Shown in pieces: positions 1 through 64,000 of a stretch of 64,000 bases of DNA; position 1 is the first letter of the stretch, and each line of letters starts with the position of its first letter. The stretch covers positions 21,323 to 85,322 of the forward strand of contig JBDHZK010000001.1 in the NCBI GenBank assembly GCA_039811865.1. The letters run 5' to 3'. Position numbers and translations under genes: made by a program. The stretch is from Propionicicella sp. (GTDB lineage: Bacteria > Actinomycetota > Actinomycetes > Propionibacteriales > Propionibacteriaceae). The notes beneath the pieces are model-generated. The model had not been told where the DNA came from. It saw only the letters and a program-made list of their open reading frames with translations, and did no database searches.

Positions 1-429
1 GCGGCGCTCGATCCGGGTGTCGTCGATGCCCTCTTCGAGCGCCAGCAGCGAATCTTGCTGGGCCTCAGCCGAGGAATGGGCCGGGTGCCGCTCCTGGACG
101 ATCTCCTTGTCGACCATGAGGAGACGCGCCCATTGCACGGCCCCGATCCCGATCAGCAGCACGGCCAGGCCGAAGGTGAGGCCGAGCAGGAGGTGCTGTG
201 TCATCATCGGCTGGCCGAGGACGTTCACGGTCGCATTGCGGGGAACCGCGAAGTACGCCACGCAAAAGCCGATCACCAGCAGCGGGACGAGGGCGAACGC
301 GGTGACGACCTGGCGATATGCGTGGTTGCCGGCCGCGGTATCGGTGTCCGCGTAGCGCGGGATGTGTTCCTCGAGCCCGGGGTCGGGCACGGGCGCCAGG
401 TCTGCCTGGGGCCTGGTTTCAAGGCTCAT
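1..429 (-). CDS. qcrA: Menaquinol-cytochrome c reductase Rieske iron-sulfur subunit, N-terminal part (gene continues beyond the left window edge)
   Basis: Own translation of the minus strand from ATG at 429 (ATGA overlap with the qcrC stop) gives MSLETRPQADLAPVPDPGLEEHIPRYADTDTAAGNHAYRQVVTAFALVPLLVIGF...LLLGLTFGLAVLLIGIGAVQWARLLMVDKEIVQERH. This has TM helices and the GLTFGL..IGAV..QERH pattern I recall from actinobacterial QcrA. Position downstream of ctaE-qcrC fits. Absent from the ORF track because there is no stop in the window. Confidence 0.7.
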   Translation of the reverse strand, partial: MSLETRPQADLAPVPDPGLEEHIPRYADTDTAAGNHAYRQVVTAFALVPLLVIGFCVAYFAVPRNATVNVLGQPMMTQHLLLGLTFGLAVLLIGIGAVQWARLLMVDKEIVQERHPAHSSAEAQQDSLLALEEGIDDTRIERR

Positions 430-1223
430 CGGGCACGAGCTCCCTTCGCGGCGATCCATAGGGCGAACAGGACGAGGGTCACGATCCCGAAGATCCAGGC
501 GGCGAGGCCCTCGGTCACCGGACCCAATCCGCCGAGCGTGAAGCCCGCGGACGGAGTCTTCTCGAGGTCCTTCAGGTAGGCGATGATCGCGCGGACGTCC
601 TTGTCGGGGATGGCGCCGGCGGAGAACACGGGCATCTGCTGGGGGCCGGTCCGCAGAGCCTCCCAGATGTGCCGAGCCTCCACTCCGTGCAGCGGGGGAG
701 CGAACTTGCCGTTCGGCAGCGCGCCGCCGCCGCCACCGAAGTTGTGGCACGCCGAGCAGTTGGTGCGGAACAACTCACCGCCCCGGGCGATCTCATGCTC
801 GGTCAAGCCCTCGGGGCTGTACTGCGACTGTGCCGGTATGGGTTGCCCTGGACCGAGCGACTCGACGTAGGCAGCGAGCGCCGCGATCTCGTCCGGGTCG
901 AGGACGGGCGGCTTTCGCAGCGCTTGGGCGCCCGGCTGAGCCATCGGCATCCGACCGGTGCCGACCTGGAAGTCGACCGCCGCGGCGCCCACCCCGATCA
1001 GCGTGGGCGCCTGACTACCGCCCTCACCGTTGAGCCCATGGCAGGAGGCACAGTTCTGGGCGAAGAGGTTCTTGCCCGCGGCTACTTTTTCCGCGTTGGT
1101 GCCGTCGGCCGCCACTCGAGTGGGGCTGAGGGACGCATACAGCGCACCCATCAGCAGCAGGGCCACGGCCAAGATGATGGGCCGGGCGGCGCGGTGTCGC
1201 CTCTGGCTGATCAGGAATCGCAT
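426..1223 (-). CDS. qcrC: Menaquinol-cytochrome c reductase diheme cytochrome c subunit
   Basis: 265 aa ORF with two CxxCH haem-binding motifs (NCASCHG, NCSACHN), an N-terminal signal/TM segment and a C-terminal TM anchor. Lies between ctaE and qcrA. Confidence 0.9.
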   Translation of the reverse strand: MRFLISQRRHRAARPIILAVALLLMGALYASLSPTRVAADGTNAEKVAAGKNLFAQNCASCHGLNGEGGSQAPTLIGVGAAAVDFQVGTGRMPMAQPGAQALRKPPVLDPDEIAALAAYVESLGPGQPIPAQSQYSPEGLTEHEIARGGELFRTNCSACHNFGGGGGALPNGKFAPPLHGVEARHIWEALRTGPQQMPVFSAGAIPDKDVRAIIAYLKDLEKTPSAGFTLGGLGPVTEGLAAWIFGIVTLVLFALWIAAKGARAR

Positions 1224-1250
1224 CGGGTTCCTTTCGGGGCTCGGGTCAGG

Positions 1251-1997
1251 TCACCGCAGGAGGTAGATCACGCCGAACAGCACGATCCACACGGCATCGA
1301 CGAAGTGCCAGTAGTACGAGACGACGATCGCGTTGACCGCCTGCTCGTGCGTGAACGTCCGGGCCAGGTACGTCCGGCCCAAGAGCAGCAGGAAGGCTAC
1401 GAGCCCGCCCGTGACGTGCAGGCCATGGAACCCGGTGGCCAGGAAGAAGGCCGACGTGTAGCCGTTCGTCGAAATGGTGAAGCCCTCGCCGATCAGCGTC
1501 GCGTACTCGAACGCCTGGCCAGCTACGAAGAAGGCGCCCATGACGAAGGTCAGGGTGTACCACTCCCGCAGCCCCCATCGCCAGAACTCGAGGATCGACC
1601 CGCGCCGCTTGACGTGGCCGTTCTCGGCGGCATGCACGCCCATCTGACAGGTAACCGAACTCAGGATCAGGATCAGGGTGTTGGCGCCGGCCAACGGCAT
1701 GTTGAAGTGCGAAGCACCCCATTCCCACATGGACTGGGAACCTGACGCGGCGGCCGCGGCGTTCGTGACGTTGCGAAGCGTGAAGTAGGCGGCGAACAAG
1801 GCGGCGAAGAACATCAGGTCGGATGCCAGCCAGATGATGGTGCCGACGGCCACCATGTCCGGGCGGCCCTTGACCCCGTACATGCGCGGCCTGGCAACGG
1901 GGTGGATCGCCCCGTGCGGTGTGACCGGCAGGGCACGCGTCGTATCCGGTGAAGAAGCCACGGCGACATTATTGCCGCATCCGTCCCCTGAGGTCAT
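1251..1997 (-). CDS. ctaE: aa3-type cytochrome c oxidase subunit III
   Basis: Polytopic membrane protein ending [24 protein letters not shown], with [10 protein letters not shown], typical of CtaE. Start set at ATG 1997 (MTSGDG...) rather than the ORF-track start 2117, giving about 248 aa. Confidence 0.85.
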
Positions 1998-2084
1998 GCC
2001 TTTCGTCCGGCAAATCTCGATCCAACCGCTTGTCGGCGCGGAAACCGACGGCGGGCGGTGCGACGGCGCTGAGATAATGCGGGT

Positions 2085-3089
2085 ATGGGACCTGCACCGA
2101 TCCTGGTGCCGTTGCACGGGGAGCCGGGCGACGACATCGCCCCGCTGACCCCGTTGAGGCTACTGACGGGGTGGACCTGGGACTGGTGGGTCTTCGCGGG
2201 TGCCCTTGTTGCCGTCTCGTTGTACCTGTGGGGGGTGTGGCGGCTACGCCGCCGAGGCGACGCGTGGCCGATCGGCCGGACGCTCGCATGGTGCCTGGGT
2301 GGCGTCGGCAGCGGGGTGATCGCCACGATGAGCGCACTGGGCACCTACGACACGGTCTTGTTCAGCGTGCATGCCGTCCAGCACATCGTGCTGGCCATGT
2401 TGACGCCGGTGATGCTGGCGCTCGGGGCGCCGGTGACGCTGGCTCTGCGGGCCCTACCGACCGGTGGTCACAAGGCCCTCATGGCCGTCCTGCACTCCTG
2501 GGTGGCGAAGGTGGCGATGTTCCCGCCGCTGGCGACCGCATTGATGATCGCGAACCCGTTCGGCCTCTACCTCACCGACCTGTACGAGTTCACGCTGCGC
2601 AACGCGCTGGCCCACGACTGGCTGCACCTGCACTTCGTCCTCACCGGATGCATGTTCTTCTGGCCTCTGCTGGGCTTGGATCCTCTGCCGAACCGGCTGC
2701 TCTACCCGATCCGGATCCTTTTGTTCTTCGTGACGATGCCGTTCCACGCATTCCTGGGCGTCACGATCATGGGGGATAAGCAGCTGATCGCCGAGGACTG
2801 GTACTTGGCGTTCAACCGCGCCTGGCCGCCGAGTCCGCTGGACGATCAGCGACTTGCCGGGGGGATCATGTGGGGTGCCGGGGACGTGATCGCTCTGGTA
2901 GTGATCGGCGTGCTCTTCGTGCAGTGGTGGCAGGAGAGCCAACGGGAGGCCAAGCGGGAGGATCGACGTCTGGATCGCGAGGAGGAGGTGGAGCGGCGGC
3001 GCGCTGCCGTCCTGGCCGCCGGGGGCGGAGCGGGCGCCGCGCAGTACGATGCACCAGACCGTGACGAGGGTCGCGGCGATAGCCCCTAG
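2085..3089 (+). CDS. Cytochrome c oxidase assembly factor CtaG-like polytopic membrane protein
   Basis: 334 aa with multiple TM helices and conserved His-containing segments ([41 protein letters not shown]), as in the caa3-CtaG family. Divergent from ctaE. Charged C-terminal tail. Confidence 0.6.
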
Positions 3090-3097
3090 GAACTCCT

Positions 3098-3514
3098 ATG
3101 AGCGAGCAAGCCCCGAAGCCTCAGACGCGAATCCTGCTGTACTCCGACGACCGTTCGGTGCGCGCGGACGTCCGGCTCGCCTTGGGCGGCCGGGTCGCCT
3201 CGGATCTGCCCGAGGTCGAGGTCTTCGAGGCAGCTACGCAGCCCGCCGTCTTCAGAGCCCTCAGTGCGGGCGGATTCGACCTTGCCATCCTGGACGCCGA
3301 AGCCGTCCCGGCGGGTGGGATGGGCATTTGCAAACAGATCAAGGACGAACTCCCCGACGCGCCCCCGGTGCTGCTGATCGTGGCGCGAGTCGCGGACGCC
3401 TGGCTGGCGACCTGGAGTCGCGCCGAGGGCATCACCACGCACCCGATCGACCCGGTGCGCCTCCCAGGCCAGGTGGCCGGCTTGCTCCGGACACGGCTGG
3501 CGAAGGTCGGCTGA
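3098..3514 (+). CDS. Stand-alone response-regulator receiver-like domain protein
   Basis: 138 aa with a CheY-like layout: LLYSDD acidic pair and DLAILDAEA putative phospho-acceptor Asp. The T/S and K positions look degenerate (LLIVAR, THPIDP). No output domain. Confidence 0.55.
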   Translation: MSEQAPKPQTRILLYSDDRSVRADVRLALGGRVASDLPEVEVFEAATQPAVFRALSAGGFDLAILDAEAVPAGGMGICKQIKDELPDAPPVLLIVARVADAWLATWSRAEGITTHPIDPVRLPGQVAGLLRTRLAKVG

Positions 3515-3515
3515 A

Positions 3516-4562
3516 GTGGCATCGCGCTGGCCGGAAGTGCTTGGCCGTCTCGTCGCGCGGGAGGAGTTGAACGAGGAGCAGGCCGCCTGGGCGATGGGCG
3601 AGGTGCTCGCGGGCAATGCCACGCCGGCCCAGGTGGCCGGTTTTGCCGTCGCATTGAGGGCCAAGGGCGAGACGGTCGGGGAGATCTCGGCGCTGGCCCA
3701 ATCGATGCTCGAGAATGCCACACCAATCGTGCTTGATCGCGAGGCGGTGGACATCGTCGGGACCGGCGGTGACCGTGCCCGAACCGTCAACGTTTCCACG
3801 ATGGCGGCGATCGTCGCGGCTGCGGCGGGGGCCAAGGTGGTCAAGCACGGCAACCGGGCGGCCTCATCGTCCTGCGGCACCGCGGATTGCCTGGAAGCGC
3901 TTGGGGTGGCGCTGGACGTGCCCCCCGAACGCCAAGCCGCGGTGCTCGACCAGGTCGGCATCGTGTTCCTGTTCGCTGCCCGCTACCACCCCTCGCTGCG
4001 GCACGCGGCGGTCGCGCGCAGCGAACTGGGCGTGCCGACCACCTTCAACTTCCTTGGCCCGTTGGCGAACCCGGCCCGGCCGCTGGCCCAGGCGGTCGGG
4101 GTGGCTGATGTCCGGATGGCGCCGCTGCTGGCGGGCGTCCTCGCTGGGCGCGGCACGCGGGGCCTCGTATTTCACGGTGCCGACGGTCTGGACGAACTGA
4201 CGACCACCACCACTTCGCGGGTGTGGCTGATGCGTGATCGACGGTGCGTCGAGACGTCCCTGGATCCGGTCGGCCTCGGGCTGAGGGCGGCGCGTCCGGA
4301 GGATCTGGTCGGCGGCGACCCCGCTCACAACGCCCAAGTGGTCAAAGACACGTTCGCCGGCGCCAGCGGCCCGGTAGCCGACATAGTCGTGCTCAACGCG
4401 GCGGCCGCCCTCCTCGCCTTCCACGGACCGGACCTCGAGACCGACCTGGCCGCGCAACTGGACGCCTGGGTGAGCGTCGCTCGCCACGCCATCTTGTCCG
4501 GCGCGGCCGGCGCGAAACTGGACGCGTGGGCCGCTGCCTCCCAGGCGGCGGCGGGACGCTGA
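3516..4562 (+). CDS. trpD: Anthranilate phosphoribosyltransferase
   Basis: 348 aa with the GTGGD motif (VDIVGTGGDRARTVNVSTMAA) and KHGNRAASSSCGTADCLEALG. GTG start 2 nt after the upstream stop. Confidence 0.9.
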   Translation: MASRWPEVLGRLVAREELNEEQAAWAMGEVLAGNATPAQVAGFAVALRAKGETVGEISALAQSMLENATPIVLDREAVDIVGTGGDRARTVNVSTMAAIVAAAAGAKVVKHGNRAASSSCGTADCLEALGVALDVPPERQAAVLDQVGIVFLFAARYHPSLRHAAVARSELGVPTTFNFLGPLANPARPLAQAVGVADVRMAPLLAGVLAGRGTRGLVFHGADGLDELTTTTTSRVWLMRDRRCVETSLDPVGLGLRAARPEDLVGGDPAHNAQVVKDTFAGASGPVADIVVLNAAAALLAFHGPDLETDLAAQLDAWVSVARHAILSGAAGAKLDAWAAASQAAAGR

Positions 4563-4595
4563 GCCTGTCCGGGTTGCCCCGCTGCTCGTAGCGTG

Positions 4596-4612
4596 CCGGG
4601 GCGCAGCCCCGG
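4596..4612. terminator. Short GC hairpin between convergent trpD and the peptidase gene (possible bidirectional terminator)
   Basis: CCGGGGC-gca-GCCCCGG, a 7-bp stem with a 3-nt loop, in the 56-nt convergent gap. No clear U-tract. Confidence 0.3.
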
Positions 4613-4618
4613 GCGTCC

Positions 4619-5320
4619 TCAGCCCGCAACCTGGAGCAGGATCAAGGCGGCGTAGGGCCCGGCCACCAGGGCCGGTCCGTACGGGAATCCGGACGCAGTC
4701 ACGCCCCGGCGCCGGCGCGCCCAGGTCCAGGCCAGTCCGAGGAGGACGCCGATGACGCTCCCAAGCACGGCCGACCACAGCGTCCATCGAAGCGCGATCG
4801 ATCCCGTCGCGGCGCCGATCAGCGCGGCCAGCCGCACATCGCCGAACCCGATCCCCGAACTGAACCTCCAAAAGAGCCAGAAGAACCCGCCAAGCCCAGC
4901 GGCTCCAAGGGCGCCGAAGGCCAGCGGCTCCCAGGATCTCGCCAGAATCGCCACGGCGCCCACGCCGAGCGCCGTCAGAGTCCAGCCGGCTCGAGTCAAC
5001 GACAGCGGCAGGTAGGTCGTCCGCGCATCGATGGCCGCGAGCAGCACGCCGAGCGTGCCGAGACCCACCAGGGCCAAGGCGTGCGGGAAACCGAGCAAGC
5101 CGACGGTCACCAGCGCCCCGATCGCCGCGCAAGCACCCGTGGCGGTGAGAAACCACGGTGTGCCTAGCGCCGCGTAGGGAATCTTCTGATCGTCCGAGTC
5201 GTCCGAGTCGTCCGGTTCGCGCAGCCGCGGCAACATCGCGGCGCCCAGCGTGGCGACGAGCGAGCCGACCGACACCGAAAGGATCACCAACCAGGTGGCA
5301 TTCAACGGCTCCCCGGTCAT
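4619..5320 (-). CDS. Prepilin (type IV leader) peptidase family A24 membrane protein
   Basis: Polytopic membrane protein with the two Asp-containing A24 motifs: GIGFGDVRLAALIGA, and PYGPALVAG near the C-terminus. Start set at MTGEPLN (ATG 5320) so it does not overlap the upstream gene. Confidence 0.6.
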   Translation of the reverse strand: MTGEPLNATWLVILSVSVGSLVATLGAAMLPRLREPDDSDDSDDQKIPYAALGTPWFLTATGACAAIGALVTVGLLGFPHALALVGLGTLGVLLAAIDARTTYLPLSLTRAGWTLTALGVGAVAILARSWEPLAFGALGAAGLGGFFWLFWRFSSGIGFGDVRLAALIGAATGSIALRWTLWSAVLGSVIGVLLGLAWTWARRRRGVTASGFPYGPALVAGPYAALILLQVAG

Positions 5321-5330
5321 CGTGGACCCC

Positions 5331-5864
5331 TCACGCCGCGAGCGCGTCCGGCTTGGACGCATCCGCCTCGGCATCGGGATCGACGAGCAGCCCATGCGCC
5401 TGCGCCGCCGCGCGCACCATCAGTGCGCACCGGTACGTGACGTTTTGTTGCCGTCCCTTCGCCAGGTCGCCGATCTCAAGGTTGCTGAGTCGCAATGCAT
5501 CGGCCAAGCCGTCAACGGTCCAGCCGCTCGAAACGAGGGCGCGGATGAGCTCGCTCGTGGGCTCGGCCGCCTGCCAGGTTCGCCCGAGCCGGCGCAACTC
5601 CTGCGGTGTGATCGCGAACAGGCGCGCGGCATAGGCCCGGACGATCCGACCACCCCTCCTGGGCGGACCGACCAAACGCTGGACGACCCGCTCGGGAACG
5701 CAGGCGTGCATCGCGATTGCCCGCCAAGGAAGCCCGCTCAGATCCATCAGGCGATGCACGTGGGCCCGAAACGGGGCTGACGACACCCACGTGTCGTCCT
5801 CGGTGCTGGCGGGCAAGCTCAGATCGACGCGATTGCGTCTCAGGTCAACGCGATTGCTGCGCAT
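5331..5864 (-). CDS. Hypothetical protein, possible HTH-containing
   Basis: 177 aa. Strong RBS (AGGAGGAGCCC) before ATG 5864. The segment SGLPWRAIAMHACVPERVVQRLV resembles a helix-turn-helix. The N-terminus is encoded by an imperfect 21-bp tandem repeat. No family recognised. Confidence 0.5.
   Translation of the reverse strand: MRSNRVDLRRNRVDLSLPASTEDDTWVSSAPFRAHVHRLMDLSGLPWRAIAMHACVPERVVQRLVGPPRRGGRIVRAYAARLFAITPQELRRLGRTWQAAEPTSELIRALVSSGWTVDGLADALRLSNLEIGDLAKGRQQNVTYRCALMVRAAAQAHGLLVDPDAEADASKPDALAA
5820..5861 (-). repeat. Imperfect tandem 21-bp direct repeat at the 5' end of the 5331-5864 ORF
   Basis: cagatcgacgcgattgcgtct / caggtcaacgcgattgctgcg (16/21 identical), encoding ..NRVDLR RNRVDLS.. 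Confidence 0.7.
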
Positions 5865-5952
5865 GGGCTCCTCCTGGTTGGCGATTCACCCAGGAAAGCC
5901 GCGCCGGCGACCCCGTTGTGAGGTCGCCGGCGAAGTTTCTTTCTCGACCCTG

Positions 5953-6822
5953 CTATTCGGCACGCGCAGGCGCGTCGTCTTCGCCGTCGTCCTCGGTCAT
6001 GGCCTCGGGCCGGTCATCGTCGTCGGCAGCAGCATCGTCGGCGGTCACCACAGGATCGGAGACGGTTTCCTCGGCGATCGCGTCGTCCGCGGCGTTGGCC
6101 TGCGCCAGGTCCGCTTCCTGCTGGGCCTGCGACTCCTGTGCGGCCATGTCGGCCTCGGCGTCGGCGAGCTTGGTGTCCAGGTCGGTCGGCGGCACGTAGG
6201 CCAGGCTCGACTCGTGGGTCTGCCAGTCCTCATCGCGAGGGCCGAAGAAGCGCTTCACCGCGTAGACCACGCCAGCGATCAGGGCGGCGGCAACGGCTAC
6301 CTTGGCGATCGTCTTGCCCACCCCCGACTTCTTCTTGGGGACGAGTTTCTCGACGGGTTCGAGGTCGCCGACCAAGGCCGCCGTCGCAGCGGAGAGTCGA
6401 CGGGTGGTTTCCTTGGCCAGCGGGTGCTCGGCCGCTTCATGCAGGGCAGCGGCCAGCTTGGGCAGCAGATCGTCGGCGAAATCCTTCGCGGCCTCGACGG
6501 CTGGGGTCACTCTCTCCTTGGCGGCGTCCACATAGGGGGCGACTCGCTCGCGAGCGACCTCCGCCTGCTCCTTGGCAGCGTCCACGTGGGGGCCGACGAA
6601 CCGGATGGCCTCGTCGATCCTGGGCTGAATCGCCTCGCGGGTATGGGTGGCCAACTCGGCGCCCCTCACCTTTGCTTCGTGTGCCTTGGGTCCCACGAAG
6701 TCAGCGGCCTGTTCGACCAGGGGGCTGATCTTCGCCTTCGCCTCCTCCAGCGCGTGTGCCCCGACCTCGGCGGCGTTGTGAGCGGTTTCCTCGACGGTCT
6801 CTCGCAGTTTCTTGCTGTTCAC
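5953..6822 (-). CDS. Membrane-anchored protein with apolipoprotein-like amphipathic helical repeats and an acidic C-terminal tail
   Basis: Start set at GTG 6822, preceded by GGAGGAATC. The N-terminal half has repeated ..V(G)P.VDAAKE(R/Q).. helical units. One TM segment (IAKVAVAAALIAGVVYAV), then a D/E/A-rich tail. The ORF-track start 7008 would overlap the divergent PPIase gene. Confidence 0.55.
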   Translation of the reverse strand: MNSKKLRETVEETAHNAAEVGAHALEEAKAKISPLVEQAADFVGPKAHEAKVRGAELATHTREAIQPRIDEAIRFVGPHVDAAKEQAEVARERVAPYVDAAKERVTPAVEAAKDFADDLLPKLAAALHEAAEHPLAKETTRRLSAATAALVGDLEPVEKLVPKKKSGVGKTIAKVAVAAALIAGVVYAVKRFFGPRDEDWQTHESSLAYVPPTDLDTKLADAEADMAAQESQAQQEADLAQANAADDAIAEETVSDPVVTADDAAADDDDRPEAMTEDDGEDDAPARAE

Positions 6823-6992
6823 GATTCCTCCGATTCGTTGCTCCCCAGCTGGGGTGTACAAGTGGATCAACCCTACCGAGTGCCGCCTTCGGGTGGGTCG
6901 TGAGTCTTCACACGCACACCTTGGGGCGGGCTCCGGATCGGTAACCTCGGAGGTTTCTGGGAAGATGGCACTTCCCTCGGAAAGGACTCCCT

Positions 6993-7511
6993 GTGGCTCA
7001 GACCGCAACCCTGCACACCAATCATGGCGACATCCTGGTGACGCTGTTCGAAGACCAAGCGCCCAAGACGGTGGCGAACTTCGTCGGCTTGGCTAACGGG
7101 ACAAAGGAATTCAAGGACGCGACCACCGGCGAGACGCGCACCGGCAAGTACTACGACGGGCTCGTGTTCCACCGGGTGATCGACGGCTTCATGATCCAAG
7201 GCGGCTGCCCGCGCGGAGATGGGCGGGGCGGGCCCGGCTACCAGTTCGGCGACGAGTTCCACCCAGAACTCTCGTTCAACCGGCCGTACTTGCTCGCCAT
7301 GGCCAACGCCGGCCCAGGGACGAACGGCTCACAGTTCTTCATCACCGTTTCCCCGACGCCGCACCTGAACCGGCGCCACACCATCTTCGGCCGCGTCGCC
7401 GACGAGGCGAGCCGTGCGGTGGTCGCGGAGATCGCGGGCGTCGCGACGGACCGCTCCGACCGTCCTCTCGATCCCGTAGTGATCGAGTCGGTGGAGATCG
7501 GCGAGGGCTGA
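6993..7511 (+). CDS. Peptidyl-prolyl cis-trans isomerase, cyclophilin type
   Basis: 172 aa with [15 protein letters not shown] and [12 protein letters not shown], both cyclophilin signatures. Confidence 0.9.
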
Positions 7512-7514
7512 TCC

Positions 7515-8291
7515 TCACGCCCTAGGCACGACGGTGATGGGAACCGCGCTGAGGTGCAGCCCGCCCATGAACCAGATCGCGCCGAAGGCGATCCCGGCCA
7601 GCACCAGCAGACCCAGCACGATGAACAGCACGATCAGCACCACGCTCGGCCGTTTCTTTGCCCGCGGCGCAGCGGCCCCCGGGGGCGGTTGTCCCTGCAT
7701 CCCCGGGGCCTGCATTCCGGAGCCTTGCGTCCCAGGAACCTGCGCCGCGGGAGCGTAGCGCGGGTCGGTCGGCCCAGCGACGGGGTACCCGGGAGGCGGC
7801 GGGAAACCGCCCTGATCCGGCTGACCGACTCGTGCCGGAGCCGACGTGGTCGGCGGGAGAGCCGTCTTCGGCGGGGGGCGAAGCACCGTCCGATCACCGA
7901 AGTCCTCGTCCTCGTCGATCGCCGGCGGCAGCGGCCGCATCAGGGGAGACGCGGGTGCGGGCTGGGTAGGCGGTCGTCCGGGCGTCTGGTCCGGCTGGCC
8001 AGGCCATTGCTGGGGCGGCCAACCCTGGCCCGGCTGGTGCGGTTGGGCTTGGGGCGCACTGCCGGGCTGGGGTTGCCAGCCGGGCGGGACGGGTTGCTGT
8101 GGCTGAGGTTGCGAGCCGCTACCGGGCTGGGGCTGCCAGTGCGGCGCCGATCCGGGTTGAGGCTGCGAACCTGGCGCGCTCGCAGACTGGGGTGCCGAGG
8201 GCGATTGGCCATACGGCCAGGGCGGCTGCGGGGGTCCCCACTGGCCCGGGGGTTGACCCTCGGGCCGCGGCGGCACGTTCTGGCCCGTCAT
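7515..8291 (-). CDS. Pro/Gln-rich protein with a C-terminal TM anchor
   Basis: 258 aa. Low-complexity P/Q/G repeats (QPQPGSAP...). One TM helix near the C-terminus (VVLIVLFIVLGLLVLAGIAFGAIWF). Starts 2 nt after the upstream Lrp-like gene stop. Confidence 0.5.
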   Translation of the reverse strand: MTGQNVPPRPEGQPPGQWGPPQPPWPYGQSPSAPQSASAPGSQPQPGSAPHWQPQPGSGSQPQPQQPVPPGWQPQPGSAPQAQPHQPGQGWPPQQWPGQPDQTPGRPPTQPAPASPLMRPLPPAIDEDEDFGDRTVLRPPPKTALPPTTSAPARVGQPDQGGFPPPPGYPVAGPTDPRYAPAAQVPGTQGSGMQAPGMQGQPPPGAAAPRAKKRPSVVLIVLFIVLGLLVLAGIAFGAIWFMGGLHLSAVPITVVPRA

Positions 8292-8293
8292 CG

Positions 8294-8572
8294 CTACACC
8301 CCGCCCAGTGAGAAGGCGGCTTCCAGGTCATGCGATGAGTAGGCGCGGAAGGCGATGTGGGTCTCGGTGTCCACCACGCCGGGCACCTTGTTGAGTTGGT
8401 CGGCGACCACCTCGGCGATCTGGTCGTGCGATCGCACCCGAACCAGCACGATCAGATCGATCTTCCCCGTGACCGAGTAGACCTCGGTCACCCCCGCGAG
8501 GGCGGCAATCGTCTCGGCCACCTCGGGGATGCGCGCCACGTCCGCCTTGACGAACACAATCGCTGTGATCAT
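8294..8572 (-). CDS. Lrp/AsnC ligand-binding (RAM) domain-only protein
   Basis: 92 aa. MITAIVFVKADVARIPEVAETIAALAGVTEVYSVTGKIDLIVLVRV matches the AsnC-type effector domain. No HTH domain present. Confidence 0.65.
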   Translation of the reverse strand: MITAIVFVKADVARIPEVAETIAALAGVTEVYSVTGKIDLIVLVRVRSHDQIAEVVADQLNKVPGVVDTETHIAFRAYSSHDLEAAFSLGGV

Positions 8573-8725
8573 TACCCGATCCTAGGGCTGCGAGGCTCGA
8601 GTTGACCCGGCGAACCGACGCGGACGGTGGGGTGCTGAGGGCCGGGGAGGGGACGACGCCCCAAGTTGAGCAACCGAACCTCGCTCAATCGATCGACCAC
8701 CAGCGCGGCCGGCTTCGGGTGTTGG

Positions 8726-10489
8726 TCAAGCGGTGCTGCGCAGTTCAGGGCTGGGTACGAAGTCCATGGCCGGGTGCAGATGCAGCGGCCAACTCCAGTC
8801 GCCCTCAATCTCGATCAGCCGGACGCCAGGGCGTTCCATCCAGTCGGCGATTCGTTCGGTTTCCTCCACGGTGGCAGCGGGCAGGCCCGGCAGGGGCTCA
8901 GGCACCGTGGCCGCCACCGCAACGGCATCGCGGGCGACCGCCTGCGCAACCTGGCCAGGTCTGGCCAGCGCGGCCTCGGCGAGCCGTCCGTGGCGGATCA
9001 CGTGGATCTCCCAGCCCGCCTGTGTCCAGTAGGCGGCGACGATCTGGGAGCAGGCGATCAGGCTCTTGACCCGGTGATGCCGCAAGCTGGCCCGCGCGAA
9101 GGTCTCCAACCGTCCACGGACGCCGGCGGCCTCCTCGAATCTCTCCTGTGATACGAGGCGGGAGAGCCGCTGCCCGGCGGCGGCCACGACCGCGCGTACG
9201 TCGCCGGCAAGGCTGAACCGCAGGTCGTCCACCACCGCGTTGTACTCGCCGGGCGCGATGCGGTGGTCACAGGGTGCGCAGCAGCGTCCCAGATCGGCCA
9301 GCGCGCAGGTCGACGACGGCGTCCGCGTTGACAGCCGCGTGGTGCAACGCCGGATTGGGAAGGCGTCGTAGAGGGCTGCGAGCGTGTCCTCGATCGCGGC
9401 CCGGCGGGCGAACGGGCCGAAATATAGGGCCTGGTCGGGACTGGGCTTGCGAACCACGGAGAGCCGTGGAAACGGTTCAGCAGTCACTTTGATCCAGTGC
9501 TGCCGCTCGGGGAACTTCGACCGACGGTTGTAGCGGGGGGCGTGCGCCGCGATGAGGCGCAACTCCAGGATCTCGGCCTCCAGCGGGGTGCGGCAGACGG
9601 TGGTGTCCACTCCGGTGGCGACCCTGATCATCTCCTCCATCCGGGGACGCTTCTCCGCGGCGGTGAAGTAGGTGCGGACTCGTCGGTTCAGGTTGCGGCT
9701 CTTGCCGACGTACAGAACTTCACGCACTGTGCCGCCGGCAGCGTCCGGCAAGTCGGCGTAGAACCAGTAGACACCGGGCGCTTCGGGAAGACCCGTCGCC
9801 CACCCCCGCTTGGCCCGGCGTTGTGGGGAGACACGGTGGGTGAACTCGTGCAGATCCTCCAGAGTGTGGACGCCCAGGTTGCCGATTCGTTCCAACAAGC
9901 CATGCAGGACGTCGACCGTCGCCCGGGCGTCGGCCAGGGCACGGTGGACCGGAGTGGTCTTGGCGTGGAAGTGGGTCGCGAGCGTAGCCAGCTTGCAGTT
10001 GGGCACCTCGTCGCGCAGCAGGGCGGAGCGAGCCAGGCCGACGGTGTCGATCACCGCGTTTCCGGGCCATGGGTAGCCCTGCGCAGCGCAGGCGCGCTTC
10101 AGGAAGCCGACGTCGAAGCCCGCGTTGTGCGCGACCAGCACTGTGCCGGTACTGAACGCCAGAAAGGACGGGAGTACCTCCGTCAGCCGCGGCGCCCCCG
10201 CCACCATCTGGTTGGTGATCCCCGTTAGCACCGCAATCAGGGGAGGGATGGTGGCGGCGGGGTTGACCAGCGTCTGGAACTCGCCGATCACCTCCCCGCC
10301 GCGCACCTTGACCGCGCCGATCTCGGTGATGGCGTCACCTTCGCCTCCCCCGGTCGTCTCGAGGTCGACGACGCAGAAGGTCACCTCAACCAAGGGGCGC
10401 CCGATCTGCAACGTCGGCTGGGTCGGGTTCGTCCGCCCTGGTCTCGTGCTGATCGCCATGTCGAAGACGCTAGGCACCCTCTCCGACAT
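8726..10489 (-). CDS. DEDD 3'-5' exonuclease (DnaQ-like) fused to a GIY-YIG nuclease domain (Cho/UvrC-N-like)
   Basis: Exo motifs VVDLETTGG, LVAHNAGFDVGFL and HRALADARAT, followed by GVYWFY...VLYVGKSRNLNRRVRTYF (GIY-YIG). Same architecture as I recall for M. tuberculosis Rv2191, next to trpD. Confidence 0.8.
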   Translation of the reverse strand: MSERVPSVFDMAISTRPGRTNPTQPTLQIGRPLVEVTFCVVDLETTGGGEGDAITEIGAVKVRGGEVIGEFQTLVNPAATIPPLIAVLTGITNQMVAGAPRLTEVLPSFLAFSTGTVLVAHNAGFDVGFLKRACAAQGYPWPGNAVIDTVGLARSALLRDEVPNCKLATLATHFHAKTTPVHRALADARATVDVLHGLLERIGNLGVHTLEDLHEFTHRVSPQRRAKRGWATGLPEAPGVYWFYADLPDAAGGTVREVLYVGKSRNLNRRVRTYFTAAEKRPRMEEMIRVATGVDTTVCRTPLEAEILELRLIAAHAPRYNRRSKFPERQHWIKVTAEPFPRLSVVRKPSPDQALYFGPFARRAAIEDTLAALYDAFPIRRCTTRLSTRTPSSTCALADLGRCCAPCDHRIAPGEYNAVVDDLRFSLAGDVRAVVAAAGQRLSRLVSQERFEEAAGVRGRLETFARASLRHHRVKSLIACSQIVAAYWTQAGWEIHVIRHGRLAEAALARPGQVAQAVARDAVAVAATVPEPLPGLPAATVEETERIADWMERPGVRLIEIEGDWSWPLHLHPAMDFVPSPELRSTA

Positions 10490-10596
10490 TTCCGGCTGGG
10501 ACGCGCCAGCAGGCCCCAGCAGGGTCGGCCAGGTCGAGACCGGGCGAGGGCGGACGGGAGTCCGGCGGTCGGACGAAAACTGTCGGAGGCGTTCGG

Positions 10597-10845
10597 TTGG
10601 CTTTGCTCATGGACAGCCTTCATGTGAATTGCGAGCGGTGCCTAGCCCGGGGGCCCGCCTGCTCGGACTGCGTCATCAGCGTCTTGCTCGGCCTACCCGC
10701 CGAGCGGGTCGTCTTCGATTCCGGTGAGCAGGCGGCGCTGCGGACTCTGGCTGGGTCGGGCCTGTTACCGCCGTTGCGGTTGGTGGAGCCGATCGACGGA
10801 CCTACCGATCCGGACGCGTTTGGCGAGGTTGAGAGAGTCGTTTAG
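10597..10845 (+). CDS. Small hypothetical protein with a CxxC...CxxC cluster
   Basis: 82 aa. TTG start 7 nt after GGAGG. NCERCLARGPACSDCV could be a zinc-binding knuckle. No family recognised. Confidence 0.4.
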   Translation: MALLMDSLHVNCERCLARGPACSDCVISVLLGLPAERVVFDSGEQAALRTLAGSGLLPPLRLVEPIDGPTDPDAFGEVERVV

Positions 10846-10875
10846 CATTTTCTCAGCGTTTCTCGGGGGAGGTTC

Positions 10876-11892
10876 TTGGTGCGTGCTTTGCCGTCCGGCG
10901 GGCGAGTGCTCGTTGCCGCTGTGTGTGGGCTCGCGCTCGTCCTAGGCGGTCCGGTCATGTCGGCCGCGGCCGACCCGGATCCCGTCCAGCAGGCCAAACA
11001 GCAACTTTCCAAGCTCGACAAGGAATCCAGCGAGATCGACTCGGCCTACGCGGCCGCGCAGGCAAAACTCGCGACCAGTCGTAAGCAGCTCAAGACCACC
11101 CAGGCCGATGTCATCCGCCAGGAGCAACAAGTCAAGAGCACGGCAAAGCTGGTGTCGAGGTTGGCCCTGATCGAGTACCGAGCGGCCGGCGCGGACGTCA
11201 CTTTGCAACTCTTCAGCAGCCCGAACCCGGACGCCTTCTTGAACGGGCTCCGGGTCACCGGGAGGGTCAGCGCGAACCTGAACTCCACGCTGCAGGATTA
11301 TCAGGCCAAGGCAGCCGGGCTCACCGAGCTGCGCCGCTCAGCGGCCGCCGAGGTCGTCACGATCACGGCAGAGGAGGTCAAGCTCAAGGCTTTGGCCGCA
11401 AAGTCTGACTCGAAGGTGGCCGCAGCCAAGGCCTTGCTGGCTCGGTTGACCGCCGCGCAACGCGCTCAGGTCGAGGCAGCAGACGGTGGGACGACATCTC
11501 GCTCGACCGTTCGGCCACCGGTGGTCGGGTCCGCGAGCGGACGCGCCGCCCAAGCCCTCGCCTACGCGACGGCCCAGGTCGGCAAGCCCTACGTGTACGG
11601 CGCCGAGGGGCCCAGCGCCTTCGACTGCTCGGGTCTGATGATGGCCGCCTACGCCTCCGCCGGGATCTCCCTGCCGCGCACCTCGCAGGACCAGTTCGGA
11701 GTCGGCACGGCCGTCTCTCGCGACCAGTTGCAACCCGGCGACCTGGTCTTCTTCTATAGCGGCATCAGCCACGTCGGCATGTACGTCGGAAACGGCCGCA
11801 TTGTGCACGCCTCCAACCCGCGGGTCGGGGTGATCTACGGCAACGTCGATTCTCCCTGGATGCCGTTCGCAGGGGCTCGTCGCGTCGCCTGA
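10876..11892 (+). CDS. NlpC/P60 (C40) peptidoglycan endopeptidase with an N-terminal coiled coil (RipA/RipC-like)
   Basis: Signal peptide, long coiled-coil region, and a C-terminal GKPYVYGAEGPSAFDCSGL...ISHVGMYVGNGRIVHAS catalytic Cys/His arrangement. GGGGGAGG RBS upstream. Confidence 0.85.
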   Translation: MVRALPSGGRVLVAAVCGLALVLGGPVMSAAADPDPVQQAKQQLSKLDKESSEIDSAYAAAQAKLATSRKQLKTTQADVIRQEQQVKSTAKLVSRLALIEYRAAGADVTLQLFSSPNPDAFLNGLRVTGRVSANLNSTLQDYQAKAAGLTELRRSAAAEVVTITAEEVKLKALAAKSDSKVAAAKALLARLTAAQRAQVEAADGGTTSRSTVRPPVVGSASGRAAQALAYATAQVGKPYVYGAEGPSAFDCSGLMMAAYASAGISLPRTSQDQFGVGTAVSRDQLQPGDLVFFYSGISHVGMYVGNGRIVHASNPRVGVIYGNVDSPWMPFAGARRVA

Positions 11893-11893
11893 A

Positions 11894-13069
11894 ATGGCAA
11901 CCACCCGCCGTGGCCTGCTGAGGGCGGCTGGCGGCCTGGCGGCCTTGTCCCTCACCGGGGCGGCGGTCGCGGGGTGCGCCTTCGGCGCCGACTCGACGGC
12001 GGGACGGACGTCCCAGCTACTCAACGCACTGAACCAGGCCGTGGCTGCCCGCGATCGGGCGGGCTTCGTGAGTTGTTTCGTGTCCGGGGCGCTCGGCGGA
12101 CGGCTGTCGGCGGCTTGGTTCGACAATCTGACCCAGCTCCAGCGGGTCGACTTCCGGCTGACGGGCCCGGTCCCCGACGACCACCGGCCGCAGCTTCGTC
12201 CTTGGCAACAGCCGGTCGCGGTGACCTGGTCGATGCCTTTCGAGGCCGCGAACGCCGAGCATCAGCTACGACTCGAGTTGTCCGATGAGAACGCGGTGGT
12301 GCGCGTTTCGAACTTCATCCCCTCGGGTCCGCTTCCGATCTGGGCAGTGGGGGCACTCGCTTCGGCAACAGGCAAAACCGGCTCCGTCCTGGCGACGAAG
12401 CCGGTCGACATCTCGCCGTGGACGTCGGCGCACCGACGCGCGGTGAGCCTGGTACTCGCCGCCGGACTGGGGCCGCTGACTTCGGGTTGGGACCGGCGCC
12501 TGATGGTCGAAATCGCGGCCACCCTGACGAGCTTCGCGGCCATCGTGGGTGCGAAGGCGTCCGATCAGGAGAGCGTCGGGGCGATCGCGATCCGTGAGGG
12601 CGCGCCGGGCTCGGGGGCCGTCCGCGTCTTGGTGAACGCGTCCCAGGACGCCGGCCTGGCGCAGGCCGACCGCGAGGTGCTGCTGACTCACGAGGGCGTG
12701 CACGTGGCCACGCGATCGCCGGAATGGCGGGCCCCGTTGTGGGTTACCGAGGGCCTGGCCGAACGGGTGGCGCTCACCGCCAGCCCGGCGCATTGGACGT
12801 ACTCGCGACGGCTCGCGGCCCAGGCCGCCTCCGCCCCGACAGCACCGCGGACGCCCCCCGCCGATGTCGAGTTCGGGCGAGGCGACTTGGAGCGCGCGTA
12901 CGCCCTGGCCCGGGTGGGTGTGGATGCACTCTTCGCCAATCTCGGGCAGCCGCGCGCGCTGGGCGTGATCGCGGCCGTGGCCGGGGGACGAAGCTTCCCG
13001 GCCGCGGGCGTCCCGCAGGCGGCACTCGAGCGCTGGTTCGCCGAAGAGTTGGGCAGGCAGCGCGCGTGA
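11894..13069 (+). CDS. Putative Tat-exported lipoprotein with an HExxH motif
   Basis: N-terminus MATTRRGLLRAAGGLAALSLTGAAVAGC (twin-Arg plus lipobox Cys). LLTHEGVHVA contains HExxH. Starts 2 nt after the NlpC/P60 stop. Confidence 0.55.
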   Translation: MATTRRGLLRAAGGLAALSLTGAAVAGCAFGADSTAGRTSQLLNALNQAVAARDRAGFVSCFVSGALGGRLSAAWFDNLTQLQRVDFRLTGPVPDDHRPQLRPWQQPVAVTWSMPFEAANAEHQLRLELSDENAVVRVSNFIPSGPLPIWAVGALASATGKTGSVLATKPVDISPWTSAHRRAVSLVLAAGLGPLTSGWDRRLMVEIAATLTSFAAIVGAKASDQESVGAIAIREGAPGSGAVRVLVNASQDAGLAQADREVLLTHEGVHVATRSPEWRAPLWVTEGLAERVALTASPAHWTYSRRLAAQAASAPTAPRTPPADVEFGRGDLERAYALARVGVDALFANLGQPRALGVIAAVAGGRSFPAAGVPQAALERWFAEELGRQRA

Positions 13070-14181
13070 CGACCCTGCTGATCACGAACGACTTTCCGCC
13101 CAGAATCGGCGGGATCGAGGCGTTCTGCCTCCGACTCACCCGCCTGATCGCGGACGAGGTCGTGGTGCTCACCAGCCGGGCTCCCGGCTGGGCCGCCCAC
13201 GACGCGGCCTCCGACCTGGAGATTCACCGCCTTGCCTGGCCGCTCCTACCGACGCCGGCCACCGCCCGGCGCGCCGTTTCGCTGCTGCGCTCTCGAGGCG
13301 CCACTCGGGTCGTCTTCGGGGCGGCCGCCCCCTTGGGGCTGCTCGCTCCCAGACTGCGCGCCGCCGGGGCCGGCCGCATCCTCGCGATCACGCACGGACA
13401 CGAGGCCGGCTGGGCAGGCGTCCCCGGCGCCGAAACGTTGCTGCGCCGCATCGGCCACGACGCCGACCGCGTTTCCTACATCTCCGAATACACCCGCGCG
13501 GCGATCGAGCGCGTCCTTGAGCCGGCCGACCGCGCGAAACTGGTCCGGATCGCGCCGCCTATCGATCCGGCCGTCTTCTTCCCGCCCGAGGCCGACTCCG
13601 GTCGAGGGCCAACCTGCCTGGCGGCCGGCCGGTTGACCCGCCAGAAGGGGTTCCGCACCCTCTTGGCGGCCTGGCCCCAGGTGTTGGCCGGCGCGGGCGC
13701 GCTCGACCCGCGATTGGAGTTGGCCGGCGACGGGCCGGACGCGCCGCGGCTGCGCGCGATCGCCCGCCGCCTGCCTGGGGTGGACATCCTCGGCCCGCTG
13801 TCACCCGAGCAGCTAGCCGTCCGGATGCGGTCCGCCTCGGTCTTCGCCCTTCCCGTCTCGACGCGCCGCTTCGGGCTGCACGCGGAGGGTCTGGGCCTGG
13901 TCTTCTGCGAGGCCGCGGCGTGTGGGCTGCCCGTGATCGTCGGACGATCCGGGGGCGCTCCTGAAACGGTCGTGCATGCGGTCACGGGCTACGTCGTCAC
14001 TCCGGACGACCCCGACGCGTTGTCCGTCCGGCTGATCGATTTGCTCACCCGGCCTCAGGAGGCGGTCAAGCTGGGCCGAGCCGGTCGCGATTTCGTCATC
14101 GGCCGATTCGCCCCCGAAGCCGCCGCGGCGGCATTGAACGACGCTCTAGGCCTACCTGTGCAGGGTGGGCCAAGAGCCTGA
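13066..14181 (+). CDS. GT4-family glycosyltransferase (PimB-like mannosyltransferase candidate)
   Basis: Start set at GTG 13066 (VTTLLITNDFPPRIGGIE; GTGA overlap with the upstream stop). EGLGLVFCEAAACGLPVIVGRSGGAPETV is the GT4 E-x7-E region. Confidence 0.8.
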   Translation: MTTLLITNDFPPRIGGIEAFCLRLTRLIADEVVVLTSRAPGWAAHDAASDLEIHRLAWPLLPTPATARRAVSLLRSRGATRVVFGAAAPLGLLAPRLRAAGAGRILAITHGHEAGWAGVPGAETLLRRIGHDADRVSYISEYTRAAIERVLEPADRAKLVRIAPPIDPAVFFPPEADSGRGPTCLAAGRLTRQKGFRTLLAAWPQVLAGAGALDPRLELAGDGPDAPRLRAIARRLPGVDILGPLSPEQLAVRMRSASVFALPVSTRRFGLHAEGLGLVFCEAAACGLPVIVGRSGGAPETVVHAVTGYVVTPDDPDALSVRLIDLLTRPQEAVKLGRAGRDFVIGRFAPEAAAAALNDALGLPVQGGPRA

Positions 14182-14232
14182 CTTGGCGATTTACTATCGT
14201 TCCGCCAGGACCTCGCCCTACAGGAGCCGCAC

Positions 14233-14994
14233 GTGTACAACTTCTTCAAGTACCTGCTGGTCGCTCCCGCGGCGAGATATCTCTTCGGCACCAGGATCGA
14301 AGGCGCCGAGAACATCCCGGAGTCCGGCGGCGCGATCCTGGCGAGCAATCACCTCGCCGCCGGGGACACCTTCTTGTTGCCCGCGATGATCAGGCGACGC
14401 CTCACCTTTCCGGCCAAGGCGGAGCTGTTTCGCGGCGATCGCGGCTTGGGCTCCAAGGTGGTGGCCTGGTTCATGAAAGGCATTGGTCAGGTACCCCTGG
14501 AGCGCGGCGGCGGGCGCGCGAGCCTGGAGGGGCTCGGGCCGGTCCTTCAGGTGCTCGCCGACGGCGGGCTCGTGGGCATCTACCCGGAGGGCACCCGATC
14601 GCCCGACGGGAGGCTCTTCAAGGGGAAGACCGGTGTGGCGCGGCTCGCGTTGGCGTCCGGTTGCCCGGTGATCCCAGTGGGCGCGATCAACACGCAGTTC
14701 GTCAAGAACCGGCTGGGGATGACGACCATTCGCAAACCCGTGATCCGGATCGGCAAGCCCCTGGACTTCTCGGCCTACGCCGGACTCGCCAATGACCGGG
14801 CCACCATCCGATGGGTCACCGATGAGGTGATGAGCGCGATCCGCGATCTGACGGGCCAGACCTACGTCGACGGCTATGGCACCTCTGTGAAGTCTGGGGC
14901 GATGAGCCTCGATGAGGCGAAGTCCCGGGAGTTGCCGCGGCCGGGTGGCGGTCCGGCGCCGAAGCTGCCGTTGGCGACCGGCGGCGCGGGGTGA
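14233..14994 (+). CDS. 1-acyl-sn-glycerol-3-phosphate (lysophospholipid) acyltransferase, PlsC family
   Basis: HX4D motif (SNHLAAGD) and the YPEGTRS block. AGGAG RBS before GTG 14233. Confidence 0.8.
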   Translation: MYNFFKYLLVAPAARYLFGTRIEGAENIPESGGAILASNHLAAGDTFLLPAMIRRRLTFPAKAELFRGDRGLGSKVVAWFMKGIGQVPLERGGGRASLEGLGPVLQVLADGGLVGIYPEGTRSPDGRLFKGKTGVARLALASGCPVIPVGAINTQFVKNRLGMTTIRKPVIRIGKPLDFSAYAGLANDRATIRWVTDEVMSAIRDLTGQTYVDGYGTSVKSGAMSLDEAKSRELPRPGGGPAPKLPLATGGAG

Positions 14995-16154
14995 CCACCG
15001 CCGCTCGCCTGCTGACTTCCGGCGGTGCCCACGGCGCGGATCTGGAACTGATCCGTCGGCTGTTCCAGGCCCACTTCGTCCTGCGGTTGGGGCTGCTGCT
15101 GCACGCCGCTGTGCTGGGCGGCCTGGCGATGAGGCAAGGCGGCGACCCGGTGGGCATCGTGTCGATCTTCCTCGTGATGGTCGCCTGGACCCTGCTGACC
15201 GGGTGGTGGTACCTGGACCGGGGCCGGCAGTGGTGGATGTACCTGCTCGACTGCCTGGTGACGATCGCCATCGTGATCGCGGTCCATCCCTTCGTCACTC
15301 CGGTGAACGGCGGCTCGGGCATCGACTTCACCACCTATTGGGCGGCCGCCGCTCCGATGGGCGTCGCCATCTGCCGCGGACCCGTCTGGGGGGCGGGCAG
15401 CGCGCTGGTGATCGCGCTCGCGCAGACACTGGCGCAGCCGACCGTCGACGTGAACGTTTGGAGCATCCGGGCCCTGCTGGTGCTGGCCAGTGCCGGGGTC
15501 GGCTACATGGTCGACCAGGTTCGCCGGGCCGTCAACGAGCGCGATGAGATCCAGGCCACCGCCGCCGCGCTCGCCGAGCGTGAGCGAATCGCTCGGATCG
15601 TCCACGACGGGGCGCTGCAGGTGCTGGCGATGGTCGAGCGGGAGGGACGCTCCCTGGGGCCGCGTGGCCAGGCGTTGGCTCGGGAGGCCCGGGAACAAGA
15701 GGGTGCGCTTCGGGCACTGCTGCAGACCAGGCCTGGTGAGGTGGACGCCGTCGCTCCGGATGCCGGCAACCGCGAGTTGGCCAGGATGCTGGATCGCCAC
15801 GCCAACTCCCGGGTAACGATCTCGACCATGGCCGACGAGGTGTGGGTGCCGTCCGATCATGCTGCTGAAATCGATGCCGTGGTCAGTGAAGTGCTCAGCA
15901 ACGTCGCCAAACATGCCGGTGATGCGGCGGAGGCTTGGGTGCTGCTCGAACGGGAGGGACGCGAGATCATCCTGAGCATCCGGGACAACGGCGTCGGGGG
16001 GACGGCGGCTGCGTTCGCTGGGGCCGCCGATCGCGGCCGTCTCGGCGTCCAAGAATCGATCTACGGGCGGATCCGCGATCTGGGCGGGATCGCCAAACTT
16101 AGGACGACCCCGGGTCGCGGGGTCGAATGGGAGTTCAGGATTCCGGTGGAATGA
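14991..16154 (+). CDS. Sensor histidine kinase, HisKA_3 family, with a polytopic N-terminal membrane domain
   Basis: H-box ERERIARIVHDGALQ, N-box NVAKHAGD, G-boxes IRDNGVGG and GVQESIYGRIRDLGG. GTGA overlap with the plsC-like stop. Confidence 0.8.
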   Translation: MTTAARLLTSGGAHGADLELIRRLFQAHFVLRLGLLLHAAVLGGLAMRQGGDPVGIVSIFLVMVAWTLLTGWWYLDRGRQWWMYLLDCLVTIAIVIAVHPFVTPVNGGSGIDFTTYWAAAAPMGVAICRGPVWGAGSALVIALAQTLAQPTVDVNVWSIRALLVLASAGVGYMVDQVRRAVNERDEIQATAAALAERERIARIVHDGALQVLAMVEREGRSLGPRGQALAREAREQEGALRALLQTRPGEVDAVAPDAGNRELARMLDRHANSRVTISTMADEVWVPSDHAAEIDAVVSEVLSNVAKHAGDAAEAWVLLEREGREIILSIRDNGVGGTAAAFAGAADRGRLGVQESIYGRIRDLGGIAKLRTTPGRGVEWEFRIPVE

Positions 16155-16831
16155 TGACTGACGAATCGTCGCTGCCCAAGCGGGTGATGTTGGTGGACGA
16201 CCACCCCATGTGGATCGACGCACTCAGCGCCGACCTCGAGGAGGCCGGTTTCGAGATCGTGGCCACCGCCGCCACTGGTCAACAGGCGTTGCAGCGAGCG
16301 CGGGCCACCCGTCCTGAGGTGCTGGTGATGGACCTCCAGATCCCGGACCCCGACGGGGCCACCTGCACCGAGATCCTGCTCAACGAGTTCCCCACGATGA
16401 TGGTGCTGGTGATCTCGGCGTCAGGGGAGCGCGGGGACGTGCTGCGGGCGATCAAGGCGGGAGCCAAGGGGTACCTCGTGAAATCCGCATCCCCGGCCGA
16501 GTTGATCGAGGGGGTCCGGCGGACGGCCGCCGGAGACGCCGTCTTCACCCCCGGCTTGGCCGGCTTGGTGCTGGGCGAGTTTCGTCGCATGGTGAGCGAC
16601 GCGGCGTCCCACAATCAGGACGGCCCGATACTGACCACCCGAGAGGTCGAGGTCCTGCGCCGGGTGGCGAAGGGGATGGCGTATCGGGAGATCGCGGAAT
16701 CGCTGTACGTCTCTCATCGGACCATCCAGAACCACGTCCAGAATGTGCTTCGCAAACTCCAGCTCCACAACCGCGTCGAGTTGACCCTGTACGCCATCGA
16801 TCGTGGCTTCCACGAGCCGGAAAACGGGTGA
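16151..16831 (+). CDS. NarL/FixJ (LuxR-type HTH) response regulator
   Basis: Receiver motifs (MLVDDHP, VLVMDLQIPDPDG, YLVKS) plus a LuxR HTH (LTTREVEVLRRVAKGMAYREIAESLYVSHRTIQNHV). ATGA overlap with the kinase stop. Confidence 0.9.
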   Translation: MMTDESSLPKRVMLVDDHPMWIDALSADLEEAGFEIVATAATGQQALQRARATRPEVLVMDLQIPDPDGATCTEILLNEFPTMMVLVISASGERGDVLRAIKAGAKGYLVKSASPAELIEGVRRTAAGDAVFTPGLAGLVLGEFRRMVSDAASHNQDGPILTTREVEVLRRVAKGMAYREIAESLYVSHRTIQNHVQNVLRKLQLHNRVELTLYAIDRGFHEPENG

Positions 16832-16862
16832 GCACTTCGGCACCGCGCGTATTCTGACCGCC

Positions 16863-18254
16863 GTGCCGAACCTGATCCCGTCGCTGTCGGACCTGCATGC
16901 ACTGCACCCCTTGCAGCAGCCGACCTATGCCGACGCCGAGCAGGTCGCCCGCGTCCTCGCCGAACTGCGCACCAAGCCGCCGCTGGTCTTCGCCGGCGAA
17001 TGCGATGACCTGCGGCAGCGGGTCGCAGACGTTGCCGCGGGCCGCGCCTTCATGCTGCAGGGCGGCGACTGCGCCGAGACGTTCGAGACGGTGACCGCGG
17101 CCAACATTCGCGGCAAGCTTCGCGTTTTGTTGTCGATGGCGGTCGTGCTGACCTACGCGGCGCAGGTTCCGGTGGTCAAGGTGGGCCGGCTCGCCGGGCA
17201 GTACGCCAAGCCGCGGAGCAAGGACACCGAGACCCGGGCGGGGCTGACATTGCCGGCCTACCGCGGAGACGCCGTGAACGCGCTGGAGTTCACGCCCCAA
17301 GCGCGCTTCAACGATCCCGATCGACTGCTATCGGTCTACAACCATTCGGCTGCAACGCTCAACCTGGTGCGCGCCTTCGTCAAGGGCGGCTTCGCGCATC
17401 TGCGGAGCATCCACTCCTGGAACTCCGACTTCGTCAAGACCACCCCGGCGGCTCGCCGCTACGAGGCCCTGGCCGCGGAGATCGACCGCGCGCTGGCATT
17501 CATGGTGGCCTGCGGAGTGGACGACGATCAGCTGAAGACGGTCGACTTCTACTCCGCGCACGAGGCGCTGCTGTTGGAGTACGAGCACGCCATGACCCGC
17601 ATAGATTCGCGCAGCCGCACGCCGTACGTCACCTCGGCGCACATGGTTTGGCTGGGCGATCGGACCCGTCAGCCCGGCGGCGCCCACGTCGAGTTGTTCA
17701 GGGCGATCCGCAACCCGGTTGCCGTCAAGCTTGGGCCGTCCGCCACCGGGGCGGACGCCGTCGAGCTGGCGGAGCGAATCGACCCCGGCCACGAGCCGGG
17801 CCGGCTCACGTTCATCACGCGGATGGGCGCTGGCAAGATTCGAGACCTCCTGCCCCCGATCGTCGATGCGGTCGAGGCCACCGGACGCAAGGTGGCCTGG
17901 GTCTGCGACCCGATGCACGGCAACACGTTCGAAACGGCCAACGGGTACAAGACCCGGGCGTTCAGCCAGGTGGTCGACGAGATGCACGGCTTCTTCGACG
18001 TGCACGAGGAGTTGGGCACCTGGCCGGGCGGCATCCACATGGAACTCACGGGTGACGATGTCACCGAGTGCGTGGGCGGGGTGGCCGAGTTGGCGGAGGC
18101 CGATCTGGCGAATCGCTATGAGACCGCCTGCGATCCGCGGCTGAACCGGAGCCAGTCGCTGGAGTTGGCGTTCACCGTCGCCGAGCGCCTGACCGAGCAT
18201 CGGCTGCGGCGTCCGTCCAATCCCGTCCAGGAGTTCCAGCCGCTGGACTTCTGA
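16863..18254 (+). CDS. aroG: 3-deoxy-D-arabino-heptulosonate-7-phosphate synthase, class II
   Basis: About 463 aa with class II DAHPS blocks (AGQYAKPRS, RMGAGK, VCDPMHGNTF). Start uncertain: GTG 16863 chosen, ORF-track start 16803 overlaps the regulator gene. Confidence 0.85.
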   Translation: MPNLIPSLSDLHALHPLQQPTYADAEQVARVLAELRTKPPLVFAGECDDLRQRVADVAAGRAFMLQGGDCAETFETVTAANIRGKLRVLLSMAVVLTYAAQVPVVKVGRLAGQYAKPRSKDTETRAGLTLPAYRGDAVNALEFTPQARFNDPDRLLSVYNHSAATLNLVRAFVKGGFAHLRSIHSWNSDFVKTTPAARRYEALAAEIDRALAFMVACGVDDDQLKTVDFYSAHEALLLEYEHAMTRIDSRSRTPYVTSAHMVWLGDRTRQPGGAHVELFRAIRNPVAVKLGPSATGADAVELAERIDPGHEPGRLTFITRMGAGKIRDLLPPIVDAVEATGRKVAWVCDPMHGNTFETANGYKTRAFSQVVDEMHGFFDVHEELGTWPGGIHMELTGDDVTECVGGVAELAEADLANRYETACDPRLNRSQSLELAFTVAERLTEHRLRRPSNPVQEFQPLDF

Positions 18255-18255
18255 C

Positions 18256-19284
18256 GTGATCGATCTGCGCAGCGACACGCTCACCCGACCCGGCGCGGGC
18301 ATGCTGACGGCCATGATGGCCGCCCCGGTGGGGGACGACGTCTACGGCGAGGACCCCACCGTGAACGAACTCGAACGCCGGGTCGCCGGACTGTTCGGTC
18401 ACGAGGCTGGGTTGTTCTGCCCGTCGGCGTCGATGACCAACCTGCTCGGCATCGCCGGCCTCGTCGGGGCGGGTGAGGAGGTGCTCTGCGACGCGCGGGC
18501 TCACATCGCGCGCGCCGAGATGGGCGCCCACGGCGCGATCACCGGGGTGACGATGCGCACCTGGGCATCACCCGCCGGGATCGCGACGGTGCCAACGGTG
18601 CTCGAGATGCTGAGCCCGGACGCCGGCCCGTTCCTGGTCTCGACCGCCGCGGTCGCGCTGGAGAACACGCACAACTTCGGCGGCGGCACGATCTGGCCGA
18701 TCGCCGATATCGAGGCGATCTCGGCCGGGTGCCGCGAGCGCGGCGTAAAGGTCTTCCTCGACGGTGCCCGGATCTGGAACGCGCACGTCGCAACTGGCGT
18801 CTCGCTGGCGTCCTACGGCGCCGCGTTCGACGCGGTGAGCGTGTGTTTCTCAAAGGGCCTGGGGGCACCGATCGGCGCGGTCTTGGTTGGGGGTGCCGAA
18901 CACATCGCCAAGGCTCGTGTGCTGCGCAAACGTCTGGGCGCCGGCTGGCGTCAGGCCGGCGTCCTCGCGGCCGCGGCCGGTTATGCGCTGGACCACAACA
19001 TCCCACGCCTGGCCGACGATCACGCCGGTGCCGCAGCTTTCGCCGAACAGGTCGCCCGGCGGGTGCCCGATGTCGTCGAGCCATCGGGCGTGGCGACCAA
19101 CATCGTCGTGTTGGATACGGGCAGACGCCCAGCCGCCGAGGTCGCCGTCGCGGCGAGGAGCCGGGGGGTCGGGGTGTCCGCCCTGGGCCCTCGAATGCTG
19201 CGCGCCGTAACCCACCTGGACGTGACCCCCGCACAGGCCGCTGCTGCCGGCGCGATCGTCGGAGAAATCCTCGTCGGGCGCTAG
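18256..19284 (+). CDS. ltaE: Low-specificity L-threonine aldolase (beta-eliminating lyase family, PLP-dependent)
   Basis: N-terminal IDLRSDTLTRP, ENTHN and FSKGLGAP (PLP-Lys region), typical of LtaE. Confidence 0.75.
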   Translation: MIDLRSDTLTRPGAGMLTAMMAAPVGDDVYGEDPTVNELERRVAGLFGHEAGLFCPSASMTNLLGIAGLVGAGEEVLCDARAHIARAEMGAHGAITGVTMRTWASPAGIATVPTVLEMLSPDAGPFLVSTAAVALENTHNFGGGTIWPIADIEAISAGCRERGVKVFLDGARIWNAHVATGVSLASYGAAFDAVSVCFSKGLGAPIGAVLVGGAEHIAKARVLRKRLGAGWRQAGVLAAAAGYALDHNIPRLADDHAGAAAFAEQVARRVPDVVEPSGVATNIVVLDTGRRPAAEVAVAARSRGVGVSALGPRMLRAVTHLDVTPAQAAAAGAIVGEILVGR

Positions 19285-19318
19285 TTGCCGCCGAGGGACG
19301 CCGCCTAGGGTTGGCCTC

Positions 19319-19972
19319 ATGCGGATCTCCCACCTCGGGCACTCGGCCGTCTTGGTCGAGGTCGCCGACCAGCGCATCTTGATCGACCCAGGCAATTTCA
19401 GCGACGCCTGGCACGGGCTCACCGATCTGGACGCGATCCTGGTCACCCATCTGCACCCCGACCACGTCGATCCCGAGCACGTCCCCGCCCTGGTCGCGGC
19501 CAACCCGGGCGCGGCGGTCTACGTGGAGCCGGGCGTCCTCAAGGTCGTGCCCCTCGAGCGGGCCCGTCCGCTGTCGGCGGACACCGCGATTCGCCTGGGC
19601 GGCGTGACGGTAGCGGCGGTCGGCGGGCTACACGCGGTGATCCACCGTGACATCCCGCAGATCGGAAATGTCGGCCTCGTGATCACGGCGGAGGGTGAAC
19701 CCTCGCTGTTCCACCCGGGGGATTCACTCGCCGCGGTTCCCGGCGGCGTGGACGTCTTGGCAGTGCCGGCGTACGGGCCGTGGGCGGCGATGAAGGAGAC
19801 CATCGACTTCGCCAGGGCGGTCGCGGCTGTCCAGGGATTCCTGATCCACGAAGGTCTGCTCGGACCGCGCGGGGTGAACTTGGTGTTTGGGCGGGTGTCG
19901 GAGATGACGCCCACCAAGCTGGTCGACCTGCGGGGCGGTCAGCCCTGGGAGCCGGCCATGGAGCGCGGTTAG
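19319..19972 (+). CDS. MBL-fold metallo-hydrolase
   Basis: 217 aa with the THLHPDH metal-binding motif (HxHxDH). Confidence 0.7.
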   Translation: MRISHLGHSAVLVEVADQRILIDPGNFSDAWHGLTDLDAILVTHLHPDHVDPEHVPALVAANPGAAVYVEPGVLKVVPLERARPLSADTAIRLGGVTVAAVGGLHAVIHRDIPQIGNVGLVITAEGEPSLFHPGDSLAAVPGGVDVLAVPAYGPWAAMKETIDFARAVAAVQGFLIHEGLLGPRGVNLVFGRVSEMTPTKLVDLRGGQPWEPAMERG

Positions 19973-20026
19973 GTGTTGCATTACCCGACAGATGCCGGGT
20001 GAATCCACGTCACCTTGATCGGTTCA

Positions 20027-20935
20027 TCAGGGCCCCAGCGAGGGCGGTTTCAACCTCGGCCTGGGGCCCACGACGAGGTACATGGCCGCCAGGATCGTCA
20101 GCCCGCCGAGCAACATGCGCCAGGTGACGACCTCGCCGCCGAACGCAACCGCGAAGACCGCGGAGAAGACTGGTTCGGTCGACATGATCACCGCGGCAGT
20201 GGTCGCGGTCAGGTGTGCCTGAGCCCATACCTGAAGAAATAGGGTCCCCGCGCCGGCGAGCAGGGCCAGGTAGAGCATCGACGCCCAGTCGATCCACCCG
20301 GACGGCAGCACGAGCCGTCCGGCCGGGGCGACGAACAGCGCGCTCAGCAGGGTAATCACCAGACCCTGGACGACCGCGAGGCTGAGTGACGTCTCGGGCG
20401 TGCTCCACACGCTGGCGGCTACGATGTGGGCGGCGAAAAGCGCCGCGGACGCCAGGGTGAGCAGTTCGCCAAGGCCCACGGAAATGCCGGCGACGCCGAT
20501 TTGCAGCGACAAGATCGCCAACCCGACCGCGGCCACTACAGCGGCGAGCCAGGTGATCGCAGGGATACGTTCTTTGAGTGCCAGCCATCCCAGCAGCGGC
20601 GTGATAACCACGTACAGGCCGGTGATGAAGCCCGACACGGAAGCCGGCGTCAGCACCAGCCCGTACGACTGGACGATCAACCCGCCGCCGATCAGCAGGC
20701 CCAGGACGGCGCCACGCGCCCACAGCTTCTTGTCCAGATGCAGGCGCCGGCCGGCGATCAGCGCGAGAGCCACCGTGGCGATTCCGTAGCGCACGACGAG
20801 GACGTCGGCGGGCGGGACCCGCGCGATCAGATCCTTGGTCACGGGGAAGGTCGACCCCCAAAGGGCCGCCACAAAGATCAGCGTTGCCGCGCCAAGGGCC
20901 GAGTTGCGCGGCGCGGCCCCGGCCCGGGCGTTCAC
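20027..20935 (-). CDS. EamA/DMT-family transporter
   Basis: 302 aa with about 10 TM helices and the duplicated EamA-type architecture. GTGA overlap with the upstream kinase stop. Confidence 0.75.
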   Translation of the reverse strand: MNARAGAAPRNSALGAATLIFVAALWGSTFPVTKDLIARVPPADVLVVRYGIATVALALIAGRRLHLDKKLWARGAVLGLLIGGGLIVQSYGLVLTPASVSGFITGLYVVITPLLGWLALKERIPAITWLAAVVAAVGLAILSLQIGVAGISVGLGELLTLASAALFAAHIVAASVWSTPETSLSLAVVQGLVITLLSALFVAPAGRLVLPSGWIDWASMLYLALLAGAGTLFLQVWAQAHLTATTAAVIMSTEPVFSAVFAVAFGGEVVTWRMLLGGLTILAAMYLVVGPRPRLKPPSLGP

Positions 20936-22905
20936 ACCACGTAAAGGGTGATCGTCGCGCCCTTTGCCGCCTGACCGCCGAGCGCCGGCCGGGCGTAGGA
21001 GACCAGCCCAAGTTCGTTGGACTTGATCAGGTGAACCACGGTCACCTTGAAGCCCTGAGATTGCAGGATCGTCGTGGCCCGGGCAACGGGCAACGCCTTC
21101 ACGTTCGGAACCGTGACCATGGCCGGCCCCGAGCTCACCGTGACCGAGATCGCCGAGCCACTGCGCAGCGTCCCGGACGCCGGCGACTGTGCGATCACGT
21201 TGTCGGCGGCGGAAGCCGAGTTCTGCCTGGCTGCCACGGTGATCGTAAGCCCAGTCCTCGAAGCGATCGCTTTGGCGGTGGCCAGCGAGTGGCCGACCAG
21301 GCTAGGGACTCGCACCGGACGGGGGCCGGAAGAGACGACGAGGTCCACCTTCGTCAGCTTGGGCAGTTGCATGCCGACGGGTGGCGAGCACCGAATCACA
21401 CTGCCGGCGGGTGCCTTCTCGCTGTACTCGGAGGTGATCGTGCCCTGAGCAAAGCCCGCTGCCGAGAGCGCGGCGACCGCCTGCGCCTGGGTCAGCCCGG
21501 TCAACGGAGGCACCGAATACAGCTGCGGACCGAGCGACAAGAAGGCGTGCACCTGACCGCCGCGCAGGATGCGCTCGCCCTGGGCGGGGATCGTCCTGGT
21601 GACCGTGCCCTTGGCAACCTCCGGGCTGTACTCACCTTCGAAAGTGACGCTGACGTCCGCTTTCTCGGAGGCAGATCGCGCCTCGATCTCGGTCAGATTC
21701 GCCAGCGCCGGCGCTGTTGTGAATCGGCCCTGAGTCAGGTACCAGCTGCCGTAGCCCACACCGAACGTCATCACGAGCACCAGCAAGAACGCCAGCAGCG
21801 AGCGCCGGCGTCGGCGCAGTTGGCGGGCCCGCTGGGCGATCACTCGCGCGGACGCAGGTACTGGAGCCGGAGCGGGGTCGTCGTAGTAGGGAATGCCGTC
21901 GAGTGTGTTCTCGAACGCCGGGCTCACGGGCGTGACCGGCGTCGAGGGCGTGAACCGCAGCGACTTGGCCCGCTTGATCGGGTCGGACGCTGGCGGCGGG
22001 GCGTCCAGCGTCGGTGCCCGCATCGCCGAGACGAGTTCGGGGTCGTCGGTGATGCCCGCCGTGAGCGCCCGCCGCGCCCTCCGGACGTGGTCCAGCAGGA
22101 TCCGGGCGTCCTGCGGCCGACGCTTTGGATCGCGATCGGTGGCGGTCATCACCAGCGCATCAAGGTAGGCCGGGACGCTGCCCCGACTGGGCGCGGCGGC
22201 CGAGGGAGCCGGCACGCGGTTATGCACGTGCGCGTACGCGACCTGGATCGGCGTGTCGCCGGTGTGCGGCTTGCGCCCGGTGAGTAGTTCGTAGAGCAGG
22301 ATCCCGGCCGAGTAGACATCGCTGCGGGGGTCGGCGCGTCCCTGCGTGACCAACTCGGGGGCGATGTAGGACACCGTGCCGATGAGCAGGCCCTTGGTGC
22401 CCGTGACCGTCTGCCCGGTGACGGCCTTGGCCAAGCCGAAGTCGGCCACCTTGACCTTGCCGGAAGTCGAGATCAGCACGTTCTCGGGCTTCACGTCGCG
22501 ATGGATCAGCCCATTCTCGTGGGCCGAAGCGAGCGCCTGGATGATCGGTTCGTACAGTTCCAGTGCTCGGTTTGGGCTCAGCGGGGCCTCGTTGGTCAGC
22601 AGGTGACGCAGCGTCCTGCCGTCCACGAACTCCATCACGATGAACGGACGGCCGCGGTCGCTGCCCTGATCGAACACCGACACCACGTACGGATTGGACA
22701 GCCGAGCCGCAGCCCGTGCCTCCCGGTCGAACTTGCGGGCGAAGTCGGCGTCGTCGCCCAACCCCTCGTGCATCACCTTGACCGCGACGACCCGGTTCAG
22801 CCGCAGATCGACCGCTTCGTACACGACCGCCATGCCGCCCCGAGCCAGCCTGCGCCGGATCTCGTAGCGATCGTCGAGGACATGGCCGACCAGGGGGTCG
22901 CTCAT
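20932..22905 (-). CDS. Ser/Thr protein kinase with a TM segment and extracellular PASTA repeats
   Basis: Hanks kinase motifs (GGMAVVYEA, VAVKV, HRDVKPENVL, DFGLAK, APE), a TM helix, then about four PASTA-like repeats. Start set at MSDPLVG (ATG 22905). The ORF-track start 23034 is probably too long. Confidence 0.85.
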   Translation of the reverse strand: MSDPLVGHVLDDRYEIRRRLARGGMAVVYEAVDLRLNRVVAVKVMHEGLGDDADFARKFDREARAAARLSNPYVVSVFDQGSDRGRPFIVMEFVDGRTLRHLLTNEAPLSPNRALELYEPIIQALASAHENGLIHRDVKPENVLISTSGKVKVADFGLAKAVTGQTVTGTKGLLIGTVSYIAPELVTQGRADPRSDVYSAGILLYELLTGRKPHTGDTPIQVAYAHVHNRVPAPSAAAPSRGSVPAYLDALVMTATDRDPKRRPQDARILLDHVRRARRALTAGITDDPELVSAMRAPTLDAPPPASDPIKRAKSLRFTPSTPVTPVSPAFENTLDGIPYYDDPAPAPVPASARVIAQRARQLRRRRRSLLAFLLVLVMTFGVGYGSWYLTQGRFTTAPALANLTEIEARSASEKADVSVTFEGEYSPEVAKGTVTRTIPAQGERILRGGQVHAFLSLGPQLYSVPPLTGLTQAQAVAALSAAGFAQGTITSEYSEKAPAGSVIRCSPPVGMQLPKLTKVDLVVSSGPRPVRVPSLVGHSLATAKAIASRTGLTITVAARQNSASAADNVIAQSPASGTLRSGSAISVTVSSGPAMVTVPNVKALPVARATTILQSQGFKVTVVHLIKSNELGLVSYARPALGGQAAKGATITLYVV

Positions 22906-23072
22906 GTTCACCGTCGTCACGTGCTCTCCGAACCGCCAGGGGAAGTGGGGCGTCTCGCTCCGTTTTCCGCAGTCTAGGAAGGGCCGCATCGAATCCTCGG
23001 TAGACCCGCCGCGCTCCAGATGGTCAACCGTCATCGACTTGCCAGGACTTTGACGTCACCCCTAGTTACTCT

Positions 23073-23822
23073 GTGCCTGTGACCGCACTGATGGGTTTGG
23101 CCGACCGGCTGAGGTTGGCACGACTGTTCCTGATCACCGACGCCCGCACCGAAGCCGGCGATCTGGTGAAGTTCGTGGACGCGGCGTTCGCCGGCGGCGT
23201 CGACATGCTGCGCCTGCGGGCGGACGGGTTGGACGGCAAGGACCTGCGCGGCGTCCTGGAGAAAGTCCGTGACGTCGCGTTCCGATACCAGGGACTCGTG
23301 GTCGTCGACGAGGAACTCGATGTGGCTCAGGAGTTCGGTGCCGACCTGATGCACCTCGGGCAAGCGGGCGGGGAGTCGGCCAAGGCGCGCAAGTACCTGC
23401 ACGAGTGGGCGCTGATCGGCCGTTCCGCCCATAGCCAGGCGCAGGTGGACGCGGCCATCTCCGATCCCGACATCAACTACTTCACCGTCGGTCCGGTGTA
23501 TGCCACCACCCCCGATCCCGAATACCCGGCGCCTGGGCTGGACCTGGTTGGCTACGCCGCGCGAGTTGCTCCGCCGTCGGATCCCAAGTCGAAACCCTGG
23601 TTTGCCGTCGGCAACATCACCGCCGAAGTCCTGGACGACGTCCTGGCCGCCGGTGCGCGTCGAGTGGCGGTGGTCGGCGCGATCACGCGCGCCAGCGACC
23701 CGCAGGCGGCCGCGCGCAGCCTGAAAGACCGGCTGAAGGCCGCCTGGGACGCCGACCCGGGGATGGAGCGGCTGGTCTTCTCGTCCTTCTCCGCCGGCAC
23801 GGGTTTCATCGCCGGCCAGTGA
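23073..23822 (+). CDS. Thiamine-phosphate synthase (ThiE)-like TIM-barrel protein
   Basis: LFLITD..., GGVDMLRLR, GADLMHLGQ, YFTVGPVYATT and VAVVGAITRASDP follow the ThiE pattern. The usual phosphate-binding PT.TK is altered (ATTPDPEY). Confidence 0.6.
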   Translation: MPVTALMGLADRLRLARLFLITDARTEAGDLVKFVDAAFAGGVDMLRLRADGLDGKDLRGVLEKVRDVAFRYQGLVVVDEELDVAQEFGADLMHLGQAGGESAKARKYLHEWALIGRSAHSQAQVDAAISDPDINYFTVGPVYATTPDPEYPAPGLDLVGYAARVAPPSDPKSKPWFAVGNITAEVLDDVLAAGARRVAVVGAITRASDPQAAARSLKDRLKAAWDADPGMERLVFSSFSAGTGFIAGQ

Positions 23823-24277
23823 CGCCTCGGTCTCGGCCCGCCGGGTGGGCCGTCCTGCTGGCGGGCGTCGTGGCAGCGCTGGTCCCGCTGCTCGCCGGCT
23901 GCCTGGTCGCCCCGGGGACGATGCCGCCGACGACCTCGCCCAGCCCGGTCGAGACGTCGGCGGCCTCATCGGCTGCGCCCGTGGATCCCGAGTCGGGGCT
24001 GCGCTGGATCGAGGTCTCCGCACTGCCCCCGGAGGGCCGAGCAACCATCCGGCTGATCGAGGCCGGGGGGCCCTTTCCGTATGCCAAAGATGGGGTGAAG
24101 TTCGGCAACAACGAGCGGATCCTGCCCAGGCGCGCCTTCGGCTACTACCGCGAGTACACCGTGCCGACTCCGGGCTCGAAGACTCGCGGGGCGCGGCGGA
24201 TCGTCACCGGCAACGATGACACCGAGTTCTACTACACGCCAGACCACTACGCCACCTTCTTGAGGATCAGACGATGA
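23819..24277 (+). CDS. Secreted guanyl-specific ribonuclease of the RNase Sa/barnase (N1/T1 microbial RNase) family, lipoprotein signal
   Basis: Lipobox LLAGC, then a C-terminal domain FPYAKDGVKFGNNERILPRRAFGYYREYTVPTPGSKTRGARRIVTGNDDTEFYYTPDHYATF with the catalytic Glu/Arg/His pattern. GTGA overlap with the thiE-like stop. Confidence 0.8.
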   Translation: MTPRSRPAGWAVLLAGVVAALVPLLAGCLVAPGTMPPTTSPSPVETSAASSAAPVDPESGLRWIEVSALPPEGRATIRLIEAGGPFPYAKDGVKFGNNERILPRRAFGYYREYTVPTPGSKTRGARRIVTGNDDTEFYYTPDHYATFLRIRR

Positions 24278-24639
24278 GCGAGATTGAGCCGCTGCTGGGA
24301 CCCGGGTTGGTTGGGGGGGTGTACCGGCCCGTCTGGGCTGGCGATCCGGACGCCGCCGCTCGCCTCCGGGAGGCCGGGTGGAGTGTCGCCGAGGTGCCGG
24401 AGGTCGTCTCGCTGCACGACTTCTACGTGGAGGTGGCGCACGCGTTGGAACTGCCCGACTACTTCGGCGCGAACCTGGACGCCCTATGGGACTGCCTGAC
24501 CGACCTGATTGGCCCGACCGCCTTGCTCTGGCCGGGGTGGGCCGAACTGGCCGTCTCCCGCGCCGATCAGTGGGGACGACTGATGCCGGTGCTGGCCGCG
24601 CGCACGCGGCAACAGCCGGCGTTCGCGTTGGTCCTTTGA
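24274..24639 (+). CDS. Barstar-family ribonuclease inhibitor
   Basis: 121 aa. SLHDFYVEVAHALELPDYFGANLDALWDCLTDL matches the barstar inhibitory helix region. ATGA overlap with the RNase stop. Confidence 0.75.
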   Translation: MSEIEPLLGPGLVGGVYRPVWAGDPDAAARLREAGWSVAEVPEVVSLHDFYVEVAHALELPDYFGANLDALWDCLTDLIGPTALLWPGWAELAVSRADQWGRLMPVLAARTRQQPAFALVL

Positions 24640-24660
24640 TGCCGGCAGGCTTCCCGGGGA

Positions 24661-25764
24661 TCAGGCTTCACGGGCGACGGCCAACTGGGCGAGCGAGCCG
24701 AGCGCGCGGCGCCCGTCCGGGTGCATCTCGACATCCGTGAGCGCACCTAAGGCGGCCTCGTAGTCTCTGGTGATGTCGGCCTCCACCGCTGCTCGCGCCC
24801 CCGACGCGGTGATGATCGCCCGGGCCTCGTCGACCTCGTCGAGGCCGAGGTCGGGCCGTCCCAGCAAGGCAACCAGTCGCCGGGCGGCGGCGCGTTCTGC
24901 TCGCGCGCAGGCGTGCGCGATCAGCACCGTCCGCTTTCCCTCGCGCAGATCGTCCCCGGCGGGCTTGCCGGTGACCTGTGAATCGCCGAAGACGCCGAGC
25001 AGGTCGTCTCGGAACTGGAACGCGCGACCGATGGCGCTTCCGTACGAGGTCAGCGCGGACGAAAGCCGTGCCGAGCCGCCGGCCAGCGCCGCGCCGATCT
25101 GGGCTGGCCGTTGGACGGTGTACCTGGCGGTCTTGTACTCCACCACGCGGTGAGCCTCGTCGAGTAGGTGCGACCAGGAGGTGTCGTCCAACACCGGCTG
25201 GGTTTGGGCGAACACGTCCAGGTACTGCCCGGCGGTGACCTCGGTTCGGACGGCGTTGAGCAGCGGTGTCGCCCTGGCGAGGGCGTCGGGCGCCAACCCA
25301 GCCGTGGCGAAAAGCTCGGCCGACCACACCAGGAGGAGGTCTCCGAGCAGGATCGCGCCCGCCCGTCCGAAGGCCTCGGAGGATCCGGACCATCCGCTTT
25401 GGTGATGGGTGGCGGCGAACTGCCGGTGGGCAGACGGGACGCCCCGCCGGGTGTCCGACGAATCGATCAGGTCGTCGTGGACGAGCGCGGAGGCGTGCAG
25501 CAGGTCGAGGCTGGCCGCGGCCCGCAGCAAGGCGGCGGGATCCTCCGGTTGGCCCGCGACGGCCGCATAACCCCAGTAGCACCACGCCGGCCGCAGTCGC
25601 TTGCCGCCGTCGACGAAGCGGCGGGCGAGGTCGCCCAGGCCATCCAACTCGGCGCCGATGCCGGCGAGCGCCGAGCGTTGCGTCGCCATGAAGTCGGCCA
25701 GCGTGCGGCCGACCGCGTCCCGGAAATCGCGGCCGGCAGGCTCGGCGGCGTCGAAGATGCCCAC
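24661..25764 (-). CDS. Polyprenyl (geranylgeranyl) diphosphate synthase
   Basis: First and second Asp-rich motifs (LVHDDLIDSSDTRRG, FQFRDDLLGVFGD). GTG start at 25764. Confidence 0.85.
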   Translation of the reverse strand: MGIFDAAEPAGRDFRDAVGRTLADFMATQRSALAGIGAELDGLGDLARRFVDGGKRLRPAWCYWGYAAVAGQPEDPAALLRAAASLDLLHASALVHDDLIDSSDTRRGVPSAHRQFAATHHQSGWSGSSEAFGRAGAILLGDLLLVWSAELFATAGLAPDALARATPLLNAVRTEVTAGQYLDVFAQTQPVLDDTSWSHLLDEAHRVVEYKTARYTVQRPAQIGAALAGGSARLSSALTSYGSAIGRAFQFRDDLLGVFGDSQVTGKPAGDDLREGKRTVLIAHACARAERAAARRLVALLGRPDLGLDEVDEARAIITASGARAAVEADITRDYEAALGALTDVEMHPDGRRALGSLAQLAVAREA

Positions 25765-25775
25765 GGTCTGAGCCT

Positions 25776-26705
25776 ATGGGTACCCGGCCGGCGGCGGTCC
25801 ATATGGTTGCCCGCATGCTCGCCGCGCCCACCGTCGCCCAACGCCTGGCCTGTGGCGAACGCCTCTCGTCCTTCGAGTTCTTCCCGCCCAAGGACGAGGT
25901 CGGTCAGGCGCAACTGGCCAAGGCGATCCGGGAGCTGGAGCCGTTGCATCCCGACTTCGTCTCGGTCACCTACGGGGCCAGCGGTTCCACTCGAGATCGG
26001 ACGCTGGCCGTCACCCGCTACATCAACGAGCAGACTTCGCTCGAGACGATGGGCCACCTGACCTGCGTTTCGCAATCGGTGGACGAGCTCCGGGGAGCCA
26101 TCCGGGCCTACGAAGACGCCGGCGTCCGGCACATCCTCGCGATCCGGGGCGACCCCCCAGGTGGTCCGACCGCACCTTGGGTCCGGCACCCCGAGGGCCT
26201 CGACAACGCCACCCAACTCGTCGAGCTCGTCAAGGAGACGGGGGATTTCTGCGTGGGGGTCGCGGCCTTCCCCGACCCGCATCCGGAACGTCGCGACGCC
26301 GGTCTGGACGCCCGCGTCCTGGCGGCGAAGGCGCAAGCCGGAGCCGAGTTCGCGATCACCCAGCTGTTCTTCGAAGCCGAGCCCTACTTCGCTTTGGTCG
26401 AGCGGGTGCGCGCGATCGGTTGCGACATCCCGATCATCCCCGGGATCATGCCCGTCACGAGCTTCGGGCAGGTCAAACGGTTCGCCGAGTTGTCGGGGGC
26501 CGAGCTACCGAGTGCCCTCGTGGCTCGTCTGCAAACGGTAGCCGGCGACACGGTGGCCCTGGCCTCGCTCGGTGAGGAGGTGGCCACCGATCTGTGCGAA
26601 AGCCTGCTAGCTGGTGGCGCCCCCGGGTTGCACTTCTTTACGCAGAACCGGTCGAGGGCGACGACAGCGATCTACGCCAGGCTGAAGAACCGACGTCGAG
26701 GGTGA
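25776..26705 (+). CDS. metF: Methylenetetrahydrofolate reductase
   Basis: SFEFFPPK, VTYGASGSTR, LTCV, IRGDPP and LHFFTQNRS blocks. Start ambiguous (ATG 25776, 25803 or 25815). Confidence 0.85.
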   Translation: MGTRPAAVHMVARMLAAPTVAQRLACGERLSSFEFFPPKDEVGQAQLAKAIRELEPLHPDFVSVTYGASGSTRDRTLAVTRYINEQTSLETMGHLTCVSQSVDELRGAIRAYEDAGVRHILAIRGDPPGGPTAPWVRHPEGLDNATQLVELVKETGDFCVGVAAFPDPHPERRDAGLDARVLAAKAQAGAEFAITQLFFEAEPYFALVERVRAIGCDIPIIPGIMPVTSFGQVKRFAELSGAELPSALVARLQTVAGDTVALASLGEEVATDLCESLLAGGAPGLHFFTQNRSRATTAIYARLKNRRRG

Positions 26706-28830
26706 CCAGCCGCTGCGTCGGCCGGGTCAGCGCCACGTAGAGCACCCGCACGCCCCCCGGCGAGGTGGCGACGATCTCGTCCGGTGCCAGCACGAGCGCG
26801 GCGTCGTACTCCAGACCCTTGGCCTCAAGCGGCGAAACCACGACGAGCCGGTCGGCCAAGTGCTGCGCCGACTCCGCGAGCGCCGCGCGCACCGAAGCCA
26901 GGCGCCCCGTTGGTGCGACGACGCCGATCGTGCCTTCGACCTGCCGGGCGAGCGCATCGACATGGGCGACCAGGCGGGCGTCCAGGTCTTCCGGGGCAGA
27001 TTCGTCCAGGATCGGCTCAATGCCGGTGCTGCGGACGGCGACGGGCAGGTCTGCTTCCGGGAACGCCGGTAGGACGACGCGGGCGGCCAGGTCGAAGACC
27101 TCGGCCGGACTGCGGTAATTGGTGCTGAGGCGGAAGCGGCGATGCGGCGCGTGGCCGATCAGGTCGGTCAACGCCTGTTCGGTCTCGGCCACGTCCGGCC
27201 ACGAGCTTTGCGCCGGATCGCCGACGATCGTCCAACTGGCGTGGTCCCCGCGGCGGCGCAGCATTCGCCACTGCATCGGGGTGATGTCCTGGGCCTCGTC
27301 GATCAGCAGGTGGGCGTAAGTCTCATGGGCGTCGGCGTGCGGGTCGACCTCGCGGATCGGACGCAGCCGGTCAGCGATCGTGACTACCTCACGCTCATCG
27401 GGGAGACGGTCGAGGAAGAGTGACGGCGAGGCGTCCGGGTCGGGAGGAACGGGACCGAGCTGGAAGGCGATCTCGTCCAGGAGCGCGGCGTCGGCGACCG
27501 ACCAGGAGTGCTCGGCGAAGCTGGAGACCAGGGCCGCCTGCTCGGCGGCGTTCAGGACGCCTTTGGTCAGGTGCGCGGCGACGTCCGGGTCGGCGAGCCG
27601 CCGCAGGACGTCCCTGGGGTCCAGCGGCGCCCACCACAGGTCGCAGAATCTGGTGATCGCGGAGTGATCGACCAGGTCGTCGAACTCGGATTCGGTGAAA
27701 TCGAGGTCGGCTGGAAGCTGTGCGTACAGCGCCGCGGTCACAGCCTGCTGGGCGGGGCCACGGCCCTGATTGGCCTTGTGGCCGTGCAGGATTCGACGCC
27801 GGATGCTGGCGAGACGCTCGGCGGTCAGTCGCAGCACGTTGCCCTTGATGGTTACCGTCAGCGACGGCGCTTCGCCCGGTCCGGGCCAGGTGGGCTCAGC
27901 GACGAGTCTGTTCAAGATCGGCAGCATCCGCAGGCTGCCCTTGACCGCAGCGGCCGCAGGCTCGTCCACGCGAGTGGCGACCACGTCCACGACGTCGCTG
28001 GCCACGGCGCCGATCGCGCGGAGCGTCACCGAATCCTCGCCGAGGGAGGGGAGGACGCGCTCGATGTAGTTCATGAAGACCGGGCCTGGCCCGACCACAA
28101 GGATGCCGCCCCGCTCGAACCGGGCCCGGTTCGAGTAGAGCAGGTAGGCCGCGCGGTGCAGCGCTACGACGGTCTTGCCGGTGCCGGGGCCGCCGGCGAT
28201 GATCGTCACGCCCTGGTAGGGGGCGCGGATGGCTTCGTCCTGCTCCGCCTGGATGGTGGCCACGATGTCGCGCATTGTGTGCCCGCGGGCCCGGCTCAGC
28301 GACGCCATCAGCGCACCCTCACCGACGATCGGGAGGTCGTCGCGGTTGGCGGACGCATCGAGCAGGTCGTCCTCGATGCCGACGACGCGCTCGCCGCGAC
28401 AGCGCAGCACCCGACGCCGGACGATCCCCATGGGGCGCGAGGCGGTGGCCCGGTAGAAGGGCTCGGCGGCGGGCGCGCGCCAGTCGATCACCAGCGGCTC
28501 GTATTCGGCATCGCGGACGCCGATGCGACCGATGTAGGACGTGTCGCTGGCGGCGGTGTCCAGGCGTCCGAACACAAGACCTTCGTGTTCGGCTTCCAGG
28601 ACGGCCAGTCGGCGAGCCGCAACGTATGCGAACGCGTCGCGCTCGAACAAGGCGGTGCCGTCCTCCTCGCGTAAGAAGTCCGCGCGGTCAGTCTGGTACA
28701 GCGCCTGGCCGTGTCGCGCCACTTTCTTGGCCGAGGTGGTCGCGTCGGCGAGATGGGCATAGACGAGGTCGACGTGTGCCTGCTCGACGGCCATTTCGTG
28801 CGCGAGTAACGGCTGAGTCTGTTGGGTCAA
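26638..28830 (-). CDS. helD: HelD-like (helicase IV / UvrD-like) ATPase, RNA-polymerase-associated family
   Basis: 730 aa. Long N-terminal region, then Walker A IIAGGPGTGKT, LLIDEAQD, and C-terminal YVALTRPTQRL. Start ambiguous (TTG 28830 or ATG 28794). Confidence 0.8.
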   Translation of the reverse strand: MTQQTQPLLAHEMAVEQAHVDLVYAHLADATTSAKKVARHGQALYQTDRADFLREEDGTALFERDAFAYVAARRLAVLEAEHEGLVFGRLDTAASDTSYIGRIGVRDAEYEPLVIDWRAPAAEPFYRATASRPMGIVRRRVLRCRGERVVGIEDDLLDASANRDDLPIVGEGALMASLSRARGHTMRDIVATIQAEQDEAIRAPYQGVTIIAGGPGTGKTVVALHRAAYLLYSNRARFERGGILVVGPGPVFMNYIERVLPSLGEDSVTLRAIGAVASDVVDVVATRVDEPAAAAVKGSLRMLPILNRLVAEPTWPGPGEAPSLTVTIKGNVLRLTAERLASIRRRILHGHKANQGRGPAQQAVTAALYAQLPADLDFTESEFDDLVDHSAITRFCDLWWAPLDPRDVLRRLADPDVAAHLTKGVLNAAEQAALVSSFAEHSWSVADAALLDEIAFQLGPVPPDPDASPSLFLDRLPDEREVVTIADRLRPIREVDPHADAHETYAHLLIDEAQDITPMQWRMLRRRGDHASWTIVGDPAQSSWPDVAETEQALTDLIGHAPHRRFRLSTNYRSPAEVFDLAARVVLPAFPEADLPVAVRSTGIEPILDESAPEDLDARLVAHVDALARQVEGTIGVVAPTGRLASVRAALAESAQHLADRLVVVSPLEAKGLEYDAALVLAPDEIVATSPGGVRVLYVALTRPTQRLVTLDVGSSAWRRSLSSPSTGSA

Positions 28831-28972
28831 GAAGCGAATCCTTACCGAGTCAGACTCGCCAGTTTACGCGTTGCCGAATGCGTCGGGCGCTGGGCGATGA
28901 GGCTGGGACGCCCCGTGGCATCGATGGGCGACGGGGACGGACCTGGCCGGGGGGAGGAGTATCTGGCCGGGC

Positions 28973-30250
28973 TCAGGCGCGCGCGGGACGGCGTCGGCCA
29001 AGCTCGGCGGATCGGTTGCTCGGGTGGATGTCCGCGCCGGTGAGGTCCTGGTGGACGGCGTAGGTGGCTAGCGCGCCGGACAGGATCTGGGCCCAGGGAT
29101 CGTTACCGGCCGGGCTCGCCGCCGAGGCGGCATAGATGCCCGGGAGCAGGCGCAGCGGCTGGAGCCGGGACATCGTCCCTACCCCCCGCCACCCCACACC
29201 GAAGCCGGGGTCGGGGGCGCCCCGGGTGTGATCGAGGACGGTGGGAGCGGCGCCCGGCCGCAGATACTCCACCCTCGGTCCGGCCTTGGTGTGGGTGATG
29301 GTTTCGGCGAGTTCGCCCAGGTCTGTAGAAGCTGGGTGACTTCTGGTGATCAGGGCCGGCGCGCGGGCCGGTGTGACCCGCAGCAGGGTGCCGCCGAACC
29401 GGCGTCCGACTAGGCGAGCCGCCGTCCACGCATCGGTGGCGAGCACGACCGCGTCGGTGCGGATCGCGTCTTGTGTCGTGTGGACGCGACCCGGCCCGGC
29501 CAACCGGACGGATACTCCCGTCCGGACGTCCACCCGGCGCTGTCGCAGGCGCTCGCCCAGCAGGTCCAGCAGTTCGGTGGCCGGCTGCGGGCGACCGTTT
29601 CGGATCAGCCGCCAGCGACCGAACGTGCGCTCCAGGACGAGCCGGACGGCAACCCATCCCGGAGTGTGGACCGGGTCGCTGCCGACGCGCCAGGCCGTCG
29701 ACCGGACGATCTCAGCCAGGTGGGGCTCGTCCAGCCCAGCCGACAGATCGGCTACCGAGGGGAGCGCGCGGAGCACGGCCGGGCGGGAGCGCCAGCGGCC
29801 GGGATCGAAGGGATACTCGACCCCGCCGACGTGGCGAAGGGTTTGCCAGACATCGTCCAGACGATCCAACATCGCCTGCCAGCGTCTTGCCGCCGAAGCA
29901 CCCAATGCCTGCGCCAGCGCCCGGGACTGGTCGCCCCGGTCGGTGGGGAGGGTGAGCCGGGTGCCGTCGGCGAACACGTGCGTAGCCGGCGGTGCCGAGA
30001 CCAGTTCCAGGCCGGCGCGGGCCAACTCCGCTTCGAGGGGTCGCCCGGATTTCTTGAACAGGTCGCGCCAGGGGGCCAAGAACCCGATCACGGGGGGTAA
30101 AGGGGTGGCGGCCATCCCGGGTTCAGGTGTCCAGCGGCCGCCGAGTCTGGTCGATGCCTCCACCAAGATGACCTCGTGGCCCGCCTTGGCGAGTCGGACG
30201 GACGCGGCGATCCCCGCCAGCGAAGCGCCGACGACGACGACCCGGGTCAC
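28973..30250 (-). CDS. FAD/NAD(P)-binding oxidoreductase (phytoene-desaturase/amine-oxidase-like)
   Basis: Start set at GTG 30250 (VTRVVVVGASLAGIAASVRLAKAGHEVILVEASTRLGGRW, a dinucleotide-binding fold). GTGA overlap with the upstream stop. The longer 687-aa ORF-track reading runs through the DUF4126 gene in another frame. Confidence 0.7.
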   Translation of the reverse strand: MTRVVVVGASLAGIAASVRLAKAGHEVILVEASTRLGGRWTPEPGMAATPLPPVIGFLAPWRDLFKKSGRPLEAELARAGLELVSAPPATHVFADGTRLTLPTDRGDQSRALAQALGASAARRWQAMLDRLDDVWQTLRHVGGVEYPFDPGRWRSRPAVLRALPSVADLSAGLDEPHLAEIVRSTAWRVGSDPVHTPGWVAVRLVLERTFGRWRLIRNGRPQPATELLDLLGERLRQRRVDVRTGVSVRLAGPGRVHTTQDAIRTDAVVLATDAWTAARLVGRRFGGTLLRVTPARAPALITRSHPASTDLGELAETITHTKAGPRVEYLRPGAAPTVLDHTRGAPDPGFGVGWRGVGTMSRLQPLRLLPGIYAASAASPAGNDPWAQILSGALATYAVHQDLTGADIHPSNRSAELGRRRPARA

Positions 30251-30855
30251 CTTGCCGGGGTTGCGTCGGGTCCGCTGACTCGCCGATACCACCTGAGGAA
30301 GGCGATCCAGCCGCGCCGAATGCGCGAGAGGAGTAAGTAGGTGACGATCAAGCCGGCCACGAGGATGATTGCGGCCACGACTGCGGCCGCGACCGGGTTG
30401 AAGACCGCGAAGGTCGTCATTCCGGTCACGGCGACATCGCCGGCCAGGGAGGCTCCGACGTTGGTCACCGGTTCGGGAGAGGTGTTGATAGCTAGGCGGA
30501 CGCCGGCCTTGGTGAGGTGGCTGAGCAGGGCTGTAACACCGCCGACGGCAGCCAAGGAGAGCGTGAGTAGATCGCCCTGGGCGCCGGCCATGAGGGCGCC
30601 GATGACGGCCCCAGCGATCGGCCGGATGACGGTGGAGATCGCGTCCCAGGCGGAGTCGACGTAGGGAATCTTGTCGGCGAAGAACTCGAGCAGGGCGAGG
30701 ATGCCCATGACGATAAGGACATCCGTGCGCTGGAATCCCTCGGGGACGTTGCCCATGTGAGCGAACCGGCCGAGTAGGCCGAGCACCAAGACGGTGGCAT
30801 AGGCGTTGATCCCGCTCGCCCAGCCGCTGGCGAACGTAAGGGGTAGTAGCTCCAC
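30247..30855 (-). CDS. DUF4126-like integral membrane protein
   Basis: 202 aa. MELLPLTFASGWASGINAYATVLVLGLLGRF... with several Gly-rich TM helices, as I recall for DUF4126. Confidence 0.6.
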   Translation of the reverse strand: MELLPLTFASGWASGINAYATVLVLGLLGRFAHMGNVPEGFQRTDVLIVMGILALLEFFADKIPYVDSAWDAISTVIRPIAGAVIGALMAGAQGDLLTLSLAAVGGVTALLSHLTKAGVRLAINTSPEPVTNVGASLAGDVAVTGMTTFAVFNPVAAAVVAAIILVAGLIVTYLLLSRIRRGWIAFLRWYRRVSGPDATPAR

Positions 30856-31041
30856 AAGTCGAAGGGTAGCCGTGGGGTCCGACGAGGATTGCGAGGTGTT
30901 TCCCCGAGTCGTCCCGCGCCGGACCCTGGTCGGGTGGCCTGCTCCGGCCGGACATCGCTGCGTCTGTCCCTCGTCGAGCCCCGTTCATGAGGCGGACGGG
31001 CGCCCTGGTTGTGGACTCCGAGAAATAGTTATCCACAGCTC

Positions 31042-31072
31042 TTGACTGGTCAGAAGCAAGGCTGTCTATAGT
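31042..31072 (+). promoter_or_regulatory. Candidate sigma-70-type promoter of the SOS cassette
   Basis: TTGACT (31042-31047) and TATAGT (31067-31072) in an unusually AT-rich patch. The 19-nt spacer is longer than optimal. Confidence 0.4.
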
Positions 31073-31080
31073 GGAGTCAC

Positions 31081-31096
31081 TCGAACAGGCGTTCGA
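31081..31096. promoter_or_regulatory. LexA operator (actinobacterial SOS box)
   Basis: Perfect palindrome TCGAAC-aggc-GTTCGA, identical to the mycobacterial/actinobacterial TCGAAC-N4-GTTCGA consensus. It lies 8 nt downstream of the -10-like hexamer and upstream of the dnaE2-containing operon. Confidence 0.8.
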
Positions 31097-31142
31097 TATC
31101 GAGCAAGGGAAGGCTCGATCGTGCCATCAGGCACACACGCAC

Positions 31143-31190
31143 CTTATCCCCGGTCGCTGCGGTCTCGACCCCGTCGCGGTCGGGGATAAG
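31143..31190 (+). promoter_or_regulatory. Leader RNA hairpin (15-bp stem) in the 5' UTR of the SOS cassette
   Basis: CUUAUCCCCGGUCGC (31143-31157) pairs with GCGGUCGGGGAUAAG (31176-31190): 13 Watson-Crick plus 2 G-U pairs, 18-nt loop. The G-U pairs exist only in the plus-strand transcript. Confidence 0.45.
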
Positions 31191-31204
31191 GCCCCGGTGA
31201 CGGG

Positions 31205-31546
31205 GTGGGGATTGGGGGAGGCATGCGCAGGTACGACGAGCCGATCGAAGTGCGCTCGGGGATGGTTGGTGAGGACGAGGCTCCCGCCCAGTTCCTTTGG
31301 CGCAACCGACTCTGGCTGGTGCGCGACGTGTTGCACCGGTGGCTGGAAACCGGCGAATGGTGGCGGGGTCCGAGCGTTCGCGCCGCCCGTGGCGACACCG
31401 ACGCCGAACCCGACGACGATCTCCTGGCCGAGGCAGAGGTTTGGCGAGTGCTGGCAGCGAACGGCAGGTCGGGGGAACCCGGGGTCTATGAACTGATGCA
31501 CACCTGGGGGAGCGGCCAGTGGCGGCTCCGGGCGGTGTTGGACTGA
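31205..31546 (+). CDS. Small conserved-looking protein (DUF6504-like; resembles the ImuB C-terminal domain)
   Basis: About 107-113 aa (GTG 31205 or ATG 31223). PIEVRSG...PAQFLWRNRLWLVRDVLHRWLETGEWWRG...EVWRVLAANGRSGEPGVYELMHTWGSGQWRLRAVLD. TGATG overlap with the next ORF. The family name is from memory. Confidence 0.6.
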   Translation: MGIGGGMRRYDEPIEVRSGMVGEDEAPAQFLWRNRLWLVRDVLHRWLETGEWWRGPSVRAARGDTDAEPDDDLLAEAEVWRVLAANGRSGEPGVYELMHTWGSGQWRLRAVLD

Positions 31547-32067
31547 TGGCGGCGCGGTCCGTCCCGGTGCAGCCTGGGCGAGCAGCACGACCAGGGGTGT
31601 CCGCGCGTCCAGTCGCATTGGCGATGACAATTGAGGGAGAAGGCGCGGAGTCGATCGACGGTCCGAGCGTGGCTCAGCCCAACCGGCTTCGACTGGATCT
31701 ACAACGGGCTCGAAGCGCGCTGATCGAGGCGGAACTGGCCGTTAGGCCCGCTGACCGGTTCCTCGGCGCACAACTCGGAGCACTGCGGGTGGCCGCGGTG
31801 GTGTTGTCGGCGCGTTCTGTCCGGCGTCCAGTTGGCAGCGGTCCCCGCAACGTCTGGGAACTCGTCGCCGACGTGGCCCCGGAGTACACCGAGTGGGCGG
31901 CGTTCTTCGCCGGCAACCAACTAAAGCAGCAGGTCGTCCGGGCAGGAGCCAAGGCCCTCGTCTCGGCCAGGGAGGCCGACGATCTGATCCGCGATGCGCA
32001 GAGATTCCACGACGAGATCGCCAGGCGGCTTGATGCCTGGGAGGCCAAGGCGGTGCAGGCGGGATGA
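31546..32067 (+). CDS. HEPN-like all-helical protein (SAV_6107-type, from memory)
   Basis: About 173 aa from ATG 31546. Helical, Ala/Arg-rich, with C-terminal RDAQRFH (Rx5H). Stop overlaps the dnaE2 start (ATGA at 32064-32067). Confidence 0.55.
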   Translation: MAARSVPVQPGRAARPGVSARPVALAMTIEGEGAESIDGPSVAQPNRLRLDLQRARSALIEAELAVRPADRFLGAQLGALRVAAVVLSARSVRRPVGSGPRNVWELVADVAPEYTEWAAFFAGNQLKQQVVRAGAKALVSAREADDLIRDAQRFHDEIARRLDAWEAKAVQAG

Positions 32068-35000
32068 GCGACCCTTTCGTCCACCTTCGAGTGGCCTCCG
32101 GCTACTCGCTGCAGTACGGCGCGGCGCACCCATCCGCTCTGGTAGCCAAGGCGGTGGCGCAAGACATGGACACTCTTGCGCTCACCGACCGGGACGGACT
32201 GTACGGCGCGGTCCGATTCGCGAAGGCCTGCCTAGCTACCGGTGTGGCGCCCATCGTCGGGGTCGACTTCGGCATCAAGCATGACCACGCGGAGTTGGCC
32301 CAGGCTCGGGTGACTTCGCGGACGCCGGTACGAGGCGGTGCGATCCGCGACGTACGTCTGCCCAGGGTGGTGACCTTGGCTACTTCTCGACGGGGCTGGG
32401 GTTCGCTGTGCCGACTGACCTCGGCGACCCATCTGGCCGGCCGAAGAGGTGAGCCGGCGTGTTCTAGGGAGTTGATCGCCGAGCACGGCGCCGACCTGGT
32501 GCTGCTATTGGGGGCGGATTCGGAGTTGGGCTTGGCATTGGCGGCGGGACTGCCGGAGTTGGCCGAACAGGTGCTTGCCGAGTGGCGTTCGGTGCTGCCC
32601 GATTCCCAGATCGTCGTCGCGGCGACCAACCACCAGTTGCCCGGGACGGGGCCTGGTTCAGCTGGGCACGCCGGGCGGATGATCGCCTTCGCCGACGCAC
32701 ACCGGCTGACCGGTGTGCTCACCAACAACGTTCGGATGGCCGAGCGCTCCCAGGCGGCCACGATCGACGTCCTCGACTCGGCCCGGCGATTGGTGCCGCT
32801 CGACATTCGCAATGTCGATCGGCGAAATGCCGAGGGCTATCTGAAATCGGGGAAGGAGATTCTGCCGCTGCTCGCCCAAGTCAGCCGGTTGGCCGGGCGG
32901 TCAGACGAGGGCGAACGGCTGATTCGAGACACCCGCAATCTGGCGGTCCGCGCGCGGCTGGATCCTCGGGCGGACATCGGCCTTGGAGAGATTCATCTGC
33001 CGGAGTTCGCGGTACTCGACGATTCAGGACGCGGCGGCGATGCGTTCGCCTTGCTGCGCCAGCGTTGCGAGGCTGGGGTGGTAGCCCGGTATCCGGGGAT
33101 GCCCTCGCCGCAGGTGCGGGATCGGCTCGAGGCCGAGTTGGACGTGGTGGGCGGGCTCGGGTTCGCGTCCTACTTTCTCACCGTTGCCGACGTGGTGCGG
33201 ATGGTCGGCGACCTGGGGATCCGGTGCGCGGCCCGTGGTTCGGGGGCGGGGAGCCTGATCAACTATCTATTGGGGATCTCGGGGGTCGATCCGATCCGCT
33301 ACGGCCTGATCATGGAGCGGTTCTTGTCCCCGCTGCGTCAGGCGCTTCCCGACATCGACCTGGACGTGGAGTCGGCGCGCCGCGAGGAGGTCTACACGGC
33401 GATCCTCGACCGGTTCGGCGGTGACCGCGTGGCCTGCGTCGCCATGCTCGACACCTACCGCGTGCGCCACGCCGTTCGAGATGTAGGAGCGGCACTCAGC
33501 TTGCCGCCCGCCGAGATCGACGCGATCGCGAAGTCCTTCCCGCACATTCGGGCTGCGGACGCCAAAGCCGCCCTAAGAGACCTTCCCGAGCTTCGACGCT
33601 CGGGGCTGGGGGAGCGGCGTTTGGATGTGCTGTTCTCCCTGGTCGAGTCGTTGGACGGCCTACCGCGACACGTCGCCCTGCACCCCTGCGGGGTGCTGCT
33701 CAGCGACACGACGCTGCTCGACCGGACGCCGGTAGAAGCCAGCTTCGCCGGGTTTCCGATGAGCCAGTTCGACAAGGACGACGTCGAGGACATGGGCCTG
33801 CTCAAGCTGGACGTCCTGGGGATCCGGATGCAGTCCGCGATGGCCCATGCCTTGGTGGAGATCAGCCGGGTCGAGGGTAAGGCCGTCGACATCGATTCGC
33901 TGAGCCCGTTCGATGATCCCCTGACCTATGACCTGATCGGGAAGGCGGCCACGCTGGGGTGCTTCCAGATCGAGTCCCCGGGGCAGCGTGAGTTGATCGG
34001 CAAGTTCGGGCCGAGCGATTTCGCCGACATCGTGATCGACATCTCGTTGTTCCGTCCGGGGCCGGTGAAGAGCGACATGGTGATCCCGTTTCTGGAGGCG
34101 CGACAGGGTTGGCGGCGCCCGATCTATCTGCATCCCGATCTCGAACCGGCATTGGCCGAAACCGGCGGGGTGGTGGTGTTCCACGAGCAGATCATCCAGA
34201 TCGTCGCGATCGTGACCGGGTGCTCGCTGGCACAAGGTGACGAGGCCCGTCGGGCGTTGGGCGACCCGCAGGGTCAGCGCGACGTGAAGCGCTGGTTCTT
34301 TCCCGCCGCCAGAGCGCGCGGTTATGCCGAGCCGGTGATCGAGCGCATTTGGCAAGTACTGGAGTCGTTCGCTTCCTTCGGCTTCTGCAAGGCGCACGCG
34401 GCGGCGTTTGCTTTGCCGACTTATCAGTCGGCCTGGCTGAAGACGCACTACCCAGCCCACTTTCTGTCTGGAGTCCTCACCCACGACCCGGGCATGTATC
34501 CGAAGCGTTTGATCCTGGAAGAGGCGCGTCGGCTCGGCATCGAGATCCTCGGCTTGGACGTGAACGCGAGCGAGGACACCTATCGCGTGGAGCGACTGTC
34601 GCCTGTGAAGCGACTGTCGGATTCGGTCCCCGAGGTTGTCGAAGGGGCGCATGCCCTAGCAGCACTCCCGCTAGAGATCACTGCGGGAACAGGTGCGCCG
34701 CCGGCCTCGGCGGTTCTAGCCCCGCGGACTCGAAGAGAACGCCGACTGCGGCCGGGGGATGGCCTGCCCGATGGCAGAGGGTACGGAATCCGGTTGGCGC
34801 TTTCCGACCTGTTGGGGATCAACTTAACCGAGACCGCGCGAATCGTCGCGGGACGTCCGTATCACTCCTTGTCCGACTTCTGGAGCCGGGCGCAGGTTTC
34901 GGCGCCGGTGGCCGAGCGACTTGTCCTGGCCGGGGCGTTCGATTCGATCTATGGCATCACCGGAGCCCACCCGGTACGGCGCCGAGAGCAGGTCACCAGG

Positions 35001-36167
35001 CGCGACCTGCTGCTCTCGCTGGCCGACATGATCCGCCTTGATCGGGTCGACGCGAGGATGCATGGCCGGGCTCGAGGACTACGCCTGGCAGCGAGCGTCG
35101 AACCGGACGGCCTGGAGAGGTCCGATCCGCGCGACGCCGCCAGACGGCAGTCCGCGCGAGCCGCGCAAGCGCGACCCCAGGAGGTGCAACTACCCCTTGA
35201 TCTTTGGGGTTCGACCGATCCGCTCCAACCGGCGATCGGGGTCGAGCCCGAGCTGAGCGCAGGTGTCACGCTTTCGACAACTCTGAGAACCGAAGGGTCC
35301 GGACGCGGTTCGCTCAACGATCGGGTCTGGCGGTTCGACCCCATGGACAGCCACGTCGGCGAGGATGACTCGTGCCTCGACGCGGCGCCGGCCCGGCTGG
35401 CTACCGCCGACGTCGTTCCCACCGGCCTTCCGGAGATGACCGACGACGAGCGTTTGGGCCAGGAGCTGGCGATCCTCGGATTGGACGCCAGCCGGCACCT
35501 GATGCACGGCTATTTGCCGTTCCTTGAAGCCATCGGGGTGACCTTCTCGGCAGACTTGCTGGCTCGGCGTAGCCGCAGTGACCTCCTGGTGGCCGGTGTG
35601 AAGGTGGCCACCCAGACCCCGCCGGTGCGTTCGGGGCGGCGAGTGGTCTTTCTTACTCTGGACGACACCACCGGGCCGGTGGACGCCACCTTCTTCGAAG
35701 ACGCTCAAGGGCCTTACGCGGCTACTGTCTTCGAGTCCTGGACGATGGTTGTTCGCGGAGAACTGCGTCGCACCGGCCCCCGAGGGGTGTCGTTGCGGGC
35801 GACCGGCTGCTGGGATCTGGACCATCTACATGGCATCTGGCTTCGCGAACTGGACGAGTCCGGCGACTTGGCGGCGGCTGTCCAAGCGGTGCACGAGGTG
35901 ATGACGATCGTCCCGGACGGCTTCGGGATGGTCGGCGAGGAAATCGCTGGCGATGCTGCCGAGGACGCTGCACAGCAACCCAGCCGAGGTGAAGCGGCCG
36001 ACGCCCAGCAGCACACCCGGGCTGGGGGCATGGGACGCCGTCGGGTGCTGGTGCACGCGAGCGGCTTCAAGCAATCTCCATACGCCGACGTGAAGCCTGC
36101 GGGGACGTCCGCGGCGGACGCTCCGCGCAAGCTATGGCACTCCAGCCCAGGAAGTTCGGGGCGATGA
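32064..36167 (+). CDS. dnaE2: Error-prone C-family DNA polymerase (DnaE2/ImuC type), unusually long at 1367 aa
   Basis: PHP-like N-terminus (HLRVASGYSLQYG, TLALTDRDGLYGAVRF), catalytic PDIDLDV and KLDVLGIRM, an HhH region, an OB-fold region, and a C-terminal tail VLVHASGFKQSPYADVKPAG...KLWHSSPGSSG. Preceded by an SOS box. Confidence 0.85.
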   Translation: MSDPFVHLRVASGYSLQYGAAHPSALVAKAVAQDMDTLALTDRDGLYGAVRFAKACLATGVAPIVGVDFGIKHDHAELAQARVTSRTPVRGGAIRDVRLPRVVTLATSRRGWGSLCRLTSATHLAGRRGEPACSRELIAEHGADLVLLLGADSELGLALAAGLPELAEQVLAEWRSVLPDSQIVVAATNHQLPGTGPGSAGHAGRMIAFADAHRLTGVLTNNVRMAERSQAATIDVLDSARRLVPLDIRNVDRRNAEGYLKSGKEILPLLAQVSRLAGRSDEGERLIRDTRNLAVRARLDPRADIGLGEIHLPEFAVLDDSGRGGDAFALLRQRCEAGVVARYPGMPSPQVRDRLEAELDVVGGLGFASYFLTVADVVRMVGDLGIRCAARGSGAGSLINYLLGISGVDPIRYGLIMERFLSPLRQALPDIDLDVESARREEVYTAILDRFGGDRVACVAMLDTYRVRHAVRDVGAALSLPPAEIDAIAKSFPHIRAADAKAALRDLPELRRSGLGERRLDVLFSLVESLDGLPRHVALHPCGVLLSDTTLLDRTPVEASFAGFPMSQFDKDDVEDMGLLKLDVLGIRMQSAMAHALVEISRVEGKAVDIDSLSPFDDPLTYDLIGKAATLGCFQIESPGQRELIGKFGPSDFADIVIDISLFRPGPVKSDMVIPFLEARQGWRRPIYLHPDLEPALAETGGVVVFHEQIIQIVAIVTGCSLAQGDEARRALGDPQGQRDVKRWFFPAARARGYAEPVIERIWQVLESFASFGFCKAHAAAFALPTYQSAWLKTHYPAHFLSGVLTHDPGMYPKRLILEEARRLGIEILGLDVNASEDTYRVERLSPVKRLSDSVPEVVEGAHALAALPLEITAGTGAPPASAVLAPRTRRERRLRPGDGLPDGRGYGIRLALSDLLGINLTETARIVAGRPYHSLSDFWSRAQVSAPVAERLVLAGAFDSIYGITGAHPVRRREQVTRRDLLLSLADMIRLDRVDARMHGRARGLRLAASVEPDGLERSDPRDAARRQSARAAQARPQEVQLPLDLWGSTDPLQPAIGVEPELSAGVTLSTTLRTEGSGRGSLNDRVWRFDPMDSHVGEDDSCLDAAPARLATADVVPTGLPEMTDDERLGQELAILGLDASRHLMHGYLPFLEAIGVTFSADLLARRSRSDLLVAGVKVATQTPPVRSGRRVVFLTLDDTTGPVDATFFEDAQGPYAATVFESWTMVVRGELRRTGPRGVSLRATGCWDLDHLHGIWLRELDESGDLAAAVQAVHEVMTIVPDGFGMVGEEIAGDAAEDAAQQPSRGEAADAQQHTRAGGMGRRRVLVHASGFKQSPYADVKPAGTSAADAPRKLWHSSPGSSGR

Positions 36168-37387
36168 GTGCCACTTCGACCCCTTACCGGCATCGAGGGG
36201 CGAGCGGGCCAGAGCGGGTGATCATGCACGTCGACATGGACGCGTTCTACGCCTCGGTGGAGTTGAACCGGCGTCCCGAGTTGGTCGGTAAGCCGATGTA
36301 TGTGGGCGGCGCCGATCGAGGAGTGGTGCTGTCTGCGAACTACGAAGCGCGTGCCTTCGGCATCTCCGGCGGAATGCCGTCGGTGCGGGCGCGCAGACTC
36401 TGCCCGGACGCGGTAGCCGTGCCAGCCGATTTCGATGCCTACGCTGACGCGTCGGCCGGTGTATTCGAGATCTTCCGCACGGTGACCACGGTGGTCGAGG
36501 TGGCCTCGATCGATGAGGCCTTTTGCGACCTCACCGGCTCGATCAAGATGTTGGGGCCGCCGTCAACGATCGGAGAGCACGTACGCGCGATGGTTGCCGA
36601 TGAGCAGCGAATCACTTGCTCGGTCGGAATCGGACCGAACAAGTTCGTCGCCAAGCTTGCCTCGCAACAGGCCAAGCCGGACGGCTTGGTCGAGGTCCGC
36701 GCGGGGGAGGTGGTCAGCTTCCTGCACCCGCTGCCGGTCGAGGCGATCTGGGGCGTGGGGGACAGCACGGCGGCGAAACTGCATCGGCTGGGGCTGAAGA
36801 CCATCGCCGACCTTGCCTACGTGCCCAAGGGAACGCTCCAGCGGGCGTTCGGACCCGTGCAGGGCGGCCTGCTCTCCGATTTGGCGTGGGGACGAGACAG
36901 CCGCCGGGTCGTCGGACCCGATACCGAACGCAGCATCGGTACCCAGGAGACCTTCGCTCAGGACACCGACGATCCGCAGATCGTGAAGACCGAACTCCTG
37001 CGGGTCGCGAGCAGGACGGCATCGAGACTGCGACAGGCGGGAATGCTGGGCAAGACCGTCGTCCTGAACCTGCGCTTCGCCGACTTCACCACGTTGACGC
37101 GGTCGGTGACCGCGCGCAGCCCCACGGATGTCACAGGGGAGATCTACGCCCTGGCGATCGGCCTGTACGACAAGCTCGCCCTCCAGCGGGCCAGGGTCCG
37201 CCGCGTTGGGGTTCGGGTCGAGGGGCTGGTCGAACGGGAGTTCGCCTATACCCAGCCCATGCTGGGAGATCCCGATCGCGGCTGGCGAGAGGCCGAGCAG
37301 GCCGCGGATGCGGCCATCGTCAGATTCGGTCCAAGGGCGGTCCAGCGAGCTGCTCTGACCAGAAGTGCGTCTTGGCCAGGCCGTTAG
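36164..37387 (+). CDS. dinB: Y-family DNA polymerase IV
   Basis: Start at ATG 36164 (ATGA overlap with the dnaE2 stop). HVDMDAFYASVE, VLSANYEARAFG and SIDEAFCDLTG catalytic motifs are intact. No obvious C-terminal QLxLF clamp motif. Confidence 0.9.
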   Translation: MSATSTPYRHRGASGPERVIMHVDMDAFYASVELNRRPELVGKPMYVGGADRGVVLSANYEARAFGISGGMPSVRARRLCPDAVAVPADFDAYADASAGVFEIFRTVTTVVEVASIDEAFCDLTGSIKMLGPPSTIGEHVRAMVADEQRITCSVGIGPNKFVAKLASQQAKPDGLVEVRAGEVVSFLHPLPVEAIWGVGDSTAAKLHRLGLKTIADLAYVPKGTLQRAFGPVQGGLLSDLAWGRDSRRVVGPDTERSIGTQETFAQDTDDPQIVKTELLRVASRTASRLRQAGMLGKTVVLNLRFADFTTLTRSVTARSPTDVTGEIYALAIGLYDKLALQRARVRRVGVRVEGLVEREFAYTQPMLGDPDRGWREAEQAADAAIVRFGPRAVQRAALTRSASWPGR

Positions 37388-37502
37388 CTGTTGATTTGAC
37401 CGGCATATGCGGGGCAGACCAACAGCAAACTGACTCCCGGTGGTGGGGGTGGGAGCGGATCGACCCAAACTCAACGAACGCGACCGGGAAACGACAAACG
37501 AA

Positions 37503-37528
37503 AGCGCGGTGGCCAAAACCACCGCGCT
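37503..37528 (-). terminator. Intrinsic terminator downstream of the DUF3040 gene (may also stop dinB readthrough)
   Basis: AGCGCGGTGG-ccaaaa-CCACCGCGCT, a 10-bp stem. On the minus strand it is followed by TTTCGTTTGTCGTTTCC. Confidence 0.6.
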
Positions 37529-37543
37529 CCTTCGAGGATCGCT

Positions 37544-37921
37544 TCACATGCCGTCGTCCTGCCGGCGGCGCCAGCGCTCCTCCATCCGGTCCATGAACCT
37601 GGAATCGGTCGAACCCGCCCGCTGCCGGTTGGGCGCGCTCTTGGGCGGTGCGTCGCCGACGTGCTGCCACGAGGTCAGCGCGATCACGGTAGACGCGAGC
37701 ATGATCACGAAGCCGATCACCGATACCACGGGGTGCCATTGCATGCCTGCGATCAGGCCAGCCAGGCCCACCAGGAAGCCGAACCCGGCGATCGCCGCAC
37801 GGCGCCGATGCAGGCGACGGTAGGTGGTTCCACGCAGCGTGCTAGCGAGCTTCGGATCCTCGGCAGCCAGAGCGGCTTCGAGTTGATCAAGTAGCCGCTG
37901 TTCGTTCTCCGAGAGGGCCAT
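37544..37921 (-). CDS. DUF3040-family small membrane protein
   Basis: 125 aa. MALSENEQRLLDQLEAALAAEDPKLASTL, then two TM helices. GGGAGG RBS 5 nt before ATG 37921. The 578-aa ORF-track reading upstream of it is an out-of-frame artefact over the transglutaminase gene. Confidence 0.75.
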   Translation of the reverse strand: MALSENEQRLLDQLEAALAAEDPKLASTLRGTTYRRLHRRRAAIAGFGFLVGLAGLIAGMQWHPVVSVIGFVIMLASTVIALTSWQHVGDAPPKSAPNRQRAGSTDSRFMDRMEERWRRRQDDGM

Positions 37922-38088
37922 CGTCGCCTCCCTAGGTGAGTGGGCCACCCCGCCGAGGCCGTTGGCTTCAGCCGGAAATCGATCGTCGTTTGAGTCGATC
38001 TGCTCCCAGTCTAGGTGCGCACAGCGTCCAATGAAACCCGTTGTCGGATGCTTTGACATCGACCCGCCGAGCAAGCGCCGACGTTCGT

Positions 38089-40266
38089 TCACGCGCCGCG
38101 GCGACCGCGACCGGTCCACACCGATGGCGGCCACACCAGCCCGCGCAGCCTGCTGCTCCACCCGCGCGAATCCCTCAGCCCCCTGGTCAACCCGATGACC
38201 AAACCCCCAAGTGGGGGGACGGTTTCCGGCAGGCTCGCGGCGTATCGGGAGCGTTCGACCAAGCCGGCGAGCTCGCGCAGCGCTGCCTCGTTCCCGATTC
38301 GCCCACCCAAGGATTCGGCGACCTGGCGTGGGGAACCCTTCGGCCATTCCTGTCCGATGTCGATGACGCTGTCGCGCAGTTCCGCCCAAGCGTTCTCGAT
38401 TCGCTCGGCCGGATCCGAGTGGGCGCCGAGTCTGCGCCGGCGCCTGAGCCGACGAATGGCCATCGGGGAGGCAACTGCGAGCACCGCCACGAAGCCGCCG
38501 ACGAGGCCGAGAACGGCCGGTGTGTAGTCGGTCTGCTGCGCCGTCCCCCCGCCCCCGGGGTCCGGGCGCTCGCGCTCGGACCGGGTGGGGGCCACCGTTT
38601 CCGGGCCGGCCGAGGACGTCGCCGTGGTCCGGGCGGACGCTGTTGGCCGCTGTTCGGGCAGTGACCACGGCGGCGGCTGCCCGGTGACCGAAGCGGGCGT
38701 GGGCTCGAAGCGGACCCAGCCGAGTTGGTCGAAGAACAACTCCGGCCAAGAATGCATGTTGCGGCTGGAAACCTCGTAGTGATCGCCGGTCGATCGGCCC
38801 GGAAGGAACCCGATCGCGACCCGAGCGGGAATCCCCTCGATGCGCGCCAAGATCGCCATGGCGGCGGCGAACTGCTCGCAGTACCCCGTCCGATCGAGTG
38901 TCAGGAAGTTCACCAATGCCTGATAGCCGCTGCCGGGCTGCGCGGCCAGACTGTAGGTGAACCGCGACGAGCGCAGGTAGGCCTGGATGGCCGCGGCCCT
39001 CGCGGCGGGTGACGAGGCGCCCCGAGTGATCGTGTCGGCCAGTTGGCGGACCGAATCCGGAAGGTCCTCGGGGACCTGAGTAGTCAGGTCGGCATCGGTG
39101 GGGACGCCCACCCGCGCTCGGCGCAGGGCGTCGGCTTCCGGCTCGACGTCCCAGCTGGTCACGTGATAACTCAGTCCGTTGGTCTGCGGCTGTCTGCCCA
39201 CCAGGTCGAGCGAGTTCGCATCGACGCCCCAGGAGCCGTCCGCCCGGACGGCTCGCGGGGCATACGGAACCGGCAGCCACTGGCTGCTGAATCCGGAGAT
39301 ATTCACATCGGTCTCGCGCACCGTTCGCAGCCCGTCGGCGAGCCCCGGTACGGCCGGCAAGTCCCCGAACACGACCCGAATGGGGGCCAGTTGCCAGCCG
39401 TTTCGATCGAACTTCGGCAGGGTTGCCAACCTCAGATACGAACCGCCCGGCTGGTTGGACCGGTAGGTCAGCACGACGCGATCATCCGGGAGCCGCAGGT
39501 TTCGACGTAGGTCCAGCGAGGGGTCGGTCATCTGCAGCGGACCAAGGTTCCCAAAGCCCCCAGAAGACCAGACCATCGGCGACAGCGGCGGTACCAGTAG
39601 TCCCAGGACGAGCGCCGCGGCCAGGGCCGGAACGCCCACCGCCGCCCCCGAGGTCCAGATCATGCGGCTCGGCCACGAACCCTCCGCGGAGTCGGACTCC
39701 AGCCGGGTCGGCCAGGAGCGGTTCGCCACCAAACCGGAGACCAGCAACATCACCAGGCAAGCAAGCGCGACCGGCAAGAAATCTCGCAGCGTCAGGTCGC
39801 CTCGCACGGCGATCGCCGGCACCAGGTAGGGAACCAGCAGCGCGGGAAACGTCCAAACCGGACGCTGAAGCACCACGCCCCAGGCTTCGACCACCACCGC
39901 CACCAGCGCGACGAGCGCCACCAGCAGGAGCCGCACGGCCGGGTCGGGGGCCAGGGGTGCCGTCTCGTGCTCGATCCGTTCGGCCGATTGGGTGGCAACC
40001 CAAAGCAGCTTCTGAGGCCAATCGGATGGCCCCACCGGCATCGCTTGCCAAGCCCACGCCCCGGCCAGCCCCGCCCCCTGGAAGATCACCCGTAGCCAGC
40101 CCGGGAACCGCAGCCGTCGGGCCAGCGCGCCGACCGCGTAGACAACCGCCGCCAGGCCGACTCCCGGCCAGTAGTAACCGTCGTCCTGGGTGATCGGCGA
40201 CAGCGAAAGCGCCGCCAACGCAACCGCCACCAACGCCGCCAGGCCGAGCCTTTCGGTGGCGGTCAC
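38089..40266 (-). CDS. Transglutaminase-like membrane protein (TgpA-like)
   Basis: N-terminal polytopic membrane domain, a transglutaminase core (TGYCEQFAAAMAILARIEGIPARVAIGF, SRNMHSWPELFF, WVRFEPT), and a C-terminal TM. GTGA overlap with the DUF58 stop. Confidence 0.8.
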   Translation of the reverse strand: MTATERLGLAALVAVALAALSLSPITQDDGYYWPGVGLAAVVYAVGALARRLRFPGWLRVIFQGAGLAGAWAWQAMPVGPSDWPQKLLWVATQSAERIEHETAPLAPDPAVRLLLVALVALVAVVVEAWGVVLQRPVWTFPALLVPYLVPAIAVRGDLTLRDFLPVALACLVMLLVSGLVANRSWPTRLESDSAEGSWPSRMIWTSGAAVGVPALAAALVLGLLVPPLSPMVWSSGGFGNLGPLQMTDPSLDLRRNLRLPDDRVVLTYRSNQPGGSYLRLATLPKFDRNGWQLAPIRVVFGDLPAVPGLADGLRTVRETDVNISGFSSQWLPVPYAPRAVRADGSWGVDANSLDLVGRQPQTNGLSYHVTSWDVEPEADALRRARVGVPTDADLTTQVPEDLPDSVRQLADTITRGASSPAARAAAIQAYLRSSRFTYSLAAQPGSGYQALVNFLTLDRTGYCEQFAAAMAILARIEGIPARVAIGFLPGRSTGDHYEVSSRNMHSWPELFFDQLGWVRFEPTPASVTGQPPPWSLPEQRPTASARTTATSSAGPETVAPTRSERERPDPGGGGTAQQTDYTPAVLGLVGGFVAVLAVASPMAIRRLRRRRRLGAHSDPAERIENAWAELRDSVIDIGQEWPKGSPRQVAESLGGRIGNEAALRELAGLVERSRYAASLPETVPPLGGLVIGLTRGLRDSRGWSSRLRGLVWPPSVWTGRGRRGA

Positions 40267-41528
40267 GACCGGCCCTCCCCGAGGCGCTCAAGCTCGGCCC
40301 AGACAGATGCAATCGACTGCCCCCGAGACGCTTTGACGACCCGCCAACGCGCCTCTCGCAGCACCACCGCCGCGGCGGGGCCTGCGTCCCCGTCGCTCTC
40401 GCGCGGGTCTTGGGCCGCAGCGAAGGTGTTCCCGTCGAGGCTCACCGCCAGACACCGACCCTGTTGGCGCCCAGCCATGACCAGTTCTGCGGCATCCGCG
40501 CCGTCGAAGTGGCCGAGGACGGCGATCAGCAAGGGTCCCTGGGCGGCGTGCAACAGTTCCTCGACCGGGCGCGCCAAGGTGCGGCGTCCCTCCAGCTTCA
40601 CGTGGGTGAGCCGCGTGAGGGCGTCTTGGGCGCTTTCCAGCCGGCGGGGACGACCGTCGGCGAACCCGATCGGACCGCTGGCGTCCAGCAGTTCGACGGC
40701 GAAGCCCGCCGAAAGGAAGTGCACGGCGATCGAGGCCGCGGCGCTGACCGCCCACTCGAACGACGAGGCCGGCCCAGTGCCGACATGCGCGCGCTCTCGC
40801 GAGTCGAGCAAGATCACCACTGCCGGGTCCCAGGCCTGCTCCTCGCGGCGAACCATCATCCTGCGGGTGCGCGCCGTCGATCGCCAGTGAATGCGCCGCA
40901 CGTCGTCCCCGGTCCGGTATTCGCGCACCAGGACGTCGTCGGCGCCCAGGAGTCCCGATCGCTGGGAGGTGGCGGACCCGGAGATGCCCGCGCCGTGGGC
41001 GGTGCTCATCGAGCCGAGGGGCTCCACCACGGGAGTGACCAGTACCGGAGTGCGAGCGGTGAACTGCCGATCCACCCGGACCATGCCGAACGGATCCGAG
41101 GCTCGGACCAGCAGCGGCCCGGTTTCGAACAGGCCGCGGGAGGTACCGCGCATTCGGTAGCTGATCGCACGCTTCCAAGCGCCGGCGCCGCGGTGAACCA
41201 GGAACCGGACGGGACGGCCCAACTGGCCGGGCACCGAGTCCTCGAACTGCAGCAGACCGGTCGGCAGGCCACCCTGCTTGACCAGGCCGATGCGGCCGAG
41301 CGTCTCGTGACCCAAGGCGATCTGCGGCGGATCCGCGGCTCTGTCGCAGCCCAGGCGCAGCCGTGACCGGCCGACGACGATCAATGCCGAGATCGGCAGC
41401 GCAATCAGCAGCAGCCCGATCCAGACAAGGTCGCGTTCGCCCAACACCCAGGTGATCCCGACGACGACCAGCCCGGTGACGAGGAATCCTCGTCCCCTCG
41501 TAGTCAGCCACGACCACGCCTTGCCCAT
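40263..41528 (-). CDS. DUF58 (vWA-like) domain protein
   Basis: Two N-terminal TM helices and the DUF58 signature VREYRTGDDVRRIHWRSTAR. Starts 3 nt after the MoxR stop. Confidence 0.75.
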   Translation of the reverse strand: MGKAWSWLTTRGRGFLVTGLVVVGITWVLGERDLVWIGLLLIALPISALIVVGRSRLRLGCDRAADPPQIALGHETLGRIGLVKQGGLPTGLLQFEDSVPGQLGRPVRFLVHRGAGAWKRAISYRMRGTSRGLFETGPLLVRASDPFGMVRVDRQFTARTPVLVTPVVEPLGSMSTAHGAGISGSATSQRSGLLGADDVLVREYRTGDDVRRIHWRSTARTRRMMVRREEQAWDPAVVILLDSRERAHVGTGPASSFEWAVSAAASIAVHFLSAGFAVELLDASGPIGFADGRPRRLESAQDALTRLTHVKLEGRRTLARPVEELLHAAQGPLLIAVLGHFDGADAAELVMAGRQQGRCLAVSLDGNTFAAAQDPRESDGDAGPAAAVVLREARWRVVKASRGQSIASVWAELERLGEGRS

Positions 41529-41531
41529 GGC

Positions 41532-42500
41532 TCAGCGCCGGTCCGGAATGGGCACCGCCCGGACGATCTGGCTGACGATCTCGCGCATGTGCTTGCGGGC
41601 CACCTGCGCCTCGCTCGAGGGGAGCATCCGGTGAGCCAGCACAGGGTAGGCCAGTTCGTCCACGTCATCGGGAATGACGTAGTCGCGGCCCGCCAAGGCG
41701 GCCTTTGCCCGGACGGCGCGGAGCAGTTGCAGCGTCGCCCGAGGCGAAGCACCGAGCCGCAAGTCACGGGCGTTGCGGGTGGCGGCCACAACGCTGGCCA
41801 GGTACACCTTGAGCGAAGCGGAGCAGTGGATCGAACGGATCGCGACCGCCAGGCGCACCACAGCGGCCGCATCGGTGACCGGCTGCAGCCTCTCCAACGG
41901 GTTGCTCGAGCCGTGGTTCTCCATCATGTCGAGCTCGGCCGCCAAGGTCGGATAGCCCATCTCCAGCCGCGCCATGAACCGGTCGCGTTGGGACTCCGGC
42001 AGGGGATAGGTCCCCTCCATCTCGATCGGGTTCTGCGTTGCCACCACCATGAAGGGGGCGTCGAGGACGTGCGTGGTGCCGTCGACGCTGACCTGGCCCT
42101 CCTCCATGGCCTCGAGCAGCGCCGACTGCGTCTTCGGGGACGCGCGATTGATCTCGTCCCCGACCACGATGTTGGCGAAGATTCCGCCCGGTTTGAACTC
42201 GAAGTCGGCCGTGTGCTGATTGAAGATCGAGACGCCCGTGATGTCGGCCGGAAGCAGGTCCGGGGTGAACTGGATCCTGCGCACCTGGCAATCGATGGAG
42301 CGTCCCAGCGCCTTGGCCAGCATGGTCTTCCCCACCCCGGGAACGTCCTCCAGCAGTAAGTGTCCCTGCGCCAACAGCACTGTCAGGGCGAGGTCGATCG
42401 CCGCGGCCTTGCCCTCGATCACGCTGCCGATCGCGCTGCGGACACGCTCCACCACGGGCATCAACTCCCCCAGCGTGGCGGCATCCACTGAGTTCTCCAC
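41532..42500 (-). CDS. MoxR-family AAA+ ATPase
   Basis: Walker A EDVPGVGKT, Walker B/sensor DEINRASPKTQSALLEAMEE, NPIEMEGTYPLPESQRDRF. Start set at GTG 42500 (GAGGAGG 9 nt upstream) instead of ORF-track 42722. Confidence 0.85.
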   Translation of the reverse strand: MENSVDAATLGELMPVVERVRSAIGSVIEGKAAAIDLALTVLLAQGHLLLEDVPGVGKTMLAKALGRSIDCQVRRIQFTPDLLPADITGVSIFNQHTADFEFKPGGIFANIVVGDEINRASPKTQSALLEAMEEGQVSVDGTTHVLDAPFMVVATQNPIEMEGTYPLPESQRDRFMARLEMGYPTLAAELDMMENHGSSNPLERLQPVTDAAAVVRLAVAIRSIHCSASLKVYLASVVAATRNARDLRLGASPRATLQLLRAVRAKAALAGRDYVIPDDVDELAYPVLAHRMLPSSEAQVARKHMREIVSQIVRAVPIPDRR

Positions 42501-42653
42501 CTTGAGGGCCTCCTCGGGTCGGACGTGGGCAAAGCCTAACCCGGTCCCGTTCAGCCCCCAGATCGCTGGTTGGGGCCAGCCCGGACGCCATCGGTGAGCC
42601 GACCCGGACCGCTTCCGCCAGCCGACGGCGATTCGATCCAGCCGGCAGCCGGG

Positions 42654-42750
42654 GTGGAGAAACCGGGAGATCGAGGGAGCAGAATCCGGGGAAGTGGAGC
42701 GAAGTGGAGTAGAGTGGTGCACAGTGGAGAAACCGGGAGGCGTCGTGGAG
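42654..42750 (+). promoter_or_regulatory. Phased GTGGAG direct-repeat array upstream of mraZ (candidate MraZ operator / Pmra region)
   Basis: GTGGAG at 42654, 42694, 42704, 42724 and 42745, and GTGGTG at 42714. The four central boxes are exactly 10 bp apart. The exact 16-mer GTGGAGAAACCGGGAG occurs twice (42654, 42724). Confidence 0.55.
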
Positions 42751-42766
42751 CTGGGGGGTGGGTCTC

Positions 42767-43195
42767 ATGTTCATGGGGCAGCACACGCCGAAGCTCGACG
42801 ACAAGGGCCGGTTCTTCCTGCCGGCGAAGTTTCGGGCGGAACTCGCCGACGGGGTCGTCATCACCAAGTCGCAGGAACGTTGCTTGGCGATCTACCCGGT
42901 CGGGGTGTACGCCGAAATCCTGCGCCGGGCGACCGCCGCGCCGACCGCCTTGAAGAAGGTGCGCGACTACCAGCGATACCTGGCCGCGCAAGCTTCGGAG
43001 GAGCGTCCGGACGCCCAAGGCCGGCTGACGATCCCGCCCATGCACCGCAGGTACGCGGGCTTGGTGAAGGACATCGCGGTCGTGGGTGCGGTCGACCGGC
43101 TGGAGGTTTGGGATCTGGACGCCTGGGAGGCCTACTCCGAGGCGAACGAGTCCGAGTTCGCCGATCTGAACGAGGAGGTCTTCCCGGGTCTGTGA
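42767..43195 (+). CDS. mraZ: Transcriptional regulator MraZ
   Basis: MFMGQHTPKLDDKGRFFLPAKFR plus a second SpoVT/AbrB-like half with DAQGRLTIP. First gene of the dcw cluster. Confidence 0.9.
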   Translation: MFMGQHTPKLDDKGRFFLPAKFRAELADGVVITKSQERCLAIYPVGVYAEILRRATAAPTALKKVRDYQRYLAAQASEERPDAQGRLTIPPMHRRYAGLVKDIAVVGAVDRLEVWDLDAWEAYSEANESEFADLNEEVFPGL

Positions 43196-43224
43196 TCCGG
43201 ATGACCGTCGCCGCCCACGCGCTG

Positions 43225-43309
43225 TGGCTTCAGCCTTCGGGGCCCGTCCCCCTGGCGCACCTTCCCCGGTGCCAGGTGGTCTTCCCCGGGATTCGAAGGC
43301 TGAAACCAG
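43225..43309 (+). ncRNA. Long imperfect hairpin in the mraZ-rsmH spacer, consistent with the actinobacterial mraW RNA motif
   Basis: Outer stem GGCTTCAGCCTTCG (43226-43239) pairs with CGAAGGCTGAAACC (43294-43307), 13/14 pairs. Inner pairings CGGGG/CCCCG and CCTGGC(gc)ACC/GGTGCCAGG. Located immediately 5' of rsmH (mraW). Confidence 0.5.
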
Positions 43310-43364
43310 AGTGCGCGGGCGTCGGTGAGCCGGCGCGCCGAAGGCGGCCGAGGTGAGGATCGAG

Positions 43365-44327
43365 ATGGACGAGCCGACCCGCCGGCCGGGGCATGTTCCC
43401 GTCCTGGAGGACCGGGTCGTCGAGCTCTTGGCTCCGGCACTCGCCGGGGCCGAGTCCGTTTATGTCGACTGCACGCTCGGTCTCGGTGGGCATGCGGAAG
43501 CGATCCTGAACCGTTGCCCGAACGCGTCTCTGATCGGCATCGATCGCGACCCGGCGGCCCTGGAGCGCGCGGGGCAGCGCCTGGCGCCCTTCGGTGACCG
43601 GGTCCGGCTGGTCGAGGCCGTGTACGACCGGCTGGGCGAGGTCCTGGCGGACGCCGGCAGGCCGCAGGTCCAGGCCGTCCTTCTCGACCTCGGGCTGTCA
43701 TCGCTGCAGATCGACGACCGCTCACGTGGCTTCGCCTACGCGACGGACGCCCCACTGGACATGCGGATGGGGACGACCGCCCGGACGGCCGCCGACGTGG
43801 TGAACACCTACAGTGCAGGCGAGCTGGCCCGCATCCTGCGCTGGTACGGCGAAGAACGCTTCGCCGACCGGATCGCTCGCCGGATCGTGGCCGAGCGAGC
43901 CGCGGAACCGTTCGCGTCGTCCGAGCGCCTGGTCCGGGTCCTGAGCGACGCCATCCCCGCGGCCGCCCGGCACAGCGGGGGACACCCGGCCAAGCGGACG
44001 TTCCAGGCGCTTCGGATCGAGGTGAACGCCGAGTTGGACGCCCTGGCCGGCGTCCTGCCGCAAGCCGTTGACGCGCTCGCCCTGGGCGGACGAATCGCCG
44101 TGCTGGCCTACCACTCGCTCGAGGATCGGCTGGTCAAGCAGGCGTTCCGGGCCGCTACCAGCGACCGGGCGCCGAGAGACCTGCCGGTCGTGCCGCGCGA
44201 GTTGCGCGCCCAGCTCCGGCTGTTGACCCGCGGGGCTGAGCGTCCGGGCGTCACGGAAGTCCAAACCAATCCGAGGGCCGCGTCGGCCCGGCTGCGCGCG
44301 GCAGAGCGTTTCGAGGAGGCGGCATGA
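43365..44327 (+). CDS. rsmH: 16S rRNA (cytosine1402-N4)-methyltransferase
   Basis: [14 protein letters not shown] and [16 protein letters not shown] motifs. ATG 43365 is preceded by GAGGA at 5 nt (the ORF track offers GTG 43353). Confidence 0.9.
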
Positions 44328-44965
44328 GCTCGTTGTGGGCACCCCTGCGGGGACTGACCGATCGGCAGGAGCGGTCCCGGTTGCGGTTGCGCCTGCTCCG
44401 CAGCCCGGCGCGACGCCTGGCCCGCCTGCCGTTCCTGTTGGTCCTCGCCTCGATCCTCGCGGTCGGCATGATCGGCGTCCTGGTGCTGAACACCACCCTG
44501 CAGGACCAGGGCTTCCAGATGCGCGCCCTGCAGCGGCAGTCGACCGAGCTCGGCTATACCGAGGCCGACCTGAAGCTGCAGGTCGACCAGGCGCGCGCTC
44601 CCGAGGAGATCGGACGCCTGGCGTCCCGCTTGGGGATGCGGGCCAATACCCACGCGGTGTACGTCCAACTGCCCAGCGGAAAGATCCTCGGCACCCCCAC
44701 CCCCGTGTCGAGCGAGGACATGCCAAGCCTCGTGGTAAAGACCAAGGAGGAGGTCGACGCAGAGGCTCGCGCCCGCGCCGAAGCCGCCCAGCAGGCCAAG
44801 GCTCGGGCCAAGGCCGAAGCCGAAGCGAAGGCCAAAGCGGAAGCTGAAGCCAAGGCCAAGGCGGAGGCTGAGGCGAAGGCGAAAGCCGAAGCCGAGAAGA
44901 AGAAGCAGCAGGCCAGCGTGAAGCCCACGCCCAAGCCGAGCACGAAGAAGCCAGGAGGCCGTTGA
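44324..44965 (+). CDS. ftsL: FtsL-like septation protein with an Ala/Lys/Glu repeat tail
   Basis: Position between rsmH and ftsI. Basic N-terminus, one TM ([21 protein letters not shown]), a coiled-coil segment, then a KAEAEA-type low-complexity tail. Confidence 0.7.
44762..44899 (+). repeat. In-frame GCC/AAG/GAA-rich low-complexity repeat encoding (A/K/E) repeats
   Basis: Encodes [46 protein letters not shown]. Confidence 0.8.
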
Positions 44966-46872
44966 TGCCGAACAGCGCCGGGCGCCGCCCCTCACCTCGG
45001 TCGGCGCGCGGGCCGCTGATCGGTGATCGGATCGCTGCCTACCTCAACGGTCGTCCCCAACCCCGCGGACGCCGCCGCGTCACCCGCCTGCCGCTGGCCG
45101 ACTCCGTGGGGCGCATCAGGATCGTGTTGTTGGCCCTCGCGATCCTGATCTCCCTGTGCGCCGGTCGGGCGTTGCAGGTCCAGGCATTCGACCCCGATGC
45201 GTACGCGGACGAGGCCGCGCGCGCGATCACGCAGTCGCAGGTGCTGCCCGCGATGCGCGGTCAGTTCACCGACCGGACCGGGCAGATCCTCGCCACCACA
45301 GTCCCGGCCGTCTCGATCATCGCCGACCCGGTGATGATCGCCACCAACGGCCGCAAATCCGACCAGATGAAGCCCTCGGACATCGAGTTCGCCAAGAACG
45401 CGCCGGGGCAGATCGCCGCGATTCTCGCCAAGCACATCGGAGGCACGCCGGAGCAGTATCTGGCCGCGCTGACCAAGCCCAATCTGCGCTACTCCATCGT
45501 TGCCAAGGGCGTGCCGTCCATTACTTACGAGGAAATCCGCAAGGACATCAGCGAAGGCAACCTGATCGGGATCTACCGCGAAGTCCACCCGTTGCGCACC
45601 TACCCGGGCAAGACCCTCGCGGCCAACGTGCTGGGCTTCGTGAACGCCGACGGCGTCGGCTCCGGTGGCCTGGAGTACTCGCTGAACAGCCAACTGGCCG
45701 GCACGGCGGGCCGGGAGATCTACACGAACTCACCGGACGGCCGGATCCCGCTCGGGTACAGCGTCGTCACCCCGGCGGTGAACGGCATCAACTACCAGTT
45801 GACGCTGGACGCCGAACTGCAGTGGATGGCCGAGCGCCGGATCGCCGACACCGTGGCCCAGACCCGAGCCAAGTCGGGCACGCTGATCGTCCTCAACGTG
45901 AAGACGGGCGAGATTCTTGCGATGGCGAACGCGCCCACCTTCGACCCGAACAACCCGTCGGCGGCCAAACCGGCCGCACTCGGCAACAACGCCATCACCA
46001 ACGCCTACGAGCCCGGCTCGGTGGAGAAGGTCCTGACGATGGCTGCGCTCGCCGACGCCGGCCTGGTGACCGCCGACACGCACGTGGAGGTGCCGGGCAG
46101 GATCGCGTCCGACGGCGGCTCCATCAAGGACGCCTGGCCGCACGACACGCTCTACCTGACGGCCCGCGGCGTGGTCGCCTACTCGTCCAACATCGGCACG
46201 CTGAAGCTGGCCCGCTCAATCGGGAAGGACAAGCTGCTCGACTACCTGAAGTCGTTCGGGCTCGGCGCCAAGACCGGGCTACCGCTGCCTGGCGAGGGGG
46301 CGGGGCAACTCCCGCCGGCGAGCATGCGCGATGGCGTCAAGGACCAGATCGCCTTCGGTCAGGGCCTCAGCGTGACGGCTATCCAGGAGGCGGCCGCCAT
46401 CGCCGGCATCGTGAACGGGGGCGTCTACAATCCGCCCTCGCTGATCAAGTCGGCCACCGACGGCGCCGGTAACCCGGTGGCGATCGCCAAGCCGCAACCC
46501 CGGCGAATCATCTCCCCGGAGGCTTCGGCGACGGTGCGAGACATGATGCAGGCGGTCGTGACCAGCGCTGCGGCCCACAAGATTTTCCCCATCGAGAACT
46601 TCCGCACCGGTGCCAAGTCGGGCACGGCCGAGAAGTTCCAGCAGTCGTGCCACTGCTACTCCGGCTACGTGACCTCGTTCATCGGCACAGGCCCGATCGA
46701 GGACCCGCAACTGCTCACCTACGTGGTGCTGGACGAGCCGGCAGAGGGTCAGCATCACGGCAGCATCAGCGCTTCCCCGGCATACCGGGACATCATGCGC
46801 ATCGCGCTGCCGCGCTACGGCGTGAAGCCCTCGGACGGGCCCGACATCGAACGCGAGATCACCTACGCCTGA
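44962..46872 (+). CDS. ftsI: Division-specific class B penicillin-binding protein (transpeptidase)
   Basis: TM anchor, PBP dimerisation region, and transpeptidase motifs SVEK (SxxK), SSN and KSGT. Confidence 0.9.
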   Translation: MMPNSAGRRPSPRSARGPLIGDRIAAYLNGRPQPRGRRRVTRLPLADSVGRIRIVLLALAILISLCAGRALQVQAFDPDAYADEAARAITQSQVLPAMRGQFTDRTGQILATTVPAVSIIADPVMIATNGRKSDQMKPSDIEFAKNAPGQIAAILAKHIGGTPEQYLAALTKPNLRYSIVAKGVPSITYEEIRKDISEGNLIGIYREVHPLRTYPGKTLAANVLGFVNADGVGSGGLEYSLNSQLAGTAGREIYTNSPDGRIPLGYSVVTPAVNGINYQLTLDAELQWMAERRIADTVAQTRAKSGTLIVLNVKTGEILAMANAPTFDPNNPSAAKPAALGNNAITNAYEPGSVEKVLTMAALADAGLVTADTHVEVPGRIASDGGSIKDAWPHDTLYLTARGVVAYSSNIGTLKLARSIGKDKLLDYLKSFGLGAKTGLPLPGEGAGQLPPASMRDGVKDQIAFGQGLSVTAIQEAAAIAGIVNGGVYNPPSLIKSATDGAGNPVAIAKPQPRRIISPEASATVRDMMQAVVTSAAAHKIFPIENFRTGAKSGTAEKFQQSCHCYSGYVTSFIGTGPIEDPQLLTYVVLDEPAEGQHHGSISASPAYRDIMRIALPRYGVKPSDGPDIEREITYA

Positions 46873-46918
46873 CCAAGTCCGGGCGCGGTTCGCGGGGAAG
46901 TAGATAGCGTGTCGAGCG

Positions 46919-48451
46919 ATGGATGACGTGAGCCCGACGATGCGCCCCACCGGCCTGGCCGGGGTGCGCTTTCGAGACCTGTTCGGGAGGGCTGTCGCCG
47001 CCGAGGCGGGGGATCCGATCGTCACCGGGGTGACGCTCGACTCTCGCCGGGTGCGACCAGGGGATCTCTACGTCGGCCTGCCTGGCCGCCTCACCCACGG
47101 GGCCCGATTCGCGGGGACGGCGCTTGCGGCCGGAGCGGTAGCGGTGCTGACCGACGCCGACGGCGCGGCCCAACTGGCCCCCGGAGTGGCCGTGGCCGTG
47201 GTCGGCGACCCGCGGCTGGCCATGGCCCAGGCTGCGGCAACGGTTTACGGTCGGCCGGCCGAGCGTCTGACGATGTTCGCGATCACGGGGACGAACGGAA
47301 AGACCAGCACCACGTTCATGGTGGAGGCCGGCCTGGCCGCGTCCGGCCGGGTGGCCGGAACATTGGGGACCCTCGGCTTTCGGCTGGACGGCCATGCCCT
47401 GGCCGCATCGAGGACCACCGTGACCACCCCGGAATCGTCCGACCTGCAGGCGATCCTGGCCGTCATGGAGCAGGGTGGAGCCTCTTGCGTGGTGATGGAG
47501 GTCTCCTCGCACGCATTGGCGATGGATCGGGTGGCCGGGGTCCGGTTCGACGTCGCCGCATTCACGATGCTCGGCCACGACCACCTCGACTTCCACCCGA
47601 GCATCGACGACTACTTCGAGGCCAAGGCAGCGCTGTTCGCCCCGGAGCGCACGCGGGTGGCGGTGGTGAACATCGACGATCGCTGGGGTGCGAAGCTGGC
47701 CGACCGCATCACGTCCCAAGGTGAGGTGCGCCTCTTCTCGACGAGCAACTCACGCCCGGCCGACTACCGGATCCGCGGCTGGCGGCCCCGCCCCGACGGA
47801 GGCAGCGACATCGACCTCGAAACCCCGCGAGGTGCCCTGCGCTTCGGCGTGGCGATGCCGGGCGAGTTCAACGTCCGCAACGCGGTGACCGCGCTGGCGA
47901 TGCTGGTGGCCGGCGGGGTTGAGCCGGCCGACGCCGTCCGTGGGCTCGAGTCCGCATCGGTCCCCGGCCGGATGCAACGAGTCGACTTGCCGGGCGGCCC
48001 GAACGTCGTCGTGGACTTCGCGCACACACCCGAGGCGGTGGCTGCGGCGCTGGCGGCGCTGCCTGGGCGCAAGGTCGCCGTGCTGGGCTGCGGGGGAGAC
48101 CGCGATGCGGCCAAACGCGGCCCGATGGGCGCAGTGGCGGTTCGGGGGGCAGACGTGGTCGTCGTGACGGACGACAACCCTCGCAGCGAGGACCCGCAGG
48201 CCATCCGCGCGGCCGTCCTGGCTGGGGCCAAGGCTGCGGCGACCAGGGGCCAGACGGTACTGGACGGCGGGGATCGCCGCTCCGCGATCACCACTGCGCT
48301 CGGCCTGGCCCGGCGCGGCGATTGGGTCGCGATCCTGGGAAAGGGCCATGAGCAAGGCCAGCAGATCGGGGACACCACCCTGCCGTTCGACGACGTGCGG
48401 GTAGTGGGGGAGCAGTGGGCGGGGATGGCCGGCCCGGAAGGGGGTCAGTGA
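46919..48451 (+). CDS. murE: UDP-N-acetylmuramoyl-L-alanyl-D-glutamate--2,6-diaminopimelate ligase
   Basis: Mur ligase P-loop ITGTNGKTST, DNPR motif (TDDNPRSEDP), dcw position. Confidence 0.9.
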   Translation: MDDVSPTMRPTGLAGVRFRDLFGRAVAAEAGDPIVTGVTLDSRRVRPGDLYVGLPGRLTHGARFAGTALAAGAVAVLTDADGAAQLAPGVAVAVVGDPRLAMAQAAATVYGRPAERLTMFAITGTNGKTSTTFMVEAGLAASGRVAGTLGTLGFRLDGHALAASRTTVTTPESSDLQAILAVMEQGGASCVVMEVSSHALAMDRVAGVRFDVAAFTMLGHDHLDFHPSIDDYFEAKAALFAPERTRVAVVNIDDRWGAKLADRITSQGEVRLFSTSNSRPADYRIRGWRPRPDGGSDIDLETPRGALRFGVAMPGEFNVRNAVTALAMLVAGGVEPADAVRGLESASVPGRMQRVDLPGGPNVVVDFAHTPEAVAAALAALPGRKVAVLGCGGDRDAAKRGPMGAVAVRGADVVVVTDDNPRSEDPQAIRAAVLAGAKAAATRGQTVLDGGDRRSAITTALGLARRGDWVAILGKGHEQGQQIGDTTLPFDDVRVVGEQWAGMAGPEGGQ

Positions 48452-49887
48452 TGGACCTACTTACCGCTGGCCAGGTCGCGAACCTGGCCGAGGGCTACGT
48501 CCATCCACCCGCTGCGGACGACGCGGCCACCGGCCCGGGCGTGGTGATCGATTCGCGACAAGCCGACGCCGGAGCCCTGTTCGTGGCGCTCCCCGGGGAG
48601 CGCGTCGACGGACACGACTTCGTCGCGGCGGCCGCCGCGGCCGGAGCGGGTGCGGCGCTGGTCACGCGGGTGCTGGACGCCCCGATCCCCCAGATCGTGG
48701 TGCCCGACTCGGTGCGGGGGTTGAGCGCTTTGGCCCGCGGACTGGTGCGGCGCGCCGAGCCCGGACTGTGCGTCCTCGGCATCACCGGGTCGTCCGGGAA
48801 GACGAGCACCAAGGACCTACTGGCCCAGGTGCTCGAGGACGCCGGTGCCACGGTCTCGCCGGCCGGATCGTTCAACAACGAGATCGGCGTCCCCTTGACC
48901 GCCTGCCAGGTGGACGCCTCAACGCGCTTCCTGGTGTCCGAGCTGGGGGCCCGGGGCATCGGCCACATCGCTTGGCTGTGCTCGATCGTCCGACCGCGGG
49001 TGGGCGTCGTCCTGAACGTTGGGCATGCCCACCTGGGCGAGTTCGGGGACGTCGCCACGATCGCGCGGGCCAAGGGTGAACTCGTGGAATCGCTGCCCGC
49101 CGACGGCTGGGCGGTGCTCAACGCCGACGACGCCCACGTGTCAGCGATGGCCGGCAGGACGGCGGCCAAGGTCGCGCTCTTTTCGTCGCGTGGGCGTCCC
49201 GCCGCGGCCGCCGACCGGCTCGTCTGGGCCGATGACGTCACGGCCGACGACCTGCAGCGCCATTCGTTCACGCTCTGGACCGCTAGTGGCCCGAGCGTGG
49301 CCGGGCCGGCACCGGTCAGTTTGCGCGTCCTGGGTCAGCACGCGGTCGCGAATGCCTTGGCAGCGGCCGCCGCGGCGCTGTGCGCGGACGTCGCCCTGCC
49401 GGCCGTGGCTGCGTCACTGAGCGCGGCCGAGCCGAGGTCGCGCTGGCGCATGGAGATCGTCGAGCGTCGCGACGGGGTCGCGATCCTGAACGACTCGTAC
49501 AACGCCAACCCCGATTCCATGGCGGCCGCACTCGACACGCTGGCGCAGGTGGGACGCGCCCGACGTCGGACGCACCCGCGGGCGCGAACGGTCGCCGTCC
49601 TGGGCGACATGCTCGAACTCGGGGCGGCTGCCGCAGCAGAGCACCGCACCATCGGGGCCCTGGCGGCGATCTTGGGCGTCGACGAAGTGGTGGGAGTGGG
49701 CGAGTTCGGCCCCGAACTGGTGGCGGGCACTGCGGAAGGCACAACCCGTGGGCAGGCCGTCGGGGCCAAATCCGATGTGGCAGGGTACCTGGCTGGGAGG
49801 CTGAACCCGGGTGATGTGGTCCTGGTCAAGGCGTCGCGCGGCCTCGCACTGAACACGGTCGCGGACGACCTGCTGGCCGCGGGCTGA
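48451..49887 (+). CDS. murF: UDP-N-acetylmuramoyl-tripeptide--D-alanyl-D-alanine ligase
   Basis: ITGSSGKTSTKD P-loop and Mur ligase C-terminal domain. TGATG overlap with the murE stop. Confidence 0.9.
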   Translation: MDLLTAGQVANLAEGYVHPPAADDAATGPGVVIDSRQADAGALFVALPGERVDGHDFVAAAAAAGAGAALVTRVLDAPIPQIVVPDSVRGLSALARGLVRRAEPGLCVLGITGSSGKTSTKDLLAQVLEDAGATVSPAGSFNNEIGVPLTACQVDASTRFLVSELGARGIGHIAWLCSIVRPRVGVVLNVGHAHLGEFGDVATIARAKGELVESLPADGWAVLNADDAHVSAMAGRTAAKVALFSSRGRPAAAADRLVWADDVTADDLQRHSFTLWTASGPSVAGPAPVSLRVLGQHAVANALAAAAAALCADVALPAVAASLSAAEPRSRWRMEIVERRDGVAILNDSYNANPDSMAAALDTLAQVGRARRRTHPRARTVAVLGDMLELGAAAAAEHRTIGALAAILGVDEVVGVGEFGPELVAGTAEGTTRGQAVGAKSDVAGYLAGRLNPGDVVLVKASRGLALNTVADDLLAAG

Positions 49888-49901
49888 AGGGGAGACGGGC
49901 G

Positions 49902-50972
49902 ATGAAGACCATCCTGTTGGGCGGCGGCCTGGCCATGCTGGGCACGCTGCTTGGGACGCGGGTAGCGATCGGCTTGCTCGTCAAGCGGGGCTACGGTCAG
50001 TTCATCCGAGACGACGGGCCGACGTCCCATCACACCAAGCGCGGCACCCCGACCATGGGCGGCATCGTCATCATCGTGGCTGTGGTGCTCGCGTACGCGA
50101 TCGCACACCTGGCGACCTGGCGTCCCCCGACCTACCCGGCGATCCTGGTCCTGTTCTTGTTCGTCGGCCTGGGCGGGGTCGGTTTTGTGGACGACTGGAT
50201 CAAAATCTCCAAGGCCCGTTCGCTCGGCCTCGGGAGCAAGGCCAAGCTCGCGGGCCAGATCGGCGTCGGGGTGGTCTTCGGGACGCTGGCCCTGATGTTC
50301 CCGAACGAACGCGGCATCACCCCGGCTAGTTCGTTCGTCTCGTTCCTACGCGATCTGCAGTTCTTGCCGCTCCTCCCTGTCTTGGCCGTGGCCTGGATCA
50401 CGTTGTTGGCGACCGGATTTTCCAACGCGGTCAACCTGACCGATGGCCTGGACGGTCTGGCCACCGGCGCATCCACCACCGTCTTCGCCGCCTACGGGCT
50501 GGTCGGGATCTGGCAGTACAACCAGTCGTGTGCCTCGATCTCCACGATCTCGGCGCGCTGCTATGAGGTCCGAGATCCCCATGACCTGGCCGTGGTGGCG
50601 ATGTCGCTGGCCGGCGCGTGTTTCGGTTTCCTGTGGTGGAACGCCAAGCCGGCCAAGATCTTCATGGGCGACACCGGCTCACTGTCCTTGGGCGGGGCGA
50701 TGGCCGGGCTGGCGGTCTGCACCCGGACGGAGCTGCTGCTGATCGTGCTCGGCGGCCTGTTCGTCATCATCACGTTGTCGGTGATGCTTCAGGTTGGCTG
50801 GTTCAAGTTGTCCAAGGGCAAACGTCTGTTCAAGATGGCACCGCTGCAGCATCACTTCGAGATGATCGGCTGGCAAGAAGTGACCATCGTGATCCGCTTC
50901 TGGATCATCGCGGGGCTGTGCGCCAGCGTGGGGATGGGGATCTTCTACGCCGAATGGGTGGTCGGGCAGTGA
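49902..50972 (+). CDS. mraY: Phospho-N-acetylmuramoyl-pentapeptide transferase
   Basis: [22 protein letters not shown] and MGDTGSL motifs, 10 TM. Confidence 0.95.
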
Positions 50973-52462
50973 ACGCCGGCGCTTGGCTGGCCAAGGCGGA
51001 TCGGTTGTCGCCGTGGCCGCAGGCGCGGGTCGTCGTCGCCGGTCTGGGGACCTCCGGGTTCGCCGCGGCGGACGGCCTGCTCGAACTCGGCGCACGCGTG
51101 CTCGTCCTCGACGACGCGGACACCCCCGCCAACCGTGACAAGGCGACGCTCCTGGAGCATCTGGATGCGGCCGTCCGGCTGGGGCCAGGCTCGACGGCCG
51201 AACTGCCCGCCGACGTCGACCTGGTCGTGACCTCGCCGGGCTGGCTACCGACGACTCCGCTTCTGGCGCAGGCGGCCAGCCGCGGGATTCCCATTTGGGG
51301 TGAGGTCGAACTCGCTTGGCGGCTCTCCCAGCCCGATCGGGTCGTCCCGTGGCTGGCCGTCACGGGCACAAACGGCAAGACCACGACCACGCAGATGCTC
51401 GAATCGATGCTGCGAGCGGCTGGGCTGACAACGTCCGCCGTCGGCAACGTGGGTCGTCCCATCATGGAGGCGGTCTTGGACGACGTCACCTACGACGTCC
51501 TCGCGGTGGAACTGTCCAGCTTCCAACTGCACTGGTCGCACAGCCTCGCTCTGCACTCGGCGGCGGTTCTGAACCTGCAGCCCGACCATCTGGAGTGGTA
51601 CGCGGAGCCGGCCGGCTGGTCGGTCGCCGCGGACGATCCGATGGCGGCCTACGCCGCTGACAAGGCGACGATCTATTCGCGCGTGACGCACTCGGCCATT
51701 TACAACGTCGCCGATCCGGCCACGCTGAAGATGGTTGAGGACGCGGAGGTGACCGAGGGTGCTCGGGCGATCGGGTTCACCCTGGGCATCCCCAAGGTGG
51801 CCGAGTTGGGCGTCGTGGACGACCTGATCGTAGACCGGGCCTTCATCCCCCAGCGCCGCGACTCCGCCCTGGAGTTGGCCAAGCTGAGTGACGTCGTCCC
51901 CTTTGCGCCGCACAACGTCGAGAACGCGTTGGCGGCAGCCGCGCTGGCCAGGTCCTTCGGCGTCCCGGCGACCGCGGTGGCGCAGGGCCTCCACGATTTG
52001 AAGCTGGGCGGCCACCGGATTCAGACGGTCGGCGAAGTCGGCGGCGTCAAGTACGTGGACGATTCCAAGGCCACCAACCCGCACGCCGCGCAGTCTTCGC
52101 TACGGGCTTTCGAGTCGGTGGTTTGGATCGCCGGCGGACAGGCCAAAGGCACGACTTTCGACGACCTGGTCGCGGCCAACGCGGCCAAGCTGCGTGGGGC
52201 AGTGCTCTTCGGTATCGACCGGCAGGTCGTTGCGCAGGCTCTCGCCCGACACGCACCCGAGGTCCCGGTGATCGTCCTCGACTCGACCGACACTGGAACC
52301 ATGGGACGGGCGGTAGCCGCCGCGGCATCCCTGGCTCGGCCGGGGGACGTGGTGCTCCTGGCTCCCGGCTGTGCCAGCAAGGACATGTTCGTCGATTACG
52401 GCGCTCGCGGTGATGCCTTCGCCGCCGCGGTCGACGCGATGCAGACAGACGGTCAGCGTTAG
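50969..52462 (+). CDS. murD: UDP-N-acetylmuramoylalanine--D-glutamate ligase
   Basis: Start set at GTG 50969 (GTGA overlap with the mraY stop). [10 protein letters not shown] Rossmann N-terminus, [12 protein letters not shown]-loop. Confidence 0.9.
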
Positions 52463-52472
52463 GAGTTACCCG

Positions 52473-53750
52473 GTGGCGATCCTCACCCCGAACAAGCCGG
52501 TCGCCGGAAATCCGAGGGGGATCGCGAAGGGTTTGGCCGACCGGGTGGGTTTCGTCGGCCAGATGCTGAGCCGGCCGCTGGCCAGTTACTACCTGGTGCT
52601 GATCTCTTCGGTGCTCCTGCTCTCGCTTGGCATGGTGATGGTGCTCTCCGCGTCCAGCGTCTTCGCCTCGCTCACCGAGAAAGACTCCTACTACTACGCC
52701 AAACGTCAGGTCGTGTTCCTGGTCGCCGGGTTCTTGGCGGCCTGGTGGATCGCCCGCACCAAACCTTCCGTACTGCGGGGGCTGGGCTGGATCGGCATCG
52801 GCGTCTCGTTCGTGCTCCTGCTCCTGACGTTCACGCCTCTGGGCTACGACGCCGGCAAGGGGAATCAGAACTGGGTGCAGTTCGGGACGTCGCTGTTCCG
52901 GATCCAGCCGTCGGAGTTCGCGAAGCTGGCCATCATCGTGTGGGGGGCCGACATCCTTTCTCGCAAGGACAAGCTGCTGGATCAGCCACGGCACCTGCTG
53001 GTTCCGTTCGTGCCGGTCAGCGGGGTCCTGATCGGTCTGGTGATCCTGCAGAAGGACCTCGGTACCGCGATGGTCATGGGGGCGATCCTGGTCGCGATCT
53101 TGTGGATGGTGGGTGCGCCCTGGCGCGTTCTGGGTGGCCTGGGTGGCGTGGTGGCCGTCGCGGTGGCCGGGCTCGTCCTGAGCAGCGGCAACCGGATGGG
53201 CCGCATCCTCGGATTCATGAACCCGGACTCCAACCTGGACGGCGTCAACCAGCAGCCGCTGCGGGGTATCTACGCCCTGGCGTCCGGGGGCTGGTTCGGT
53301 CTCGGCCTGGGCGCCAGCCGGCAGAAGTGGGGCATGCTGGTCGAGGCGCATACCGACTATGTGTTTGCGATCATCGGCGAGGAGATGGGGTTGTTCGGGA
53401 CGTTGGCCGTCCTCGCCCTGTTCCTCACCCTCGGCTACGCCGGACTGCGTATCGCGCTGCGCTCCGATCAGTTGTTCTGCCGCTACGCCTCGGCCGGGGT
53501 CACGGCCTGGTTCATGATCCAGGCGCTGGTCAACGTGGCCGTCGTGCTGCGCCTGATCCCGGTCCTGGGTGTCCCCCTGCCGCTGGTTTCGTACGGCGGC
53601 TCGGCCCTTCTGGCTAACCTGTGCGCGTTGGGCGTGTTGATCTCGTGTGCCAGACAGGAGCCGGCCGCCCGCCGCCTATTGGAGAAGCGCAAAGGCAAGG
53701 GCCCGAAACCGCGGTTGACCACCGTGATCGAACGCCGCCGCCGCGCCTGA
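52473..53750 (+). CDS. ftsW: SEDS-family peptidoglycan glycosyltransferase FtsW
   Basis: Start set at GTG 52473 (GGAG upstream, after the murD stop). PSEFAKLA, TDYVFAIIGEE, and a polytopic membrane protein. Confidence 0.9.
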   Translation: MAILTPNKPVAGNPRGIAKGLADRVGFVGQMLSRPLASYYLVLISSVLLLSLGMVMVLSASSVFASLTEKDSYYYAKRQVVFLVAGFLAAWWIARTKPSVLRGLGWIGIGVSFVLLLLTFTPLGYDAGKGNQNWVQFGTSLFRIQPSEFAKLAIIVWGADILSRKDKLLDQPRHLLVPFVPVSGVLIGLVILQKDLGTAMVMGAILVAILWMVGAPWRVLGGLGGVVAVAVAGLVLSSGNRMGRILGFMNPDSNLDGVNQQPLRGIYALASGGWFGLGLGASRQKWGMLVEAHTDYVFAIIGEEMGLFGTLAVLALFLTLGYAGLRIALRSDQLFCRYASAGVTAWFMIQALVNVAVVLRLIPVLGVPLPLVSYGGSALLANLCALGVLISCARQEPAARRLLEKRKGKGPKPRLTTVIERRRRA

Positions 53751-53763
53751 GCGGAGGAATCGC

Positions 53764-54858
53764 ATGGTTCACGTCGTGCTGGCCGGTGGTGGCACCGCCG
53801 GCCATACCTCGCCTCTGATCGCTACCGCCGAGCGGTTGCGCGAACTCGTGCCGGACGTCGATCTGGTCGTGATCGGTACGCCGAAGGGGCTTGAGTCGCG
53901 GGTGATCCCCGCGGCCGGCCTGCGGCTTGAGCAGATCCCGCCCGTGCCGCTGCCGCGCTCCCTCAAGCCGGAGTTGTTCGCCGTGCCGGGACGGCTGTTG
54001 GCGTCCGTGCGCGAGGCGCGGCGGATCATCCAGAACCATCGTGCGGACGTGGTCGTCGGATTCGGCGGCTACGTGTCGCTGCCCGCCTACCTGGCCGCGC
54101 GGCAACAGCGGGTGCCGATCGTCGTCCACGAGGGCAACGCCGTGCCTGGTCTGGCCAACCGGATCGCCGCGCGCTTCACGCCCCACGTGGCCGTGTCGTT
54201 TCCCAAGACCCCGCTGCGCCACGCTCGCTACCTGGGACTCCCTGTCCGAGCGGGAATCGCCCGGCTGGACCGGGCCGCCGCGCGGGCCGCCGCGCGCGCT
54301 CAGTTCGACCTTGATCCCGCGCTGCCGACGCTACTTGTCAGCGGAGGATCCCAAGGTGCCCGAAGCATCAACCTGGCCACCGAGATCGCTTTGCCCGACC
54401 TGCTGGCGCGCGGCGTCCAGGTGCTGCATGTGCTTGGCCCCAAGAACTTCGCCGACGCGCCCGAGCCGCAGAACGATCCGGCCACCGGGGCGCGCTACCG
54501 GCCCGTGGCCTATGTCGCGAAGATGGAGGACGCCTACGCCGCGGCCGATCTCATGCTCGGGCGATCCGGGGCCGGAACGGTTGTGGAAACCGCCGTGGTC
54601 GGCCTACCCGTGGTCTTCGTGCCCCTGCCCCACGGCAACGGCGAGCAGGCGCGCAACGCCGACGCGCTCGTCGCCGCCGGCGCTTCCAGGCTCGTGCCGG
54701 ACTCCCACCTGACCGGGGCGCGGTTGCTGGCCGAGGTGTTCCCGCTGGTGACCGATGCTCCCGCACTGGCCGCCATGACCGCGGCCGGGCACGATCTCGT
54801 CCCAAGCGACGCCGCCGGAGCGCTGGCACACCTGATCCTCGACGCGGCGGGCCGATAG
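53764..54858 (+). CDS. murG: UDP-N-acetylglucosamine--N-acetylmuramyl-(pentapeptide) pyrophosphoryl-undecaprenol GlcNAc transferase
   Basis: GGGTAGH N-terminal motif, GT28 architecture, dcw position. Confidence 0.95.
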   Translation: MVHVVLAGGGTAGHTSPLIATAERLRELVPDVDLVVIGTPKGLESRVIPAAGLRLEQIPPVPLPRSLKPELFAVPGRLLASVREARRIIQNHRADVVVGFGGYVSLPAYLAARQQRVPIVVHEGNAVPGLANRIAARFTPHVAVSFPKTPLRHARYLGLPVRAGIARLDRAAARAAARAQFDLDPALPTLLVSGGSQGARSINLATEIALPDLLARGVQVLHVLGPKNFADAPEPQNDPATGARYRPVAYVAKMEDAYAAADLMLGRSGAGTVVETAVVGLPVVFVPLPHGNGEQARNADALVAAGASRLVPDSHLTGARLLAEVFPLVTDAPALAAMTAAGHDLVPSDAAGALAHLILDAAGR

Positions 54859-54860
54859 CC

Positions 54861-56300
54861 ATGCCCTTGATCACACCCGTAGAGGTGCTGCCGGCCGAGC
54901 AGCTCGGAGCGGTGCACTTCATCGCGATCGGGGGAGCGGGGATGAGCGGCATCGCGCAGCTCTTCCTCGACCGGGGGCTGGCCGTGAGCGGGAGCGACCA
55001 GGCCGATTCCCCTGCCCTGAACCAACTCCGCGAGCGGGGCGCGAGCGTGTTCGTGGGCCATGCCGCCGAGCAATTGGGCGCCGCCGAGACTGTGGTGGTA
55101 TCCAGCGCGATCCGGGAGTCCAACGTCGAACTTGCGCGGGCGCGCTCGCTGGGGCTACGGATATATCACCGCAGCGCCGCGCTTGCCTCGCTCATGATCG
55201 GTCACCGTGGCGTGGCGGTGACGGGAACCCACGGCAAGACCACTACGAGCGCGATGATCGCGCACGCGCTCACCGTGGCCGGTGCCGATCCCTCGTATGT
55301 GATCGGCTCTCCTTTGGCGTTGACCGGATCGAGTGCCCACACCGGCCGCGGACCAGCGTTCGTGGTGGAGGCCGACGAGAGCGACGGCTCCTTCCGGCAG
55401 TACCCCGCTCAGGTTGTCGTGGTTACCAATATCGAGGCCGACCATCTGGACAACTGGATCACCGAGGAGGCCTACGCCGAGGGCTTCGTCGAGCTCGCCA
55501 GCGCGAGCCAGGTCGAGTTGGTGGTCCTCAGCGCGGACGATCCCGGGACCGTTGCGCTGGCGCGACGGCTGGCGTCCAAGGCGGTCAAGGTGGTGACCTT
55601 TGGCACCGAACCAGCCGCCGACGTCCGGCTGATCGACCTTGAATTCGAGGGGACGACCGCGACCGCGCGCCTGGTGGCCGGTGATTTCACTGGCCCGCTC
55701 CGGCTGAGCGTCCCGGGCCGCTACAACCTGCTCAACGCCGCAGCCGCTTTCGTCGTCGGTCGCGAGCTAGGGATCGGCGCGGCGGAGTTGTTGGCCGCCG
55801 CGGCGACGTTCGGTGGCACTCACCGGCGCTTCGAGCACACCGCCACCGCCGCCGGCGTCCGGATCTACGACGACTACGCCCATCACCCGACGGAGGTCAG
55901 CGCCACGCTGGCGGCGGCCAGGACGGCGGCCGGTAAGGGGCGGGTCGTGGCTTGCTTCCAGCCACACCTGTTCACCCGGACGCGGGACCTTTCCGCCGAG
56001 TTTGGTGCCGCGCTGGCGCTGGCCGATCGGATCGTCGTCCTCGACATCTATCCAGCCCGGGAGGATCCGATTCCCGGGATCACGGGCAGGTTGGTCGCCG
56101 ATGCGGCGACCGCCCTCGCCGGGAGCGACCAGGTGTCCTACATCGCCGACAAGGACAATGGCGCGGAGGCACTGGCCGACATCGTCAGGCCCGGCGATCT
56201 CGTCTTGACCATCGGTGCCGGTGACGTCCATCTTCTGGGTCCGGCGTTGGCGCGGCTCCTGCAACTCCGAATGCCTCGGGCGGGTGCGCGTGCAGACTGA
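54861..56300 (+). CDS. murC: UDP-N-acetylmuramate--L-alanine ligase
   Basis: IGGAGMSGIA and VTGTHGKTTTSAM motifs. Confidence 0.95.
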   Translation: MPLITPVEVLPAEQLGAVHFIAIGGAGMSGIAQLFLDRGLAVSGSDQADSPALNQLRERGASVFVGHAAEQLGAAETVVVSSAIRESNVELARARSLGLRIYHRSAALASLMIGHRGVAVTGTHGKTTTSAMIAHALTVAGADPSYVIGSPLALTGSSAHTGRGPAFVVEADESDGSFRQYPAQVVVVTNIEADHLDNWITEEAYAEGFVELASASQVELVVLSADDPGTVALARRLASKAVKVVTFGTEPAADVRLIDLEFEGTTATARLVAGDFTGPLRLSVPGRYNLLNAAAAFVVGRELGIGAAELLAAAATFGGTHRRFEHTATAAGVRIYDDYAHHPTEVSATLAAARTAAGKGRVVACFQPHLFTRTRDLSAEFGAALALADRIVVLDIYPAREDPIPGITGRLVADAATALAGSDQVSYIADKDNGAEALADIVRPGDLVLTIGAGDVHLLGPALARLLQLRMPRAGARAD

Positions 56301-57084
56301 CTCATCGGAGCCCGCGAGCACGCGCAAGCCCAACCCCGCGCCCGCCAAGACCCACAAGGGCCGGCGCGAACGGGTTGCGGACGTTACCGGCAGGATCGAC
56401 CTTCGCCGGCGGCAGTTGCGTCGGGTCAGGCTGCGACGAGCTGGTGTGATCGCGCTCGTCTTGGTGCTGGTCGGCGCCACCGGCTGGCTGTTTGGGTTCT
56501 CGTCGGTTTTCGCTGCCCGGAAGACCTCGATCAGCGGGAGCGTCATCGTGACGTCGGACGCCGTGGCCGCGGTGGCAGGCGTCCCGCTGGGGTCGCCACT
56601 GGCCACGATCGACCCCGGCCCCATCGCCCGTCGGGTCGCCGCTTTACCCTCGGTCGCCAGTGTCACGGTCACCCGGCAATGGCCCGACACGGTCGCGATC
56701 AAGGTGACCGAGCGGGTCGCCGCGTTCGCGGTGCTGAGCCCGGTCGGCGAGTACTGGCTGACCGATGCTTCGGGGGTCATCTTTCAGACGCTCCCGGTGA
56801 ATCCCAAGGGGATGCTGGTCGCTCAGCCGGGAAGCGTGGACGTCCGGCTGCTCAAAGACATCGCGACGGTCAGCGGTGCGCTTCCCAGCGCGCTGCGAAA
56901 CCGCGTGGGCCGGGTCCTAGCGCCCACCCCGGATTCCATCTCGCTGAACCTGAACGCCGGGGTTCAAGTCATCTGGGGCAGCGCCGACCAGTCCGAGCTG
57001 AAGGGCCAGGTCGCCGCTGCGCTCCTGAAGACGAATGCCCGCGTGATCGACGTCTCGGCCCCGACCGCCCCGGTGACCCGGTGA
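56284..57084 (+). CDS. ftsQ: Cell division protein FtsQ (POTRA domain)
   Basis: Position between murC and ftsZ. Basic N-terminus, one TM (VIALVLVLVGATGWLFGF), then a POTRA-like region. Start uncertain (GTG 56284, GTG 56290 or ORF-track 56215). Confidence 0.75.
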   Translation: MRVQTDSSEPASTRKPNPAPAKTHKGRRERVADVTGRIDLRRRQLRRVRLRRAGVIALVLVLVGATGWLFGFSSVFAARKTSISGSVIVTSDAVAAVAGVPLGSPLATIDPGPIARRVAALPSVASVTVTRQWPDTVAIKVTERVAAFAVLSPVGEYWLTDASGVIFQTLPVNPKGMLVAQPGSVDVRLLKDIATVSGALPSALRNRVGRVLAPTPDSISLNLNAGVQVIWGSADQSELKGQVAAALLKTNARVIDVSAPTAPVTR

Positions 57085-57278
57085 GCGTCTCGAATCGCCT
57101 GAGTCTGAACTTGAGGTTGAGGGACACGCCGCCGTTTCAGCCGCATTTGGACACCCCCCAACGGGTTCTCATAGCCTCGGGGGCACGCGGCGTTGGGTCA
57201 GTAGCTTCCCCTTGACCCCAACCCAACTCGAAACCTGGTTCTGACAACGGCGAACGCTCCTAGCACGAAGGTACTTTG

Positions 57279-58472
57279 GTGGGAACTGCATCCCAGAATT
57301 ACTTGGCCATCATCAAGGTCGTCGGCGTCGGAGGCGGCGGCGTGAACGCTGTCAACCGGATGATCGAAGCCGGGCTGCGCGGCGTCGAGTTCATCGCGGT
57401 GAACACCGACGCGCAGGCGCTCTTGATGAGCGACGCGGACGTGAAGCTGGACATCGGACGCGAACTGACCCGGGGGCTCGGCGCCGGAGCCGACCCCGAC
57501 AAGGGCCGCCAGGCAGCCGAAGACCACTCCGATGAGATCGAGGAGGTCCTCAAGGGGGCCGACATGGTTTTCGTCACGGCCGGCGAGGGCGGTGGCACCG
57601 GCACCGGTGGCGCGCCGATCGTGGCCCGAATCGCTCGATCACTGGGCGCCTTGACGATCGGCGTCGTCACCCGGCCGTTCAGCTTCGAGGGCAGGCGACG
57701 TTCGAACCAGGCGGAGAACGGCATCGCCACGCTGCGCGATGAGGTCGACACGCTCATTGTGATCCCGAACGACAAGCTGCTTCAGATGACCGACCATCAG
57801 GTCGCGATCCTGGACGCCTTCAAGCAGGCCGACCAAGTACTGATGCAGGGCGTCTCGGGCATCACCGACCTGATCACCACTCCGGGACTGATCAACCTCG
57901 ACTTTGCCGACGTCAAGGCGGTCATGCAGAACGCCGGCTCGGCGTTGATGGGCATCGGCTCGGCCCGCGGCGAGGACCGCGCCCGGGCCGCCGCGGAGAT
58001 GGCTGTGTCGTCTCCGCTGCTGGAGGCCAGCATCGACGGGGCGCATGGCGTGCTGCTGTCCATTGCCGGTGGGTCCGATCTGGGCCTGTTCGAGGTTTCC
58101 GCCGCCGCGAACCTGATCGAGGCCGCAGCCCACGAGGACGCGAACATCATCTTCGGCACGGTGATCGACGACGCCCTCGGCGACGAGGTTCGGGTCACCG
58201 TGATCGCGGCCGGCTTCGACGGAGGGCTACCCACCCGACGCCAGCAGAGCGTCGCCAGGCAGCAGGAGCTTCGCCAGCCGGTCGGTCCGCGCCAACCAAC
58301 CCAGCCGGCACCGGCGCCGCAACCCCAGCAACAGCAACAGCCCGCTCAGCCCGTCTCGCGGCCGGTGGCGCCGTCGCCGTACGAGGGTGCGCCGTCCCCG
58401 TTCGGCGGCCCGCGGCCTCAGCGCCCACGCAGTTCCGATGACGAACTGGACATTCCAGACTTCCTCAAGTAG
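57279..58472 (+). CDS. ftsZ: Cell division GTPase FtsZ
   Basis: [22 protein letters not shown] and the tubulin signature [10 protein letters not shown], with a Pro/Gln-rich linker and C-terminal [11 protein letters not shown]. Start is GTG 57279 or TTG 57276. Confidence 0.95.
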
Positions 58473-58475
58473 GCG

Positions 58476-59243
58476 ATGTTCGCCTTCCGTAACGACCCCG
58501 GCACCGATGGTGTCGGGGTCGCCTTTACCGATCGGCACGGGGGAGTCAGCCGGGGCGGGTTCGCGTCGCTGAATTTGGGCCGAACGGACGAGGACGCCCT
58601 GGCGGACGTCGCGCAGAACTTCGATCGCGTTGCAGCCGAGCTGGGGGTTGCGTCCTTGTACGTCGTGCATCAGGTGCACGGCACGCAGGTCGTGGTCGCC
58701 GGCGCCGAGGAGTTGGCAAGCTGGGGGCCGAAGTCCGCGCTCGGGGACGCCGTCCCAGGCCAACCTCGAATCGACGTGGCCGACGCGATCGTGACCGCCG
58801 AGACCGGGGTGGCCTTGTGCGTGCGAGTTGCCGACTGCCTGCCCGTCGTCTTGGCCGACCCCGCCAGTCGGGTGATCGGCGTCGCCCACGCGGGGCGCGA
58901 GGGGCTCGCTGCCGGCGTCCTACCCGAGACCGTCGAGGCCATGCGCCGCGCTGGCGCCGAGCAGATTGCGGCGTGGATCGGGCCGCACATCTGCGGTCGC
59001 TGCTACGAGGTGGGCGACGACGTGGCGGAACGGGTAGGCCGCCGCCTGCCCGAAGCGGTGGCAAAGACTGCGTGGGGCACGACCTCGCTGGATCTCGGCG
59101 CCGCCGCGATCGCTCAACTCGAGGCCCTCGAGTGCTCACTGCGCTGGGTGGGGCCGTGCACGCGTACGAGTCCCGACCTGTTCTCGCACCGCCGCGACGG
59201 CGCTCAAGCGGGCCGCCAGGCGGGTCTGGCCTGGTTGACCTGA
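58476..59243 (+). CDS. pgeF: Peptidoglycan editing factor PgeF (YfiH/laccase-domain family)
   Basis: HQVHG, ADCLPV, HAGREG and ICGRCYEV motifs. Directly after ftsZ. Confidence 0.85.
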   Translation: MFAFRNDPGTDGVGVAFTDRHGGVSRGGFASLNLGRTDEDALADVAQNFDRVAAELGVASLYVVHQVHGTQVVVAGAEELASWGPKSALGDAVPGQPRIDVADAIVTAETGVALCVRVADCLPVVLADPASRVIGVAHAGREGLAAGVLPETVEAMRRAGAEQIAAWIGPHICGRCYEVGDDVAERVGRRLPEAVAKTAWGTTSLDLGAAAIAQLEALECSLRWVGPCTRTSPDLFSHRRDGAQAGRQAGLAWLT

Positions 59244-59345
59244 TCGGCTCGATCCCGCGGCGCGTGTCGAGGGGCCGGATGCTCGGCGCGCCGCGGCTCG
59301 GACTGTAATGTCGAAGCGACTCGCCGGATAGCTGGAGGACGAACG

Positions 59346-59891
59346 ATGGCGGACAGACTGAAGAAGGCAGCCGTTTGGCTTGGCCTGATGTCGGACGGCT
59401 CCTACGACGACCCGGACGCCGAGTTGACTCAGGACTACGCCCGCACTCAGCCGCGGGACGCCCAGTCGCGCGGTCAGCAGCCCCGCGAGCGGTGGTCGCA
59501 GTCCAGCGGTCAGATCGAGGGCGAGGCATCCGTCACCACGCTGGACTCGCGGCGCGCGGCTCCGCCGGAGCCCATCGCGGCCACAGCGTCGGCGCCGGCC
59601 CCCCGCATCGCCGACCTCACCCGGATCCACACGCTGCACCCCCGGACCTACAACGAGGCCCGCACCATCGGCGAGAACTTCCGAGACGGCGTCCCGGTGA
59701 TCATGAACCTGTCCGACATGGAGGACGCGGACGCGAAGCGTCTCGTCGATTTTTCTGCCGGGCTCACCTTTGGCCTGCGTGGCACCATAGAGCGCATTAC
59801 CAGCAAGGTGTTCCTGCTGTCGCCGCAGAACGTGAACGTCGCGGCCGAGGACAAGGAGCGCATCGCCGGGGGGTTCTTCAACCAGAGCTAG
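59346..59891 (+). CDS. sepF: Cell division protein SepF
   Basis: C-terminal SepF domain ([41 protein letters not shown]). Confidence 0.85.
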
Positions 59892-59903
59892 CAGGGGGCA
59901 ATC

Positions 59904-60179
59904 GTGGGTCTGGTCCGAGCAATCGCCTACTGGGTCCTGTGGTCGTACTCGATGGTCCTCATCGGCCGAGTCATCTTGTCCTTCATCCCGCTGTTCGTTC
60001 GTGACTGGCGTCCGCGTGGGCTGATGCTGTTGATCGCCGAAACGGTCTACACCCTGACCGATCCGCCCCTGCGCTTCATCGGACGATTCGTCCCCCCATT
60101 GCGGTTGGGCTCGGTCGTTCTGGACCTCGGCGTGCTGTTGCTCTTCATGGCGTTGAGCCTCGCCATGGCGCTCGTCTGA
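59904..60179 (+). CDS. YggT/YlmG-family small membrane protein
   Basis: 91 aa, two TM helices, the LTDPPLRFIGRFVPP motif, position between sepF and divIVA. Confidence 0.8.
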   Translation: MGLVRAIAYWVLWSYSMVLIGRVILSFIPLFVRDWRPRGLMLLIAETVYTLTDPPLRFIGRFVPPLRLGSVVLDLGVLLLFMALSLAMALV

Positions 60180-60298
60180 TCCTTTGGCCAACGGCGGCGG
60201 GCAGGAGTAGCCTGGGGAACCCGGTGCCGAGCCGGGATGCGCTGTGGTTGCGCCAGTTTCGTTCTGTACATGTTCCCGAAACGGGGGGTAGGCAAGTA

Positions 60299-61192
60299 AT
60301 GACGCTCAGCTTGGACGAGGTTCGCACGACCCGATTCCACTTGGCTCGCCGAAATGGCTATGAGCCGCAGGATGTGGACACGTTCGTCGACAAGGTCGAG
60401 GCGACCATGACGCAGCTGACCGAGGAGAACGAGACCCTGCGCAAGCAGGTCGAAGCGCTGCGGGACGCTGCCCAGGCGGAGCCGGCTGCGGCTGGCGACG
60501 GTGCCGATGCCTCGTCCAGAATTGCCGAACTCGAGGCCGAGAACGCCGAGTTGCGCGGTCGTCTGGAAACGCCTGCAGAGCAGCCGGTCGAGTCCGACGA
60601 TCGGGACGCCCGCATCAGCGAGTTGGAGTTGGAGAACACCGAGCTGCACCTCCAGGTCGAGGGCCTGATGGAGACCGCCGCGGCTGCCTCCAGCCAGGCC
60701 GATGCCGGCAGTGAGCCGGCTGCCCCGCAGTCGCTCATCGTGACCACCAGCGCGGAGGCGTCCCCAGCGGTGATTCGCCTCGTCCAGTTGGCGACCGAGC
60801 AAGCCGAGCAGGTCGTCGGGGATGCCCGCGCCGAGGCGGAGCGGCTGGTGGCAGAGGCGCGCGCTCGAGGCGAGGAATCAGAAGCGCAGGCCCGGGCAGG
60901 TGCCGAGCAGTTGAAGGCGGATACGCAAAGCCGCCGGGACGAGGTCGAGGCCGAACTTGAGGCCAGGCGCGCTGAGATCCTAGGTTCCCTGGAGTCGGAC
61001 CGCGAGGCGCTGGCCGCGCACGTGGACTCGTTGAGGTCGTTCGAGGGCGACTATCGCCAGCGTCTGCGCGATCATCTGAATGAGCACATCGCCAATCTGG
61101 AGGCAGCCCGGTTCGAGCCGGAAACCGCGCCGAGCGCGCCCCCGGAGAACTCTGGAACCCCGCGCCTAGACGCGCTGCTGAATAACGAGTAG
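60299..61192 (+). CDS. divIVA: DivIVA/Wag31 polar growth and division coiled-coil protein
   Basis: Start set at ATG 60299 (MTLSLDEVRTTRFHLARRNGYEPQDVDTFVDKVE is the DivIVA N-terminal domain), followed by long coiled coils. Confidence 0.9.
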   Translation: MTLSLDEVRTTRFHLARRNGYEPQDVDTFVDKVEATMTQLTEENETLRKQVEALRDAAQAEPAAAGDGADASSRIAELEAENAELRGRLETPAEQPVESDDRDARISELELENTELHLQVEGLMETAAAASSQADAGSEPAAPQSLIVTTSAEASPAVIRLVQLATEQAEQVVGDARAEAERLVAEARARGEESEAQARAGAEQLKADTQSRRDEVEAELEARRAEILGSLESDREALAAHVDSLRSFEGDYRQRLRDHLNEHIANLEAARFEPETAPSAPPENSGTPRLDALLNNE

Positions 61193-61206
61193 CACTGACC
61201 TTTGCG

Positions 61207-61238
61207 AAAGCCGCCCCCAGCACAGTGGGGGCGGCTTT
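61207..61238 (+). terminator. Intrinsic terminator after divIVA
   Basis: AAAGCCGCCCCC-agcacagt-GGGGGCGGCTTT, a 12-bp stem, followed by a moderately T-rich tail. Confidence 0.6.
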
Positions 61239-61331
61239 CCTCGTTCGTACGCTTTTGGTAACCCGGGCGCCAGTGCGTTTTTGCCCGGTGGTACTGTGCG
61301 GACCTCAAACCGCAACTCAAAGGAGTGGCCG

Positions 61332-61772
61332 ATGCCTTCGGCTCGCAAACCAGCGGCCTCGGCCGATCCTGAGGAGGACCAGGTGATCCCGGTCCTTCCT
61401 GGTGAGGACCCCTGGACGCCGGAGGAGCTCGCGGAGATCCGTGAGGAGTTACACGAGGAGGCCGCCCGGATGCGCCACGCGATCGGCGTAGCCGAAGCCG
61501 AGCTGGTCGGGCTATTGCGCGACACGGCCGAGGGCGCCGGGCGCGACCCGGCGGACGTGGGGTCGTCCAACTTCGAACGCGATCAGGAGATGTCGCTGGC
61601 TCACAATGCCCGCGAGATGCTGGATCAGGTCCAGTTGGCCTTGCGGATGTTGGACAACGGCCAATACGGCAGTTGCGAGTCCTGCGGACGTCCGATCGGC
61701 AAGGCTCGGCTTCAAGTCTTTCCCCGGGCGACGATGTGCGTGGCCTGCAAGCAGCGCGAGGAACGGCGATAG
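61332..61772 (+). CDS. DksA/TraR-family C4 zinc-finger protein
   Basis: AAGGAG RBS before ATG 61332. Coiled-coil region, then CESCGRPIGKARLQVFPRATMCVACKQ. Confidence 0.75.
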   Translation: MPSARKPAASADPEEDQVIPVLPGEDPWTPEELAEIREELHEEAARMRHAIGVAEAELVGLLRDTAEGAGRDPADVGSSNFERDQEMSLAHNAREMLDQVQLALRMLDNGQYGSCESCGRPIGKARLQVFPRATMCVACKQREERR

Positions 61773-61777
61773 CGGCG

Positions 61778-62377
61778 GTGCCTCGCCCCGACGCGGTCAT
61801 CCCCGCAGCGCGGGCTCGTTGGCTGATCGGGGCGATCGCAATCCTGGGCTACGCGTTGGACCAGGGGTCAAAGGCCGCTGTGCTGGCTTGGCTGGATCCT
61901 CAGGATCCTGTTCGGCTACTTGGTGGCCTCCTCACGTTCCGGTTGGTCTTCAACCCCGGGGCGGCATTCAGCCTGGGCGAGAACCTCACGGTGGGTCTCA
62001 CTTGTCTGGCTATCGGCGCGCTGGCATTCGTGCTGCTGTGGATGTCGCCCAGGGTGCGGAACCGACTCTGGGCCGTCGCCACCGGATTGCTGGCCTGCGG
62101 CATCGCCGGGAACCTCACGGATCGCCTCTTTCGGCCGCCCGGTCCCTTTCGCGGTGAGGTCGTCGATTTCATTTCGCTGCCCTACTTCGCGATCTTCAAC
62201 GTCGCCGACATGTGCTTGGTTGCGGCGGTCGTCGTGATCATCGCCAACTCCTTCTTCTCCCCGGTCACGATGGCGGGCGCCCGAGTGGCGCCCGAGGGCG
62301 AGCGTCCTGACTCCCGGGGCGGAGTCAAGGAAGTGGATGCGGAGGGCACGAAGGACGTCGGGTCCGAACGATCATGA
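61778..62377 (+). CDS. lspA: Lipoprotein signal peptidase (signal peptidase II)
   Basis: Start set at GTG 61778. NPGAAFS, GNLTDRL, VVDFI and FNVADM motifs. Confidence 0.85.
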
Positions 62378-63294
62378 CCGCCATCCACCTGGTTCCAGAT
62401 GGGTTGGCGGGCGAGCGGGTGGACACGGCCGCGTCCCGGATGACTGGGCTGAGTCGTTCCCGCATCGCTGAGTTGGCTGCCCAGGGTGGTGTTCGGGTTG
62501 ATGGGTTGCCGGTCGGTAAGTCGGACAGGATTCGGGGGGGTGCGCTCCTCGAGGTCGACGTCGAGTCCGTCCCGGTGGCGCGAGTGGTTCCCGCAGCGGT
62601 GGCGGGGATGAAGATCGTCCACGACGACCCGGACATCGTGGTGGTCGACAAGCCCCCAGGGGTAGCGGCGCACCCGTCCCTTGGTTGGGAGGGTCCGTCG
62701 GTGGTCGAACACTTGGCCGCAGCGGGCTTCCGAATCTCAACGTCGGGAGCGGCCGAGCGGCAGGGGATCGTGCAGCGGCTGGACGTCGGCACGTCCGGCC
62801 TGATGGTGGTCGCCAAGAGCGAGCCCGCCTACACGGCGTTGAAGCGGGCGTTTCGCGATCGCGAGGTGGCCAAGGTCTACCAGGCGCTGGCGCAGGGGCA
62901 CCCCGACCCCTTTGTGGGCACGATCGATGCGCCCATCGGCCGTCATCCCGGAGCCGAGTACAAGATGGCGGTGGTCTCGGGGGGACGGCATGCGGTCACG
63001 CACTACGAGACGATCGAGGCGCTTCGCCACCTGACTCTGCTGAAGATCCGGCTCGAAACCGGGCGCACCCACCAGATCAGGGTGCACCTGGCGGCCATCG
63101 GGCACCCCTGCGCCGGCGACCCGACCTACGGACCGAATCCGCCACTCGCGCAAAAGCTGGGCCTGGACAGGCAGTGGCTGCACGCTTGTGAGCTCGGCTT
63201 CACGCATCCGGCGACTGGTCGACATGTGTCGTTCACCTCCGATTCCCCAGATGATCTGAAATGGGCGCTGGAGGTGGCCAAGGGCCTGAAATAG
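62374..63294 (+). CDS. rluD: RluA/RluD-family 23S rRNA pseudouridine synthase
   Basis: N-terminal S4-like domain, catalytic HRLD-type block ([11 protein letters not shown]), KVYQALAQG and [15 protein letters not shown] overlap with the lspA stop. Confidence 0.85.
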
Positions 63295-63330
63295 CCCTGA
63301 GTACCGACGATGCCGGACTAGGGTTTGGGT

Positions 63331-64000
63331 GTGCGTAGAGCAAAGATCGTTTGCACGCTCGGGCCGGCCACCGACACGCTGGAGAAAGTCACGCAGCTGG
63401 TCGAGGCGGGAGCCGACGTTTTCCGACTGAACATGAGCCACGGTGATCACGCCGATCACGCCCGAAGGCTCCAGATCGTCCGCGAAGCAGGACGGGCCTG
63501 CAATCGCACGGTCGCCGTCTTCGCGGACCTGCAAGGACCGAAGATTCGGCTCGGCCGGTTCGCGGACGGACCGTGCATCCTTGAAGACGGTGTCGAGTTC
63601 ACGATCACCACCGACGACTGCCCCGGGGACGTCCACAGGGTCTCCACCACTCTCAAGACACTTCCCGAGGACGTCAAGGTTGGCGACACGATCCTCGTCG
63701 ACGACGGCAAGATCCAACTCACGGCGACCGCCGTGAGCGATACCGACGTAACTACGCAGGTGGTTGTCGGTGGCCCGGTCAGCAATAACAAGGGCATCAA
63801 CCTGCCCGGCGTTGCGGTCAGCGTCCCCGCCCTGAGCGAAAAGGACACCGACGACCTGCGGTGGGCACTGCGCAACGGTGTCGACATGATCGCCTTGTCG
63901 TTCGTGCGCTCCGCCGAGGACATCGACGCCGTCCACGCCGTGATGTCGGAAGAGGGCCGGACGCTGCCGGTCATCGGCAAGCTCGAGAAGCCGCAGGCGC
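63331..64000 (+). CDS. pyk: Pyruvate kinase, N-terminal part (continues beyond the right window edge)
   Basis: Own translation from GTG 63331: VRRAKIVCTLGPATDTLEKVTQLVEAGADVFRLNMSHGDHADH...FADLQGPKIRLG...NNKGINLPG...LSEKD. Absent from the ORF track because there is no stop in the window. Confidence 0.9.
   Translation, partial: MRRAKIVCTLGPATDTLEKVTQLVEAGADVFRLNMSHGDHADHARRLQIVREAGRACNRTVAVFADLQGPKIRLGRFADGPCILEDGVEFTITTDDCPGDVHRVSTTLKTLPEDVKVGDTILVDDGKIQLTATAVSDTDVTTQVVVGGPVSNNKGINLPGVAVSVPALSEKDTDDLRWALRNGVDMIALSFVRSAEDIDAVHAVMSEEGRTLPVIGKLEKPQA

What the first reader, a model, noticed from the sequence alone, without database searches (positions are those of the whole stretch)
31042..37387. 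SOS-box-fronted, translationally coupled four-gene cassette: small ImuB-CTD-like protein / HEPN protein / oversized DnaE2 / DinB, with no imuA'-imuB in the window
Seen in the sequence:
- A perfect TCGAAC-N4-GTTCGA palindrome (31081-31096) lies 8 nt downstream of a TTGACT-19 nt-TATAGT promoter-like pair, in a locally AT-rich patch.
- Four plus-strand ORFs follow, and their stop and start codons overlap: TGATG at 31544-31548, ATGA at 32064-32067, ATGA at 36164-36167.

Established knowledge:
- TCGAAC-N4-GTTCGA is the LexA operator consensus in mycobacteria and related actinobacteria.
- DnaE2-dependent damage-induced mutagenesis normally requires ImuA' and ImuB from a separate imuA'-imuB operon, with ImuB supplying the beta-clamp contact.

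Inference: a C-family error-prone polymerase and an apparently catalytically intact Y-family polymerase (DMDAFYASVE, SIDEAF) sit in one LexA-controlled unit with two small uncharacterised proteins. This could be a self-contained alternative mutasome. It could also couple SOS mutagenesis to a HEPN (RNase-type) activity. I know of no functional description of this arrangement.
Basis: partly seen in the sequence, partly recalled or inferred. Interest (0 to 1): 0.7.

Follow-up and report, generated by a model that had tools for sequence, protein, structure and literature searches.

The report
SOS-controlled split-ImuB DnaE2/Pol IV mutasome operon
This is a DNA-damage-inducible operon for two error-prone DNA polymerases and a small adaptor protein, of a kind already described by comparative genomics in 2013-2026; the one unreported feature is a small, apparently non-enzymatic HEPN protein that sits inside it and is itself damage-regulated across many Actinobacteria.

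Summary
A perfect TCGAAC-N4-GTTCGA box (31081-31096) follows TTGACT-19 nt-TATAGT, and four tightly packed plus-strand genes follow. They encode:
- a stand-alone ImuB-C protein (Pfam DUF6504);
- a HEPN_SAV_6107 protein;
- a 1367-aa DnaE2;
- a catalytically intact Y-family polymerase.

The cassette is not new as a kind. It matches the "DnaE2B-PolY-[ImuB-C]-RecA" putative mutasome of Actinobacteria (NAR 2026). The three shared proteins are 53-63% identical to the modelled Tessaracoccus lapidicaptus set.

In 80 related genome loci:
- ImuB-C and DnaE2 co-occur strictly.
- The promoter/SOS-box layout is conserved. Box density is 0.95/kb upstream of the HEPN gene against 0.019/kb elsewhere.
- DnaE2 proteins of 1189-1569 aa are normal for the group.

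The HEPN protein lacks the Rx4-6H catalytic motif, so an RNase link is unsupported. It is an ancestral gene beside the cell-division (dcw) cluster and also occurs without DnaE2, with its own SOS box. No paper searched mentions it in this context, and its role is open.

Verdict: new member of a known kind, moderate interest.

The parts
31042..31047 (+). -35-like hexamer TTGACT
   Evidence: Read directly. A TTGAC(G) hexamer at the same distance from the -10 and the SOS box is conserved in most of the 73 related promoters examined.
31067..31072 (+). -10-like hexamer TATAGT (TAnnnT), 19 nt after the -35-like hexamer
   Evidence: The consensus scan does not call it because of the 19-nt spacer, but that spacer is itself conserved in relatives.
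31081..31096 (.). LexA-type SOS box TCGAACAGGCGTTCGA, a perfect palindrome placed about +2 to +17 relative to the inferred transcription start
   Evidence: A box with up to one mismatch is present upstream of the HEPN gene in 32/32 type A, 23/25 type B and 13/13 type C related loci.
31097..31222 (+). Structured 5' leader containing an 11-bp inverted repeat (CCTTATCCCCG at 31142-31152, its complement at 31181-31191)
   Evidence: RNA fold of 31073-31225 gives -74.8 kcal/mol, z = -3.64. No Rfam match. The repeat is unique in the window. Function unknown.
31223..31546 (+). ORF1: stand-alone ImuB-C protein (107 aa, Pfam DUF6504), the predicted DnaE2-binding adaptor
   Evidence: Pfam E = 7e-17. 53% identical to T. 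lapidicaptus VEP41449, labelled ImuB-C in NAR 2026. Model is a beta-barrel-like fold with pLDDT 84 and no PDB fold match. Strict co-occurrence with DnaE2 in the related loci.
31546..32067 (+). ORF2: HEPN_SAV_6107 family protein (173 aa if it starts at ATG 31546; the conserved core is about residues 50-160); non-catalytic; start uncertain
   Evidence: Pfam E = 3e-23. No Rx4-6H motif; READDLxRD stands in its place. Helical-bundle model with pLDDT 84; best PDB fold hits are HEPN proteins 1wol, 1ufb, 2hsb and 3o10. The stop overlaps the DnaE2 start (ATGA), as in at least 12 relatives.
32064..36167 (+). ORF3: DnaE2 (group DnaE2B), 1367 aa. Polymerase active site intact, PHP exonuclease site degenerate, variable inserts, conserved C-terminal tail ending ...KLWHSSPGSSGR
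   Evidence: Pfam PHP, DNA_pol3_alpha, finger, HHH_6 and OB domains. 57% identical to the first 399 residues of T. lapidicaptus DnaE2B. PDIDLD and KLDVLG motifs are present. Aligned to M. tuberculosis DnaE1, HLHNH becomes HLRVA, TDH becomes TDR and MLDG becomes LQYG. Variable or insert regions at residues 841-900, 1051-1110 and 1291-1320.
36164..37387 (+). ORF4: active Y-family polymerase (DinB/PolY-core type) with a C-terminal clamp-binding-like QPMLGD and a RecA-N-terminus-like AEQAADAAIVRFGPRAV motif
   Evidence: Pfam IMS and IMS_C. DMDAFY and SIDEAF motifs. 63% identical to T. lapidicaptus PolY VEP41451. Catalytic and C-terminal motifs are conserved in orthologues.
37501..37530 (.). 13-bp GC-rich hairpin between convergent dinB and the DUF3040 gene: the likely end of the operon
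   Evidence: Terminator-like site. The DUF3040 gene lies on the minus strand at 37547-37927.

Best explanation
This is a LexA-repressed operon encoding an ImuA'/ImuB-less 'split-ImuB' translesion complex of the DnaE2B-PolY-[ImuB-C]-RecA type.

Proposed mechanism:
1. In undamaged cells, LexA on the box at 31081-31096, just downstream of the -10 hexamer, blocks transcription (inferred).
2. After DNA damage, RecA-stimulated LexA cleavage derepresses one polycistronic mRNA. Overlapping stop and start codons then give roughly co-ordinated synthesis of four proteins (co-linearity is shown; co-transcription is inferred).
3. The small ImuB-C beta-barrel binds the inactive PHP domain of DnaE2 (inferred from published AlphaFold models of orthologues).
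4. The Y-family polymerase supplies the beta-clamp contact (QPMLGD) and a RecA-binding motif, which are jobs ImuB and ImuA' do in mycobacteria. Here it also keeps its own catalytic site (motifs are shown; binding is inferred).
5. DnaE2 has an intact polymerase site and no proofreading, and it extends past lesions.

The HEPN_SAV_6107 protein is co-expressed and has no nuclease motif. It is most likely a non-enzymatic accessory or an independent SOS-regulon protein that the polymerase genes happen to flank. Its role is not established.
For: Domain assignments:
- Pfam and NCBIfam assign ImuB-C (DUF6504), HEPN_SAV_6107, DnaE and Y-family polymerase domains to the four ORFs.

Orthology to the published Tessaracoccus lapidicaptus system, which its authors rated 'good tetramer complex modeled':
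- ImuB-C 53% identity, PolY 63%, DnaE2 N-terminus 57%.
- The NAR 2026 text describes this as the fourth DnaE2B group, Actinobacteria-only, in genomes without ImuA or ImuB.

Conservation in 80 related loci:
- 33 loci carry ImuB-C-HEPN-DnaE2-[methyltransferase]-PolY, across Propionibacteriales, Micrococcales, Kineosporiales and others.
- Every complete locus with DnaE2 also has ImuB-C.

Regulation:
- The perfect SOS box and the TTGAC-N19-TAnnnT-N7-9-box layout are conserved.
- The Streptomyces dnaE2-dinB2 operon has an SOS box and is induced about 6-fold by UV.

Catalytic and binding features:
- PolY catalytic and C-terminal motifs are present and conserved.
- DnaE2 keeps its catalytic aspartates but has lost PHP metal ligands.

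Context:
- There is no second PolY, RecA/ImuA, DnaE or ImuB-C in the window.
Against: - No experiment exists for this subtype. The complex is known only from structure prediction of orthologues.
- In Streptomyces, deleting dnaE2 changed neither UV killing nor UV mutagenesis, so a mutagenic role for DnaE2B enzymes is unproven.
- The whole genome could not be searched for imuA, imuB, lexA or recA.
- The -35/-10 pair has a non-canonical 19-nt spacer.
- The PolY orthologue and the HEPN gene also occur at the same chromosomal site without DnaE2 or ImuB-C (25 loci). PolY may therefore act simply as an ordinary Pol IV.
Confidence: 0.72

Rival explanations
1. The HEPN_SAV_6107 protein is a genuine fifth component or regulator of the polymerase complex. 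For example, it could be a non-catalytic adaptor that gates access of PolY or DnaE2 to RecA filaments or the clamp. This extends the best explanation rather than replacing it.
For: - The gene is nested between ImuB-C and DnaE2 in all 33 type A loci, and its stop overlaps the DnaE2 start (ATGA) in at least 12 of them.
- It is preceded by a conserved SOS box in 68 of 70 type A, B and C loci.
- In 25 loci it pairs with PolY alone.
- In 13 Pseudonocardiaceae loci it pairs with a distant ImuB-C-like protein (hhalign probability 81%, E = 1e-5).
Against: - In the Streptomyces loci the same family sits at the same chromosomal site with no SOS box and no polymerase nearby.
- Published four-protein models reach good scores without it.
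- The published Arthrobacter DnaE2-ImuB-C pair has consecutive accession numbers, so there is no annotated gene between them.
- No fusions to repair domains appear among the 150 best family representatives.
- No complex prediction could be run here.
Confidence: 0.3
2. The locus is co-regulation without a joint complex. It would be an ancestral SOS-controlled HEPN-PolY(Pol IV) unit next to the dcw cluster, into which a DnaE2 + ImuB-C pair was recruited or from which it was lost. PolY then works as an ordinary Pol IV, and DnaE2-ImuB-C works as a separate two-protein polymerase.
For: - PolY and HEPN orthologues occur in the same syntenic position without DnaE2 or ImuB-C (type B, 25 loci).
- In 16 of those loci dinB has its own second SOS box.
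- PolY identity to the window protein is similar in both locus types: 59-65% in type B and 64-68% in Propionibacteriaceae type A loci.
- NAR 2026 lists a DnaE2-[ImuB-C]-only group.
- A methyltransferase gene separates DnaE2 from PolY in many type A loci.
Against: - PolY has the RecA-N-terminus-like motif typical of organising subunits of multisubunit mutasomes.
- A published tetramer model for the orthologous set was rated good.
- DnaE2-to-PolY stop/start overlap or near-abutment occurs in the window and in several relatives.
Confidence: 0.25
3. The cassette couples SOS mutagenesis to a HEPN RNase or toxin activity. A related version is that the small genes form a HEPN-type toxin-antitoxin or defence module.
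For: The only positive evidence is the HEPN fold: Pfam E = 3e-23 and fold hits to HEPN proteins, including HEPN-MNT toxins, at weak E-values.
Against: - No Rx4-6H motif in 22 aligned relatives.
- The family is listed as motif-less in the HEPN survey.
- No MNT nucleotidyltransferase partner is present.
- PADLOC gives only a marginal hit at E = 0.002.
- The locus is a conserved chromosomal backbone, not an island.
Confidence: 0.03

Closest known systems
DnaE2B-PolY-[ImuB-C]-RecA putative mutasome of Actinobacteria (NAR 2026, PMC12926913; representatives Tessaracoccus lapidicaptus and Janibacter indicus)
   Same: Same three proteins, 53-63% identical, in the same order ImuB-C ... DnaE2 ... PolY. 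PolY is active and carries a RecA-N-terminus-like motif. ImuB-C is stand-alone. The host is a Propionibacteriaceae-like bacterium.
   Different: The publication does not mention the HEPN gene that lies between ImuB-C and DnaE2. In Janibacter the accession numbers skip exactly one gene at that position. It also does not describe the SOS-box promoter. This window's DnaE2 has an extra ~60-aa insert at residues ~1051-1110.
Mycobacterial ImuA'-ImuB-DnaE2 mutasome
   Same: SOS-inducible. DnaE2 has a dead PHP domain. An ImuB-C domain is the presumed DnaE2-binding module. The Y-family member carries clamp- and RecA-type-binding motifs.
   Different: There is no ImuA'. The Y-family protein is catalytically intact and is not fused to ImuB-C. 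The DnaE2 belongs to a different group (DnaE2B rather than DnaE2A). All genes lie in one operon.
Streptomyces dnaE2-dinB2 operon (Tsai et al. 2012, PMC3273824)
   Same: A 4-bp ATGA dnaE2-dinB fusion, an SOS box upstream, and UV/MMS induction shown experimentally there. The DnaE2 is of the DnaE2B group.
   Different: Timinskas & Venclovas rate Streptomyces DinB2 as inactive, and they report no ImuB-C there. In Streptomyces the SAV_6107 HEPN gene sits elsewhere (beside a methyltransferase and a DUF3040 gene) and has no SOS box.
HEPN-M (SAV_6107) family, Pfam PF18726 (Anantharaman et al. 2013)
   Same: ORF2 is a clear member (E = 3e-23). The family is actinobacterial and lacks the motif.
   Different: No gene context or regulation was recorded for the family. 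Here it is shown to lie behind a conserved LexA-type box and beside PolY, DnaE2 and ImuB-C in many genera.
lexA-imuB-C-polY operon of Geobacter sulfurreducens, and ImuB-C/DinB operons (Aravind et al. 2013; Timinskas & Venclovas 2019)
   Same: A stand-alone ImuB-C with an active Y-family polymerase under SOS control.
   Different: Those operons lack DnaE2 and HEPN, and they often encode LexA itself.

Membership tests
DnaE2B-PolY-[ImuB-C]-RecA system (NAR 2026) | DnaE2 of the DnaE2B group | tested here: met
   57% identity over the first 399 residues of the published T. lapidicaptus DnaE2B. Same cassette context in 33 loci. No phylogenetic tree was built.
DnaE2B-PolY-[ImuB-C]-RecA system (NAR 2026) | Stand-alone ImuB-C protein encoded with DnaE2 | tested here: met
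   Pfam DUF6504 E = 7e-17. 53% identity to VEP41449, labelled ImuB-C. Beta-rich model with no PDB fold match, as published for ImuB-C.
DnaE2B-PolY-[ImuB-C]-RecA system (NAR 2026) | Apparently active Y-family polymerase carrying a RecA-N-terminus-like motif | tested here: met
   DMDAFY and SIDEAF motifs are present. The C-terminal AEQAADAAIVRFGPRAV resembles the RecA N-terminus KALEAALAQIEKAHGKGSV, judged by inspection. 63% identity to VEP41451.
DnaE2B-PolY-[ImuB-C]-RecA system (NAR 2026) | Genome encodes no ImuA and no ImuB | not testable with these tools
   Only 64 kb is available. None is found in the window.
DnaE2B-PolY-[ImuB-C]-RecA system (NAR 2026) | Physical complex including RecA | not testable with these tools
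   No multimer prediction or experiment was possible. This rests on published models of orthologues.
Canonical ImuA'-ImuB-DnaE2 mutasome | Catalytically dead Y-family protein fused to ImuB-C (ImuB), plus a RecA-like ImuA' | tested here: not met
   PolY keeps its catalytic D, D and E residues and ends after the RecA-N-terminus-like motif. ImuB-C is a separate 107-aa protein. There is no RecA/ImuA-like sequence in the window.
LexA (SOS) regulon, actinobacterial type | TCGAAC-N4-GTTCGA operator overlapping or abutting the promoter | tested here: met
   Perfect palindrome 8 nt after the -10 hexamer. Its position is conserved in 68 of 70 type A, B and C loci, a 50-fold enrichment.
LexA (SOS) regulon, actinobacterial type | LexA binding and damage induction | not testable with these tools
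   Needs EMSA or ChIP and expression data. UV induction is shown only for the Streptomyces dnaE2-dinB2 operon.
Catalytic HEPN RNases and toxins | Rx4-6H active-site motif | tested here: not met
   The corresponding helix reads R-E-A-D-D-L-x-R-D with no histidine, and this is invariant in 22 relatives. The family is listed as lacking the motif.
HEPN_SAV_6107 (PF18726) | Match to the family profile above the curated cut-off, with a helical HEPN fold | tested here: met
   82.5 bits against a cut-off of 27.2. Model pLDDT 84, with top fold hits to HEPN structures.
Error-prone DnaE2 (as against replicative DnaE1) | Intact polymerase site, degenerate PHP proofreading site, no tau-binding C-terminal domain, damage-regulated | tested here: met
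   PDIDLD and KLDVLG are present. PHP ligand positions are replaced when aligned to M. tuberculosis DnaE1. Only a short conserved tail follows the OB domain. NCBIfam scores lie below both curated cut-offs: 611 bits against 939 for the error-prone polymerase model, and 623 against 1002 for DnaE1. The assignment therefore rests on orthology and context.

The most novel reading that the evidence does not exclude
HEPN_SAV_6107 is an overlooked, non-catalytic component of the actinobacterial SOS response that works with the Y-family polymerase, ImuB-C and DnaE2. It could be a fifth mutasome subunit or a regulator of polymerase access. The grounds are three: it sits behind a conserved LexA box in Propionibacteriales, Pseudonocardiales, Kineosporiales and Micrococcales; it is translationally coupled to DnaE2; and it persists next to PolY or an ImuB-C-like protein even where DnaE2 is absent.
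Probability: 0.3. Interest if true: 0.6.

Novelty: new member of a known kind. Interest (0 to 1): 0.4.

Why it matters
DnaE2-type mutasomes drive damage-induced mutation, and hence drug-resistance evolution, in Actinobacteria. The ImuA'/ImuB-less variants are known only from genome comparison and structure prediction.

This locus adds one more example and contributes two points of wider use:
- The whole class shares a conserved LexA-box promoter, and about 40% of relatives also carry a PafBC-type (RecA-independent) promoter element. That gives a direct handle for induction experiments.
- A widespread small HEPN protein of unknown function is embedded in these operons and is under SOS control. 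The published models do not include it, so it becomes a concrete candidate to test in pull-downs, complex prediction and deletion mutants.

Tried and rejected
- I assumed from memory that SAV_6107 lies next to dnaE2-dinB2 in Streptomyces. This was tested and is wrong. In the three Streptomyces loci the HEPN gene is followed by a methyltransferase and a DUF3040 gene, with no polymerase or SOS box nearby.
- A first clustering suggested a second, short 'DinB-like' gene. This was a single-linkage artefact. The gene is a class I SAM methyltransferase.
- An intein or extra domain as the reason for the long DnaE2: no such Pfam hit. The extra length lies in poorly conserved inserts.
- A riboswitch or known RNA in the leader: no Rfam match.
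- A repeated element for the leader hairpin: it is unique in the window.
- Solved structures for ImuB-C or HEPN by sequence: none.
- Fold search of the ImuB-C model: nothing significant.
- A defence-system reading: PADLOC is negative apart from one marginal hit.
- Sampling more distant HEPN contexts from metagenome contigs: the contigs were too short to be informative.
- A second SOS-like box at 37230-37245 lies inside the dinB coding region. It is not at a promoter and is treated as chance.

Full report
**1. The observation**

- TTGACT lies at 31042-31047 and TATAGT at 31067-31072, with a 19-nt spacer.
- The perfect palindrome TCGAACAGGCGTTCGA lies at 31081-31096, 8 nt further on.
- GC content drops to 51% around 31000-31119, in a window that averages 68.6%.
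- Four plus-strand ORFs follow: 31223-31546, 31546-32067, 32064-36167 and 36164-37387. Their junctions are TGATG, ATGA and ATGA.
- At up to one mismatch the box occurs twice in the window, against 0.25 expected.

Two caveats apply.
- The consensus promoter scan does not call the hexamer pair, because it allows only 16-18-nt spacers.
- The start of ORF2 is uncertain. Its first ~45 residues are not conserved among relatives, and gene callers use the GTG at 31519. Coupling of ORF1 to ORF2 is therefore plausible but not shown. The ATG of ORF3 matches the N-termini of orthologues, so the HEPN-to-DnaE2 ATGA overlap is firm.

**2. What the genes are**

*ORF1 (107 aa)* is a stand-alone ImuB-C protein.
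- It matches Pfam DUF6504 at E = 7e-17.
- It is 53% identical to Tessaracoccus lapidicaptus VEP41449, which Venclovas and co-workers label ImuB-C.
- Its predicted structure (pLDDT 84) is a six-stranded beta fold with a disordered loop at residues 45-70. It has no significant match in the PDB. This agrees with the published view that ImuB-C is a novel beta-barrel.

*ORF2* is a HEPN_SAV_6107 protein.
- The Pfam match is E = 3e-23.
- The model (pLDDT 84) is a helical bundle whose best PDB fold matches are HEPN proteins.
- The catalytic Rx4-6H motif is absent. The equivalent helix reads READDLxRD in all 22 aligned relatives.
- The HEPN survey lists this family as lacking the motif.

*ORF3 (1367 aa)* is a C-family polymerase.
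- It has PHP, palm, finger, HhH and OB domains.
- The catalytic aspartates are present (PDIDLD, KLDVLG).
- Aligned to M. tuberculosis DnaE1, the PHP metal ligands are replaced: HLHNH becomes HLRVA, TDH becomes TDR, and MLDG becomes LQYG.
- It is 57% identical to the first 399 residues of the published T. lapidicaptus DnaE2B.
- Orthologues in the same cassette are 1189-1569 aa long, so the size is a group trait.
- Poorly conserved inserts lie at residues 841-900, 1051-1110 (largely specific to this organism) and 1291-1320. The C-terminal tail is conserved.

*ORF4* is a Y-family polymerase.
- The catalytic motifs are intact (DMDAFY, SIDEAF).
- The C-terminus carries QPMLGD, which resembles the E. 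coli Pol IV clamp motif QLVLGL (that resemblance is from my own knowledge).
- This is followed by AEQAADAAIVRFGPRAV, which resembles the RecA N-terminus.
- It is 63% identical to the T. lapidicaptus PolY.
- The catalytic motifs are conserved in 47 of 50 orthologues examined, and the C-terminal motif in 38 of them.

**3. Surroundings**

The cassette lies in the conserved actinobacterial backbone next to the cell-division (dcw) cluster.
- Upstream, on the minus strand, lie a UvrD-like helicase, an FAD oxidoreductase and a DUF4126 protein.
- Downstream lie a convergent DUF3040 gene (37547-37927), then a TgpA-like transglutaminase, a DUF58 protein and a MoxR ATPase. After these come mraZ (42758) and the dcw genes through ftsZ (57276).
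- A 13-bp hairpin at 37501-37530 probably ends the operon.
- The window contains no second Y-family gene, RecA/ImuA-like gene, DnaE gene or ImuB-C gene.
- It contains no Rfam family and no tRNA.
- Near-identical copies of the locus occur in many metagenome assemblies.

**4. Related loci**

A scan of one genome per species with a HEPN profile returned 80 loci. I classified them by tblastn and HMM searches.

| Type | Gene order | Loci | Taxa |
|---|---|---|---|
| A | ImuB-C - HEPN - DnaE2 - [SAM methyltransferase] - PolY - DUF3040 | 33 | Propionibacteriaceae incl. Tessaracoccus and Arachnia; Dermatophilaceae; Ornithinimicrobium; Mobilicoccus; Kineosporiaceae; Nanopelagicales; a Mycobacteriales MAG |
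| B | HEPN - [methyltransferase] - PolY - DUF3040 (no ImuB-C, no DnaE2) | 25 | Mostly Propionibacteriaceae (Micropruina and others) and unclassified Actinomycetota MAGs |
| C | small protein - HEPN - methyltransferase - DUF3040 | 13 | Pseudonocardia, Actinomycetospora |
| D | HEPN - methyltransferase - DUF3040, no polymerase | few | Streptomyces and others |

- The small protein in type C is distantly ImuB-C-like (hhalign probability 81%, E = 1e-5).
- ImuB-C and DnaE2 co-occur in every complete locus that has DnaE2. Only one locus has ImuB-C without DnaE2. This is the pattern expected if ImuB-C is the DnaE2-binding module.
- The HEPN stop overlaps the DnaE2 start by ATGA in at least 12 loci.
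- The sample consists of the best tblastn hits and is biased towards Propionibacteriaceae.

**5. Regulation**

Anchoring on the SOS box shows one promoter layout across types A, B and C: cTTGACg, 19 nt, TAnnnT, 7-9 nt, then TCGAAC-N4-GTTCGA.
- Boxes with up to one mismatch occur at 0.95 per kb in the 1 kb upstream of the HEPN gene, against 0.019 per kb elsewhere.
- They are present in 32/32 type A, 23/25 type B and 13/13 type C loci.
- Sixteen type B loci carry a second box just before dinB.
- The three Streptomyces loci have none.
- In 30 of 73 promoters the spacer also contains TGTCRG..-8 nt-TAnnnT. Thirty of the 34 matches to that pattern in 2.17 Mb lie at this promoter.
- That pattern is the mycobacterial RecA-independent promoter consensus tTGTCRgtg-8 nt-TannnT, which is the PafBC target.
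- The window itself lacks the element in register. It has GGTCAGAA 11 nt before the -10 hexamer.
- The 126-nt leader is unusually structured (z = -3.64). Its function is unknown.

**6. Comparison with what is known**

- Aravind et al. (2013) linked stand-alone ImuB-C proteins to DinB and DnaE2 operons.
- The 2026 NAR survey defines a fourth DnaE2B group. It has an active PolY, stand-alone ImuB-C and RecA, occurs only in Actinobacteria, and is found in genomes without ImuA or ImuB.
- The 2026 supplement gives a 'good tetramer' model for T. lapidicaptus and Janibacter indicus. The present cassette is an orthologue of that system.
- Experimental data exist only for the related Streptomyces dnaE2-dinB2 operon. 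It has an SOS box and is induced about 6-fold by UV, but deleting dnaE2 gave no UV phenotype.
- None of these papers mentions HEPN, and neither do the 2026 supplementary files.
- In the Janibacter model the accession numbers (APH01277, APH01279, APH01281) skip exactly the positions where the HEPN and methyltransferase genes lie in my loci.
- The only paper found for 'SAV_6107' records no context for the family.

**7. Mechanism and rivals**

The best-supported reading is a LexA-repressed operon for a split-ImuB mutasome.
- ImuB-C binds the dead PHP domain of DnaE2.
- PolY organises the clamp and RecA contacts and remains catalytically competent.
- DnaE2 extends without proofreading.

What is shown:
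- the gene identities;
- the catalytic and binding motifs;
- the orthology to the modelled system;
- the conserved operator and promoter layout;
- the strict ImuB-C/DnaE2 co-occurrence.

What is inferred:
- LexA binding;
- co-transcription;
- complex formation;
- mutagenic output.

The HEPN gene can be read two ways.
- It may be an ancestral neighbour of PolY with its own place in the SOS regulon. The evidence is that it occurs without DnaE2, and in Streptomyces without any SOS box or nearby polymerase.
- It may be a real accessory subunit. The evidence is its nesting, its coupling to DnaE2, and its persistent pairing with PolY or ImuB-C-like proteins.

I put the second reading at about 0.3. 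A HEPN RNase or toxin role is very unlikely, because there is no catalytic motif, no MNT partner and no defence-system match.

**8. Verdict**

The finding is real and well described. Its core is a new member of a kind already defined computationally. The 'oversized' DnaE2 and the HEPN-RNase idea do not hold up.

What remains of interest is the unreported, widely conserved SOS control of a motif-less HEPN protein embedded in these polymerase operons, together with the conserved dual LexA/PafBC-type promoter in relatives.

Noticed in passing
L003, L004, L005, L029, L066 and 25 other related loci, about 25-35 nt upstream of the SOS box; the window equivalent is 31048-31072: 30 of 73 related promoters carry TGTCRG..-8 nt-TAnnnT between the -35-like hexamer and the SOS box. 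This is the RecA-independent (PafBC) promoter consensus of mycobacteria, and 30 of the 34 matches in 2.17 Mb lie at this promoter. It implies dual LexA/PafBC control in many relatives. The window lacks it in register (GGTCAGAA with an 11-nt spacer).
   Followed up: partly
L001, L005, L008-L012, L014, L016, L017, L019, L020, L022-L024, L026, L027 and other type B loci: 25 loci, mostly Propionibacteriaceae and unclassified Actinomycetota MAGs, have HEPN-[methyltransferase]-PolY at the same chromosomal site but no ImuB-C or DnaE2. 16 of them have a second SOS box within 150 nt of dinB.
   Followed up: partly
L041, L042, L052, L054, L056-L058, L063, L064, L070, L074, L076, L080 (about 200-600 nt upstream of the HEPN gene): In Pseudonocardiaceae an SOS box precedes a ~105-aa protein with no Pfam hit that is distantly ImuB-C-like (hhalign probability 81%, E = 1e-5). 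HEPN follows it, and there is no DnaE2 nearby. This may be an ImuB-C-like/HEPN pair that functions without a polymerase gene next to it.
   Followed up: partly
L003 12598-13353, L004, L025, L035, L038, L049, L051, L053, L055, L059, L060, L072, L078, L079: A class I SAM-dependent methyltransferase gene (~250 aa) lies between DnaE2 and PolY in many type A loci, and after HEPN in types B, C and D. It is absent from the window. Its substrate is unknown.
   Followed up: no
window 31142-31191 (within the leader 31097-31222): An 11-bp perfect inverted repeat (CCTTATCCCCG and its complement) lies in a strongly structured 5' leader (z = -3.64). There is no Rfam match and it is unique in the window. Two C/T polymorphisms occur inside it among near-identical strains. 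It could be an attenuator or an RNA-stability element.
   Followed up: partly
window 37230-37245: A second SOS-like box with one mismatch (TCGAACGGGAGTTCGC) lies inside the 3' coding part of dinB (codons for VEREFA). It is not at a promoter, and the protein segment is not conserved in relatives. Probably chance.
   Followed up: partly
window 35214-35393 (DnaE2 residues ~1051-1110): A ~60-residue insertion between the HhH and OB domains is present in fewer than 20% of 25 aligned orthologues. It looks like low-complexity or disordered sequence and has no domain hit.
   Followed up: partly
window 37547-37927 (minus strand): The DUF3040 membrane-protein gene that follows dinB on the same strand in most relatives is inverted here, as in the Tessaracoccus antarcticus (L066) and Arachnia (L047) loci. 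It converges on dinB across a hairpin at 37501-37530.
   Followed up: yes
Supplement of PMC12926913 (Janibacter indicus APH01277/APH01279/APH01281; T. lapidicaptus VEP41449-VEP41451): The published complex models skip one gene number between ImuB-C and DnaE2 in Janibacter, which is the position where HEPN lies in my loci. In T. lapidicaptus the numbers are consecutive, so the HEPN ORF may be unannotated or absent there. This was not checked against the genome.
   Followed up: no
window 8726-10489 (minus strand): A 587-aa protein with an N-terminal DnaQ-like RNase_T exonuclease domain. From memory it resembles mycobacterial Rv2191. It lies 20 kb from the cassette, and no link to the cassette was examined.
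   Followed up: no
window 42758-61192: A complete dcw cell-division cluster lies immediately downstream of the TgpA/DUF58/MoxR genes. It begins with mraZ and includes ftsZ; the other genes were not individually annotated. This shows the cassette sits in core chromosome, not in a mobile island.
   Followed up: partly
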